NCBI RefSeq assembly: GCF_002854065.1
Contig: NZ_CP024147.1
Direction: 5' to 3' (one strand)
DNA: 64,000 nucleotides
DNA from: Escherichia coli
GTDB lineage: Bacteria > Pseudomonadota > Gammaproteobacteria > Enterobacterales > Enterobacteriaceae
Shown: positions 1-64,000 of the stretch, piece by piece
How positions within the stretch are numbered: position 1 is the stretch's first letter
How the letters are laid out: every line of letters begins with the position of its first letter
Translations under genes and position numbers: made by a program
The notes under the pieces: generated by a model
Told to the model about the DNA's origin: nothing
Database searches by the model: none
Seen by the model: the letters and a program-made list of their open reading frames with translations, nothing else

Positions 1-812
1 TGACGCGTAAAATCTTCGCCGATCTCGGTGCATGGCAGATTGCGCAACTGGCACGCCATCCACAGCGTCCTTATACCCTGGATTACGTTCGCCTGGCATT
101 TGATGAATTTGACGAACTGGCTGGCGACCGCGCGTATGCAGACGATAAAGCTATCGTCGGTGGTATCGCCCGTCTCGATGGTCGTCCGGTGATGATCATT
201 GGCCATCAAAAAGGTCGTGAAACCAAAGAAAAAATTCGCCGTAACTTTGGTATGCCAGCGCCAGAAGGTTACCGCAAAGCACTGCGTCTGATGCAAATGG
301 CTGAACGCTTTAAGATGCCTATCATCACCTTTATCGACACCCCGGGGGCTTATCCTGGCGTGGGCGCAGAAGAGCGTGGTCAGTCTGAAGCCATTGCACG
401 CAACCTGCGTGAAATGTCTCGCCTCGGCGTACCGGTAGTTTGTACGGTTATCGGTGAAGGTGGTTCTGGCGGTGCGCTGGCGATTGGCGTGGGCGATAAA
501 GTGAATATGCTGCAATACAGCACCTATTCCGTTATCTCGCCGGAAGGTTGTGCGTCCATTCTGTGGAAGAGCGCCGACAAAGCGCCGCTGGCGGCTGAAG
601 CGATGGGTATCATCGCTCCGCGTCTGAAAGAGCTGAAACTGATCGACTCCATCATCCCGGAACCGCTGGGCGGCGCTCACCGTAACCCGGAAGCGATGGC
701 GGCATCGTTGAAAGCGCAACTGCTGGCGGATCTGGCCGATCTCGACGTGTTAAGCACTGAAGATTTAAAAAATCGTCGTTATCAGCGCCTGATGAGCTAC
801 GGTTACGCGTAA
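1..812 (+). CDS. accA: acetyl-CoA carboxylase carboxyltransferase alpha subunit, 3' portion (5' end outside window)
   Basis: In-frame translation from window start (…[27 protein letters not shown]… [11 protein letters not shown]…) matches AccA; stop at 810-812. Confidence 0.93.
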
Positions 813-828
813 TTCGCAAAAGTTCTGA

Positions 829-857
829 AAAAGGGTCACTTCGGTGGCCCTTTTTTA
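829..857 (+). terminator. rho-independent terminator after accA
   Basis: GC stem (aagggtcac/gtggccctt) followed by T-run. Confidence 0.6.
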
Positions 858-910
858 TCGCCACGGTTTGAGCAGGCTATGATTAAGGAAGGATTTTCCA
901 GGAGGAACAC

Positions 911-3052
911 ATGAACATCATTGCCATTATGGGACCGCATGGCGTCTTTTATAAAGATGAGCCCATCAAAGAACTGGAGTCGGCGCTGGTGGCGCAAGGC
1001 TTTCAGATTATCTGGCCACAAAACAGCGTTGATTTGCTGAAATTTATCGAACATAACCCTCGAATTTGCGGCGTGATTTTTGACTGGGATGAGTACAGTC
1101 TCGATTTATGTAGCGATATCAATCAGCTTAATGAATATCTCCCGCTTTATGCCTTCATCAACACCCACTCGACGATGGATGTCAGCGTGCAGGATATGCG
1201 GATGGCGCTCTGGTTTTTTGAATATGCGCTGGGGCAGGCGGAAGATATCGCCATTCGTATGCGTCAGTACACCGACGAATATCTTGATAACATTACCCCA
1301 CCGTTCACGAAAGCCTTGTTTACCTACGTCAAAGAGCGGAAGTACACCTTTTGTACGCCGGGTCATATGGGCGGCACCGCATATCAAAAAAGCCCGGTTG
1401 GCTGTCTGTTTTATGATTTTTTCGGCGGGAATACCCTTAAGGCTGATGTCTCTATTTCGGTCACCGAGCTTGGTTCGTTGCTCGACCACACCGGGCCACA
1501 CCTGGAAGCGGAAGAGTACATCGCGCGGACTTTTGGCGCGGAACAGAGTTATATCGTTACCAACGGAACATCGACGTCGAACAAAATTGTGGGTATGTAC
1601 GCCGCGCCATCCGGCAGCACGCTGTTGATCGACCGCAATTGTCATAAATCGCTGGCGCATCTGTTGATGATGAACGATGTAGTGCCAGTCTGGCTGAAAC
1701 CGACGCGTAATGCGTTGGGGATTCTTGGTGGGATCCCGCGCCGTGAATTTACTCGCGACAGCATCGAAGAGAAAGTCGCTGCTACCACGCAAGCACAATG
1801 GCCGGTTCATGCGGTGATCACCAACTCCACCTATGATGGCTTGCTCTACAACACCGACTGGATCAAACAGACGCTGGATGTCCCGTCGATTCACTTCGAT
1901 TCTGCCTGGGTGCCGTACACCCATTTTCATCCGATCTACCAGGGTAAAAGTGGTATGAGCGGCGAGCGTGTTGCGGGAAAAGTGATCTTCGAAACGCAAT
2001 CTACCCACAAAATGCTGGCGGCGTTATCGCAGGCTTCGCTGATCCACATTAAAGGCGAGTATGACGAAGAGGCGTTTAACGAAGCCTTTATGATGCATAC
2101 CACCACCTCGCCCAGTTATCCCATTGTTGCTTCGGTTGAGACGGCGGCGGCGATGCTGCGTGGTAATCCGGGCAAACGGCTGATTAACCGTTCAGTAGAA
2201 CGAGCTCTGCATTTTCGCAAAGAGGTCCAGCGGCTGCGGGAAGAGTCTGACGGTTGGTTTTTCGATATCTGGCAACCGCCGCAGGTGGATGAAGCCGAAT
2301 GCTGGCCCGTTGCGCCTGGCGAAGAGTGGCACGGATTTAACGATGCGGATGCCGATCATATGTTTCTCGATCCGGTTAAAGTCACTATTTTGACACCGGG
2401 GATGGACGAACAGGGCAATATGAGCGAGGAGGGGATCCCGGCGGCGCTGGTGGCAAAATTCCTCGACGAACGTGGGATCGTAGTAGAGAAAACCGGCCCT
2501 TATAACCTGCTGTTTCTCTTTAGTATTGGTATCGATAAAACCAAAGCAATGGGATTATTGCGTGGGTTGACGGAATTTAAACGCTCTTACGATCTCAACC
2601 TGCGGATCAAAAATATGCTACCCGATCTCTATGCTGAAGATCCCGATTTCTACCGCAATATGCGTATTCAGGATCTGGCGCAAGGGATCCATAAGCTGAT
2701 TCGTAAACACGATCTTCCCGGTTTGATGTTGCGGGCATTCGATACTTTGCCGGAGATGATCATGACGCCACATCAGGCATGGCAGAGACAGATTAAAGGT
2801 GAAGTAGAAACCATTGCGCTGGAACAACTGGTCGGTAGAGTATCGGCAAATATGATCCTGCCTTATCCACCGGGCGTACCGCTGTTGATGCCTGGAGAAA
2901 TGCTGACCAAAGAGAGCCGCACAGTACTCGATTTTCTACTGATGCTTTGTTCCGTAGGGCAACATTACCCCGGTTTTGAAACGGATATTCACGGTGCGAA
3001 ACAGGACGAAGACGGCGTTTACCGCGTACGAGTCCTAAAAATGGCGGGATAA
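911..3052 (+). CDS. ldcC: constitutive lysine decarboxylase
   Basis: 713-aa ORF with Orn/Lys/Arg decarboxylase fold (…STHKMLAALSQASLIH…); RBS aggagga upstream; position after accA. Confidence 0.93.
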   Translation: MNIIAIMGPHGVFYKDEPIKELESALVAQGFQIIWPQNSVDLLKFIEHNPRICGVIFDWDEYSLDLCSDINQLNEYLPLYAFINTHSTMDVSVQDMRMALWFFEYALGQAEDIAIRMRQYTDEYLDNITPPFTKALFTYVKERKYTFCTPGHMGGTAYQKSPVGCLFYDFFGGNTLKADVSISVTELGSLLDHTGPHLEAEEYIARTFGAEQSYIVTNGTSTSNKIVGMYAAPSGSTLLIDRNCHKSLAHLLMMNDVVPVWLKPTRNALGILGGIPRREFTRDSIEEKVAATTQAQWPVHAVITNSTYDGLLYNTDWIKQTLDVPSIHFDSAWVPYTHFHPIYQGKSGMSGERVAGKVIFETQSTHKMLAALSQASLIHIKGEYDEEAFNEAFMMHTTTSPSYPIVASVETAAAMLRGNPGKRLINRSVERALHFRKEVQRLREESDGWFFDIWQPPQVDEAECWPVAPGEEWHGFNDADADHMFLDPVKVTILTPGMDEQGNMSEEGIPAALVAKFLDERGIVVEKTGPYNLLFLFSIGIDKTKAMGLLRGLTEFKRSYDLNLRIKNMLPDLYAEDPDFYRNMRIQDLAQGIHKLIRKHDLPGLMLRAFDTLPEMIMTPHQAWQRQIKGEVETIALEQLVGRVSANMILPYPPGVPLLMPGEMLTKESRTVLDFLLMLCSVGQHYPGFETDIHGAKQDEDGVYRVRVLKMAG

Positions 3053-3108
3053 CTTGCCAGAGCGGCTTCCGGGCGAGTAACGTGCTGTTAACAAATAAAG
3101 GAGACGTT

Positions 3109-3498
3109 ATGCTGGGTTTAAAACAGGTTCACCATATTGCGATTATTGCGTCGGATTATGCGGTGAGCAAAGCTTTCTACTGCGATATTCTTGGTTTCAC
3201 GCTGCAAAGCGAAGTCTATCGCGAAGCGCGCGACTCGTGGAAAGGGGATTTGGCGCTTAATGGGCAATATGTGATTGAGCTTTTCTCATTTCCGTTCCCG
3301 CCGGAGCGCCCCAGCCGACCGGAAGCTTGCGGCCTGCGTCATCTGGCTTTTAGCGTTGATGATATCGATGCGGCAGTGGCGCACCTTGAAAGCCATAACG
3401 TGAAGTGTGAAGCCATCCGTGTCGATCCATACACGCAAAAACGCTTCACCTTCTTTAACGATCCGGACGGGCTGCCGTTGGAACTGTATGAGCAGTAA
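3109..3498 (+). CDS. yaeR: glyoxalase/VOC-family protein YaeR
   Basis: ORF with RBS aaaggagacgtt before ATG at 3109; 129 aa MLGLKQVHHIAI…. Confidence 0.85.
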   Translation: MLGLKQVHHIAIIASDYAVSKAFYCDILGFTLQSEVYREARDSWKGDLALNGQYVIELFSFPFPPERPSRPEACGLRHLAFSVDDIDAAVAHLESHNVKCEAIRVDPYTQKRFTFFNDPDGLPLELYEQ

Positions 3499-3562
3499 GG
3501 CTTGTCATTGCCGCATTTGCCCGGTAACGTGCCGGGCATTGCTACTGTAAAATCGCACCATC

Positions 3563-4858
3563 ATGACACTCACGCTCAATAGACAACTTCTCACCTCACG
3601 CCAGATTCTGGTGGCCTTTAGCGGCGGGCTTGACTCCACCGTTCTGCTGCATCAGTTGGTGCAGTGGCGGACGGAAAATCCGGGTGTCGCTCTGCGCGCT
3701 ATTCATGTGCATCACGGTTTAAGTGCCAATGCCGATGCCTGGGTTACGCATTGCGAAAACGTCTGCCAACAGTGGCAGGTGCCGCTGGTGGTCGAACGCG
3801 TACAACTTGCGCAAGAGGGGCTGGGGATTGAGGCCCAGGCGCGACAGGTGCGTTATCAGGCATTTGCCCGCACCTTGTTGCCCGGTGAAGTGCTGGTCAC
3901 CGCGCAACATCTCGACGATCAATGTGAAACTTTTCTGCTGGCGCTAAAACGCGGTAGCGGCCCTGCCGGGCTTTCGGCTATGGCGGAAGTTTCGGAGTTT
4001 GCCGGAACACGGCTTATCCGCCCGTTGCTTGCCCGCACGCGGGGGGAACTGGAGCAGTGGGCATTGGCGCATGGTTTACGCTGGATTGAAGACGAAAGTA
4101 ATCAGGACGACTCATACGATCGTAACTTTCTGCGCCTGCGCGTAGTGCCGTTATTGCAGCAGCGTTGGCCGCATTTTGCCGAAACAACGGCCCGCAGCGC
4201 CGCACTTTGTGCTGAACAAGAGAGCCTGCTGGATGAACTGCTGGCAGATGATTTAGCACACTGTCAATCGCCGCAGGGGACGCTGCAGATTGTGCCAATG
4301 CTGGCGATGAGTGATGCCCGCCGCGCGGCGATTATCCGCCGCTGGCTGGCAGGGCAGAATGCACCGATGCCTTCCCGCGACGCGTTGGTGAGGATCTGGC
4401 AGGAAGTGGCGCTGGCGCGGGAAGATGCCTCCCCCTGTTTACGTTTGGGCGCGTTTGAAATCCGACGCTATCAGTCGCAACTGTGGTGGATTAAATCCGT
4501 CACCGGGCAAAGCGAAAACATTGTGCCGTGGCAGACGTGGCTTCAACCGCTGGAATTACCGGCGGGGCTGGGAAGTGTACAGCTTAATGCGGGAGGCGAT
4601 ATTCGCCCTCCGCGTGCAGACGAAGCGGTCAGCGTGCGTTTCAAAGCGCCAGGATTGCTGCATATTGTCGGGCGTAACGGCGGACGTAAGCTAAAGAAAA
4701 TCTGGCAAGAGCTGGGCGTGCCGCCGTGGCTACGTGACACCACGCCACTGCTGTTTTATGGCGAAACGCTGATTGCGGCGGCAGGGGTATTTGTGACGCA
4801 AGAAGGTGTGGCTGAAGGTGAGAATGGCATAAGTTTTGTCTGGCAGCGAAACGCTTAG
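3563..4858 (+). CDS. tilS: tRNA(Ile)-lysidine synthetase
   Basis: 431-aa ORF with PP-loop motif SGGLDS near N-terminus. Confidence 0.92.
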
Positions 4859-4867
4859 TTAAGTGAA

Positions 4868-4901
4868 GGCCGGATATGACGCATTAAGCGTCGCATCCGG
4901 C
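4868..4901. repeat. REP (repetitive extragenic palindrome) element
   Basis: gccggatatgacgcattaagcgtcgcatccggc palindrome between convergent tilS and rof. Confidence 0.75.
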
Positions 4902-4910
4902 GAAAGTCAA

Positions 4911-5165
4911 TCAGGACTCGCTCACCACCACCGTACCGATTTCTGGGTGGCTAAAGCTGGTAATTTTATCCAGACGTAGCTCACGGGTTTCGCCAGCGGC
5001 CTCGACGACCAGATACTCCACATTTTTGCGGGAGACTAAATCGCTGGCTTTTGCCTGCAATTTTTCGCCATCTTTCAGCTCAAGTGTCAGCATTAAATGA
5101 TGCTGGCAGGCGAGCTCAAGATTATCGTAATCATCACAATTGATTGGTTGATACGTATCATTCAT
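4911..5165 (-). CDS. rof: Rho-binding antiterminator Rof (YaeO)
   Basis: 84-aa [26 protein letters not shown]…. Confidence 0.88.
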
Positions 5166-5358
5166 TGACATAATCGCTCACCAGTAAGTTTGCCGCAGCG
5201 TATGCTGCTTTTTCCCTGACAGCCTCAGAAAGGGCGTCGTCGGCAGCCATTTCATTCAGCACTTTCAAAACGCAGCCCAGCGCGTCCGGAACGTATCCTA
5301 AGTCTCCGCTGGCGATTTCCGCGTACCGCTTGCGTATTAACTCACAATATTTTTCCAC
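5158..5358 (-). CDS. yaeP: small protein YaeP (UPF0253)
   Basis: Short ORF overlapping rof start; probable GTG start. Confidence 0.75.
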
Positions 5359-5523
5359 ATGCCCTCCTGTCAGCACTCTGACTTAACCGTGGATGCAAGT
5401 CTAAGCCTACGAAGATAAACTCTGTTTCGCAAGGTGACTATACCACACTCATTTCTGCAATATCAGCGCCGCAACTGCACGTATTCCGTTACAATGGCCT
5501 CCTGATTCGAAAGGAGTTTTCTT

Positions 5524-6069
5524 ATGGCGCTTAAAGCGACAATTTATAAAGCGACGGTTAATGTGGCCGATCTCGACCGCAACCAGTTTCTCGATGCCTC
5601 TCTGACGCTGGCGCGCCACCCTTCAGAAACCCAGGAGCGTATGATGCTGCGCTTGCTGGCGTGGTTGAAATATGCTGATGAACGTCTGCAATTTACCCGT
5701 GGTTTGTGTGCCGATGATGAGCCGGAAGCGTGGCTGCGTAACGATCACCTGGGCATTGATTTGTGGATTGAGCTGGGGCTGCCGGATGAGCGGCGGATTA
5801 AGAAAGCCTGCACCCAGGCCGCAGAAGTGGCGCTGTTTACCTATAATAGTCGGGCGGCGCAAATCTGGTGGCAGCAAAATCAGAGCAAATGTGTGCAGTT
5901 TGCCAATCTTTCCGTCTGGTATCTGGACGATGAACAACTGGCGAAAGTAAGCGCCTTTGCCGATCGTACCATGACGCTGCAGGCAACGATTCAGGATGGC
6001 GTGATCTGGTTATCGGATGATAAGAATAATCTGGAAGTGAACTTAACCGCCTGGCAACAACCTTCATGA
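5524..6069 (+). CDS. yaeQ: YaeQ family protein
   Basis: 181-aa ORF, conserved position. Confidence 0.88.
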
Positions 6070-6488
6070 TTGTGATTTCCCGACATGTTGCTATTCCCGA
6101 TGGTGAGCTTGTGATCACCGCCATTCGTGCGCAGGGCGCGGGCGGGCAGCATGTTAATAAGACCTCAACGGCTATTCATCTGCGTTTTGACATTCGGGCG
6201 TCCAGCCTGCCAGAGTATTACAAAGAGCGTCTGCTCGCCGCCAGCCATCATTTGATCAGCAGTGATGGCGTGATTGTCATTAAGGCACAGGAATACCGCA
6301 GTCAGGAACTGAACCGCGAAGCAGCTCTGGCCCGGCTGGTGGCTGTGATTAAAGAATTAACAACAGAACAAAAAGCCCGACGACCCACGCGGCCCACCCG
6401 AGCATCGAAAGAGCGCAGGCTGGCATCGAAAGCACAAAAATCAAGCGTGAAGGCGATGCGCGGCAAAGTGCGCAGCGGTCGGGAATAA
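6066..6488 (+). CDS. arfB: alternative ribosome-rescue factor ArfB (peptidyl-tRNA hydrolase, YaeJ)
   Basis: 140-aa ORF with GGQ motif ([20 protein letters not shown]) and basic C-terminal tail; 4-bp overlap with yaeQ. Confidence 0.92.
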
Positions 6489-6501
6489 AAAGAAGGAATG
6501 G

Positions 6502-7212
6502 ATGGTGAAAAAAGCGATAGTGACAGCGATGGCTGTAATCAGCCTCTTTACTCTGATGGGTTGTAATAATCGGGCCGAAGTCGATACGCTTTCTCCGGCG
6601 CAGGCTGCCGAACTGAAACCGATGCCGCAAAGTTGGCGCGGCGTGCTGCCGTGTGCCGATTGCGAAGGAATCGAAACCTCTCTGTTCCTCGAAAAAGACG
6701 GAACATGGGTGATGAATGAGCGTTATCTCGGTGCTCGTGAAGAACCTTCCTCCTTCGCTTCCTACGGTACATGGGCGCGAACCGCTGACAAGCTGGTATT
6801 AACCGACAGCAAAGGTGAAAAGTCATATTATCGGGCGAAAGGCGATGCGCTGGAGATGCTCGATCGTGAAGGCAATCCGATTGAATCGCAGTTCAACTAT
6901 ACGCTGGAACCGGCACAATCCAGTTTACCCATGACGCCGATGACCCTGCGGGGCATGTATTTTTATATGGCTGATGCGGCGACCTTCACTGATTGCGCGA
7001 CCGGAAAACGTTTCATGGTAGCGAATAACGCAGAGCTGGAGCGTGGCTACCTGGCTGCGCGCGGTCACAGTGAAAAACCGGTGTTACTGTCAGTAGAAGG
7101 TCACTTTACGCTTGAGGCTAATCCGGATACCGGTGCGCCGACCAAAATATTAGCGCCCGATACGGCAGGTAAATTTTACCCAAACAAGGATTGCAATAGT
7201 TTGGGGCAGTAA
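6502..7212 (+). CDS. nlpE: outer-membrane lipoprotein NlpE (CutF), Cpx pathway sensor
   Basis: 236-aa ORF with lipoprotein signal peptide (…LFTLMGCNN) and CxxC motif. Confidence 0.9.
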   Translation: MVKKAIVTAMAVISLFTLMGCNNRAEVDTLSPAQAAELKPMPQSWRGVLPCADCEGIETSLFLEKDGTWVMNERYLGAREEPSSFASYGTWARTADKLVLTDSKGEKSYYRAKGDALEMLDREGNPIESQFNYTLEPAQSSLPMTPMTLRGMYFYMADAATFTDCATGKRFMVANNAELERGYLAARGHSEKPVLLSVEGHFTLEANPDTGAPTKILAPDTAGKFYPNKDCNSLGQ

Positions 7213-7287
7213 CCCGTCTTGAGACAGAAACAAACGCAAAACAGGCCAGAAGGATATATTTCAACATTTTGAATTTGCACGTTTTTT

Positions 7288-7372
<85 letters not shown>

Positions 7373-7411
7373 CCCCCCTCATACCTTAAGGCGGATAAGG
7401 CATTTACTTTA

Positions 7412-8245
7412 TCACCGGGTCAGCCCAACAAAGCGACCCGCCTTGATATAAATCCCTGGCTTCAGGTGCCCAACATACTGTAACTGCGTTTCTGGCTTAA
7501 ACGCAGAGACATCACCAATACGCATATGCATCAGATCGGCAGGGCTAATCCAGCCCGATTGCGCCAGCGTAAGCGGATGCCCGGCTTTGGCAAATGCATC
7601 AGTGACAAATTCCGAACAAAACCACGACTTTTTGTCTCCTTCGCCCACACTGCTTAACTGCGCTTTCGCCAGGCCGCTGACGCACTGTTGGCGAAAATCC
7701 TCGGAGAACGGATTCAGTGAGCACATCTGGCGAGTCACCATAAAGGGGATAAATTCGACAATGCCGCGATAGTTATAACCGCTATCTTTGATTTTATTGG
7801 CGAACGCGGTGATTTCTGTGGCTTGTTGCGGGGTAAGATCCGGGACTCGTAAGACGAAAAGTTTATCACTATGCTTCATCGCTTTTTTAAGGGAAACAAT
7901 CTGGACGCCAGCGCCTGTCGCTTCTGCAACGTTATTTTCACCCAGATAGATTGCAACGTGACTCACAGAGGAAGTGCTGAAAACGCGGATCCCAAATGAG
8001 GTTACCCCCAGGCTTGAGGAGAACAGCAAATCGCCGGGTTTGAGATCAGGTACCGTTATTTCTTTTATTGATTGTTCGGTGAAAGAGCTTTGATGCTGGA
8101 ATTTGACAGCCCATGTTTTTGCCTCGACATCTACCGCTGTGGCAGAGGAGTCTGGCTGGCTGATATCAACGGTACAGGCCGAAAGTAAAAGAAAGCTGGT
8201 GAGAAGCAGGCGGTAGTACGCCTTTGGTTTATCCATTTTATACAA
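7412..8245 (-). CDS. yaeF: NlpC/P60-family putative lipoprotein YaeF
   Basis: 277-aa ORF with signal peptide, conserved position. Confidence 0.85.
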   Translation of the reverse strand: MYKMDKPKAYYRLLLTSFLLLSACTVDISQPDSSATAVDVEAKTWAVKFQHQSSFTEQSIKEITVPDLKPGDLLFSSSLGVTSFGIRVFSTSSVSHVAIYLGENNVAEATGAGVQIVSLKKAMKHSDKLFVLRVPDLTPQQATEITAFANKIKDSGYNYRGIVEFIPFMVTRQMCSLNPFSEDFRQQCVSGLAKAQLSSVGEGDKKSWFCSEFVTDAFAKAGHPLTLAQSGWISPADLMHMRIGDVSAFKPETQLQYVGHLKPGIYIKAGRFVGLTR

Positions 8246-8288
8246 TCCATGTAAAAAAGGGCCCTGAAATTCAGGACCCTTTCTGGCA

Positions 8289-10007
8289 TCAGCCTTTAAT
8301 CTGTTTCACCAGATATTCGACGATGTCACCAGTCTTAATTAACTGTTTCTCGCCGTTGCGACGATATTTATATTCGATATCGTCGTTGTCGAGGTTACGG
8401 TCGCCCAGCACAATAGTGTGCGGAATACCGATCAGTTCCATATCAGCAAACATCACGCCCGGACGCTCTTTGCGGTCATCCAGCAGCACTTCGATACCTT
8501 GTGCACGCAGTTCGCTGTAGAGTTTCTCGGCCAGCTCCTGTACGCGGAAGGATTTGTGCATGTTCATCGGCAGAATCGCCACCTGGAACGGCGCGATAGC
8601 GTCAGGCCATACGATGCCGCGCTCGTCGTAGTTCTGCTCAATCGCCGCAGCCACTACGCGCGTTACCCCGATACCGTAGCAACCCATCGTCAGGATTTGG
8701 TTACGGCCATCTTCACCCTGTACGGAGGCTTTCAGTGCTTCGGAGTACTTGGTACCCAGCTGGAAGATGTGACCAACTTCGATACCACGTTTGATCAGCA
8801 GCGTACCCTGGCCATCCGGGCTTGGATCGCCAGCCACCACGTTACGGATATCCGCAACTTCCGGGGTAGCGACATCGCGATCCCAGTTGATGCCGAAGTA
8901 GTGTTTACCATCGATGTTAGCACCAGCAGCGAAATCACTCATCGCCGCAACGGTACGGTCAATCACCACCGGAATCGGCATGTTTACCGGACCCAGTGAA
9001 CCCGGACCGGCTTTAACCACGGCACGAATTTCTTCTTCGGTCGCGAAAGTCAGCGGGCTGGCAACCTGCGGCAGTTTTTCTGCTTTAACTTCGTTCAGCT
9101 CGTGATCACCGCGCACCAGCAGCGCAACCAGCGGGAAGCTACTGCCTTCAACCGCTTTAACCAGCAGAGTCTTAACCGTTTTCTTAATCGGCAGATTGAA
9201 CTGTTCAACCAGTTCCGCGATGGTTTTCGCGTTCGGCGTATCAACCAGCGTCATTTCCTGGGTAGCCGCGCCGCGCGGTTCTTTCGGCGCGATAGCTTCT
9301 GCCAGTTCAATGTTCGCTGCGTAGTCTGAGGTGTCGGAGAAGACCACATCGTCTTCACCGCTCTGCGCCAGCACCTGGAATTCGTGAGAGGCGCTACCGC
9401 CGATAGAACCGGTGTCGGCCTGTACGGCGCGGAAATCCAGCCCCATGCGGCTGAAGATTTTGCTGTAGGCCGCATACATTGCATCGTAGGTTTCCTGCAG
9501 GGATTCCTGAGAAGTATGGAAAGAGTAAGCATCTTTCATCAGGAATTCGCGGGAACGCATGACGCCGAAACGCGGACGCACTTCGTCGCGGAACTTGGTC
9601 TGGATCTGATAGAAGTTCAGCGGCAGCTGTTTGTAAGAGCTAAGCTCGTTACGAATCAGGTCAGTGATAACTTCTTCATGAGTTGGGCCGAGTACGAACG
9701 GACGCTCGCCACGGTCAACAAAACGCAGCAGTTCCGGACCGTACTGTTCCCAACGACCACTCTCTTGCCACAAATCGGCTGGCTGAACCACCGGCATCGA
9801 CACCTCGATTGCACCGGCGTTGTTCATCTCTTCACGCACGATGTTTTCGACTTTTTTCAGAACGCGCACGCCGGTCGGCAGCCAGGTATATAACCCGGAG
9901 GCCAGCTTGCGGATCATCCCGGCGCGCAGCATCAGCTGATGGCTGATCACCTCGGCGTCGGCAGGTGTCTCCTTGAGAGTGGAGAGCAGGTATTGGCTAG
10001 TACGCAT
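8289..10007 (-). CDS. proS: prolyl-tRNA synthetase
   Basis: ORF containing [20 protein letters not shown]… class II aaRS; start placed at the conserved Met (572 aa). Confidence 0.94.
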
Positions 10008-10117
10008 GTTGTTACGGTTCCAGTTGGAAGGTAGAACAGGCTCAAGGCGAGCCTGGGACAAAAAAAGTGATTTAGTTTACCAGTGCAAAAGAAATGTCAA
10101 AAGAGAAGGGCGTGAAT

Positions 10118-10825
10118 TTAACGCGGTTCCAGCGCAAAGACTTCAAAACCTGCGTCGGTGACGCGCCAGCGAACGTTAAAATCATGTAGCCAGACGGCAT
10201 AGGTTTTGCCCGTTTCCTCACCTTTACGATAGGCCGGGCGCGGGTCCTGCGCCAGTACTTCGCGGATAAACAGCGTTAACTGCGGATAACGCTTCTCCAG
10301 CGTCAAAAGCTGCTTTTCGACCTCTGCGGTAAAACTCACCGTCATCTCTGCCGCTGGCGCACTTTGCGCATAGCTGGCACTGGCATCGGGAAGCGATTCG
10401 GCAAAGGGGAGATACGGTTTGATATCCACCACCGGCGTACCATCGACCAGATCCAGACTGCCGAGCTTCAGAATCACGCTGTCTTTATGGCAAACAACCT
10501 CTTTCAGCTCTACCAGCGACATACCAATTGGGTTAGGGCGAAAAGTGGAACGCGTAGCGAAAACACCCATTCTGGCATTACCGCCAAGACGAGGCGGACG
10601 CACAGTCGGACGCCAGCCGCCTTCCATCGTTTGATGAAAGACGAAAAGGATCCATAAATGGCTGAATGCTTCCAGGCCGCGAACGGCGTCAGCCTGGTTG
10701 TAGGGAGCAATGAGATGCAGTTCGCCGTTGGCGCTTTTTACCAGACCTGGCTGGCGCGGAACGGCGAATTTTTCTTTATAGGGCGAGCGAATAACGCCTA
10801 TTTGCTCGAACTGGAAACTGCTCAT
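10118..10825 (-). CDS. tsaA: tRNA (m6t6A37) methyltransferase TsaA (YaeB)
   Basis: 235-aa ORF, conserved synteny with rcsF. Confidence 0.88.
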   Translation of the reverse strand: MSSFQFEQIGVIRSPYKEKFAVPRQPGLVKSANGELHLIAPYNQADAVRGLEAFSHLWILFVFHQTMEGGWRPTVRPPRLGGNARMGVFATRSTFRPNPIGMSLVELKEVVCHKDSVILKLGSLDLVDGTPVVDIKPYLPFAESLPDASASYAQSAPAAEMTVSFTAEVEKQLLTLEKRYPQLTLFIREVLAQDPRPAYRKGEETGKTYAVWLHDFNVRWRVTDAGFEVFALEPR

Positions 10826-11226
10826 TTCGCCGTAATGTTAAGCGCAGAGCCGATACATACAGCCTGACGATAGCAGCCCGGCGTACCGCTGGTGACTTCG
10901 CAGCTATGCAGTAATACAGCATTGGCTTTCATTTTAGAGGCGTTGATTTGCATCCGCTTACGTGCGGTTGGAATGCTCGGCGGAGAGTCCTGATTAGAGG
11001 CCTGGCAAGAGTCGCCACTGACTTCACCGAGATCGCGGAACGGTTTGCCGACTAATTCTTCTGCATTGGTATAAATTCGGACCGGCGTGGCGCGCGGCGC
11101 TTTCGGTTTTGCAGGCTCCGCTTTCGGCTGGGGTGCAGTGCTTTGAACGGGTTCGATAGGGGATCTGCTTAACATGGAACAGCCGCTTAGCATGAGTGCT
11201 ACTAAACAGATCGGTAAAGCACGCAT
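10822..11226 (-). CDS. rcsF: outer-membrane lipoprotein RcsF (Rcs phosphorelay sensor)
   Basis: 134-aa ORF with lipobox (LMLSGCSM) and Pro-rich linker. Confidence 0.92.
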   Translation of the reverse strand: MRALPICLVALMLSGCSMLSRSPIEPVQSTAPQPKAEPAKPKAPRATPVRIYTNAEELVGKPFRDLGEVSGDSCQASNQDSPPSIPTARKRMQINASKMKANAVLLHSCEVTSGTPGCYRQAVCIGSALNITAK

Positions 11227-11343
11227 AGTATTTCCTCAATGTATGATCAAAACGTCAATATTGAATCAGGAGCTTGTAAAAATGACAAGACGGGCAAGCG
11301 CCCGTCCTGAATGATATTACAAATTGTGGAAACAGCCTAAAAA

Positions 11344-12159
11344 TTACCAGCCTTTAACAGCGCCGCCGTTAAACACTTTGTTTGCTGCTTCGTAAACTTC
11401 GTCAGACTGATAAGCCTGGACGAATTTCTTCACGTTCTCGGCGTCTTTGTTATCTTCACGCGTTACGATCAGGTTTACGTACGGGGAGTCTTTATCTTCG
11501 ACAAAGATACCGTCTTTCGCTGGAGTCAGGCCAATCTGGCTGGCATAGGTGGTGTTAATAACTGCCAGAGCGATTTGCGCGTCGTCCAGAGAACGCGGCA
11601 GTTGCGGTGCTTCTAGTTCAACAATTTTCAGATTTTTTGGGTTCTCAACAACATCAAGAACGGTCGGCAGCAGGCCAACGCCATCTTTCAGTTTGATCAA
11701 GCCCACTTTTTGCAGCAGCAGCAGTGAACGACCAAGGTTAGTTGGGTCGTTTGGCACGGCAACCTGCGAACCATCCTGCAGTTCATCCAGTGATTTGATT
11801 TTCTTGGAGTAACCAGCAATCGGATAAACAAAAGTGTTGCCTACTGCGACCAGTTTGTAGCCACGATCTTTCAGTTGCTGATCAAGGTACGGTTTATGCT
11901 GGAAGGCGTTGGCGTCGATATCGCCTTTGCTCAATGCTTCGTTTGGCAGAACATAGTCGTTGAAGGTTACCAGCTCAACGTCCAGGCCATATTTGTCTTT
12001 CGCAACTTTCTGCGCGACTTCTGCAACCTGCTGTTCGGCACCAACAATCACGCCGACTTTAATGTGGTTTGGATCTTTTTCATCCTGACCGCAGCCTACC
12101 AGTGCCAGTGATCCAATCAGGGCTCCCACTGCCGCAAAGGTTTTGAATTTGAACGCCAT
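11344..12159 (-). CDS. metQ: D-methionine ABC transporter substrate-binding lipoprotein
   Basis: 271-aa ORF with lipobox LVGCGQ. Confidence 0.93.
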   Translation of the reverse strand: MAFKFKTFAAVGALIGSLALVGCGQDEKDPNHIKVGVIVGAEQQVAEVAQKVAKDKYGLDVELVTFNDYVLPNEALSKGDIDANAFQHKPYLDQQLKDRGYKLVAVGNTFVYPIAGYSKKIKSLDELQDGSQVAVPNDPTNLGRSLLLLQKVGLIKLKDGVGLLPTVLDVVENPKNLKIVELEAPQLPRSLDDAQIALAVINTTYASQIGLTPAKDGIFVEDKDSPYVNLIVTREDNKDAENVKKFVQAYQSDEVYEAANKVFNGGAVKGW

Positions 12160-12198
12160 ACCTTATTCCTTCTTCAATTATTTATGTTGTGTTGAACG

Positions 12199-12852
12199 TT
12201 ACTTGCGAGTGACAGCCCGGACGATGCGGTCGCCTGCGAACTGAATTAAATAAACCAGAATGACCAGCAATACCAGTACCGTATTCATCACCGTCGCGTT
12301 GTAGCCGATGTAGCCATACTGATAGCCAATCTGACCTAAACCACCGGCACCGACTGCACCACCCATCGCGGAATAACCGACCAGGGTAATCAGGGTGATA
12401 GTTGCCGCATTCACCAGACCCGGCAACGCTTCCGGTAACAGCACTTTACGGACGATCTGCATTGGCGTGGCACCCATTGCGCGGGAAGCTTCAATTAACC
12501 CGGTTGGGATCTCCAGCAGAGCGTTCTCGACCATACGGGCAATAAACGGTGCTGCACCAACGGTTAACGGAACAATTGCTGCCTGCAAACCAATCGATGT
12601 ACCGACAATAACGCGGGTAAACGGAATCATCCATACCAGCAAGATAATGAACGGGATGGAACGGAAAATGTTCACAATCGCAGAAACGGTACGATACAGC
12701 TTCGCGTTAGCAATAATTTGCCCCGGACGCGTGACATAAAGCAGGACGCCAACCGGCAGACCAATCACAAACCCAAAAAATCCGGATACGAAGGTCATTG
12801 CCAGCGTTTCCCATACGCCACGAACCAGCAGCCACATCATCGGCTCAGACAT
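12199..12852 (-). CDS. metI: D-methionine ABC transporter permease
   Basis: 217-aa hydrophobic ORF. Confidence 0.93.
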
Positions 12853-13876
12853 AACCCAGTACCTCTACTTTTACATGGTGTTCCTGCAGCCAGGCAATGG
12901 CGGCTTGCGTATCTTGTTGTGTGCCGTGCATTTCAGTCAGCATGATGCCGAACTTAACGCCACCGGCGTAATCCATCTGCGCGCTAATAATGTTGTTGTT
13001 GACGTTGAAACGACGCGCGGTTTCAGAAAGCAGTGGGGCATCGACCGATTGACCGGTAAACTCCAGACGCAGCATCGGCACGCAGTCAGTAAATGGCTCC
13101 GCTTGCAGACGTTCCTGGTAATCTTCCGGGATATCCAGATGCAGGGTCGACTGAATAAACTTCTGCGCCAGCGGCGTTTTCGGATGCGAGAACACTTCAC
13201 TTACCGTGTCCTGCTCGATCAGTTCGCCATTGCTGATGACCGCCACGCAATCACAAATACGCTTCACAACGTCCATTTCGTGGGTGATCAACAGAATCGT
13301 CAAACCCAGACGGCGGTTGATGTCTTTCAGCAGTTCGAGAATAGAACGTGTCGTTGCCGGGTCCAGCGCGCTGGTGGCTTCATCACACAGCAATACTTTG
13401 GGATTGCTGGCTAATGCACGGGCAATCGCCACACGTTGTTTCTGCCCACCGGAAAGATTCGACGGGTAGCTATCATGCTTATCGCCAAGACCAACCAATG
13501 ACAGCAATTCCGTCACGCGACGTTTGATCTCGTCTTTCGGTGTATTGTCCAGCTCCAGCGGCAGAGCCACGTTGCCAAAAACAGTACGCGAAGAGAGCAG
13601 GTTAAAATGCTGGAAAATCATACCAATCTGGCGACGAGCTTTGGTCAACTCGGATTCTGACAGCGTGGTCAGTTCCTGGCCATCGACCAGCACGCTACCC
13701 TCGGTTGGGCGCTCCAGCAGGTTTACACAACGTATAAGCGTACTCTTACCCGCGCCTGAGGCACCGATAACGCCATAAATTTGTCCAGCTGGCACATGCA
13801 GGCTGACGTTGTTCAACGCCTGGATGGTGCGGGTGCCCTGGTGGAACACTTTGGTGATATTCGAAAGTTTTATCAT
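12845..13876 (-). CDS. metN: D-methionine ABC transporter ATPase
   Basis: 343-aa ORF with Walker A (GASGAGKST) and ABC signature LSGGQKQR. Confidence 0.94.
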
Positions 13877-14063
13877 TGATTATTTATTATCGTCATTAAG
13901 TTAGTCGTGGCATTTCGCATGCCTGAAACGGGCAACGCCGTCAATGAAATGGATGTTAAGGCATCCAGACGTCTAAATCAATCAGGTTTATGCGAAGAGC
14001 ACTTTCTTGCAGGTCGAAACATGCGATACTAGCGTCACATGCCTTATTAAGGAGCTATAAAAG

Positions 14064-14639
14064 GTGGCGAAGAGCGTACCCGCAATTTTTCTTGACCGTG
14101 ATGGCACCATTAATGTCGATCACGGCTATGTCCATGAGATCGACAACTTTGAATTTATCGACGGTGTTATTGACGCCATGCGCGAGCTAAAAAAAATGGG
14201 CTTTGCGCTGGTGGTAGTAACCAACCAGTCTGGCATTGCTCGCGGTAAATTTACCGAAGCACAGTTTGAAACGCTGACCGAGTGGATGGACTGGTCGCTG
14301 GCGGACCGAGATGTCGATCTGGATGGTATCTATTATTGCCCGCATCATCCGCAGGGTAGTGTTGAAGAGTTTCGTCAGGTCTGCGATTGCCGCAAACCAC
14401 ATCCGGGGATGCTTTTGTCAGCACGCGATTATTTGCATATTGATATGGCCGCTTCTTATATGGTGGGCGATAAATTAGAAGATATGCAGGCAGCGGTTGC
14501 GGCGAACGTGGGAACAAAAGTGCTGGTGCGTACGGGTAAACCTATTACACCTGAAGCAGAAAACGCGGCAGATTGGGTGTTAAATAGCCTGGCAGACCTG
14601 CCGCAAGCGATAAAAAAGCAGCAAAAACCGGCGCAATGA
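14064..14639 (+). CDS. gmhB: D-glycero-beta-D-manno-heptose-1,7-bisphosphate 7-phosphatase
   Basis: 191-aa HAD-family ORF (DRDGTIN motif). Confidence 0.93.
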
Positions 14640-14678
14640 TTAAAAGATGAGCGATTGAAATAAAAATGCATTTTTCCG

Positions 14679-14707
14679 CTTGTCTTCCTGAGCCGACTCC
14701 CTATAAT
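14679..14707 (+). promoter_or_regulatory. rrnH P1 promoter (-35 cttgtc / -10 tataat)
   Basis: Canonical rrn P1 architecture …cttgtcttcctgagccgactccctataatgcgcc. Confidence 0.7.
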
Positions 14708-14789
14708 GCGCCTCCATCGACACGGCGGATGTGAATCACTTCACACAAACAGCCGGTTCGGTTGAAGAGAAAAATTCTGAAATTCAGGG

Positions 14790-14817
14790 TTGACTCTGAA
14801 AGAGGAAAGCGTAATAT
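14790..14817 (+). promoter_or_regulatory. rrnH P2 promoter (-35 ttgact / -10 taatat)
   Basis: ttgactctgaaagaggaaagcgtaatat upstream of 16S leader. Confidence 0.7.
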
Positions 14818-15001
14818 ACGCCACCTCGCGACAGTGAGCTGAAAGCCGCGTCGCAACTGCTCTTTAACAATTTATCAGACAATCTGTGTGGGCACTCGAA
14901 GATACGGATTCTTAACGTCGCAAGACGAAAAATGAATACCAAGTCTCAAGAGTGAACACGTAATTCATTACGAAGTTTAATTCTTTGAGCATCAAACTTT
15001 T

Positions 15002-16544
<1,543 letters not shown>

Positions 16545-16611
16545 CTTAAAGAAGCGTTCTTTGTAGTGCTCACACAGATTGTCTGATGAAAATGAGCAGT
16601 AAAACCTCTAC

Positions 16612-16688
<77 letters not shown>

Positions 16689-16730
16689 AATTTGCACGGC
16701 AAATTTGAAGAGGTTTTAACTACATGTTAT

Positions 16731-16806
16731 GGGGCTATAGCTCAGCTGGGAGAGCGCCTGCTTTGCACGCAGGAGGTCTGCGGTTCGATCCCGCATAGCT
16801 CCACCA
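16731..16806 (+). tRNA. alaV: tRNA-Ala (TGC anticodon), 16S-23S spacer
   Basis: GGGGCTATAGCTCAGCTGGGAGAGCGCCTGCTTTGCACGCAGGAGG…TCCACCA. Confidence 0.97.
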
Positions 16807-16989
16807 TCTCTGTAGTGATTAAATAAAAAATACTTCAGAGTGTACCTGCAAAGGTTCACTGCGAAGTTTTGCTCTTTAAAAATCTGGATCAAGCTGAAAA
16901 TTGAAACACTGAACAACGAGAGTTGTTCGTGAGTCTCTCAAATTTTCGCAACACGATGATGAGTCGCAAGAAACATCTTCGGGTTGTGA

Positions 16990-19892
<2,903 letters not shown>

Positions 19893-19985
19893 ACAACGCC
19901 GAAGATGTTTTGGCGGATTGAGAGAAGATTTTCAGCCTGATACAGATTAAATCAGAACGCAGAAGCGGTCTGATAAAACAGAATT

Positions 19986-20105
19986 TGCCTGGCGGCCGTA
20001 GCGCGGTGGTCCCACCTGACCCCATGCCGAACTCAGAAGTGAAACGCCGTAGCGCCGATGGTAGTGTGGGGTCTCCCCATGCGAGAGTAGGGAACTGCCA
20101 GGCAT
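19986..20105 (+). rRNA. rrfH: 5S ribosomal RNA
   Basis: TGCCTGGCGGCCGTAGCGCGGTGG…GGAACTGCCAGGCAT. Confidence 0.98.
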
Positions 20106-20157
20106 CAAATTAAGCAGTAAGCCGGTCATAAAACCGGTGGTTGTAAAAGAATTCGGT

Positions 20158-20234
20158 GGAGCGGTAGTTCAGTCGGTTAGAATACCTGCCTGTCACGCAG
20201 GGGGTCGCGGGTTCGAGTCCCGTCCGTTCCGCCA
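20158..20234 (+). tRNA. aspU: tRNA-Asp (GTC anticodon), distal gene of rrnH
   Basis: GGAGCGGTAGTTCAGTCGGTTAGAATACCTGCCTGTCACGCAGGGGGTCGCGGGTTCGAGTCCCGTCCGTTCCGCCA. Confidence 0.97.
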
Positions 20235-20244
20235 CTTATTAAGA

Positions 20245-20274
20245 AGCCTCGAGTTAACGCTCGAGGTTTTTTTT
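20245..20274 (+). terminator. rrnH operon rho-independent terminator
   Basis: Perfect stem cctcgag/ctcgagg followed by T8. Confidence 0.8.
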
Positions 20275-20396
20275 CGTCTGTATATCTATTATTGCCAGAA
20301 TCGCAAAAATCCTCTGCATTTTACGCTCTTTTTCCTCAACAGTCTGAAGCCCATAATCACCTCAGTTAACGAAAATAGCATTAAAAGAGGCATATT

Positions 20397-21201
20397 ATGG
20401 CTATCCCTGCATTTGGTTTAGGTACTTTCCGTCTGAAAGACGACGTTGTTATTTCATCTGTGAAAACGGCGCTTGAACTTGGTTATCGCGCAATTGATAC
20501 CGCACAAATCTATGATAACGAAGCCGCAGTAGGTCAGGCGATTGCAGAAAGTGGCGTGCCACGTCATGAACTCTACATCACCACTAAAATCTGGATTGAA
20601 AATCTCAGCAAAGACAAATTGATCCCAAGTCTGAAAGAGAGCCTGCAAAAATTGCGTACCGATTATGTTGATCTGACGCTAATCCACTGGCCGTCACCAA
20701 ACGATGAAGTCTCTGTTGAAGAGTTTATGCAGGCGCTGCTGGAAGCCAAAAAAACAAGGGCTGACGCGTGAGATCGGTATTTCCAATTTCACGATCCCAT
20801 TGATGGAAAAGGCGATTGCTGCTGTTGGCGCTGAAAACATCGCTACTAACCAGATTGAACTCTCTCCTTATCTGCAAAACCGTAAAGTGGTTGCCTGGGC
20901 TAAACAGCACGGCATCCATATTACTTCCTATATGACGCTGGCGTATGGTAAGGCCCTGAAAGATGAGGTTATTGCTCGTATCGCAGCTAAACACAATGCG
21001 ACTCCGGCACAAGTGATTCTGGCGTGGGCTATGGGGGAAGGTTACTCAGTAATTCCTTCTTCTACTAAACGTAAAAACCTGGAAAGTAATCTTAAGGCAC
21101 AAAATTTACAGCTTGATGCCGAAGATAAAAAAGCGATCGCCGCACTGGATTGCAACGACCGCCTGGTTAGTCCGGAAGGTCTGGCTCCTGAATGGGATTA
21201 A
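20397..21201 (+). pseudogene. dkgB: 2,5-diketo-D-gluconate reductase B (aldo-keto reductase) interrupted by +1 frameshift in an A7 run (20748-20754)
   Basis: Two overlapping ORFs (20397-20771 and 20704-21201) that join into one AKR protein; total span 805 nt = 804+1; frame switches at …[17 protein letters not shown]. Confidence 0.85.
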
Positions 21202-22112
21202 GCCTCTCTGACAGCTCCTCCGGGAGCTGTTTTTACATGCTCACTAAGGAAATCGATAAAAGCCCGGATGCGCGTATTTACCGCACGGTCGCTGTAATAG
21301 ACGGCACTGAATGGCATTTCCACTGGCAACACTTTATCTGCCATTAACTCCACCAATTCTCCGCGAGCGATTTCTTTGTCGATCATGTAGTCGGACAAAC
21401 ACGCAATCCCGTTGCCACTCAGGCAAAGCTGTTTCAGTGTTTCCCCACTATTGGATGACAAACCGTACTTCACCTCATGTAATTGTCCATCGCTATAGGC
21501 TATCGGCCAGGTATTGAGGGAAGCGGGTTCAGTGAATCCCAGGCAAACATGTTGCTTTAAATCGTCGATCGTTTCTGGCTTCCCGTAGCGGGAAATATAA
21601 TCGGGGGAGGCGATAATTTTTCGATAACTGTTAAATAACGGCCTGGCACGTAAGCTGGAATCCGTTAACGTACCGGCGCGTATCGCGACATCCACTTTTC
21701 TTTCGATCAAATTAATAATCGTTTCGGAGGAGACTAGCGATAAAGTGACTTCCGGATAGCGTTCACGGAAAGGCTTAATTAACGGCATCAGAAAGTGCAG
21801 CACCACTGGAGTTGCGGCATCGATCCGTAACAGTCCACGCGGTGTATTACGCGTCTCCATAATTTCTGATTCTGCCGCTGCCATCTCCTGCAAAATTGAC
21901 TGTACGCGACGAAAATAACGCTCGCCTTCTTCCGTCAGGCTAAGTTGTCGCGTGGTCCGATTAAGCAGGCTAACGCCAAGTTTCATCTCCAGCTTTTTCA
22001 CCGCCCGGCTTACCGCTGAGTTTGCTTGCCCTAATTGTTCCGCTGCCCGGCTAAAGCTGCCGCTTTCTACGACCGAAACAAAAATGGCGAGTTCTTCCGA
22101 CGTGGCTTTCAT
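21198..22112 (-). CDS. yafC: LysR-family transcriptional regulator YafC
   Basis: 304-aa ORF with N-terminal HTH (…[23 protein letters not shown]…). Confidence 0.9.
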
Positions 22113-22301
22113 TTTTGCTCCTGTTGCAAAATAGAAGAGATATTTTGAATTTATTTGTCATTAAACCATCAGGATGCGTGATATGTCATCCGATTTAATG
22201 TTCTCAATAATGAGCAAAATTCTGACCGGTGTAAGCACTTGCTTACATAACAATATACAATTGCTCGTTGAAAGAGTGAGCTAAAATCCCTATAACAGTA
22301 G

Positions 22302-23153
<852 letters not shown>

Positions 23154-23230
23154 GGTATGTCAGGTCTGCCACAGGGCAGACCAACGTTTGGCGCTGTCCT
23201 TTTATACTCAAATAACAAAAGGACAGCGCA

Positions 23231-24001
23231 ATGACAATACAATCCCACCATGACCATGTAGAAAAGCAGTTTAGCTCTCAAGCCAGCGAATATCTGACCA
23301 GTACCGTACATGCATCCGGACGAGATTTACAGCGCCTGGCGGTGCGTCTGGCTGATTATCCTGATGCAAGTGTACTTGATATGGGCTGCGGAGCAGGGCA
23401 TGCCAGCTTTGTCGCTGCGCAAAACGTGAGCACGGTGGTGGCGTATGACTTATCTGCCCAAATGCTGGATGTCGTGGCACAAGCTGCCGAAGTCCGGCAA
23501 CTGAAAAATATCACCACCCGCCAGGGTTATGCCGAAAGTCTGCCATTTGCCGATAACGCATTTGATATTGTTATCAGCCGTTATTCTGCCCATCACTGGC
23601 ATGATGTTGGTGCAGCATTGCGTGAAGTGAACCGGATATTGAAACCTGGCGGTAGGCTGATTGTGATGGACGTAATGTCTCCGGGGCACCCAGTGCGCGA
23701 CATCTGGTTACAGACGGTAGAAGCATTACGCGATACCTCTCACGTACGAAACTACGCCAGCGGTGAGTGGTTGACGTTAATCAATGAAGCCAATCTGATA
23801 GTTGATCATTTAATCACGGATAAGTTACCGCTGGAATTTTCTTCATGGGTCGCGAGAATGCGTACGCCAGAAGCGTTAGTAGACGCTATTCGCATTTACC
23901 AACAGAGCGCATCGACAGAGGTGAAAACGTATTTTGCTTTGCAGAATGATGGCTCTTTCACCAGTGATATCATCATGGTAGAAGCACATAAATCGGCATA
24001 A
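23231..24001 (+). CDS. yafE: SAM-dependent methyltransferase YafE
   Basis: 256-aa ORF with SAM-binding motif LDMGCGAGH. Confidence 0.85.
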   Translation: MTIQSHHDHVEKQFSSQASEYLTSTVHASGRDLQRLAVRLADYPDASVLDMGCGAGHASFVAAQNVSTVVAYDLSAQMLDVVAQAAEVRQLKNITTRQGYAESLPFADNAFDIVISRYSAHHWHDVGAALREVNRILKPGGRLIVMDVMSPGHPVRDIWLQTVEALRDTSHVRNYASGEWLTLINEANLIVDHLITDKLPLEFSSWVARMRTPEALVDAIRIYQQSASTEVKTYFALQNDGSFTSDIIMVEAHKSA

Positions 24002-24004
24002 ATG

Positions 24005-24037
24005 AAAAAGGCACCGGGGGAATCGGTGCCTTTCTAT
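24005..24037. terminator. bidirectional rho-independent terminator between yafE and mltD
   Basis: aaaaaggcaccgggggaatcggtgcctttctatt hairpin. Confidence 0.65.
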
Positions 24038-24048
24038 TATCTGGTTTG

Positions 24049-25407
24049 TCAGGAGTCTGGCATGCTGTTGTTTTTCACAAACAACGTCAGCTTATCGCCT
24101 GGTTGCAGATTCGCAGTATCGCTGTTCCAGCGCATCACATCTTTGATGTTCACGCCGTGGCGTTTAGCAATGCTTGAAAGCGAATCGCCTTTGCGCACAC
24201 GATACGTAATGCTATCGCTGTTGTTTGCCAGTCGCTGTGCGCTACTGCCTGCACCAATCGTCAAACTTTGGCCTGTCTTCAGCTTAGATCCGCGCAGTTT
24301 GTTCCACTGCTGCAAATCTTTGGTGCTTACGCCGAGACGTGAAGCGATGCTTGAAAGCGTGTCGCCAGAGCGTACGGTGTAAACACGGCTGTTAAGCGGC
24401 GTATTGTCGGCAACCAGCGTCGACTGTACAGCAGCAATTTCGCCTGAAGCCAGAGATTCACGCAGTTGATCTGCATGCTTCTTTGGCACCATCACGTACT
24501 GCGGACCACTTGCGCCCAGCGTGGAGCCTTTCACGCCAGCGTTGAATGTCTTCAGCTTGCTGACGGAAATCCCCGCCATATCTGCAACCTTCGCCATTTC
24601 AACCGGGCTGCTCAGGTGCACACGCGCCAGAGCACGGCTTTCATCGGTCGTTGGCAGACGTACGCCATAACGCTTGCTGTTTTTGAGAATATCACTCAAT
24701 GCCAGCATTTTAGGCACGTACTGCTTCGTTTCCTGCGGCAACGGTAACGACCAGAAGTCCGTGGATTTCCCACGCGCTTTGTTCGTTTTAATTGCCTTCA
24801 TGACCCGACCTTCGCCGCTGTTATAAGCCGCTACGGTCAGAAGCCAGTCGCCGTCAAACATTTTGTTCAGACGCTGCATCATGTTCAGCGCGGCAGTTGT
24901 TGAAGCAACAACATCGCGACGCGCGTCATAATTGCGGGTCTGTTTCAAACCATAATTGCGCCCCGTGCTCGGAATGATCTGCCAGATGCCTGCGGCATTG
25001 GCACCAGACGTTGCGTGAGGATCAAAAGCGCTCTCCACTATGGGTAGTAGTACCAGTTCCATAGGCATGTTACGTTTTTTAACTTGCCCGGCTATCCAGT
25101 ACATATACGGCTCTGCCCGTAAAGTTACATCGTGGAGATAGCTCTTATTGCGTAAATATTTCTGTTTCTGTTCGCGAATCCGGTCATTTTCCGGAATTCC
25201 CATCTTTAGCTCGTCGCCAATGAAAGCCCACAAGTCACCATCTGGCGCGATAGACGTCCCATCGTCCATCCATCGTGCCTGACTTGTAAACTTTGCTGCT
25301 TCCCCTTGACCAGCTGCAGAAAGGCTCTGTGCGTGCTGTTGTACGTTGCCGGTACTCTGGCAACCCACGAGCAGGACAGAGGCGAGTAATATCGCTTTTG
25401 CCTTCAT
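24049..25407 (-). CDS. mltD: membrane-bound lytic murein transglycosylase D (LysM repeats)
   Basis: 452-aa ORF with lipoprotein signal (LLVGCQS), SLT domain and C-terminal LysM repeats. Confidence 0.93.
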   Translation of the reverse strand: MKAKAILLASVLLVGCQSTGNVQQHAQSLSAAGQGEAAKFTSQARWMDDGTSIAPDGDLWAFIGDELKMGIPENDRIREQKQKYLRNKSYLHDVTLRAEPYMYWIAGQVKKRNMPMELVLLPIVESAFDPHATSGANAAGIWQIIPSTGRNYGLKQTRNYDARRDVVASTTAALNMMQRLNKMFDGDWLLTVAAYNSGEGRVMKAIKTNKARGKSTDFWSLPLPQETKQYVPKMLALSDILKNSKRYGVRLPTTDESRALARVHLSSPVEMAKVADMAGISVSKLKTFNAGVKGSTLGASGPQYVMVPKKHADQLRESLASGEIAAVQSTLVADNTPLNSRVYTVRSGDTLSSIASRLGVSTKDLQQWNKLRGSKLKTGQSLTIGAGSSAQRLANNSDSITYRVRKGDSLSSIAKRHGVNIKDVMRWNSDTANLQPGDKLTLFVKNNSMPDS

Positions 25408-25478
25408 GTGTGTGTCAATAGTTGCTTAAAAGACGACCGATCATAACGGCGAACGGAGCCGATGACAAGAAAGTTTTA

Positions 25479-26237
<759 letters not shown>

Positions 26238-26264
26238 TTACCTCTCAGTGTAAAACGGAAGGTT

Positions 26265-26990
26265 GTGATGAAACCGGCAAGAGTCCCTCAAACTGTCGTG
26301 GCTCCTGATTGCTGGGGCGATTTGCCCTGGGGAGAGCTTTATCGCAAGGCGCTGGAGCGCCAGCTCAACCCGTGGTTCACTAAAATGTATGGTTTTCATC
26401 TGCTTAAGATTGGCAATTTAAGCGCAGAAATCAATTGCGAAGCGTGCGCGGTTTCTCATCAAGTGAATGTTTCTGCTCAAGGAATGCCCGTCCAGGTGCA
26501 GGCGGATCCACTTCATCTTCCTTTTGCCGATAAATCCGTTGATGTTTGTCTACTGGCACATACATTGCCGTGGTGCACCGATCCGCATCGTTTATTGCGT
26601 GAAGCCGATCGGGTATTGATTGATGATGGCTGGCTGGTGATTAGTGGCTTCAATCCCATTAGTTTAATGGGATTACGCAAACTTGTGCCGGTATTGCGCA
26701 AAACCTCGCCCTATAACAGCCGGATGTTTACTCTGATGCGGCAACTGGACTGGCTCTCTTTGTTGAATTTTGAAGTGCTGCACGCCAGCCGTTTCCATGT
26801 TCTCCCGTGGAACAAACACGGAGGAAAACTTTTGAATGCGCATATTCCTGCGCTTGGTTGCTTACAACTTATTGTTGCCCGGAAACGGACTATTCCTTTA
26901 ACGCTAAATCCGATGAAACAGAGTAAAAACAAGCCACGAATTCGCCAGGCGGTTGGAGCCACCCGGCAATGTCGTAAACCACAGGCTTAA
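26265..26990 (+). CDS. yafS: putative SAM-dependent methyltransferase YafS
   Basis: 241-aa ORF, conserved synteny. Confidence 0.85.
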
Positions 26991-27454
26991 ACTTCGACTT
27001 GGTAGCCCGTATCTTCCAGTGTGGGATTCATCGCCGCGGCACGAGCCAGTTCATCACAGCGTTCGTTTTCCGGGTGTCCGGCATGGCCTTTAACCCATTC
27101 CCATTTGATTTGATGCTGCCCCAGCGCAGCATCAAGACGTTGCCAGAGATCGACATTTTTAACTGGTTTTTTGTCTGCTGTTTTCCAGCCACGTTTTTTC
27201 CAGTTATGGATCCACTGGGTGATACCCTGGCGGACATACTGGCTGTCGGTACTCAAAATGACTTCGCAATGTTCTTTTAACGCCTCCAGCGCGACAATAG
27301 CGGCCATCAACTCCATGCGGTTGTTGGTGGTGCGGGTGTAGCCAGCGCTAAAGGTTTTCTCGCGTCCGCGATAGCGTAAAATAGCGCCATAACCCCCAGG
27401 TCCAGGATTGCCCAGACACGAACCATCGGTGAAAATTTCTACCTGTTTAAGCAT
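26987..27454 (-). CDS. rnhA: ribonuclease HI
   Basis: [26 protein letters not shown]… 155 aa; the ORF-track entry is extended upstream. Confidence 0.95.
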
Positions 27455-27518
27455 CTCTGGTAGACTTCCTGTAATTGAATCGAACTGTAAAACGACAAGT
27501 CTGACATAAATGACCGCT

Positions 27519-28250
27519 ATGAGCACTGCAATTACACGCCAGATCGTTCTCGATACCGAAACCACCGGTATGAACCAGATTGGTGCGCACTATGAAGGCC
27601 ACAAGATCATTGAGATTGGTGCCGTTGAAGTGGTGAACCGTCGCCTGACGGGCAATAACTTCCATGTTTATCTCAAACCCGATCGGCTGGTGGATCCTGA
27701 AGCCTTTGGCGTACATGGTATTGCCGATGAATTTTTGCTCGATAAGCCCACGTTTGCCGAAGTAGCCGATGAGTTCATGGACTATATCCGCGGCGCGGAG
27801 TTGGTGATCCATAACGCAGCGTTCGATATCGGCTTTATGGACTACGAGTTCTCGTTGCTCAAGCGCGATATTCCGAAGACTAATACCTTCTGTAAGGTCA
27901 CCGATAGCCTTGCGGTGGCGAGGAAAATGTTTCCCGGTAAACGCAACAGCCTCGATGCGTTATGTGCCCGCTACGAAATAGATAACAGTAAACGAACGCT
28001 GCACGGGGCATTACTCGATGCCCAGATCCTTGCGGAAGTTTATCTGGCGATGACCGGTGGTCAAACGTCGATGGCTTTTGCGATGGAAGGAGAGACACAG
28101 CAGCAACAAGGTGAAGCAACAATTCAGCGCATTGTACGTCAGGCAAGTAAGTTACGCGTTGTTTTTGCGACAGATGAAGAGCTTGCAGCACATGAAGCCC
28201 GTCTCGATCTGGTGCAGAAGAAAGGCGGAAGCTGCCTCTGGCGGGCATAA
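27519..28250 (+). CDS. dnaQ: DNA polymerase III epsilon subunit (3'-5' proofreading exonuclease)
   Basis: [18 protein letters not shown]… DEDD exonuclease motifs; divergent from rnhA. Confidence 0.95.
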
Positions 28251-28382
28251 ATACATGTAAAAGGCGTTAAAAATAGCGACTTGGGCGATTTTTGCAGCAA
28301 ACGATTCAAAAGATGAGAAAAACCGTTGACGAAGGTCGAGGCAATCCGTAATATTCGCCTCGTTCCCAACGGAACACAACGC

Positions 28383-28459
28383 GGAGCGGTAGTTCAGTCG
28401 GTTAGAATACCTGCCTGTCACGCAGGGGGTCGCGGGTTCGAGTCCCGTCCGTTCCGCCA
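28383..28459 (+). tRNA. aspV: tRNA-Asp (GTC); integration site of the downstream island
   Basis: Identical 77-nt sequence to aspU at 20158-20234. Confidence 0.97.
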
Positions 28460-28467
28460 ATATTCAG

Positions 28468-28505
28468 AAAGCCCGAATCAGTAATGATTCGGGCTTTCGT
28501 CGTTT
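28468..28505 (+). terminator. terminator hairpin after aspV
   Basis: aaagcccgaatcagtaatgattcgggcttt followed by T-rich tract. Confidence 0.7.
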
Positions 28506-28590
28506 TGGTGAAGTGAGAATTTTTCACTCCGGAAGTAAAACGGATATGATTTAAAAAATGGCCAGACATTATAAATTCTGGCCACTTCTG

Positions 28591-29637
28591 TTACTCCAGC
28601 GCATCCCATTTCTCCAGCAGTTCTACTGGAATTTCATTTATTACCTCCGAGAAGCGTTTTCCGACCAGGCGTTCTGCCTGGCGCAGCAAAGGAATGGACG
28701 GGCTGCTCGGTTCGCTGTGCTCAAACCAGCGACGGATAACACGCAGGCGTTCCAGCGCGTCGTTCCGGTCGCGGATTTGCCGGGGTTCTGCGCCGGTCAT
28801 CGGTGATATTTCCTCCGAGATACGCACCGGTAGCGCAATCTGCTCTGCCTGCATCTGTTCAGTATGATCGATGGTGGCGTTCTCCGGCTGTTCAGCCTGT
28901 GGTTGTGGCAGGATCTCCGGCGTGGTGCTCTGCACTGCTCCCGGCAACAGGGCTAGCAGTTGCGTCAGACGGGAGAAGTCCGGTGCCTGGTCATTCAGCG
29001 TTTCACGCGCATGGCGTTGCAGCCGCTCAGTGGTCTCTGCTGCCTGGCGAAAGGCATCCAGCGGCAGTGTGCCGCGCGCTTCCAGGTCTGCCAGTTGCTG
29101 GCGTACCGATTCTGGTGCCAGCGCATCCGCCGGACGTAATGCAGATAGCGAACGCTCCACATCCCGTACCTGAAGGCGCATGGCAGCATTATTTGACAGT
29201 GTAATGCCACGAATATCCGCCATTACGCCTTCGTGGTCCAGCAACGCCGCCAGCGCGTTACTGCGTGCCACCGCAGCATCTTCGGCGGTGATATCTTCAG
29301 TCGCGAGCAGTTGAGGATGGATGGCGTCCGGGTACGTGGCGCACAACGTTTCCAGCAGCGTGAGCGTCTCCGCCAGTCCCCTGGCACCGGCCTGCTGGAT
29401 ACGGCAGCGCAGCAGGACAACCAGAATGCGGATATCTTTGCTGCGCATCAGCAGACGATGGGCGTCCCGCTCAAGCTCCGCCCAGTTAATGTTTTCAGGC
29501 GTACTGACAAAATCGCCATATTGCGCTTCTTCACGCGGTGCGGCGCGGGTGAACAGCAGCAGGTATTCCGGATCGTACTCCAGATCCGGGCCGCAGGGGC
29601 ATTCCGCCGAAATTGGGTCAGACAGGAATATTTCCAT
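28591..29637 (-). CDS. tssA: T6SS ImpA-N-domain protein (TssA-like)
   Basis: 348-aa ORF; N-terminus …ISAECPCGPDLEYDPEYLLL… resembles the ImpA_N signature. Confidence 0.7.
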   Translation of the reverse strand: MEIFLSDPISAECPCGPDLEYDPEYLLLFTRAAPREEAQYGDFVSTPENINWAELERDAHRLLMRSKDIRILVVLLRCRIQQAGARGLAETLTLLETLCATYPDAIHPQLLATEDITAEDAAVARSNALAALLDHEGVMADIRGITLSNNAAMRLQVRDVERSLSALRPADALAPESVRQQLADLEARGTLPLDAFRQAAETTERLQRHARETLNDQAPDFSRLTQLLALLPGAVQSTTPEILPQPQAEQPENATIDHTEQMQAEQIALPVRISEEISPMTGAEPRQIRDRNDALERLRVIRRWFEHSEPSSPSIPLLRQAERLVGKRFSEVINEIPVELLEKWDALE

Positions 29638-29647
29638 TTAATTATCC

Positions 29648-30676
29648 TCAGTGCGCCAGGTAGTGTTCTGGTTCGAAAATCATGCCCGTCACCGGGTTGT
29701 CGTGCATGGCTTTACCCGCCCATGCGGTCCAACCCAGTTGGTACGGACCACCGGTAACAGCCGGAGGGGCGGCGTGGGGCTTTAGCTGTAGCTCAATTTC
29801 CCAGCAGTATTCAAAACCACTAAAGGCGCGGACCAGTTCGGTCAGGACAGGCAGGTTATTGCCGCCAGGCAGAAAACGTCGGTAATCCTCCAGCGTCAGC
29901 GGGCCGATAACCAGCCGGAACTTATACTGCATGTCCGGCACGGCCTGGCCGATAAGTGCACCATTGCCAATAACGGAAGAGGGGGCAGGCATCCCCAGCC
30001 GGGTTATCTCATCGTCCGCCACGGCTATCCAGTGCAGCACATACTCTTGTATCCGGAAAGGTACACCGAAATAGTGCGCCAGCGTGGTGGCCAGACCGTC
30101 CGGATTGCGGGACTCACGCACCAGATGGGCCGATGCCGCCAGACGAGCGTGAGCCGGCAACGGGCTGTCGGCACTCTCCCGCAAATCCTGCCCGCTGAGG
30201 CTGGCGACATAAAAGGCAAAGCGGTCATGTTGCGGTTTATCCAGACCGCCCCCGGCGGACTGGGCGCTGCGCCATGCCTGGTAAAACTGCGTCAGCCAGC
30301 GGTGATGAAAAAGATCAGAAAAACGGGTTAGCGTCGGGTCTCTTCGGCTTTCAGTCCGGTTGCGCGCCAGTTCGCTGTAGTGCAGCGGCAGTGGACCGTT
30401 CGGCCCCCACAGCCCGAGACTGTACAAACTGATGTGCAAGCGCTCTTCCTGCCAGCTCACACTGGCGATTTCCCGTGGCGCAAAGGTTAGCGCGGGCGTT
30501 TGTCCGAGGCGAAATTTTTCTATCCGTGGTTGCCAGGTGTTGCCCGCCGGAACGCTACACAACTGCACATCAACGCGGCGCATCAGGTTCAGAAAACCGT
30601 AACGCCAGGGGGTTTCCTGCGCCTGAGTGAAATCGTTGCTCATACGCTTCCCCGCTGTCCCGCCCTGACAGGCCAA
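29648..30676 (-). CDS. tssG: T6SS baseplate protein TssG
   Basis: 342-aa ORF immediately downstream of and overlapping the tssF-like ORF; size and operon position fit TssG. Confidence 0.7.
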   Translation of the reverse strand: MACQGGTAGKRMSNDFTQAQETPWRYGFLNLMRRVDVQLCSVPAGNTWQPRIEKFRLGQTPALTFAPREIASVSWQEERLHISLYSLGLWGPNGPLPLHYSELARNRTESRRDPTLTRFSDLFHHRWLTQFYQAWRSAQSAGGGLDKPQHDRFAFYVASLSGQDLRESADSPLPAHARLAASAHLVRESRNPDGLATTLAHYFGVPFRIQEYVLHWIAVADDEITRLGMPAPSSVIGNGALIGQAVPDMQYKFRLVIGPLTLEDYRRFLPGGNNLPVLTELVRAFSGFEYCWEIELQLKPHAAPPAVTGGPYQLGWTAWAGKAMHDNPVTGMIFEPEHYLAH

Positions 30677-32523
30677 GTCATAATTTTACCGCGCTGCATG
30701 CTGTGCAGCGTCATCTGCGAGAAGGTATTAATGGAAACATGGCGGGCGATATAGTGTTCCAGCACCAGGCCGAACAGATACGGACTGATGCCGGAAAAAC
30801 CTTCTTCATCCACCGTCAGTTCACAACTGACGCCACGCCCATAGACCAGTAGTCCGGAACCGGGCAGACGGCGGGTGACCGGGGTCGTTTTACAACCAAT
30901 CAGGCTGCGCACCTGGCGCGATTGCGGACTGTCATGAGCAGGAATAAACAGGTTCAGCAGATCTCGCAACGCCTGGCCGCCGGTACGGTGATCCAGATCG
31001 GCCAGCGGCAGATAATTAAAAGATAACTGGCGGATCAACCGCCATGCCATCTCACGTTCAGCCAGCGGGGGCTGCGGCGAGCGTGGCGGGCGGATAAGCC
31101 CTACGCCCGCCACCGGGATGGCCGCATCCACGGTTAGATCGTCCCGGCCATTGCGGGCAATAAGACAGGGCAGATCGCGGTTAGTGACCATGGCCGTGAT
31201 GGTGATGTGGCGCAGATTTTCCGGGTACGGCGCTTCATACTGGTCAACCAGCGACAGGAACACTTCCGAGCCCGTATAGGGGGTACGGGTGCCGTAACGG
31301 CGGGCGTTTTCTGATAAGCGGCGGGGCTCCCGGCGCAGGGAAAAATAACGTCCGTGATTGCCTTCATCATTATTGCGGGTGTGGTAGAGCGGGCGAAAGG
31401 CCATCTTCCGTGTGGTGTCGGTTTCCAGCCCTTCCACTTCCTGGACCGAGAACACCTCATAATCCAGCGGATGGGTTCTGTCCACCACCAGATGCTGTTC
31501 CGTCGTGCTGTGCGTGACATCGATCCGGGCGGTGACGCGGGGAAACAGGTTGATAACCGGGGTACAGAACAGGCTGAACTGTGCCGCATTTGTCTGGTGG
31601 ATCAGCCAGTCCGGCGGCAGGCGGTTCAGCAGGATAACAATCTCCGCCACGCCACCGTCAATTTTCTGTAATCCGGCAGACAGGCCTGTCGGGGTGAAAA
31701 AATAGAAGCGTTCCGGACAGGCAAAATATTCATGCAGCAGGTTATGACCGTGAAACACGTTCCACGCCAGCGGCAGCAGCCCCTGATCCGGCTCCAGGCC
31801 TTCGTACATAACGGGCTGTTGCAGATTCACATCCAGCGCGCCGTCAAAATGTCCCGGAATGCCAGCCAGGGTCGCGATGGCGCTGGTATGTAGAAGTTCT
31901 AACATGTGTGAGGCCGTACGCTCCTCGCCGCAGAGATAAAACGGCAGCCTATCCAGTCCTGCAAGCTGACTGAATGTTAGTTCACCAAAGGTGCGCAGGG
32001 TAATACGCAGCGCCCCGGCGACGTGAATGTTGGCCGGCAGGTAGCGGTGCAGGGCAGGCATATCCGGTGGCGCGGCGGTCAGTCGCGCCTCTTCGATGGC
32101 GAGCGGCCACAGCGTTACATCCTGGCTGCTGCGAAACTGGCAGGCAGTGCTTTCGCCTTCCGGAATGGCGGAGAAAAAGGCCGTGTCGCGCGGGACGGTA
32201 AATCCTTTCGCCAGATCGCCTTCTTCCGTATCGGGATGCAACTGCGCCACGCTCATTGAGGGCGTGGGTGTGACGTAATTGGGGCTGACCACTTCCAGCA
32301 GGCGCTGGGTGAAACGGGGGAATTCAGCGTCAATTTTTAGCTGCGTGCGGGCGGTCAGGAAGCTGAAGGCCTCGACCATTCGCTCTACATACGGATCGGC
32401 AATATCCGTTCCCTGCATGCCCAGCCGGGCGGCGACTTTGGGATGACGGGCGGCAAATTCGGCTCCCGTTTCCCGCAGATAGCTCAGTTCGCGGTTGTAG
32501 TATTCCAGTAGCCGTGGATCCAT
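30640..32523 (-). CDS. tssF: T6SS baseplate protein TssF
   Basis: 627-aa ORF; N-terminus MDPRLLEYYNRELSYLRETGAEFAARHPKVAARLG… is typical of TssF. Confidence 0.75.
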   Translation of the reverse strand: MDPRLLEYYNRELSYLRETGAEFAARHPKVAARLGMQGTDIADPYVERMVEAFSFLTARTQLKIDAEFPRFTQRLLEVVSPNYVTPTPSMSVAQLHPDTEEGDLAKGFTVPRDTAFFSAIPEGESTACQFRSSQDVTLWPLAIEEARLTAAPPDMPALHRYLPANIHVAGALRITLRTFGELTFSQLAGLDRLPFYLCGEERTASHMLELLHTSAIATLAGIPGHFDGALDVNLQQPVMYEGLEPDQGLLPLAWNVFHGHNLLHEYFACPERFYFFTPTGLSAGLQKIDGGVAEIVILLNRLPPDWLIHQTNAAQFSLFCTPVINLFPRVTARIDVTHSTTEQHLVVDRTHPLDYEVFSVQEVEGLETDTTRKMAFRPLYHTRNNDEGNHGRYFSLRREPRRLSENARRYGTRTPYTGSEVFLSLVDQYEAPYPENLRHITITAMVTNRDLPCLIARNGRDDLTVDAAIPVAGVGLIRPPRSPQPPLAEREMAWRLIRQLSFNYLPLADLDHRTGGQALRDLLNLFIPAHDSPQSRQVRSLIGCKTTPVTRRLPGSGLLVYGRGVSCELTVDEEGFSGISPYLFGLVLEHYIARHVSINTFSQMTLHSMQRGKIMTWPVRAGQRGSV

Positions 32524-32538
32524 CGGTCTCTCTCTGAA

Positions 32539-33033
32539 TTAAAAAAACGTAATGCGGCTCTGCTCCATATCCAGCGCGCTACGTACCCGGAATGCAGTCG
32601 GATACGGCTGCGTGAGGATCTCGCCGCGAATTTCAAACTGTAATGTGTTATGGCCACTCTGGCGGCGCTCATCCTGAAGTGGGATGATTTGCAGGGTGGA
32701 CGCTTTCAGCCGGGGTTCAAACCGGGTGATGGTTCGCAAAATGGCCCTGCGGATATCGTCCCACTTGTGCTCATACAGAAAGCTGCCCGCCAGTGGCGGC
32801 AGGCCGTAGTTAAGTACGGATGCTGCCGCGTACGGATAACGTGCAGCATCAATATCATCTTCATGGCTGACGGTGTTGAGCAGAAATGACAAATCCCGGC
32901 GGATGATCTCCTTAAGCTGAACCGGGCTGACGCTGATACCGTGGTCGCGTTTCTGGTTTGGGGCGTCGTCACACAGGCGGTCAAACAGCGTGGGCAGCAG
33001 GTGATTGCCTGGACGCTGGCGGGAAGCGCTCAC
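32539..33033 (-). CDS. tssE: T6SS baseplate protein TssE (gp25-like)
   Basis: 164-aa ORF …LFDRLCDD… with GTG start overlapping the upstream stop (GTGA). Confidence 0.7.
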   Translation of the reverse strand: MSASRQRPGNHLLPTLFDRLCDDAPNQKRDHGISVSPVQLKEIIRRDLSFLLNTVSHEDDIDAARYPYAAASVLNYGLPPLAGSFLYEHKWDDIRRAILRTITRFEPRLKASTLQIIPLQDERRQSGHNTLQFEIRGEILTQPYPTAFRVRSALDMEQSRITFF

Positions 33034-33860
33034 GCGTCGCTTCCTTCAGCGGTGTTAAAGGTACAGGTGGACAAATCCAGCAGGCTGATATCGCCGTGAC
33101 CGGTGAGCCACACCCTCTGACCCAGCGCCTGTACCAGTGTCTCTCCCGGACCGTCCTGCCAGACTGTTTCCCGGCACAGACGCAGGGAGTCGGCAGCCTT
33201 TTCAGAGCCGCTGTAGCGGGGAAACAGCTAGGCACTGTGTGTATCGCCATTGTTCAGGGTGACGTTGACGGGTTTCCAGATCAAATCGATCAGATGCGCA
33301 GGCTGCGGCGATTTCAGCGAACAGATTTGTGAAAACGGCAGCCAGATATATGCTCCGCCCGCGATCAGTTCGAGTACCGGACCGGTACGGGAGTCGCTGT
33401 CGCTAATCCAGTCAAATGCGCCGCCATTCCACTGCCCGGAAGTGTCTGTTATGGCCTCAAGCGCGCGGCTGCGGTGGGTGTCAGCTTCCTGCGCTTCACC
33501 ACGGGCGTTACAGGCGAGGGCGGTCAGCAGATCCTCCATCCAGGCGGGCGGCGGGAGAATAACACCGGGTCGCTGTTCGCCCTGAAAGCAGACGTGGCGG
33601 TATATCTCACAGCGGATCAGCTCGCCAAATACCTGCGCTTCGCGGGTATAATTTGCGTCCATCCGGGCGCATAGCTGGATCTGTTGCAGTGCCCGCGACC
33701 AGTCGCCTGCCACGCAAAATAACTGAAACAGGCTGTGGCGGCTGGAGGCCTGCGCTGGGTGCATCCTGACCTGCAGCTCTGCCATCTGAATGCCCTCCGC
33801 CAGGGAATAATCCCGCAGCAGTGCCGACAAGGTAGTCGGTAGCTTGTTAATGTTTGTCAT
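33030..33860 (-). pseudogene. tagJ: T6SS accessory protein TagJ/ImpE (SciE)-like, interrupted by an in-frame amber codon at 33228-33230
   Basis: 210-aa ORF stops at TAG; the same frame continues about 65 codons to a TGA that overlaps the tssE start, giving about 275 aa in total. Confidence 0.55.
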
Positions 33861-34761
33861 GAGATATCTCTCCGTGTTGTGCCGGGTTTATCCGGTAATG
33901 GCTGTCAATGCCAATGATGCGATGCTCTTTCCGTGTCAGATCGGGCAGTACGGTGCTATGCGCTGTTTCCGGGGCGTATTCCGGGGAAAGTAAATGCAGG
34001 ATATCAGGGGGAGTCTTTTCGACAGGCCAGGCTGTTTCACCTTCGCCGGTGGCATCCAGTACATTGAGAATAGCGTCAATGCTTAACCCGCCAGTGACCA
34101 TATCCTGCAATGTCTCGGCTTCGGTGACCAGGTCACGCAATGAATCCAGATCCTGCGAGGTGGGCTCTTCGTTAAAGGGAAAAGGATCAGCATGGCGATG
34201 AAGATCTTGTTCGGGAGATAACAACGCCTCGCGGTATTCCTGATAAAGTCGGGTCAGGGCATTCCCTTTTTCCGCACCTTCTCCGGTGGAGGAGGCTCCA
34301 TGAACAGGAATGATATCGAATGGATTTTGTGATGTCAGATGCTGCTGCCTGAACCAATCCAGATCCAGATATTCGGTTATTGCTTCCGACGTGATGGCAG
34401 TCTGCGATATCGTTTTTACTGCGCTCAGGTCCGGAGATGATGGATTGCCATGTACAAGGCACCATGAAGATAACCCCCATTCTATCAGGTCGCCTTCATT
34501 CAGACGCATACGGTGATGAGGTTCCACAATCTGGTCGTTTACCGTACAGCAATATTCGGTAGACTGATTGATAATCCACCATGCTTCTTCGTGGCGGGTC
34601 AGAGTGAGGGCAATCTTTACATCATCATTCACCTTAAAAACAGGAATCCAGGGAGAGGTAACGGTGAAGATAATTTGTGTTCCTTCAGTCGCGTAAATTG
34701 TGTTATCGGCGATCCCGTGCGCCTGTATTTTTTGGAGTCCCCACGTAATATTTGGTTTCAT
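33847..34761 (-). CDS. tagH: T6SS-associated FHA-domain protein (TagH/Fha-like)
   Basis: 304-aa ORF; N-terminal region fits an FHA-like pattern (…WWIINQSTEYCCTVNDQIV…LNEGDLIEWG…); first gene of the minus-strand T6SS block. Confidence 0.5.
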   Translation of the reverse strand: MKPNITWGLQKIQAHGIADNTIYATEGTQIIFTVTSPWIPVFKVNDDVKIALTLTRHEEAWWIINQSTEYCCTVNDQIVEPHHRMRLNEGDLIEWGLSSWCLVHGNPSSPDLSAVKTISQTAITSEAITEYLDLDWFRQQHLTSQNPFDIIPVHGASSTGEGAEKGNALTRLYQEYREALLSPEQDLHRHADPFPFNEEPTSQDLDSLRDLVTEAETLQDMVTGGLSIDAILNVLDATGEGETAWPVEKTPPDILHLLSPEYAPETAHSTVLPDLTRKEHRIIGIDSHYRINPAQHGEISHDKH

Positions 34762-35208
34762 TGTGTATCACTGTGTAGAGTGTTTCTTTCAAAAGAATAA
34801 GTTTTCTAAATTTTTAGATAAGCAATGCTGATCAATTTACTTTATCAATATAAGTTTTCGCGGAAATATATAGTGGTGATTTTTAATTTAATATATTCAT
34901 GGTGTGTATGAAATTGACTTGCTCTATTGAATATCACCATGAAAAAGATACTACCTGCTATATTACATAGTGTTCTGTGATATGCATCATTGTTTCATTC
35001 TGCCTTTTTGATAATTCTATTAATTAGAAGTTTTAATCGGTACAGTTATGTTTATGTATCATTTATATGTTATTACATCATTAGGTGTAACAGATGGACA
35101 CTCCTGTTTCGCGCAGTGCACTATATGGAAAGCTAACCAAATCTTTGTTTAGATCTTTGGAATCTGCGACAACGTTCTGTAAATTACGTGCTAACCCTTA
35201 TGTCGAAC
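34762..35208. promoter_or_regulatory. AT-rich intergenic region upstream of the minus-strand T6SS operon (former divergent promoter region)
   Basis: About 450 bp of strongly AT-rich non-coding sequence between tagH start and IS2. Confidence 0.45.
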
Positions 35209-35219
35209 TGGATTTGCCC

Positions 35220-36125
35220 CTATATTTCCAGACATCTGTTATCACTTAACCCATTACAAGCCCGCTGCCGCAGATATTCCCGTGGCGAGCGATAACCCAG
35301 CGCACTATGCGGATGCCATTCGTTATAATGCTCGAACGCCTCTGCAAGGTTCTTTGCTGCCGTTAACCCGTCTGGTTTGGGCATGATACTGATGTAGTCA
35401 CGCTTTATCGTTTTCACGAAGCTCTCTGCTATTCCGTTACTCTCCGGACTCCGCACCGCCGTGTTCTTCGGTTCAAGTCCCAACATCCGGGCGAACTGGC
35501 GTGTTTCATTAGCCCGGTAGCATGAACCATTATCCGTCAGCCACTCCACTGGAGACGACGGAAGATCGTTGCCGAAGCGGCGTTCCACCGCTCCCAGCAT
35601 GACGTCCTGTACTGTTTCACTGTTGAAGCCGCCGGTAGTGACCGCCCAGTGCAGTGCCTCACGATCACAGCAGTCCAGCGCGAACGTGACACGCAGTCTC
35701 TCTCCGTTATCACAGCAGAACTCGAACCCGTCAGAGCACCATCGCTGATTGCTTTCTTTCACGGCCACTCTGCCTGTATGTGCCCGTTTCGATGGCGGTA
35801 CAGCAGGTTTTCGCTCAAGCAACAGCGCATTCTGGCGCATGATCCGGTAAACACGTTTGGCATTGATCGCAGGCATACCATCAAGTTCTGCCTGTCTGCG
35901 AAGCAGCGCCCATACCCGACGATAACCATACGTGGGCAGCTCTCCGATAACATGGTGTATACGGAGAAGCACATCCGTATCATCAGTGTGACGACTGCGG
36001 CGGCCATCCATCCAGTCATCGGTTCGTCTGAGAATGACGTGCAACTGCGCACGCGACACCCGGAGACAACGGCTGACTAAGCTTACTCCCCATCCCCGGG
36101 CAATAAGGGCGCGTGCGCTATCCAC
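35220..36125 (-). CDS. insD: IS2 transposase OrfB (InsD)
   Basis: 301-aa DDE transposase ORF inside IS2. Confidence 0.92.
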
Positions 36126-36448
36126 TTTTTTGCCCGTCCATATTCAACGGCTTCTTTGAGGAGTTCATTTTCCATCGTTTTCTTGCCGAGCAGGCGCTGG
36201 AGTTCTTTAATCTGCTTCATGGCGGCAGCAAGTTCAGAGGCAGGAACAACCTGTTCTCCGGCGGCGACAGCAGTAAGACTTCCTTCCTGGTATTGCTTAC
36301 GCCAGAGAAATAACTGGCTGGCTGCTACACCATGTTGCCGGGCAACGAGGGAGACCGTCATCCCCGGTTCAAAGCTCTGCTGAACAATTGCGATCTTTTC
36401 CTGTGTGGTACGCCGTCTGCGTTTCTCCGGCCCTAAGACATCAATCAT
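36083..36448 (-). CDS. insC: IS2 OrfA (InsC) HTH regulator
   Basis: [25 protein letters not shown]… inside IS2. Confidence 0.9.
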
Positions 36449-36539
36449 CTGTTCTCCAATGACTAGTCTAAAAACTAGTATTAAGACTATCACTTATTTA
36501 AGTGATATTGGTTGTCTGGAGATTCAGGGGGCCAGTCTA

Positions 36540-39390
36540 CGAACTGACGCATTGGTTGCATCAGTTAATACAACAACCAGAGAATGACATTCACAATGTG
36601 CTTCGACATTATCAAATAACATCTGCTGATGTTGAGAAGGCGTTAATTCAGCAATTGAATATATTGCCTGCCGGAGCGAGTGTAATTAACGATTTTTCCC
36701 ATCATATCGATCTTTCTGTTGAAAAAGCCTGGATGTTGGCAAGTATCCGCTTTGGCGATCAAAAAATTCGTAGTGGATGGTTATTACTTGCCTGGTTAAC
36801 CACGCCAGAATTGTGTCGGGTGTTAAAAAATATTTGTGCGCCATTGGCAGAGCTACCGGTAGATGAACTATTAGATATTCTTCCGTCTTTAATCACTTCA
36901 TCTCCTGAATTAACAGAAATGCCTTATGACGGCTCGGATTTAAATTCTGCAGTACCGGGGGAAGCTAGCCAGGTCTTTGCCGGCGAATCAACTGGAAGCA
37001 AATCCGCGCTGGCGAAATACTGTCAGGACATGACTGCGCTGGCCCGTGAAGGCAATATCGATCCGGTCACCGGTCGCGAACACGAGATCCGTACTATGAC
37101 GGATATTCTGCTGCGCCGTCGCCAGAACAACCCGCTACTGACCGGCGAAGCGGGAGTCGGGAAAACGGCAGTGGTGGAAGGATTCGCGCTGGCGATTGCC
37201 GGGGGGGAAGTACCGCCTTCACTGCGTAACGTGCGGTTGCTTTCACTGGATGTTGGCGCGCTGCTGGCTGGGGCGTCCATGAAGGGTGAGTTTGAATCTC
37301 GCCTGAAAGCGTTGCTGGAAGAGGCCGCGCACTCGCCGCAGCCGGTAATCCTTTTTGTTGATGAAGTTCACACGCTGGTGGGCGCTGGTGGGCGCTGGTG
37401 GTACATCCGGCACCGTCGCATCACGGGCAGTGTGCAGTCCTGGCAGTATACGCCGCGCGGGCTGCTGGCGCTCCATACGGATGAAGAGAAACGGGAGACG
37501 CGCTGGCAGTACACCCCGGAAGGGCTGGTTGCCAGTCTGAGCAACGGCAATGGGGCTCAGTACCGGTTCAGCTACGACGGCGACGGACGGCTGACGGGAG
37601 AACAGCGCCCGGACGGTCTGATACGGATGTTTGCGCTGAATGCGGGCGGGTTCCCGGTCATCATCCAGACGCAGGGCACAGAAGGAGGGATGCGTAATGA
37701 GCGACAGGAGCGTGATGCGCTGGGCCGCCTGCTGCGCAGTGACACGCAGCACAGTACACGGACCTTCAGCTACAACCGTCTTGACCAGATAACGGAAGTG
37801 ACGCTCACCCCCACGGAAGAAGGGGAACGGCTGCACCACATGCAGGCGGACAGGGTGCGCTTTGCGTATGACCGCAGCGGCTGGCTGACGGCAGAGCACA
37901 GCGTGCACGGCAGCATAAAGTACCGGCGCGATGCGCTGGGCAATCCCACCGATATCACCTTACCGGACGGGCAGCATCTCAGCCATCTTTACTACGGCAG
38001 CGGGCATCTGCTCCAGACGGCACTGGACGGTATCACGGTCAGCGAATATGAGCGTGACAGTCTGCACCGTCAGGTGATACGCACGCAGGGGAAACTGGCG
38101 ACGTTCAGCGGCTACAACGCCGACAACCGGTTAAGCTGGCAGCGCAGCCTGCCAGGTGGCAGCCAGAATCCACAGCAGGCCGGTACTCCCCCGGCGCAGA
38201 ACGACAGCGTGACGGCGCGGGACTATATCTGGAACGCAGACGGTGAAGTCGGCGGCATCAATGACAAACTGCGCGGTTGCCTGGTGTTCAGCTATGACCG
38301 CAGCGGCTGGCTGACCAGCCGCACGGGGCAGATGTATGACCATGACCATTATTATTACGATAAAGCGGGCAACCTGCTGACGGATGAGTATCAGGGAGCG
38401 GTGCTGGACAACCGCCTGCCGGGCTACGGGCGTGACCGTTACCGCTATAACGAATGGGGCGAACTGACAGAGCGCAGGGACCAGCAGCTGGAGTGGAACG
38501 CGCAGGGCCAGTTAACGCGGGTCATCAGCAGCAACAGCGAGACGCGGTATCAGTACGATGCGCTGGGCAGGCGCATCATCAAGGCGACCAGCAATCTCCA
38601 TACCGACCGGGGAGAACGAAGCCGGACAACGTTTGTGTGGGAAGGGTTCCGGCTGTTGCAGGAGACAACGTGGCAGGGAAAGCGGACATACCTGTACGAC
38701 GCGGAACAGCCGTACACGCCGGTGGCGGCCATCACCGGGCGCGGAGAGAGTCAAAAAATCTGGTATTACCATACGGACCTGACGGGCACGGTACAGGAGG
38801 TGACCGCGCCGGACGGGACGCTGGTGTGGGCGGGCTACCAGGCGGGATTTGGTGAAAACCGGGGCGACATCAGCAACAGCGGGGCGTACTTTGAACAGCC
38901 GCTGCGGCTGCCGGGGCAGTATTATGATGAAGAGACGGGGCTGCACTATAATCTGTTCAGATATTATGCGCCGGAGTGCGGGAGGTTCATAAGTCAGGAT
39001 CCGATAGGGCTGGCGGGTGGAATAAACCTCTATGCTTATGCTCCTAACCCAATTAGCTGGATCGATCCCTTTGGACTGGATTTACACCATATAATACAGC
39101 AAGAAATTTGGAAGGAGTTCAAAACAGATCTTAAAAAAGTCACCGGATATGTACAAAATGTCACGAAAAAGGCAGCCGACATGACAAACCTAATCGATCT
39201 GGATAAACCTTTTCATGGTAATCACCCAGCTTATAGTCAATATGTAAGAGAAGCAATCGAAGACCTGAAGGCTAATAATAACTTAACGTTGAAAGGATTA
39301 AGAGATTTACAAGATGATCTTAAAAAGAAAATAGGTGAAGCTCAAAAGTCTGGCAAAAATCTAAATGATTATTTTAAATCGGGGTGCTGA
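36540..39390 (+). CDS. chimeric ORF: 5'-truncated ClpV/TssH N-domain and AAA+ D1 Walker A region fused in frame to an Rhs YD-repeat core with a C-terminal toxin domain
   Basis: Residues …[13 protein letters not shown]…[13 protein letters not shown] are ClpV-like, then YD-repeat sequence (…[13 protein letters not shown]…), then the DPFGL junction and a roughly 110-aa C-terminal tip; no native start codon, as the track start lies inside the IS2 inverted repeat. Confidence 0.75.
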
Positions 39391-39845
39391 TTATGAGATA
39401 CAAAAAGGTAACTGTTTCTTATGAGCCTGCAATCACAGGAAATAGTAAAGGAGGGTATTCAGTAGAAATAAAAGATAGACTCTCTTTTAATAGTCCTACG
39501 GAGAGAAAATACTTTGAGTCTTTTTTTGAAAATAATGATGAAAACTATAATAGAGTTTTTATCAATAATTTTGAAACTATTGATACAGTTTATCTAAAAA
39601 ATTTAATTTTATTTCCAAAACAAAAAAGGATAAAGGAAATTGATATGCTAATATTTTCCCCGCACAAACTCGGACTTAGTTTTATGATATCGGAGAAATT
39701 ATATAATATTATAACTAAATTTAAACTTCCTCCGTTCAATAAGATACCAGCTCAAATCAATACATTCAATACGAAGTATTTTTTGATCGGTTTCCCAATG
39801 ATACCAAAAGAAAGAATTGATTTAGATAAATCTATATTTTTTTGA
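39384..39845 (+). CDS. putative Rhs immunity protein (cognate to the toxin tip at 39060-39390)
   Basis: 153-aa AT-rich ORF whose ATG overlaps the rhs stop (ATGA); typical toxin/immunity arrangement. Confidence 0.6.
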
Positions 39846-41038
39846 TACAAAAAAAAGAAGTGAATTTAATTTCAAATCATATGATGAATTCATCAAAATG
39901 GATTACTCTATTATACCTAAAAAAATATACCCAGATGTATTTTATGATGTCGATGTTATCGGTTTTCAGGGCAAAGGGCTATTTTTTTCTGACAGACTGC
40001 TTGATGCAATACAAAATGCCGGGATTGTAGGGTTGCATATCGGTGACACGGAAATGGAAATGAATCCGTAGATTGATACAGGAACTTTCACTTTTAAAGG
40101 GATCTTTGGTGTCTGCGATTTTATCTTTCTGTTGGTTATTTAGCAATCCGGGAACGATATTAATCCGCTGAAGATCCTGATTTATCTACGGGGTAAATGC
40201 CCGAAATATAGAAGGTTTTATATTGGATCATATGAAAGGGGATCTTAACCTTGAAAATGCCATCAGGAAAGATGGTGGATTTTATCATAGTTATAATGAA
40301 AATAATCTTGCAGAGGGACGAAAATATTTAAGCACGGAAGAAATTAGCAAAATCCTCGAAAAGGGTAGTGTAACTGATGTTGATAGTAAAGGGCACTTTA
40401 AAGCAGGAGGATGTTGAATGAATAGTATAATAAATAAAAATATAAAAAAATAGATATGATTACTAAGGGTATTAAAAAATATCCTCTTGGAGAGGACAAG
40501 CAAGAGATCTCAAAATTAATTTGCGATTTTGAAAAAATGCCACGTAAAGAATGTAGTGTGTTTTATGGTGTTTTTTTTAATGATAGTGAACTAGTAGATA
40601 AATTAATTAAGATTGCAAGATTTTATGAGGGTGATGATAAAATAACCATAAACGTAATATCCTCTTTGGGAAATATGTTCGTGCGATACAAAATATATCC
40701 ATCAGAAGAATTATATAATCTTTTTTTTCAACTTGAAAAGTAAGAGGAAAGTTAATTATTATGTTTCTTTGTTCATTTTTAGATTTCCTCAATTTAGGAA
40801 TTATAAATTTAAATGGGACTATATTTTATCTATTCCAGATATTTCACCAAAAGATAAATCAAAAAGAAACTTTTACTCTATAGTCAATAATATCGTTTTG
40901 TCGGGAGAAACGATCCCTGTTGAGTATAAAAATAGAGTTATTAGCTTGCTGGAAATGTTTAGTAAGGGAAATATGGGAAGCGTGTATAATGATGAATATA
41001 TAGATTTAATTAATAGGCTAGTTAAGCAACACGGCTAA
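39846..41038 (+). other. AT-rich array of degenerate orphan toxin-tip and immunity ORFs (39898-40071, 40223-40417, 40456-40743, 40733-41038)
   Basis: Short ORFs in shifting frames, homopolymer A/T runs at frame breaks, and a degenerate Rhs junction-like sequence near 40160-40195. Confidence 0.45.
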
Positions 41039-41322
41039 GTCGGAACGTAATAATCTCGGTGAATATTGGTTTTTATTCTCCCGGATCTCCGCCAGTACTA
41101 ACAGGCGAAAATCCGGGAGGACTGATATTACGGCTGGATAATATCGTCAATAAACACCACACCATCAGTAGTACGCAACCAGCGCGGCGCTTTCAGTTTT
41201 GCCGCAAAGAACCAGATCAGTTCACAAAGCAGCCCCGTCAGGGGTTGTTCCATTTTAGATCCCTGCGCCTGTTCCGTCAGGATCTGGAGTAATACCTCGC
41301 AATATTCACACAATTGTAGTGG

Positions 41323-42735
<1,413 letters not shown>

Positions 42736-42973
42736 TGACACTCTATAAGAGTTTCAGCGAAGCGATCGCAGTGATCGGCCAGGTCTGTGAAATCGGTGGC
42801 AGAACTGAAAGGAATGGACAGTAAATCATAATCAGGGGTGAGGATTGTAGCCATAAGGCAACCTCCGATAAGTAGGCGTTAAAACCACCACCGAAGAGAC
42901 CAATCTTACGGGTGGTGGAATCGGGCGGAGTTGGTCTTACCGGCCTTATCGGATACCGGCGCATCTTTCGATG

Positions 42974-43811
42974 CTGGCAGGGAAAGCGGACATACCTGTA
43001 CGACGCGGAACAGCCGTACACGCCGGTGGCGGCCATCACGGGGCGCGGAGAGAGCCAGAAAATCTGGTATTACCACACGGACCTGACGGGCACGGTACAC
43101 GAGGTAACCGCGCCGGACGGGACGCTGGTGTGGGCGGGCTACCAGGCGGGATTTGGTGAAAACCGGGGCGACATCAGCAACAGCGGGGCGTACTTTGAGC
43201 AGCCGCTGCGGCTGCCGGGGCAGTATTATGATGAAGATACGGGGCTGCACTATAATCTGTTCAGATATTATGCGCCGGAGTGCGGGCGGTTTATCAGTCA
43301 GGACCCGATAGGGCTGGCGGGAGGAATAAACCTATATGCTTATGCGCCTAATCCGCTAAGTTATATTGATCCTCTTGGGCTTTGTAAATTAAGGGGAAGC
43401 GATGGGCGCTACAGAAGTGCACAGAATATTCAGGAAGAAATAGGCGGCCTACCCAATTTTGCAGGAAAAACTCCAGGAGAAATACGACAAACTTTGCGTA
43501 ATCGAGGTTATTCGTCGGTACAAGCGTATAGTGGAGGAGAGGTCTGGACAAAAGCATTACCTGACGGAAATACTGTTGCAGTGAGGCTTGATCCGGCAAA
43601 TCCTCGCTCACCTTCACATTATGCTGATGCTGTACCTCATGCTCATATTGAAACAGTTCCAACATCCAGTGTTTCTAATGGGAATTATCGCCCGCGAGAC
43701 GTGACTGGCAGGCATACTGCCACTGGTGGGGTTTCTGATCGAGGAACAAATCCGAATCATAACGCTGATGTTTACATTCCAATGTCTCCGGGACGATTCC
43801 CATATGATTAA
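42974..43811 (+). CDS. orphan Rhs C-terminal fragment (conserved core end plus alternative toxin tip); no upstream rhs body
   Basis: About 400 bp that are nearly identical to 38672-39070 by eye (core end through the DPxGL junction), followed by a different roughly 140-aa C-terminal domain. Confidence 0.7.
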
Positions 43812-43822
43812 TGTGAGGTTTT

Positions 43823-44086
43823 ATGAATATCCGAAATCAATATAATGAAGCCTTAAATAAATTAGAAGTTGATGTTAATGATGGTTTGAGAGATTTAATA
43901 AACATATATTGTGTGGCTATTGATTCTTTTGAAAATGATATCGTTGACTCGATTGCTTTATACGTGATTGATATGGGAAATAAAGATACTTGTCGATATC
44001 TACAAGAAGTCTTATCAGAGAATGAAGATCCTTATTTAGTAAAAGAATTTAATGCATGGATAAAAGAAATTAAGAAAAAATATTAA
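43823..44086 (+). CDS. putative immunity protein for the orphan Rhs toxin tip
   Basis: 87-aa AT-rich ORF 11 bp downstream of the toxin-tip stop. Confidence 0.55.
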   Translation: MNIRNQYNEALNKLEVDVNDGLRDLINIYCVAIDSFENDIVDSIALYVIDMGNKDTCRYLQEVLSENEDPYLVKEFNAWIKEIKKKY

Positions 44087-44091
44087 AATAA

Positions 44092-44133
44092 AAGCCGGGA
44101 AGGTTATAAAATCTTCCCGGCTTTTTATTTTTA
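44092..44133. terminator. bidirectional rho-independent terminator
   Basis: agccgggaag…cttcccggct stem flanked by A- and T-runs, between convergent ORFs. Confidence 0.75.
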
Positions 44134-44364
44134 ATTCTCGTTCAGTACACTAAACATCCCGTCCCGCATCCCCTTAACCGCCTGTTTAACCTGATAAAGT
44201 TCCCTGCGCAGTTCCTGTACTTCGTTGTTATCGGCAAGCAGGATCAGGCAGCCTTCCGAGATCTTCACAGTAACGCCCGTGCCGATCGAAAATTCCGCTT
44301 CTCTCAGCCATTTGGCGCTGATTTTGATCACCGGCGTGTCGCTGCTGTTGGGCAGATATCCCAC
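44131..44364 (-). CDS. SymE-like (AbrB-fold) toxin homolog
   Basis: 77-aa ORF …ISAKWLREAEFSIGTGVTVKISEGCLILL… resembles the SymE/SpoVT-AbrB swapped-hairpin family. Confidence 0.5.
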   Translation of the reverse strand: MGYLPNSSDTPVIKISAKWLREAEFSIGTGVTVKISEGCLILLADNNEVQELRRELYQVKQAVKGMRDGMFSVLNEN

Positions 44365-44477
44365 GGTACAACGGCGTTGTGTTTTGGAAATGGTGACTTC
44401 TGGCGTAATATCATGTTTAAGTTAGGGGCTTTCGTAGTCATACCCCGACTCTCCCCGGCCCTAAACACAACCCCCAC

Positions 44478-45257
44478 TCACCACAACCTAAACTCATCCG
44501 CATCCTGCCATGCCGGAAACTTTTCTCTATATTCCCGCAATGCCATCATCGACAGCTCCGCATCAATGCGCGTTGCCTGATGCGCGTCGGCAGTAGCGAT
44601 AATCTCGCCTTGTGGATTAATCACCCGGCTGTCACCGCGATAATGGCAGCCGTTGCCATCGCTGCCGACGCGATTGCATCCCGCCACATACGCCTGATTC
44701 TCAATCGCGCGGGCCGTCAGCAATGCCTGCCAGTGCAGAGAGCGCGGAGCAGGCCAGTTGGCGACGTACAGGGCGAGGTCATAATCGTTGAGATTGCGCG
44801 ACCACACAGGAAAACGTAAGTCGTAGCACACCAGCGGCAAAATACGCCAGCCGCGCCATTCCACAATCACTCGCGCATTGCCCGCTTTATAATGCAGATG
44901 CTCATCAGCCATTCGGAACAGATGACGCTTATCATAAAAATGTACCGTGCCGCCCGGCTCAACCAGCAAAAAGCGGTTAACTGAACCAGACTCCGTTTGT
45001 AATGCAACACTGCCTGCAATCAGCGCATTGCACTGCTGCGCTTTAGCTGTCATCCAGTTCACTACGTCATCTTGCGCTAGCGACGAAGCTGCCGCTTCCA
45101 TGGCAAAGCCGCTGGTAAACATCTCCGGTAGAACGATCACATCGCGCCCGGTAATACCTTCCAGTTGACGATCAAAATGACGCAGGTTGGCAGGACCATC
45201 CATCCACACCAGTGGTTGCTGCAAAAGCGTAATCTTCAAACCAGGCACGGTGTACAA
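44478..45257 (-). CDS. yafV: 2-oxoglutaramate amidase (C-N hydrolase) YafV
   Basis: Nitrilase-superfamily ORF; true start probably a few codons inside the track ORF. Confidence 0.9.
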   Translation of the reverse strand: MYTVPGLKITLLQQPLVWMDGPANLRHFDRQLEGITGRDVIVLPEMFTSGFAMEAAASSLAQDDVVNWMTAKAQQCNALIAGSVALQTESGSVNRFLLVEPGGTVHFYDKRHLFRMADEHLHYKAGNARVIVEWRGWRILPLVCYDLRFPVWSRNLNDYDLALYVANWPAPRSLHWQALLTARAIENQAYVAGCNRVGSDGNGCHYRGDSRVINPQGEIIATADAHQATRIDAELSMMALREYREKFPAWQDADEFRLW

Positions 45258-45401
45258 CTCCTTTATGCGAAGGGTTTTATAACTTTAACACCTTATCAGG
45301 CAGTTGCCTTAGCGCAGAATAAATTGATAACAAATGCTGATATTGGAAATATCTGATTTGCAAATTATCGTGTTATCGCCAGGCTTTAGGAGGTTAATAA
45401 C

Positions 45402-45875
45402 ATGGGCAGGATAAGCTCGGGAGGAATGATGTTTAAGGCAATAACGACAGTCGCCGCTCTGGTCATCGCCACCAGTGCAATGGCGCAGGATGATTTAACC
45501 ATTAGTAGCCTTGCAAAGGGCGAAACCACCAAAGCTGCGTTTAATCAGATGGTGCAAGGGCATAAGCTGCCTGCATGGGTGATGAAAGGCGGTACTTATA
45601 CTCCCGCACAAACCGTAACGTTGGGAGATGAGACGTATCAGGTGATGAGCGCGTGCAAACCGCATGACTGTGGCTCGCAACGTATCGCTGTGATGTGGTC
45701 CGAGAAATCTAATCAGATGACGGGGCTGTTCTCGACTATTGATGAGAAAACGTCGCAAGAGAAACTCACCTGGTTGAATGTGAACGATGCGCTTTCGATT
45801 GATGGTAAAACGGTGCTGTTCGCGGCGTTGACCGGCAGCCTGGAAAACCATCCGGATGGCTTTAATTTTAAATAA
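45402..45875 (+). CDS. ivy: inhibitor of vertebrate lysozyme
   Basis: 157-aa ORF with signal peptide and CKPHDC motif. Confidence 0.93.
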   Translation: MGRISSGGMMFKAITTVAALVIATSAMAQDDLTISSLAKGETTKAAFNQMVQGHKLPAWVMKGGTYTPAQTVTLGDETYQVMSACKPHDCGSQRIAVMWSEKSNQMTGLFSTIDEKTSQEKLTWLNVNDALSIDGKTVLFAALTGSLENHPDGFNFK

Positions 45876-45888
45876 TTAGCGGATAAAG

Positions 45889-45914
45889 AAACGGAGCCTT
45901 TCGGCTCCGTTATT
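45889..45914. terminator. bidirectional terminator between ivy and fadE
   Basis: aaacggagcctttcggctccgtt hairpin. Confidence 0.75.
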
Positions 45915-45917
45915 CAA

Positions 45918-48362
45918 TTACGCGGCTTCAACTTTCCGCACTTTCTCCGTCAACTTTACCGGCTTCGTCGCCAGCTCTTCCGGATCAAAGTCATCAACGT
46001 TAATACTGCGCAGACGGCTTTCTTCCGCTTTCACCAAAATGGCGGCTTCATCTTTATCAATCAGCCCCTTCGCCAGCGCGTTGTGCGCCAGTTCATCCAG
46101 ACGGGTAAATGGCAGATTTTTACCCAGCTCTTTACAGATCCGCTGATGAATCGGGTCGGCGGCAATCACATCCACCAACGCCTCTTCCAGTAAACCAACC
46201 GGATTATGCTCGCTCGGCGTCAGGTACTGACCGCGACCAATACGTGAGCGAGTGGCGTTCGGCACTTGTAAAATCTTCGCCACTTTATGATCCAGCTTGT
46301 CAGACGGTGCCAGATAATGACGTCCGGTCGGGAAGATCACTACATTCAGCAGCCCGGCAACCACGCGGTTCGGGAAGTTTTGCAGTAAATCGTCCATCGC
46401 CTGTTCAGCCTTATACAGCGCATCCTGTACGCCCCAGTGCACCAGCGGCAGATCGGCTTCATTACGGCCTTCGTCGTCATAACGCTTCAGAACGGCGGAG
46501 GCGAGGTAGAGCTGGCTTAAAATATCCCCCAGACGTGCCGAGATACGCTCACGACGTTTCAGGCTGCCGCCCAGCACTGCCATCGAGACATCAGAAAGCA
46601 GGGCGAGGTTGGCGCTCAGGCGGTTCAGGTGCTGATAGTAGCGTTTAGTGGCATCGCCGGTTGGCGTGCTGCTGGTTAAACCGCGCGTCAGGCCCAGCCA
46701 GAAGCTGCGAACTTTGTTGCTACCGACGTGACCGATATGTTTGAACAACAGTTTATCGAACGCGTTGACGTCATTGTTCTTCGCCGCTTCCATCTCTTCC
46801 AGCACGTACGGATGGCAACGAATCGCTCCTTGTCCGAAGATCATCATGCTGCGGGTCAGAATGTTAGCCCCTTCAACGGTGATGGCAATCGGTGCGCCCT
46901 GGTAAGCACGCGCCAGGAAGTTGCTTTGCCCGAGCATAATGCCTTTACCGCCGGTAATATCCATCGCATCAATAATCGACTGCTGCCCGCGGTGGGTACA
47001 GTGATACTTAACGATAGCCGACAGCACGGCAGGTTTTTCGCCGAGCATAATGCCGTAGGTAATCAGCGATGCCGCAGCATCCATTACATAAGCGTTCCCG
47101 GCAATACGCGCCAGCGGCTCTTCAATCCCTTCCATCTTACCGATAGAGATTTTGAACTGACGGCGAATGTGAGCATACGCGCCGGTTGCCAGCGCTACCG
47201 ATTTCACGCCGCCGGTTGAGTTGGAAGGCAGTGTGATGCCGCGGCCTACCGAGAGGCACTCCACCAGCATCCGCCAGCCTTGCCCGGCCATTTTCGGCCC
47301 GCCGATGATGTAATCGATCGGCACGAAGACATCTTTACCGCGCGTCGGTCCGTTCTGGAACGGTACGTTCAGCGGGAAGTGGCGACGACCAATTTCCACG
47401 CCCGGCGTGGTGGTCGGGATCAGCGCACAGGTAATGCCTAAATCTTCTGCACCGCCGAGTAATTTTTCCGGGTCGGAGAGTTTAAACGCCAGACCCAGCA
47501 CGGTCGCAATCGGTGCCAGCGTAATGTAGCGTTTGTTCCAGGTCAGACGCATCCCCAGCACCTGCTGGCCCTGCCATTCGCCCATGCAGACAATCCCGGT
47601 GTCCGGAATCGCGCCCGCATCGGAACCCGCTTCCGGGCTGGTTAGTGCAAAGCAAGGGATTTCCTGACCACGCGCCAGACGCGGCAGATAGTGATCTTTC
47701 TGCTCGTCAGTGCCGTAATGTTGCAGCAGCTCGCCCGGGCCTAATGAGTTCGGCACGCCGACGGTAATCGCCAGGATCCCGCTCACGCCGGAGAGTTTTT
47801 GCAGCACGCGAGACTGGGCATAAGCCGAGAACTCCAGCCCGCCGTACTCTTTTTTGATGATCATCGCGAAGAAACGATGCTCTTTAAGGTACGCCCACAA
47901 CTCCGGCGGCAGATCCGCCAGCTCATGAGTAATCTGGAAATCATTCGCCATCCGGCAGGCTTCTTCTACCGGGCCGTCGAGAAACGCTTGCTCTTCAGCG
48001 GTCAGGCGCGGCTGCGGATAGTTATGCAGCTTTTTCCAGTCCGGCTTGCCCTGGAACAAGTCGCCCTCCCACCAGGTGGTGCCCGCATCAATCGCTTCTT
48101 TCTCAGTGCGCGACATCGGCGGCATCACCTTACGGAAACCGCGAAATACCGGCGCGGAAATCATCGACTTACGCATAGGCGCAAAGTTAAATGGCACGAG
48201 GATAATGGCCAGAGGCACCAGTACCCACGCCGACCACAGACCAGCAACGCCGAGGGCGGCTGTCCAGGCGAGCAAAATCAGACTGCTGATAAATAAGCTC
48301 ACGCGGTGATAGAACAACGCGCCGAGCAGGACAACCGTAGCGAGAATACTCAAAATCATCAT
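45918..48362 (-). CDS. fadE: acyl-CoA dehydrogenase
   Basis: Start placed at [14 protein letters not shown]… (814 aa); the track ORF is extended upstream. Confidence 0.93.
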
Positions 48363-48601
48363 AACGAAAAGCCCCTTACTTGTAGGAGGTCTGACCACTT
48401 GTGATGATATGGTTGTAGTGGATGTAAAAACATTTAGCAATGCGTTTACAATATAATTACAACAAAGCTCACATTGTTGCTGTTTTTATCCGCACTTCAG
48501 GTCAAAAAGTCCTGGTCATAGCACCTGCCCGTACTTCTCGCTTTTGGCGGTATCCGGTACACTGCATTTTGTCTATTACATTTATGCTGAAGGATATCCT
48601 C

Positions 48602-49180
48602 ATGTACCAGGATCTTATTCGTAACGAACTGAACGAAGCGGCGGAAACGCTGGCTAACTTTTTAAAAGATGACGCCAATATTCACGCCATTCAGCGCGCG
48701 GCGGTCCTGTTAGCAGATAGCTTTAAATCCGGTGGCAAAGTGCTTTCCTGCGGCAACGGCGGCTCCCATTGCGACGCCATGCACTTTGCCGAAGAGTTGA
48801 CCGGTCGCTACCGTGAAAACCGTCCGGGCTACCCGGCGATTGCTATTTCTGACGTTAGTCATATTTCATGCGTCGGTAACGATTTCGGTTTCAATGATAT
48901 TTTCTCCCGTTACGTTGAAGCGGTAGGTCGCGAAGGCGATGTACTGCTGGGGATCTCCACCTCCGGTAACTCTGCAAACGTGATCAAAGCGATCGCAGCG
49001 GCGCGTGAGAAGGGAATGAAAGTGATCACCCTGACCGGTAAAGACGGCGGCAAAATGGCTGGCACGGCGGATATCGAAATTCGCGTACCGCACTTTGGTT
49101 ATGCCGACCGCATTCAGGAGATTCACATTAAAGTGATCCATATCCTGATCCAGTTGATTGAAAAAGAGATGGTTAAGTAA
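48602..49180 (+). CDS. gmhA: sedoheptulose-7-phosphate isomerase
   Basis: [21 protein letters not shown]… 192 aa SIS-domain protein. Confidence 0.94.
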
Positions 49181-49320
49181 GTCTGGCGTAGGCCGGATAA
49201 GACGTTTACGCCGCATCCGGCAATTGTGCACCGATGCCTGATGCGACGCTGACGCGTCTTATCATGCCTACAAATCTGTACGCGAACCGTAGGCCGAATA
49301 ATGCGTTCACGCCGCATCCG
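49181..49320. repeat. REP/BIME repeat cluster
   Basis: Repeated gccggataagacgtttacgccgcatccggca and gcctgatgcgacgctg motifs. Confidence 0.75.
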
Positions 49321-49385
49321 ACCTGAAAATTCTTAAATCAATCTTCGCCGGGGGCCATGCGCTCCCGCTGTTGTGGAGGTTACCC

Positions 49386-50153
49386 ATGTGCGAATTGCTC
49401 GGGATGAGCGCCAACGTCCCTACCGATATCTGCTTTAGTTTCACCGGTCTGGTGCAGCGTGGTGGTGGAACCGGGCCACATAAAGATGGCTGGGGCATTA
49501 CCTTTTACGAAGGTAAAGGCTGTCGCACATTTAAAGATCCGCAACCCAGCTTTAACTCACCTATCGCCAAACTGGTCCAGGACTACCCGATAAAATCCTG
49601 TTCGGTGGTGGCTCATATTCGCCAGGCTAATCGGGGCGAGGTGGCGCTGGAAAATACTCACCCATTTACCCGCGAGTTATGGGGGCGTAACTGGACTTAT
49701 GCCCATAACGGACAACTGACGGGCTACAAATCACTGGAAACCGGCAACTTCCGCCCGGTAGGCGAAACCGACAGTGAAAAAGCCTTCTGCTGGCTCCTGC
49801 ATAAATTAACGCAGCGTTACCCGCGCACACCGGGCAACATGGCGGCGGTATTTAAATATATCGCCTCACTGGCGGATGAACTGCGGCAGAAGGGCGTTTT
49901 CAACATGCTGCTTTCGGACGGGCGCTATGTAATGGCGTATTGCTCGACTAATTTACACTGGATCACCCGCCGCGCGCCGTTTGGCGTGGCAACGTTGCTG
50001 GATCAGGATGTGGAAATCGACTTCAGCTCGCAGACCACACCGAATGATGTGGTCACGGTGATTGCGACACAGCCGCTGACGGGCAATGAAACCTGGCAAA
50101 AAATTATGCCAGGCGAATGGCGCTTATTTTGCCTCGGGGAGCGTGTAGTTTGA
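49386..50153 (+). CDS. yafJ: class II glutamine amidotransferase-like protein YafJ
   Basis: [21 protein letters not shown]… N-terminal Cys nucleophile. Confidence 0.9.
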
Positions 50154-50864
50154 TGCCAGCTGTGGTTGCACAACTTCGTGGCTTAACGGCTTGCTGACCA
50201 CGTAACGACCATTGACCACAGAAACGGTCGGTGGCTTACGGGTTTGCTCAAAGTAGTCGTAACCCGGCTTCAGTTGCTCCCAGAAGTCCTTAAAGTTGGA
50301 ATATTTGTGGCGCTTCATATTAGCGTCGGTCATGCGGAACGGGTAAATGCTCACTTGCACGCTCGGCTGACCAAATACCAGTGCGCCAGTAACGAACTGG
50401 AAAATCTCGTCAATGCCCTGATTGGTCATCGCGTAGCAGCCGATGGAAACACAATCGCCGTGGATCATCAGGTATTTCCCTTCATAACCATGCGCACGGT
50501 CATAGGCATTGGGGAAACCAATATTAATCGCTTTGTAGTAACGGCTGTCTGGTTTTAACTGATTACGCTGGATGCTATAAAACCCTTCCGGGCTTTTGAA
50601 ATCGCCCTGACGCTGTTTTGGCCCTAAGCCGCCGGAATATTTACAGATTTTATAGCTGTCGAGCAGTTGATATTGCTCGCCCATTTTGACGTAGAGATCG
50701 AGCGTACGTTCTTCCTTGAAGATCTGGATGTAGACAGGGGATCCCATCAACTGCTGCTTATACTCTTTGCTCACTGGCGTGGTCGAGCTACTGCTGCCCA
50801 GCAAACCGGCAAACGAAACGCACGGGATCAACAACATCGCAAGAATTAATGCGATTTTACGCAT
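50124..50864 (-). CDS. yafK: L,D-transpeptidase-family protein YafK
   Basis: 246-aa ORF with signal peptide. Confidence 0.88.
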
Positions 50865-51019
50865 ACTGCTTATTCCTTGATAAAACGGTTACACACGCCA
50901 GGACGGCAAAATGGATCCCAAATCGGAATAGTCTGGATTTGGAAGGCTCACATTATCACCAAAAGAGTTTTACGCAAGCCTGTCGGCGCAGGGTTTACAA
51001 ATTTCATCGGCAGCGGGCT

Positions 51020-51298
51020 TTACCCAAAGAGCGCCGCGTGAGTTCCAGTTCTCTCAAATCGTAAAAGTTTATCGGTAAGTTTGTAAATCAGGATCCAGTC
51101 CGGTTCGACATGAGCATCGCGATAACCTTTCCATGAACCTTGCAGCGGGTGGTCTTTATAAACAGCTGGAAGCGGTAAAGTATTATTGATAAGAAGCGTC
51201 ATAAGATATTTCAATTTATTCATATCCTTATGACGCTTTTGTGCAAGTTTTACATCCTTTGAAAATTGTCCCGAGTATTCAATATCCCTTTGAATCAT
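51020..51298 (-). CDS. yafQ: RelE-family mRNA interferase toxin YafQ
   Basis: 92-aa ORF directly downstream of dinJ. Confidence 0.92.
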   Translation of the reverse strand: MIQRDIEYSGQFSKDVKLAQKRHKDMNKLKYLMTLLINNTLPLPAVYKDHPLQGSWKGYRDAHVEPDWILIYKLTDKLLRFERTGTHAALFG

Positions 51299-51300
51299 AT

Positions 51301-51561
51301 TTAAATTCCTAATTTATCAAATAAATCATCGGCGTCTTTGGCCTTATGAACATCAACGCCAGCTTCGCTGTTTTTGATTGATTGAATGGTTAATTGATTA
51401 GGCTCGCGTAAATCAAACGGCAATGCCTTTTCACGCGCGACCTTTGTGAGGGTTATGCGAACCAGGTCAGAGATGGTCAGCCCCATCCCGGCCAGTACGT
51501 CCGCCGCCTGATTCTTCAGATCTTCATCGATTCGGGCGCGAACAAACGCGTTAGCAGCCAT
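51301..51561 (-). CDS. dinJ: antitoxin DinJ
   Basis: 86-aa ORF MAANAFVRARIDEDLKNQAADVLAGMGLTISD…. Confidence 0.92.
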   Translation of the reverse strand: MAANAFVRARIDEDLKNQAADVLAGMGLTISDLVRITLTKVAREKALPFDLREPNQLTIQSIKNSEAGVDVHKAKDADDLFDKLGI

Positions 51562-51770
51562 TGGGGTATCTCCTGTGCTGTATATTTATTCAGCTTGAAT
51601 TGTAGCTCAAATGAGCAACAGCGACAATCTATGAGTAATTTAATAAACGGATGTTTTTACATAATTCACTGAAATATATTTATTAATTTTATAATAATGG
51701 TTTATTAAGTTTGTTCAGGTACGGGCCGGGATACACTGTAACATCAATGCATGACCAGCCATTATTGAAT

Positions 51771-52520
51771 ATGTCCTTGCCGTCGATTCCCTCTTTTGTG
51801 TTGTCGGGATTACTGTTGCTTTGCTTGCCGTTTTCTTCATTTGCCAGCGCCACCACATCACATATCTCTTTCAGCTACGCCGCCCGCCAGCGGATGCAAA
51901 ACCGTGCGCGTTTATTAAAACAGTACCAAACCCATCTGAAAAAGCAGGCCAGCTATATTGTGGAAGGCAATGCCGAAAGCAGAAGGGCGCTACGCCAGCA
52001 CAACCGCGAACAGATAAAACAGCATCCAGAATGGTTTCCTGCGCCGCTCAAGGCGAGTGACAGACGCTGGCAGGCGCTGGCGGAAAACAACCACTTTTTA
52101 AGCAGCGACCATCTGCATAACATTACCGAAGTGGCGATTCACCGCCTGGAGCAGCAGCTTGGCAAGCCTTACGTCTGGGGCGGCACGCGGCCTGATAAAG
52201 GCTTTGACTGTAGCGGGTTGGTTTTTTATGCCTACAACAAGATCCTCGAGGCGAAGCTCCCGCGTACGGCTAATGAGATGTATCACTACCATCGGGCAAC
52301 GATTGTGGCGAATAACGACCTGCGCCGGGGAGATTTGCTGTTTTTCCATATCCACAGCCGCGAGATTGCCGACCATATGGGGGTATATCTGGGCGACGGT
52401 CAGTTTATTGAGTCACCGCGCACCGGGGAAACCATTCGGGTAAGTCGGTTAGCTGAACCTTTCTGGCAGGATCATTTTTTAGGCGCGCGCCGGATTTTGA
52501 CGGAGGAGACGATTTTGTAG
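51771..52520 (+). CDS. yafL: NlpC/P60-family peptidase lipoprotein YafL
   Basis: ORF with signal peptide and Cys peptidase motif (DCSGLV); start chosen at MSLPSIPSF. Confidence 0.85.
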   Translation: MSLPSIPSFVLSGLLLLCLPFSSFASATTSHISFSYAARQRMQNRARLLKQYQTHLKKQASYIVEGNAESRRALRQHNREQIKQHPEWFPAPLKASDRRWQALAENNHFLSSDHLHNITEVAIHRLEQQLGKPYVWGGTRPDKGFDCSGLVFYAYNKILEAKLPRTANEMYHYHRATIVANNDLRRGDLLFFHIHSREIADHMGVYLGDGQFIESPRTGETIRVSRLAEPFWQDHFLGARRILTEETIL

Positions 52521-52612
52521 GACGGATAAGGCATTCACGCCGCATCCGGCAGTTGTACGCAGGTGCCTGATGCGACGCTGGCGCGTCTTATCATGCCTAC
52601 AAATCTGTGCGT
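52521..52612. repeat. REP/BIME repeats upstream of rayT
   Basis: ggacggataaggcattcacgccgcatccggca… gcctgatgcgacgctggcgcgtcttatcatgcctacaa. Confidence 0.75.
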
Positions 52613-52695
52613 TTTTGCGAGCCGCTTTCCCGATATAACACAGCGTCATTGTCGGCCTTTCCTTTTCCTCTTACCGTTGAGAAAAAGGAGTCGCT

Positions 52696-53193
52696 ATGTC
52701 GGAATATCGTCGTTATTACATCAAAGGGGGAACATGGTTTTTCACGGTAAATTTACGCAATCGTCGAAGCCATCTTCTGACCTCCCAATTCCAGGCGCTC
52801 CGTAACGCCATTATTAAAGTTAAGCGAGACAGACCTTTTGAAATTAACGCCTGGGTCGTTTTGCCGGAGCATATGCATTGCATATGGACATTACCCGAAA
52901 GCGATGATGATTTTTCCTCCCGCTGGCGGGAGATTAAAAAGCAGTTCACCCATGCTTGCGGATTGAAAAATATCTGGCAACCGCGTTTTTGGGAGCACGC
53001 CATTCGCAATACCACAGATTATCGCCATCATGTTGATTATATTTATATAAATCCAGTGAAACATGGCTGGGTAAAGCAGGTGAGAGATTGGCCATTCTCA
53101 ACGTTCCATCGCGATGTCGCGCGAGGGTTATATCCCATCAATTGGGCGGGAGACATAACGGATTTGAGCGCTGGGGAGCGTATCATTTTATAA
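52696..53193 (+). CDS. rayT: REP-associated tyrosine transposase (IS200/IS605-like HUH)
   Basis: 165-aa ORF; flanked by REP clusters on both sides. Confidence 0.9.
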   Translation: MSEYRRYYIKGGTWFFTVNLRNRRSHLLTSQFQALRNAIIKVKRDRPFEINAWVVLPEHMHCIWTLPESDDDFSSRWREIKKQFTHACGLKNIWQPRFWEHAIRNTTDYRHHVDYIYINPVKHGWVKQVRDWPFSTFHRDVARGLYPINWAGDITDLSAGERIIL

Positions 53194-53199
53194 TTTTGC

Positions 53200-53320
53200 G
53201 CTGGTGCCGGATGTGCTTACGCTTATCCGGCCTACGAATCGTGCTTTAACGGTAGGCCGGATAAGGCGTTCACGCCGCATCCGGCAATTGTGCACCAATG
53301 CCGGATGCGCCCCTTAAAGG
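53200..53320. repeat. REP/BIME repeats downstream of rayT
   Basis: ccggatgtgcttacgcttatccggcctac… ggtaggccggataaggcgttcacgccgcatccggca. Confidence 0.75.
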
Positions 53321-53324
53321 CCAA

Positions 53325-55034
53325 TCAACTCAACGCCCCCATAATCTTCAACTCCAGCTCATCCGGCACTTCGTTATACGACAGCACATGCAGCCCCGGC
53401 GCAAACAACCTTGCATAACGCGCCAGCAAAGGGCGCAGCTGAGGCGGCACCAGCAGCACCGGGTCTTTCCCCGCTGCTTTCATCTGCTCCTTCACCTGCG
53501 GCATCGTGCTCTGGAACTGGTTGAGCATGTTCGGGTCGACCGGCACGCTGTCGAGCATCACTTTACCGCCCTGTTGCGCCTGATTCACCACATTGGTGAG
53601 CAGATTTTCCAGCTCATTATTCAGCGTATACACCGTCAGCTCCTGCTTGCGAACGAACGGATGGGTAATGCTGCGCCGCAGCGCCAGGCGTACATCGGCC
53701 GCCAGCAGAATATGATCTTTAGTCACCGCGCTACTGGCGACCAGCACGGTGGCGATGGTGACGATATCGCGCAGGGAAACGCCTTCGGTCAGTAGTGTGC
53801 GGTACACTTTCAGCAACTGGCTGTAATTCAGCGCCGCGCTTAAGTCTTCTGCCAGGCGCGGTGCCATCGACGACAAACGGTTATGCAACTGTGTGATGTC
53901 GTCATAGTTAAACAAATCAGGAATATAGCTGCGTACAATCTTATTCACATGGGTGGCAATCACGCTGGCGCTGTCGATCACCTGATACCCCATATTCAGC
54001 GCCTTCGCTTTCTGCGCAGGCTGGATCCAGGTCACCGGCATCCCGTACGCCGGGTCGTTCCCCAGCACGCCGTCAATCTCGCCGTAGGTTTCGCTGGAGG
54101 GCAGGGCCATCAGTTTATCCGCCGGAATATCCGCTTCATCAGCCTTAATGCCGTTGATGAAAATAGCGTACTGGCTGGGCTTAAGGCGGAAGTTTTCCCG
54201 AATGCGGATCTCCGGCAGCAGCACGCCGTTGCCGTCGGATATCACCTGTCGCACGCCGCGAATACGCTGGGTGAGCGGGTTGCCCTGGGCTTTGTCCACC
54301 AGCGCCACCAGCTTGTAACCGAGGCTTAAACTGATAGGCTCGATCAGCGGTATCGTTTCCCAACTGACCTGTTGCTCGCTGGTTTCGGTGATGGTGCGGG
54401 TCAGCGTTTCGAGACTTTTCTCCTCCGCCTTCGCTGCCTGCGGGCGTTTGCTCATCCGCCAGCCGGTAAAGCCAAGCAGGGCGCTGAACAGCAAAAACGG
54501 CAGATGCGGCATTCCCGGCACCACCGCCAGCACAAACATAATCCCGGTGGCGGTGTAGAGCACCGACGGGCTTGCCAGCAGCTGGTGGCGCACGTCATGG
54601 GCGATATCGCCGTTGTCGCTGACGCGGGTGACGATAATCGCCGCCGCGGTGGAGAGCAGCAGGGAAGGGATCTGCGCCACCAGCCCGTCGCCGATGGTCA
54701 TCAGCACATATTGCTGGAAGGCAGCATCGGCGCTCAGGTTGTATTTGAAGATCCCGATACAGACACCGCCGATCAGGTTGATCGCCAGAATCATCATCCC
54801 GGCGATGGCGTCCCCGCGCACAAACTTTGATGCCCCGTCCATCGCGCCGTAGAAATCGGCCTCGCTGGCGACATCTTTACGCCGGGTTTGCGCCTGCGCC
54901 TGGTTGATCAACCCGGCGTTAAGGTCGGCGTCAATCGCCATCTGTTTGCCGGGCATCGCGTCCAGGGTAAAGCGGGCAGAAACCTCGGAAATACGCTCGG
55001 CCCCTTTGGTGACGACGATAAAGTTGATTGTCAA
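53325..55034 (-). pseudogene. lfhA: Flag-2 lateral flagellar export protein FlhA homolog, 5'-truncated remnant
   Basis: FlhA-like sequence (…FYGAMDGASKFVRGDAIAG…) lacking the N-terminal region; no ATG start. Confidence 0.85.
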
Positions 55035-55043
55035 CAGCGTCAG

Positions 55044-55794
55044 TCAATCCGAGCGTGAAAGCATTATCGCCGCGCTGCACGGGCAGTCGATTTTTAACGG
55101 TGGCGGGCTGTCGCCGTTAAATAACATCAGCCCGACTCTTCCGCCGAAACCTGCTACCGTGGCGGTGCCGGAAGAGACGGAGAAAAAAGCGCGCGACGTC
55201 AACGAGAAAACGGCGCTGCTGAAGAAGAAATCCGCCACCGAGCTTGGCGAGCTGGCAACCAGTATCAACACCATCGCCCGCGATGCGCATATGGAAGCAA
55301 ATCTGGAGATGGAGATTGTCCCGCAGGGATTACGCGTACTGATTAAAGACGACCAGAACCGCAATATGTTTGAACGCGGCAGCGCGCAGATTATGCCGTT
55401 CTTTAAAACGCTGCTGGTGGAGCTCGCGCCAGTGTTCGACTCGCTCGATAACAAAATTATTATTACCGGGCATACCGATGCGATGGCCTACAAAAACAAT
55501 ATCTACAACAACTGGAACCTTTCGGGTGACCGCGCGCTTTCGGCTCGTCGGGTGCTGGAAGAGGCCGGAATGCCGGAAGATAAAGTGATGCAGGTGAGCG
55601 CGATGGCGGACCAGATGCTGCTGGATGCCAAAAATCCGCAAAGCGCGGGCAATAGGCGTATTGAAATTATGGTGCTGACCAAAAGTGCGTCCGATACGCT
55701 GTATCAATACTTTGGTCAGCATGGGGATAAAGTGGTGCAGCCGCTGGTGCAAAAGCTGGATAAGCAGCAGGTGCTTTCGCAGCGAACGCGCTAA
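55044..55794 (+). pseudogene. lafU: Flag-2 MotB-like stator protein, 5'-truncated remnant
   Basis: OmpA/MotB C-terminal domain ORF without N-terminal TM segment; abuts lfhA remnant. Confidence 0.85.
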
Positions 55795-55831
55795 ATGCTG
55801 AATCTTTACGCATTTCTCAAACCCTGAAATC

Positions 55832-55849
55832 ACTGTATACTTTACCAGT
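55832..55849 (+). promoter_or_regulatory. LexA (SOS) box in dinB promoter
   Basis: CTGTATACTTTACCAG matches the CTGT-N8-ACAG LexA consensus. Confidence 0.85.
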
Positions 55850-55864
55850 GTTGAGAGGTGAGTA

Positions 55865-56920
55865 ATGCGTAAAATCATTCATGTGGATATGGACTGCTTT
55901 TTCGCCGCAGTGGAGATGCGCGACAATCCCGCCCTGCGCGATATCCCTATTGCTATTGGCGGCAGCCGCGAACGTCGGGGGGTGATCAGCACCGCCAATT
56001 ATCCCGCGCGTAAATTTGGCGTACGCAGCGCTATGCCGACAGGGATGGCGCTCAAATTATGCCCACATCTCACCTTGCTTCCGGGGCGCTTTGACGCCTA
56101 CAAAGAAGCCTCAAATCATATCCGTGAAATCTTCTCGCGCTACACCTCTCGCATTGAACCGTCGTCACTGGATGAGGCTTATCTCGATGTCTCCGACAGC
56201 GTCCATTGCCACGGTTCTGCGACCCTCATCGCCCAGGAAATCCGCCAGACGATTTTCAGCGAGCTGCAACTGACGGCGTCTGCGGGCGTGGCACCAGTAA
56301 AGTTTCTCGCCAAAATCGCCTCCGACATGAATAAACCCAACGGCCAGTTTGTGATTACGCCGGCAGAAGTTCCGGCATTTTTACAAACCTTACCACTGGC
56401 AAAAATCCCCGGCGTCGGCAAAGTCTCGGCGGCAAAACTGGAAGCGATGGGGCTGCGGACCTGCGGTGATGTACAAAAGTGTGATCTGGTGACGTTGCTT
56501 AAACGCTTTGGCAAATTTGGCCGTATTTTATGGGAGCGTAGTCAGGGCATTGACGAGCGCGACGTTAACAGCGAACGGTTGCGAAAATCCGTCGGCGTGG
56601 AACGCACGATGGCGGAAGATATTCATCACTGGTCTGAATGTGAAGCGATTATCGAGCGGCTGTATCCGGAACTTGAACGCCGTCTGGCAAAGGTAAAACC
56701 TGATTTACTGATTGCTCGCCAGGGGGTGAAATTAAAGTTCGACGATTTTCAGCAAACCACCCAGGAGCACGTCTGGCCGCGGCTGAATAAAGCTGACTTA
56801 ATCGCCACCGCGCGTAAAACCTGGGATGAACGCCGCGGCGGGCGAGGTGTGCGTCTGGTGGGGCTGCACGTGACGTTGCTTGACCCGCAAATGGAAAGAC
56901 AACTGGTGTTGGGATTATGA
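55865..56920 (+). CDS. dinB: DNA polymerase IV (translesion Y-family polymerase)
   Basis: 351-aa [25 protein letters not shown]…. Confidence 0.95.
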
Positions 56921-56971
56921 TGTATACTATTATGTCTATTCTGGTGTGCATTATTATGAGGGGATCACTGT

Positions 56972-57265
56972 ATGCATCGAATTCTCGCTGAAAAATCGGT
57001 CAATATCACTGAGTTACGTAAAAACCCAGCTAAATACTTTATTGATCAACCGGTTGCGGTTCTTTCTAATAATCGCCCCGCAGGATATCTCTTAAGTGCC
57101 AGCGCATTCGAAGCGTTAATGGACATGCTTGCTGAACAAGAGGAGAAAAAGCCCATAAAGGCGCGCTTCCGTCCAAGTGCTGCAAGATTAGAGGAAATTA
57201 CACGCCGCGCTGAACAATATCTTAATGATATGACGGATGATGATTTCAATGACTTTAAGGAATAA
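56972..57265 (+). CDS. yafN: antitoxin YafN (Phd/YefM family)
   Basis: 97-aa ORF in dinB operon. Confidence 0.9.
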   Translation: MHRILAEKSVNITELRKNPAKYFIDQPVAVLSNNRPAGYLLSASAFEALMDMLAEQEEKKPIKARFRPSAARLEEITRRAEQYLNDMTDDDFNDFKE

Positions 57266-57267
57266 GG

Positions 57268-57666
57268 ATGCGGGTATTCAAAACAAAACTTATTCGCCTG
57301 CAACTTACAGCAGAGGAACTTGATGCGTTAACGGTGGATTTTATTTCCTATAAGCGTGACGGTGTTTTGCCAGATATATTTGGTCGCGATGCACTCTACG
57401 ACGACTCGTTTACCTGGCCATTAATCAAATTTGAGCGAGTTGCTCATATTCATCTGGCAAATGTGAATAATCCATTTCCGCCACAGTTGCGCCAATTCAG
57501 CAGAACGAATGACGAATCGCATTTGGTATATTGTCAGGGTGCGTTTGATGAGCAAGCATGGTTGCTCATTGCCATTCTGAAACCTGAACCTCATAAACTG
57601 GCTCGAGATAACAACCAAATGCATAAAATTGGGAAAATGGCAGAAGCGTTTCGCATGCGTTTTTGA
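57268..57666 (+). CDS. yafO: ribosome-dependent mRNA interferase toxin YafO
   Basis: 132-aa ORF immediately after yafN. Confidence 0.9.
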   Translation: MRVFKTKLIRLQLTAEELDALTVDFISYKRDGVLPDIFGRDALYDDSFTWPLIKFERVAHIHLANVNNPFPPQLRQFSRTNDESHLVYCQGAFDEQAWLLIAILKPEPHKLARDNNQMHKIGKMAEAFRMRF

Positions 57667-57675
57667 ATTTATATT

Positions 57676-57933
57676 ATGAATAACATACAAATAAGAAACT
57701 ATCAGCCTGGCGATTTTCAGCAACTATGCGCTATTTTCATTAGAGCGGTTATGATGACCGCCAGTCAGCATTATTCACCACAACAAATTGCCGCCTGGGC
57801 GCAGATTGACGAATCTCGCTGGAAGGAGAAACTCGCGAAATCACAAGTGCGGGTTGCAGTCATTAATGCACAACCGGTTGGTTTTATTTCCCGCATTGAA
57901 CATTATATCGATATGTTATTTGTTGACCCTGAA
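57676..57933 (+). pseudogene. yafP: GNAT-family acetyltransferase YafP, 5' part (first 86 codons) interrupted by IS1
   Basis: ORF terminates just inside IS1; remaining 64 codons resume in frame after the element. Confidence 0.88.
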
Positions 57934-57988
57934 GGTGATGCTGCCAACTTACTGATTTAGTGTATGATGGTGTTTTTGAGGTGCTCCA

Positions 57989-58264
57989 GTGGCTTCTGTT
58001 TCTATCAGCTGTCCCTCCTGTTCAGCTACTGACGGGGTGGTGCGTAACGGCAAAAGCACTGCCGGACATCAGCGCTATCTCTGCTCTCACTGCCGTAAAA
58101 CATGGCAACTGCAGTTCACTTACACCGCTTCTCAACCCGGTACGCACCAGAAAATCATTGATATGGCCATGAATGGCGTTGGATGCCGGGCAACTGCCCG
58201 CATTATGGGCGTTGGCCTCAACACGATTTTACGTCACTTAAAAAACTCAGGCCGCAGTCGGTAA
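57989..58264 (+). CDS. insA: IS1 InsA
   Basis: [43 protein letters not shown]…. Confidence 0.92.
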
Positions 58265-58534
58265 CCTCGCGCATACAGCCGGGCAGTGACGTCATCGTCT
58301 GCGCGGAAATGGACGAACAGTGGGGCTATGTCGGGGCTAAATCGCGCCAGCGCTGGCTGTTTTACGCGTATGACAGTCTCCGGAAGACGGTTGTTGCGCA
58401 CGTATTCGGTGAACGCACTATGGCGACGCTGGGGCGTCTTATGAGCCTGCTGTCACCCTTTGACGTGGTGATATGGATGACGGATGGCTGGCCGCTGTAT
58501 GAATCCCGCCTGAAGGGAAAGCTGCACGTAATCA

Positions 58535-59818
<1,284 letters not shown>

Positions 59819-59962
59819 CCACTACATAACCTGAATCTGAGGCAGCACCTGGCACGGCTGGGACGGAAGTCGCTGTCGTTCTCAAAATCGGTGGAGCTGC
59901 ATGACAAAGTCATCGGGCATTATCTGAACATAAAACACTATCAATAAGTTGGAGTCATTACC

Positions 59963-60166
59963 GACCCTGAATACACCCGCCGTGGGGTTGCCAGTGCTTT
60001 GTTAAAACCTTGGATTAAGTCTGAATCCGAACTTACGGTGGACGCCAGCATAACCGCAAAACCCTTTTTTGAACGTTATGGTTTTCAGACAGTTAAGCAG
60101 CAGCGCGTTGAATGCCGGGGAGCGTGGTTTACTAATTTTTCTATGCGATATAAACCGCAACATTAA
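59963..60166 (+). pseudogene. yafP: yafP 3' part (64 codons) downstream of IS1
   Basis: Frame continues from 57933 once IS1 and one copy of the 9-bp duplication are removed. Confidence 0.85.
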
Positions 60167-60380
60167 ATCCAGCTTGCAAGGAAAATAACGCCCGCCTGGT
60201 ATGTGCGCGTTTTCTTATTCCACAAACTGCAAGGAGGTAAATCATGACAAATCCTTTATCAATGACTCTTTGCAGACCTTTCCAGGATTAATTCTTTTTT
60301 TCTTGCCCTGGATTCGTCTGCCATTTCCTGATTTTTATATTTATATACTCTAAATAATTCGAGTTGCAGGAAGGCGACAA

Positions 60381-60412
60381 GCGAGTGAATCCCCAGTCAC
60401 TTACATAAGTAA
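60381..60412. repeat. perfect 14-bp-arm palindrome ccccagtcactta-cat-aagtaagtgactgggg
   Basis: Read directly; lies about 60 bp upstream of the ykfJ'-prfH ORF. Confidence 0.8.
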
Positions 60413-60471
60413 GTGACTGGGGTGAACGAACGCAGTCGCAGTTCATGCAACTTGAAGTATGACGAGTATAA

Positions 60472-61020
60472 ATGGAATGGTACATGGGCAAATATATTCG
60501 TCCCTTATCCGATGCGGTATTTACCATCGCATCTGATGACCTGTGGATCGAGAGTTTAGCGATCCAACAATTACACACCACGGCAAATTTACCCAACATG
60601 CAGCGCGTAGTGGGGATGCCAGATTTACACACCCCGGACGCGGCTACCCGATTGGCGCAGCGTTCTTCTCTGTTGGTCGTTTTTACCCGGCAAGACGTCG
60701 CGGTAACGGTGCTGGAAACCGAAGCCGGGCGTTATCCTGACACGCTGCGTTCGTCGGGGCCGGGCGGTCAACATGTCAATAAAACCGACTCGGCGGTACG
60801 CGCCACGCATCTGGCATCCGGTATTAGCGTGAAGGTTCAGTCAGAGCGCAGCCAGCATGCTAACAAACGGCTGGCGCGATTGCTGATTGCCTGGAAGCTG
60901 GGGCAGCAGCAACAGGAAAATAGCGCGGCGCTGAAATCGCAGCGGCGAATGTTCCATCACCAGATTGAACGTGGCAACCCGCGACGGACATTTACAGGGA
61001 TGGCTTTTATCGAAGGATAA
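60472..61020 (+). pseudogene. prfH: fusion remnant: RtcB-like N-terminus (ykfJ) joined to release-factor homolog PrfH
   Basis: N-terminal …[11 protein letters not shown]… is an RtcB-type motif; C-terminal part has the release-factor motif [16 protein letters not shown]. Confidence 0.75.
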
Positions 61021-61076
61021 TGAAGGATGAAACTGCCGGAAGGTGATTGAACGCCATCCGGCAGCAAATCAAATAA

Positions 61077-62534
61077 TTACTTCGTCGGAATTTCTTTCAG
61101 CAGTTCAGTCAGCAGTGTCCAGTAATGACCTACGCTTTCGATGTGAACTTGCTCATCCGGAGAGTGTGGACCGGTGATAGTTGGCCCGATAGAAACCATG
61201 TCCATTTCCGGATACGGTTTTTTGAACAGACCACATTCCAGGCCCGCGTGGATAATCTGGATGTTCGGCGTCTTGTTGAACAGGCGCTGATAGGTTTCAC
61301 GTACCAGATGCATCACCGGAGAATTAGCGTCCGGCTGCCAGCCAGGATATGCGCCTTTCGCTTCGGTTTTCGCGCCAGCCAGTTTACCCAGCGAATCCAG
61401 CATGCTCACCACGTAGTCTTTACCGCTGTCGATCAGAGAACGGATCAGGCAGTGAATTTCTACGTTATTGTCAGTCATGGTCACCACACCGACGTTCAGG
61501 GAGGTTTCGACCACACCTTTTGCCACGTCGGAATTGCGGATCACACCGTTCGGGGTGGCGTTCAGCAGACGAATAAAGGTATCGCGAGATTTCGCAATCA
61601 GGGCAGCTTTATCGTTCGCTACAGAGTCCAGCAACAAGGCCAGATTTTTCTCTTTCTCTGCCAGCTCGTTTTTCAGGATCTCCTGATAGGTATTCACCAG
61701 AGATTTCAGGGCGTCGACTTTATCAGCTGCGACAGCAATGGTCGCAAAGGCTTCACGCGGGATGGCGTTACGCAGTGTGCCGCCGTTGAAATCAATAAGA
61801 CGCAGATCCAGTTCTTCTGCATGACCCGCCAGGAAGCGCACCAGCAGTTTGTTGGCATTACCCAGGCCAACGTGGATTTCACCGCCGGAGTGACCGCCTT
61901 TCAGACCTTTTAAGGTTAACTTGAAGGTTTCAAAACCAGCTGGAACCGCTTCACGATCTAAATGCAGGTTGGAGGTGAAGTCGATACCCCCCGCGCAACC
62001 CATGTAGATTTCACCTTCTTCTTCGGAGTCGGTGTTAATCAGAATATCAGCCTGCAACCAGTTGCTCTGTAAGCCAAAAGCACCGTCCATACCGGCTTCT
62101 TCGGTCATGGTTAGCAGCACTTCCAGCGGACCGTGAACCACGTTTTCGTCAGCCAGAACCGCCAGTGCAGAGGCCATACCAATGCCGTTATCCGCACCCA
62201 GCGTGGTGCCGCGCGCTTTAACCCATTCGCCATCAATATAAGGCTGGATAGGATCTTTCGTGAAGTCATGCACGGTGTCGTTATTTTTCTGCGGCACCAT
62301 ATCGAGGTGGGCCTGCAAGACGACCGGTTTACGATTTTCCATACCTGCTGTAGCAGGTTTACGAATCAGGATATTACCTACCTGATCGCGTTCGACATGG
62401 AAACCTTTCTCTTTTGCCCAACCAACAATGTATTCAGCGAGTTGCTCTTCATGATAGGACGGGTGAGGAATAGAACAGATTTTGGCAAAAATATCCCACA
62501 GCGGCTGTGGAGATAATTGAGACAGTTCAGACAC
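61077..62534 (-). CDS. pepD: cytosol nonspecific dipeptidase (aminoacyl-histidine dipeptidase)
   Basis: 485-aa M20-family ORF MSELSQLSPQPLWDIFAKICSIPHPSYHEE…. Confidence 0.95.
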   Translation of the reverse strand: MSELSQLSPQPLWDIFAKICSIPHPSYHEEQLAEYIVGWAKEKGFHVERDQVGNILIRKPATAGMENRKPVVLQAHLDMVPQKNNDTVHDFTKDPIQPYIDGEWVKARGTTLGADNGIGMASALAVLADENVVHGPLEVLLTMTEEAGMDGAFGLQSNWLQADILINTDSEEEGEIYMGCAGGIDFTSNLHLDREAVPAGFETFKLTLKGLKGGHSGGEIHVGLGNANKLLVRFLAGHAEELDLRLIDFNGGTLRNAIPREAFATIAVAADKVDALKSLVNTYQEILKNELAEKEKNLALLLDSVANDKAALIAKSRDTFIRLLNATPNGVIRNSDVAKGVVETSLNVGVVTMTDNNVEIHCLIRSLIDSGKDYVVSMLDSLGKLAGAKTEAKGAYPGWQPDANSPVMHLVRETYQRLFNKTPNIQIIHAGLECGLFKKPYPEMDMVSIGPTITGPHSPDEQVHIESVGHYWTLLTELLKEIPTK

Positions 62535-62794
62535 GTTAAGTCTCCTTGTCGATCACCCGCAAAACAGTATTGCAGGTCACAGGGTTAGCAGAAAATGTTG
62601 TCAACACAAGACAGGCTTGCGAGATATGTTTGAGAATACCACTTTATCCCGCGTCAGGGAGAGGCAGTGCGTAAAAAGACGCGGACTCATGTGAAATACT
62701 GGTTTTTAGTGCGCCAGATCTCTATAATCTCGCGCAACCTATTTTCCCCTCGAACACTTTTTAAGCCGTAGATAAACAGGCTGGGACACTTCAC

Positions 62795-63253
62795 ATGAGC
62801 GAAAAATACATCGTCACCTGGGACATGTTGCAGATCCATGCACGTAAACTCGCAAGCCGACTGATGCCTTCTGAACAATGGAAAGGCATTATTGCCGTAA
62901 GCCGTGGCGGTCTGGTACCGGGTGCGTTACTGGCGCGTGAACTGGGTATTCGTCATGTCGATACCGTTTGTATTTCCAGCTACGATCACGACAACCAGCG
63001 CGAGCTTAAAGTGCTGAAACGCGCAGAAGGCGATGGCGAAGGCTTCATCGTTATTGATGACCTGGTGGATACCGGTGGTACTGCGGTTGCGATTCGTGAA
63101 ATGTATCCAAAAGCGCACTTTGTCACCATCTTTGCAAAACCGGCTGGTCGTCCGCTGGTTGATGATTATGTTGTTGATATCCCGCAAGATACCTGGATCG
63201 AACAGCCGTGGGATATGGGCGTCGTATTCGTCCCGCCAATCTCCGGTCGCTAA
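62795..63253 (+). CDS. gpt: xanthine-guanine phosphoribosyltransferase
   Basis: 152-aa [23 protein letters not shown]… PRPP-binding motif [11 protein letters not shown]. Confidence 0.96.
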
Positions 63254-63344
63254 TCTTTTCAACGCCTGGCACTGCCGGGCGTTGTTCTTTTTAACTTCAG
63301 GCGAGTTACAATAGTTTCCAGTAAGTATTCTGGAGGCTGCATCC

Positions 63345-64000
63345 ATGACACAGGCAAACCTGAGCGAAACCCTGTTCAAACCCCGCTTTAAACATCCTGA
63401 AACCTCGACGCTAGTCCGCCGCTTTAATCACGGCGCACAACCGTCTGTGCAGTCGGCCCTTGATGGTAAAACCATCCCTCACTGGTATCGCATGATTAAC
63501 CGTCTGATGTGGATCTGGCGCGGCATTGACCCACGCGAAATCCTCGACGTCCAGGCACGTATTGTGATGAGCGATGCCGAACGTACCGACGATGATTTAT
63601 ACGATACGGTGATTGGCTACCGTGGCGGCAACTGGATTTATGAGTGGGCCACCCAGGCGATGGTGTGGCAACAAAAAGCCTGTGCGGAAGAAGATCCGCA
63701 ACTCAGTGGTCGTCACTGGCTGCATGCGGCTACGTTGTACAACATTGCCGCCTATCCTCATCTGAAAGGAGATGACCTGGCCGAGCAAGCGCAGGCTTTG
63801 TCAAACCGCGCCTATGAAGAGGCCGCTCAGCGTCTACCGGGCACGATGCGGCAGATGGAGTTTACCGTACCCGGCGGTGCGCCCATCACCGGCTTTTTGC
63901 ATATGCCGAAAGGCGATGGCCCGTTCCCGACGGTATTAATGTGTGGTGGTCTGGATGCGATGCAGACGGACTATTACAGCCTGTATGAACGTTATTTTGC
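63345..64000 (+). CDS. frsA: esterase FrsA, 5' portion (runs off window end)
   Basis: ATG at 63345 with RBS ggaggc upstream; [23 protein letters not shown]…. Confidence 0.9.

Follow-up and report, generated by a model that had tools for sequence, protein, structure and literature searches.

The analysed stretch of Escherichia coli DNA, 64,000 nucleotides of contig NZ_CP024147.1 (the window), carries the REP-associated gene rayT (also yafM or tnpA_REP). The segment 52521-53320 holds one intact ORF, located at 52696-53193 on the + strand and encoding 165 amino acids. Upstream lies yafL, encoding an NlpC/P60 peptidase, and downstream, on the opposite strand, is lfhA, an N-terminally truncated flhA-like pseudogene; the gene order yafL-rayT-lfhA'-lafU-dinB is that of MG1655. 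REP sequences occur on both sides of rayT, as the preliminary description of this DNA had proposed, and the locus is built up as follows.

52517-52551, + strand: left y REP, found by pattern, motif and profile scans; DNA fold -6.8 kcal/mol, z=-2.05
52552-52563: tail-to-tail linker of the left BIME, 12 nt, GTTGTACGCAGG, read directly; identical in K-12
52564-52600, - strand: left z2 REP (read on the + strand as an inverted REP, or iREP), found by all three scans; fold -9.7 kcal/mol, z=-3.30
52601-52695, + strand: rayT leader, with a predicted RNA hairpin (52659-52690) pairing the whole Shine-Dalgarno sequence AAGGAG (52685-52690)
52696-53193, + strand: rayT coding sequence, an intact ORF with PDB and NCBIfam matches
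53205-53235, - strand: right inverted REP, 31-nt short variant, found by all three scans, profile E=9.9e-5; fold -9.3 kcal/mol, z=-4.57
53236-53251: head-to-head linker, 16 nt, GAATCGTGCTTTAACG, read directly
53252-53286, + strand: right y REP, canonical copy, found by all three scans; fold -12.2 kcal/mol, z=-4.40
53287-53298: 12-nt linker
53299-53311, - strand: truncated inverted REP, 13 nt, TGCCGGATGCGCC, partial profile match, E=1.1

The gene had been described as an HUH tyrosine transposase, which is correct. Its product matches the crystallised K-12 'TnpArep' (PDB 4ER8) over residues 1-164 (E=1.5e-110), shares 153 of 165 residues (93%) with K-12 RayT, and scores 177.1 bits against the NCBIfam equivalog NF047646 'REP-associated tyrosine transposase' (cut-off 80), which places it in that curated family. 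Pfam at its default threshold assigned no family to RayT, and at E-values up to 10 gave the Y1_Tnp (IS200-like) family alone, sub-threshold at 16 bits (gathering score 23; E=0.013). With Pfam giving nothing above threshold, the identity of RayT is settled by NCBIfam and PDB. A 100%-identical stretch in NZ_CP182139.1 (E. coli strain CUWW06, RefSeq) is annotated rayT.

Neither the HUH motif (H59-M60-H61) nor the catalytic Y115 is altered, and N119, H123, E161, R21 and Q95 are likewise as in K-12, so that the HUH motif, the single tyrosine and the metal ligands are all in place; the functional roles of these residues are those given by Messing et al. 2012 (PMC3479197). The C-terminal tail (...SAGERIIL) retains the G160 and E161 typical of group 2 proteins, a tail that makes contact with GTAG and obstructs the active site (PMC3479197, PMC8266576). 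The 12 substitutions relative to K-12 are at positions 26, 30, 32, 34, 37, 69, 107, 130, 149, 154, 157 and 165, none of them a checked residue. By analogy with K-12 RayT, the protein would presumably have the same activity. At the nucleotide level the gene is 91.6% identical to that of K-12, with 28 synonymous and 12 non-synonymous codon differences; the resulting dN/dS of ∼0.14, a rough estimate against K-12 from a rough site count, indicates purifying selection on rayT.

The left cluster starts at 52517, slightly upstream of the 52521 first given for it, and the T-A-G at 52518-52520 of its y REP doubles as the stop codon of yafL. This REP has a 5' GTAG followed by a bulged hairpin, the form bound by RayT, and direct reading also finds T11, A12A13/G26C27 and G32. 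The left BIME is nearly the same as that of K-12, from which it differs by two bases, both in the upper stem/loop of the y REP; an extra A-C mismatch in the upper stem, relative to K-12, counts against the interpretation favoured below. Both of the published CT cleavage contexts (consensus of Ton-Hoang et al. 2012, PMC3333891) are present on the + strand of the left z2 REP, TGCC|TGAT at 52564-52571 and GCC|TACA at 52595-52601, the last base of the second lying one past the end of the repeat. Together, the y and z2 REPs score 65.1 bits against Rfam naRNA4 (RF02564; gathering score 59.5). The left REPs stop 95 nt ahead of the rayT ATG.

The right REPs begin 11 nt past the rayT stop codon, and the unit at 53205-53286 is atypical in pairing a short y-stem iREP with a y REP. 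In the iREP, a stem of the y type is combined with a short loop resembling that of z1; AA lies opposite AC where the bulge is expected to stay open, and these bases are still unpaired. On the + strand it contains the GCC|TACG site while TGCC|TGAT is absent, the sequence there reading TGCCGGAT; the first right iREP is without the type I CT site, another point against the favoured interpretation. The same 31-nt variant is common to strains XJ34, CP131 and PapRG. Only the 3' arm remains of the truncated REP at 53299-53311, which adjoins the end of the lfhA pseudogene, aligns with a matching remnant in K-12, and forms no hairpin when folded as DNA (z=-0.21).

Relative to K-12, the right side of the window has one z2+y unit fewer (∼100 bp). 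Nine alleles were mapped, and their 3' arrays range from one iREP+REP unit (the window, O157:H7) to five (FDAARGOS_1251), the array of the window being the shortest of those compared. In these arrays iREPs on the - strand alternate with y REPs on the + strand, except in AR_0085, which has two adjacent iREPs. On the 5' side, seven of the nine alleles have a single BIME. This layout broadly matches the published description, in which tnpA_REP has a single BIME on its 5' side and a variable number on its 3' side (PMC3333891).

Three methods were used to find REPs across the whole window, namely pattern matching, a motif search that tolerates mismatches and a profile built from REPs, and the same ten full copies were recovered by all three; the profile found no further full copy in the window. 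The head motif GTAGGCCKGATAAG, allowing up to two mismatches, occurs 10 times in the 64 kb against a mean of 0.54 in shuffled sequence, and none of 100 shuffles reached 10. All ten full REPs are intergenic. Nine contain GTAG, replaced by GAAG at 4865, and eight fold as single-stranded DNA into ....(((((((..(((( ))))..))))))), the exceptions being the copies at 4865 and 49289. Each of the four full copies flanking rayT folds with GTAG unpaired and a 2x2 bulge separating the lower stem from an upper stem-loop, at the z-scores listed above, and direct reading finds GTAG, the unpaired bulge, T11 and G32 in all four. These are the defined features of REP recognition (Corneloup et al. 2021, PMC8266576). 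The prospect that the flanking repeats might lack the conserved motif, or fail to fold as REP hairpins, can thus be set aside.

Three further REP sites lie elsewhere in the window. Their gene contexts were mapped via CUWW06 with an offset of 7475, the window not being collinear with that genome.

4865-4902, + strand: single atypical REP, tilS/rof, found by all three scans; fold -13.8 kcal/mol, z=-5.35
7288-7370: BIME, nlpE/yaeF, composed of a y REP (7288-7322, + strand) and a z2 REP (7334-7370, - strand); naRNA4 92.8 bits
49188-49323: BIME array, gmhA/yafJ, composed of a y REP (49188-49222, + strand), a z2 REP (49235-49271, - strand) and a decayed y REP (49289-49323, + strand)

All three had been called REP clusters. 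The one placed at 7288-7372 is indeed a y+z2 BIME. At 4868-4901 there is a REP, standing singly and atypical rather than in a cluster, and at 49181-49320 the y and z2 REPs are sound (76.6 bits against naRNA4 for this first pair) while the third is a decayed copy that no longer folds (z=-0.03). In the REP at 4865-4902, GAAG replaces GTAG, and where the AA/GC bulge would be there is an A/C mismatch of one base. Since any single mutation of GTAG abolishes binding and cleavage in vitro (PMC3479197), this copy is predicted to be a poor or dead substrate of RayT. The BIME-2 layout, a y REP and an inverse z2 REP joined by a linker of 11-12 nt, occurs at 52517-52600, 7288-7370 and 49188-49271. A REP-bearing query found a median of at least 36 places per genome. 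The + strand of the window shows a positive GC skew throughout, and on that basis it is likely to be the lagging-strand template. Six REPs of the window are y-type or y-like, and every one of them has GTAG in the + strand orientation which, with only five clusters, is not statistically meaningful.

With its RAYT gene and cognate REPs/BIMEs on both sides, the locus corresponds to the arrangement published as the 'REPtron'. The best explanation, held at a probability of about 0.93, is that it is the canonical E. coli REPtron, with rayT as a single-copy, domesticated HUH/Y1 gene at a fixed yafL/lfhA site. In the window, the REPtron consists of one BIME-2-type unit on the 5' side and a minimal array of a short iREP, a y REP and a truncated iREP on the 3' side. 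The generation and spread of REPs by such an arrangement remains a proposal, as the preliminary description had worded it.

By transfer from the K-12 protein, RayT would be a monomeric single-stranded DNA endonuclease and strand transferase. Contacts with the 5' GTAG, the open bulge and two bases of the lower stem (T11 and G32) would attach RayT to a REP in its folded, single-stranded form, and RayT would cleave CT dinucleotides in a neighbouring iREP or linker, forming a 5'-phosphotyrosine link via Y115. The cut end could then be joined to another 3'-OH, with the C-terminal tail (G160/E161) sitting in the active site and restraining the activity. The biochemistry of the K-12 enzyme is well described. 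In vitro, it binds, cleaves and recombines single-stranded REP/BIME DNA (PMC3333891); it binds folded single-stranded REPs, not iREPs, needs both GTAG and the bulge, and performs strand transfer through a 5'-phosphotyrosine intermediate (PMC3333891, PMC3479197, PMC8266576). It is monomeric and inhibited by its own C-terminal tail (PMC3479197). The B268 substrate, representing the 5' end of the K-12 REPtron (y REP + inverted z2), was bound and cleaved in vitro (PMC3333891).

Within the cell, RayT would presumably mobilise REPs, acting in trans on the population of dispersed REPs/BIMEs (REPINs), as the literature suggests, and its action would include changes of BIME copy number such as the variation from 1 to 5 units at its own 3' side. 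It would thereby maintain or amplify that population, a role supported by a correlation, in that E. coli without a RAYT have smaller REPIN populations (Bertels and Rainey preprint). Against this, the difference in REP numbers between E. coli with and without rayT is only modest (PMC3333891; Bertels and Rainey preprint).

Alternatively, the flanking REPs could be ordinary intergenic REP/BIMEs serving the host, by stabilising or attenuating mRNA 3' ends, by binding gyrase, IHF or Pol I, or as HU-binding naRNA, their adjacency to rayT being a historical leftover. The window does have the same y/z2 units in three intergenic regions that are unrelated to one another, and three units, the left rayT BIME included, reach the naRNA4 gathering score; B2-clade strains with rayT precisely deleted retain the flanking BIMEs, and REP counts are similar in strains with and without rayT (PMC3333891). 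However, RAYT genes are flanked by cognate REPs in many genera (PMC3333891; PMC8266576), the K-12 enzyme binds and cuts exactly such flanking BIMEs in vitro (PMC3333891), and BIME copy number is most variable right beside rayT. A mere leftover is therefore improbable, and host roles are in any case compatible with the REPs being substrates of RayT, neither reading replacing the other.

The REPtron interpretation also agrees with the distribution of the gene. A search of 5426 complete E. coli genomes found rayT in 3574 (66%), the median being one copy per genome; this frequency matches the published 74/110, where tnpA_REP was always single copy and between yafL and fhiA (lfhA) (Ton-Hoang et al. 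2012, PMC3333891). The window likewise has one copy, and the yafL/lfhA site is constant in all ten records compared (CUWW06, MG1655, XJ34, CP131, PapRG, AR_0085, O157, Ecol_743, FDA1251 and the window). In published losses, tnpA_REP was precisely deleted in seven B2-clade strains, and hicAB took its place in 24 strains, almost all of them from clade B1 (PMC3333891). Copies on plasmids were considered as a sign of transposition, and rejected as such. Nine plasmid-borne places were found in the complete-genome search, and 13 plasmid records covered at least 80% of the query in a second search; most of the 15 listed also carry yafL. K-12 laboratory records, ∼210-240 kb long and likely to be F' plasmids, make up six or seven of the 15, and one 'plasmid' of 4.9 Mb is probably a chromosome.

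The function of rayT is dispensable, given that one third of complete E. coli genomes are without the gene and that the allele of O157:H7 strain F8797 is a nonsense allele with an internal stop. The same two observations could be taken to mean that the rayT of the window is an inactive relic heading for loss, as could the auto-inhibition of the protein by its tail (PMC3479197) and the result of a promoter scan, which found no sigma-70 consensus promoter for rayT. This is very improbable, given a full-length ORF with every checked residue intact, the excess of synonymous (28) over non-synonymous (12) codon differences from K-12, and a start region and Shine-Dalgarno sequence that are conserved across alleles. 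That REP-rayT-REP is an autonomous, self-moving insertion sequence, as suggested by the resemblance of a Y1 transposase between sub-terminal hairpins to IS200/IS605 (PMC3333891) and by the weak Pfam Y1_Tnp match (E=0.013), is scarcely credible for a gene found once, at the same yafL/lfhA site in ten records and at a median of one place in 3574 genomes, whose plasmid copies come with yafL, mostly in the K-12 laboratory records, and whose Y1_Tnp score of 16 bits falls short of the gathering score of 23.

The leader of rayT was examined for signals of expression. Transcription may proceed by read-through from yafL; a terminator scan gave one terminator-like site, no more than in shuffles. The hairpin at 52659-52690 folds at -13.1 kcal/mol (z=-2.94) in the window; two further alleles give -8.9 kcal/mol (z about -1.2). 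The fold of the whole 125-nt leader RNA is no better than that of shuffles (z=-0.64). The block 52659-52691 has one variable site among nine alleles, and the leader upstream of it varies heavily. Within the stem, the nine alleles differ by a single C/U change, opposite G and confined to one side, and compensatory pairs are absent. It is conceivable, if doubtful, that this predicted hairpin represses translation of rayT by pairing its Shine-Dalgarno sequence. In IS200, tnpA has a stem-loop that occludes the ribosome-binding site, to which the rayT hairpin is possibly analogous. The RAYT/TnpA_REP literature that was searched makes no mention of control by a leader hairpin. If real, it would be a second brake on a domesticated transposase, beside the auto-inhibitory tail.

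Rather than being uniform, identity to K-12 varies along the locus: 99.6% for yafQ, 99.2% for dinJ, 94.5% for yafL and 91.6% for rayT, then 95.6% for lfhA, 96.3% for lafU and 97.9% for dinB. Allelic divergence in E. coli thus seems to peak locally at rayT. Pairwise identities of rayT among the nine alleles are 90-97%, with mosaic patterns, and identity of at least 95% to the allele of the window was found in only 14 of 3581 records. The peak could reflect co-evolution of rayT with the REP population.

A REPtron system in E. coli was reportedly described by Nunvar in 2010. The locus of the window is a member of an already described system, and no departure from it in kind. It shares with the REPtron of K-12 MG1655 the location, gene order, 165-aa length, checked catalytic and DNA-contact residues, a near-identical left BIME, and the same REP classes in intergenic regions. 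It differs in its right array, with one iREP+REP unit to the two of K-12, and in the first right iREP, which is a z2 in K-12 and the 31-nt y-stem, short-loop variant in the window. RayT shares HUH and single-tyrosine chemistry on single-stranded DNA with the Y1 transposases of the IS200/IS605 family (IS608, ISDra2, IS200), and both recognise an imperfect hairpin with a 5' guide tetranucleotide. Unlike these, RayT is single copy, immobile and monomeric, has the CT dinucleotide as its sole cleavage specificity, and carries an auto-inhibitory C-terminal tail (PMC3479197). The group 3 REPIN-RAYT systems of Pseudomonas and Stenotrophomonas resemble rayT in being single copy with cognate, inverted flanking REPs, the REP doublets (REPINs) being the proposed mobilised unit. 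Group 3 has short perfect palindromes and proteins without the G160/E161 tail, in contrast to the locus of the window, which with its long bulged REPs and its tail belongs to group 2 (PMC8266576).

As the genetics, biochemistry and structure of the system are already known (Nunvar 2010; Ton-Hoang 2012; Messing 2012; Corneloup 2021; Bertels and Rainey), the locus adds little to it, and its modest value is that of natural variation: a rare rayT allele ∼8% diverged from K-12, the shortest 3' array, and an iREP without one of the mapped cleavage sites. Such variants could be ready-made substrates for testing which features of REPs are needed by RayT.

The rayT gene (also yafM or tnpA_REP; 52696-53193, + strand) encodes an HUH/Y1 transposase and lies between yafL and lfhA. 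Pairwise identity of its alleles is only 90–97% among the nine E. coli strains compared, and the alleles have a mosaic look. That of the window is rare, with identity of at least 95% in only 14 of 3581 records. In O157:H7 F8797 the gene (L008:1201-1698 in the extracted locus) is interrupted by a stop at codon 99 (W99*) and carries a pseudogene annotation; the REPs on either side of it are intact. Along the chromosome, divergence from K-12 peaks locally over 51771-56920 (yafL to dinB), with its centre at rayT, as the gene identities show.

Identity of window genes to their K-12 counterparts
yafQ, 99.6%
dinJ, 99.2%
yafL, 94.5%
rayT, 91.6%
lfhA, 95.6%
lafU, 96.3%
dinB, 97.9%

Among plasmid records, CP044307.1 (an E. 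coli plasmid of 149 kb and chicken-meat origin) carries a rayT-like stretch at 14422-15122 with 80.7% identity to the window, diverging beyond every chromosomal E. coli allele seen. The remaining plasmid matches have yafL alongside, and are mostly K-12 laboratory records of ∼210–240 kb, which are probably F' plasmids, or chromosome-sized records filed as plasmids.

Downstream, the truncated flhA-like gene lfhA and the gene lafU (53325-55794) are what is left of the Flag-2 lateral-flagella cluster, as they are in K-12. In FDAARGOS_1251, rayT is adjoined by a full-length flhA, and the REP array there is the longest of the nine alleles. Further along, the yafP (GNAT) gene contains an IS1 (57934-59963) that is itself interrupted by a 1.26-kb IS3-family element (58566-59826), whereas in the close relative CUWW06 this IS1 is unbroken; an Rfam match to isrC (58637-58759) falls within the IS3 copy. 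Other differences separate these strains. In CUWW06, yafQ and dinJ have between them an IS1 that is absent from the window. CUWW06 also lacks ∼7.5 kb of the sequence at 33843-42573, in the type VI secretion/Rhs region, where the extra segment adjoins a second IS3 copy (41311-42573), whose orientation is opposite to that in CUWW06. The window is therefore from a sister strain of CUWW06 and not from CUWW06 itself.

The REP on the left of rayT begins within the 3' end of yafL, since the yafL stop codon TAG (52518-52520) supplies the T-A-G of its GTAG (52517-52520). The identical overlap is seen in K-12 and in AR_0085, whose yafL ends at L007:924 (L007 being its extracted locus), with a REP starting at 921. 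Two BIME units are present 5' of rayT in AR_0085 (L007:921-1105); in a 2012 survey of 110 genomes, the BIME at this position was invariably single (PMC3333891). In PapRG-04-4 the left z2 copy was missed by the pattern scan. Immediately 3' of rayT is a REP variant of 30/31 nt, with a y-type stem and a short loop (53205-53235 in the window, 1711-1740 in the extracted loci L004, L005 and L006), which is common to the allele group nearest the window (XJ34, CP131, PapRG), while K-12, O157 and B2-like alleles have a z2 copy in its place. The short variant is without the TGCC|TGAT cleavage context.

Across the window, all y-type or y-like REPs (starting at 4865, 7288, 49188, 49289, 52517 and 53252) read in the GTAG orientation along the + strand; the z2 or short copies all lie on the - strand. 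As GC skew is positive throughout, we infer that the + strand is the lagging-strand template; the REP clusters are too few for a test of orientation bias. At 7390-7407, 20 nt past the nlpE/yaeF BIME, the 5' half of a y REP (GGCGGATAAGGCATTTAC) stands alone. The y/z2 BIME units at 7291-7367, 49191-49268 and 52520-52597 attain the Rfam gathering score for naRNA4 (RF02564), a nucleoid-associated noncoding RNA, and the curated RNA family therefore overlaps these DNA repeats.

The leader RNA of rayT is predicted to fold into a hairpin (52659-52690; -13.1 kcal/mol, z = -2.94) in which the whole Shine-Dalgarno sequence AAGGAG is paired; the predicted hairpin is weaker in K-12 and Ecol_743 than in the window. 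Among the nine alleles the hairpin block is near-invariant, with a single C/U change, opposite a G, and no compensatory change, so that the structure is unproven; the leader upstream of it is variable. By analogy, the hairpin may act as an IS200-like brake on translation of the transposase.

Follow-up and report, generated by a model that had tools for sequence, protein, structure and literature searches.

The lfhA'/'lafU Flag-2 deletion scar of Escherichia coli: a join shared with other enterobacterial genera and flanks resembling intact alleles

Remnants of the Flag-2 (lateral flagella) cluster were described in E. coli K-12 as fhiA and mbhA (Ren et al., 2005, J Bacteriol 187:1430, as related in excerpts of PMC3032704 and PMC6993521), and the available portion of PMC3032704 places them on record for both K-12 and B. 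According to the available part of a later survey (De Maayer et al., 2020; PMC6993521), truncated lfhA/lafU copies are present in 76 of 100 E. coli strains, while pairs of lfhA and lafU pseudogenes occur in 531 of 4028 strains, including Citrobacter, and mainly in taxa that also possess intact loci. In Table 1 of the same excerpt, Atlantibacter is listed without a flag-2 locus. More generally, the 2020 surveys, this one included, report in the sections available pervasive en bloc deletions across the Enterobacterales. The intact state is represented by E. coli 042 (NC_017626), the cluster of which is bordered by lfhA (284682-286775) and lafU (322236-323159).

We analyzed a 64,000-nucleotide stretch of E. 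coli DNA (contig NZ_CP024147.1; hereafter, the window) and confirm that it carries a Flag-2 lfhA'/'lafU deletion scar of the K-12 fhiA/mbhA type, a structure already known and ordinary for this species. The two fragments of the window align without gaps to the outermost genes of the 042 cluster, at the same chromosomal locus. In turn, 36,008 bp of 042 have no counterpart between positions 55028 and 55029 of the window; this segment of about 40 genes extends from the 5' part of lfhA, over lfhB through lafT, into the 5' part of lafU. The cluster interior (lfhB to lafT) is absent from the locus, and the two remaining 3' gene parts stand head to head, divergent and directly abutting. In three-way alignments with the window, K-12 and the intact 042 cluster, lfhA homology ends at 55028 and lafU homology begins at 55026, which sets the join at 55026-55028 (no strand assigned). 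The GAT at these positions is common to both parents and represents a 3-bp microhomology, located within an imperfect 15-bp direct repeat with 11 of 15 positions matching (GTTGATGATCATCAG versus GTGGATTGTCAACAG, as read off the alignments). Alignment with a second intact cluster, that of strain 720632, returned the same breakpoints. The join of K-12 MG1655 equals that of the window base for base (185 of 191 positions identical across it, no gaps), and the left and right parts follow each other with zero gap in K-12 and nine other strains, i.e., in 10 scar alleles besides that of the window.

The initial annotation had read this locus as a 5'-truncated FlhA homolog on the minus strand abutting a 5'-truncated MotB homolog on the plus strand, left behind by loss of the whole Flag-2 cluster. 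Both truncations were borne out, the first by the missing start of the FHIPEP profile and the lfhA alignment, the second by the OmpA domain and the match to the 3' 769 of 924 nt of 042 lafU, and so was the cluster loss, given the segment missing relative to 042. The comparison with 042 that had been proposed as a check was run and recovered no full-length flhA- or motB-like genes. Only the position of the join needs correction, since 55035-55044, where it had been placed, is 7-16 nt too far to the right. A reading in which the locus is not a Flag-2 scar at all, the fragments being diverged full-length genes, Flag-1 paralogues or the product of an assembly artefact joining unrelated DNA, is refuted by two results: both ends of the 042 cluster, separated by 36,008 bp, align to the window without gaps at 95-96% nucleotide identity, and the identical join recurs in thousands of independently assembled complete genomes; no support for it was found in the alignments or genome counts, and we regard its probability as practically nil.

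The left remnant, lfhA' (53325..55028, minus strand), was delimited by its Pfam FHIPEP match, the 042 alignment and its identity to strain 33F4. It corresponds to the 3' 1704 nt of Flag-2 lfhA, the gene of an FlhA-type export gate, and comprises 567 codons plus a stop codon at 53325-53327. The alignment to the last 1704 of the 2094 nt of 042 lfhA is gapless and 95.7% identical; what is lacking relative to 042 are the 5' 390 nt, i.e., 130 codons encoding the N-terminal transmembrane part. In the ORF listing, the remnant appears as a 569-aa frame (53325-55034, minus strand) that matches FHIPEP with E=1.2e-188 over profile positions 101-656 of 657, and as this coverage begins only at position 101, the N-terminus is missing. 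Full-length relatives bear the join motif at residues 130-131, the complete export-gate protein measuring ~697 aa. With the first 130 residues gone, lfhA' is incapable of its original job, as it does not encode the complete N-terminal membrane domain of a functional export gate. The TTG at 55034, considered as a start of lfhA', is an artefact of the ORF caller that sits in lafU-derived DNA. A private C at 55045 creates a stop in the lfhA frame of the window five codons upstream of the join, in contrast to K-12, where this frame stays open for 36 codons upstream.

The right remnant, 'lafU (55029..55794, plus strand), is recognized by its Pfam OmpA match, the alignment with 042 lafU and the RefSeq lafU annotation of the equivalent feature. 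It constitutes the 3' 766-769 nt of the MotB-type stator gene of Flag-2, with homology starting from 55026 (the last 769 of 924 nt of 042 lafU were aligned), and ends with a stop codon at 55792-55794. The linker and the OmpA-like peptidoglycan-binding domain are retained; the OmpA-type domain was detected within 55036-55791 of the plus strand (Pfam, E=8.8e-15). The 5' ~155 nt, about 52 N-terminal codons, are missing, and, as read from the 042 sequence, this part codes for the MotB-type transmembrane helix, AWKVAFADFTLAMMALFMTLW, along with its Asp. The motA partner gene, lafT, which lies upstream of lafU, falls within the deleted segment, and the locus does not encode a functional stator. LafU' is incapable of its original job, as the transmembrane helix with the conserved Asp is gone. 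The lafU CDS of RefSeq/PGAP, with coordinates converted from the CUWW06 and K-12 annotations, spans 55009..55794 on the plus strand and starts at a GTG six codons upstream of the join, in lfhA-derived DNA read antisense; this start reflects an annotation convention and is not evidence of expression.

On the left, the scar is neighbored by yafQ, dinJ, yafL (NlpC/P60) and a 165-aa gene (52696-53193) annotated in relatives as rayT, the REP-associated tyrosine transposase RayT, and on the right by dinB (55865-56920, with Pfam IMS domains), yafN, yafO and an interrupted yafP, as determined from ORFs and Pfam matches. This yafL-rayT / dinB-yafN-yafO-yafP context is collinear with the annotated loci of CUWW06 and K-12. 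RefSeq labels the two remnants "flagellar biosynthesis protein FlhA, missing N-terminus" (pseudogene) and "lafU", both in the identical CUWW06 sequence and in K-12. The likeness to the K-12 fhiA/mbhA locus thus includes the same fragments, orientation and neighbors (yafL and rayT to the left, dinB-yafNOP to the right) and the join to the base. Yet the window carries a rare allele, only 95.6% identical to K-12 in lfhA' and 96.4% in lafU'.

The scar is widespread in the species. Of 5426 complete E. coli genomes, 4072 contain the 2.7-kb region as a single segment, and 4085 match a 91-nt join-spanning probe contiguously; in the same set, the left breakpoint is uninterrupted (intact lfhA) in 1290 genomes and the right one in 1318. 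The scar is present in ~75% of genomes and the cluster in ~24%, other states accounting for less than 1%. Scar-bearing strains include O157:H7, O55:H7, ST648 and Nissle. The frequency agrees with the 76 of 100 strains given in the available part of De Maayer et al. (PMC6993521).

The presence of the scar had initially been taken to confirm a K-12-like backbone. This claim failed, as the join is present in the 4085 genomes and in other genera, and the window is only 95-97% identical to K-12 here; being common to most E. coli and to other genera, the scar is therefore not lineage-discriminating. Identity to K-12 amounts to 95.1% over 53200-55900, 96.5-96.7% over 47329-57933 and 98.6% over 60738-63751, and to 98.3-98.8% in the upstream core, which contains a 16-kb non-K-12 insert at 28466-44426. 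Among complete E. coli genomes, strain CUWW06 is the only one that matches at ~100%, the next best reaching 98.0%. The K-12 likeness of the window is limited to local gene order.

The flanks of the join were compared in a small haplotype sample of 11 scar alleles and four, then six, intact alleles of E. coli. All 11 scar alleles share the same join with zero gap and no indels. In the diversity of their flanks they equal the intact alleles, and near-join haplotypes are common to both classes, up to the join. Old pseudogenes are not expected to exhibit mostly synonymous divergence or low dN/dS ratios. Between the window and K-12, both of which carry the scar, the differences are mostly synonymous, with dS of 0.18 and dN/dS of 0.04 for lfhA' and dN/dS of 0.07 for lafU'. 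With a chimeric query composed of the window remnant and its 042 continuation, we retrieved the intact allele of strain 33F4, the lfhA of which is identical to the window over 53476-55028 (0 of 1553 nt differ), ending at the join, with all 11 differences located in the last 150 nt. Likewise, lfhA' of K-12 differs from the intact gene of 720632 at 1 of 1704 nt, that of GN25 from 042 at 0 of 1704 nt and that of strain 98191 from GPEC1240 at 6 nt. The right flank, in turn, differs at 22 of 766 nt between the window and 33F4 and at 24 of 766 nt between K-12 and 720632; as the left flanks match but the right flanks of the same pairs differ, the alleles are therefore mosaic. The chimeric query yielded no intact allele matching the right flank of the window above 97.4%, and the lafU' haplotype of the window was seen in CUWW06 only.

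Directly at the join, 77 bp (55018-55094) are invariant in both classes save for singletons, and site 55017 is A or G in both. A scar-specific nucleotide beside the join, as proof of common descent, was not found among the 11 scar and six intact alleles. Judged by these comparisons, the scar flanks are not old decaying DNA, and they are most simply read as a product of homologous recombination, by which the scar and intact classes would swap flanking sequence. With such exchange, the divergence of the remnants would accrue largely while the sequence sits in a working gene.

The same join was detected outside E. coli. In a scan that covered each bacterial species by one genome, a codon-degenerate pattern of the join matched nine contigs: E. 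albertii, a divergent E. coli, Citrobacter sp. MGH106, Kluyvera ascorbata, Atlantibacter hermannii, A. subterranea, A. sp. RC6 and two MAG contigs with E. coli-like sequence. In all nine, lfhA is cut at the same codon (…M-I / I-N-F-I-V-V-T-K-G), as is lafU (…L-W / I-V-N-S-V-S), and the DNA around the join exhibits genus-level divergence. Two more lineages, Enterobacter sp. Ap-916 and a metagenomic enterobacterium, were reached through truncated gene calls among database proteins; each has a homologous join and a more diverged LafU. The number of genus-level lineages with the identical codon-level join thereby rises to at least six (Escherichia, Citrobacter, Kluyvera, Atlantibacter, Enterobacter sp. 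Ap-916 and the metagenomic one). The conserved left neighbor of the scar in other genera is yafL, and Citrobacter additionally retains lpcA-yafJ-dpaA on that side and dinB on the opposite one.

Scars in Citrobacter, Kluyvera, Atlantibacter and Enterobacter match the pattern described in the available part of De Maayer et al. (PMC6993521). Our results differ from that excerpt in that every lineage examined has the same codon-level join and that intact lfhA and cluster genes are present in A. subterraneus; neither the identity of the join between genera nor an intact Atlantibacter locus is stated in the available sections of the 2020 surveys, PMC6993521 included. The intact A. subterraneus LfhA (696 aa), revealed by protein search, is encoded beside lfhB, lfiRQPNM, lafK, lfiEFGHI and an NlpC/P60 gene. 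Its gene differs from the scar remnant of A. subterranea at 19 of 1704 nt (98.9% DNA identity), and Atlantibacter therefore has a within-species scar/intact polymorphism like that of E. coli.

Across genera, the remnants look conserved. The lfhA' frame of 567 codons is open and devoid of indels in Citrobacter, Kluyvera and the three Atlantibacter species. Its dS exceeds 1 between genera and ranges from 0.34 to 0.81 within Atlantibacter, with dN/dS of 0.02-0.11 over the cross-genus set and 0.02-0.03 among the three Atlantibacter species, and the protein sequence of the first 30 retained codons is invariant across genera while synonymous sites are saturated. In lafU', only in-frame indels were noted, with a cross-genus dN/dS of 0.03-0.2. 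These features favor a reading in which the truncated genes are alive, that is, LafU with its peptidoglycan-binding domain, or the beheaded LfhA, of which the last four membrane helices and the cytoplasmic ring domain remain, or both, are kept by selection for a new role. Selection on the truncated genes was first argued from the open frames and low dN/dS of Atlantibacter, a case raised because the available part of De Maayer et al. (PMC6993521) lists no flag-2 locus there, and was undone by the intact LfhA of A. subterraneus. The same objection applies broadly: intact alleles, near-identical to the scar flanks, occur in the same genera and species. Nor are the frames uniformly preserved, as CUWW06 carries a nonsense change as its single difference from the window, lfhA' of E. 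albertii is interrupted by a stop at codon 336, and numerous gene calls in E. coli beginning at the join terminate prematurely, by 15-136 residues, some of them possibly at contig ends.

Expression signals speak in both directions. A weak promoter-like site at 55090-55063 faces lfhA', yet such sites are not enriched above shuffled sequence (4 versus 1.8 ± 1.3). No conserved start codon or RBS for the remnants was found upstream of the join, where the frame stays open for as few as 5 or as many as 133 codons and a start is lacking altogether in Citrobacter; LafU', for its part, has neither membrane anchor nor signal sequence and hence no route to the periplasm. A phenotype has been reported for the Keio mbhA (lafU) mutant, which was less tolerant to ciprofloxacin in one persister screen (PMC13131330). 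While this would agree with a functional LafU', it may instead reflect a polar effect on dinB, located 70 bp downstream. Altogether, we judge a selected new role of the remnants very unlikely. Their low dN/dS (0.02-0.1) is best explained by exchange with intact alleles and not by function; from population genetics we infer that selection on the recombining intact class would be enough to hold dN/dS low in both classes. The case cautions that open frames and low dN/dS in gene fragments are insufficient alone to show function.

The same two breakpoints in six or more lineages rule out independent random deletions and leave either one old event or a mechanism that re-makes the join. In the first case, a deletion of ~36 kb would have removed the interval from lfhA codon 130 to about lafU codon 52, as a single ancient event of illegitimate recombination at the short imperfect repeat. 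The empty allele would since then have coexisted with the intact cluster, and ordinary homologous recombination within the lfhA and lafU homology on either side would have exchanged the two between chromosomes, in tracts able to reach the join, where homology stops. Such a history would explain why scar flanks hardly differ from the intact alleles of their own species, why non-functional remnants appear to be under strong purifying selection, why one join is found in several genera and why premature stops arise sporadically in individual scar alleles. We consider it highly probable that the locus is a Flag-2 scar produced by one old deletion, the allele of which persisted and was exchanged by homologous recombination.

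In the second case, a site-preferring mechanism, such as a recombinase or a break-prone sequence, would re-make the same join in each lineage. Such recurrent precise deletion would accommodate an identical join shared by six or more genus-level lineages whose flanks have diverged to saturation, between-genus divergence that is not reduced beside the join, and the near-identity of scar flanks to intact alleles of the respective species in E. coli and A. subterranea. It would, however, have to act on parents that share 2-3 bp and the 11/15 imperfect repeat ~36 kb apart, and to our knowledge, short microhomology and an imperfect repeat at this distance are no known substrate for reproducible deletion. 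A 10-bp palindrome with GATC, GATGATCATC, does lie at the left breakpoint and is partly kept in Atlantibacter, yet no recombinase gene is annotated in the clusters examined, and the loci of Citrobacter, Kluyvera and Atlantibacter lack rayT. Moreover, a scar formed in situ is not predicted to differ on its right flank from the intact strain that matches it on the left, as observed here in pairs chosen by left-flank similarity. We therefore regard recurrent deletion as unlikely.

A single origin, in turn, requires both alleles to persist or be re-exchanged across lineages with saturated synonymous divergence, which would call for long-term balancing selection or occasional inter-genus transfer, both putative. 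We lean toward the view that lfhA'/'lafU represents a single very old empty allele spread across at least six genus-level lineages and kept by balancing selection and recombination. The direction of exchange, i.e., gain or loss of the cluster, may be read either way from the present alleles. By itself, the scar is of little consequence, being a textbook structure of three quarters of E. coli genomes devoid of lineage information. The identity of the join across genera is a modestly interesting lead for population genomics, which bears on whether Flag-2 was lost in Enterobacterales once, with subsequent spread, or many times; if true, the single-origin history would offer a clean natural case of a long-lived 36-kb gene-cluster polymorphism maintained via homologous recombination.

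Several minor observations concern the borders of the locus and the sampled alleles. A protein search with the Kluyvera remnant returned no near-identical proteins. A TACT-type right-hand haplotype near the join occurs in 10 of 11 scar and 2 of 5 intact alleles of a small sample of non-independent strains, and its link with the scar is suggestive only. REP-type palindromic repeats (53205..53315, no strand assigned) lie between rayT and the 3' end of lfhA' and form the left boundary of the scar locus; this stretch alone has a median of 35 matching places per genome in the E. coli genome search and recurs in the window at 7284-7372 and 52517-52610. On the right, the 70-bp lafU-dinB spacer contains a LexA-box-like sequence, CTGTATACTTTACCAG (55833..55848, plus strand), which overlaps a promoter-like site at 55814-55841 and is presumably the SOS box of dinB.

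The yafQ-dinJ interval (51020-51561) carries an additional IS1 in CUWW06, the sole E. coli strain matching the scar region at about 100%; this copy is missing from the window. Over 47977-58568 the two sequences differ at 10 positions in all, one in 47977-51286 and nine in 51280-58568. Hence the source of the window is a close relative of CUWW06 rather than the CUWW06 assembly itself. Further to the right, yafP is interrupted by an IS1 (57934-59963), which is in turn split into two parts (57934-58568 and 59825-59963) by a 1.26-kb ISEc31-like element of the IS3 family (58569-59824). CUWW06, the closest genome, shares the yafP IS1 with the window but lacks the nested IS3 element.

The window also contains a 16-kb segment without a K-12 counterpart (28466-44426), located at the tRNA-Asp/yafT-ykfM position. 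The annotations of its best matches name type VI secretion genes (tssF, tssG, ImpA family), Rhs proteins and IS3/IS66 elements. None of the complete E. coli genomes in the collection covered at least 80% of this segment.

In comparison with K-12, yafL and rayT (51546-53309), which lie on the left side of the Flag-2 deletion scar, show unusually high divergence, with dS values of 0.26 and 0.34, respectively, against 0.075 for dinB on the right side. The entire interval from yafL to lafU has the appearance of a recombining region with high diversity. A Chi sequence, GCTGGTGG, can be read within the truncated lfhA on the plus strand (54581-54588), about 440 nt from the scar join; it could bias the sites at which recombination exchanges are resolved. 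According to the sequence and the alignment, the join itself forms a small inverted repeat, GTTGA-TTG-TCAAC (55023-55035), and creates at the same place a perfect TTGACA hexamer on the minus strand, for which no matching, properly spaced -10 element was found.

Among the six strains with an intact Flag-2 cluster that were examined, lfhA is annotated as broken in two, by an internal stop in 720632 and by a frameshift in AZ147; the former additionally carries an IS1 adjoining lafA and a broken fliH. Thus, on this sample of six strains, decay is under way in many intact Flag-2 clusters too.

We also detected the E. coli-type scar sequence on contigs (L024 and L025) of two metagenome-assembled genomes assigned to Gram-positive taxa, labelled Collinsella sp. 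and Clostridiales bacterium. These contigs most likely represent E. coli contamination of the bins.
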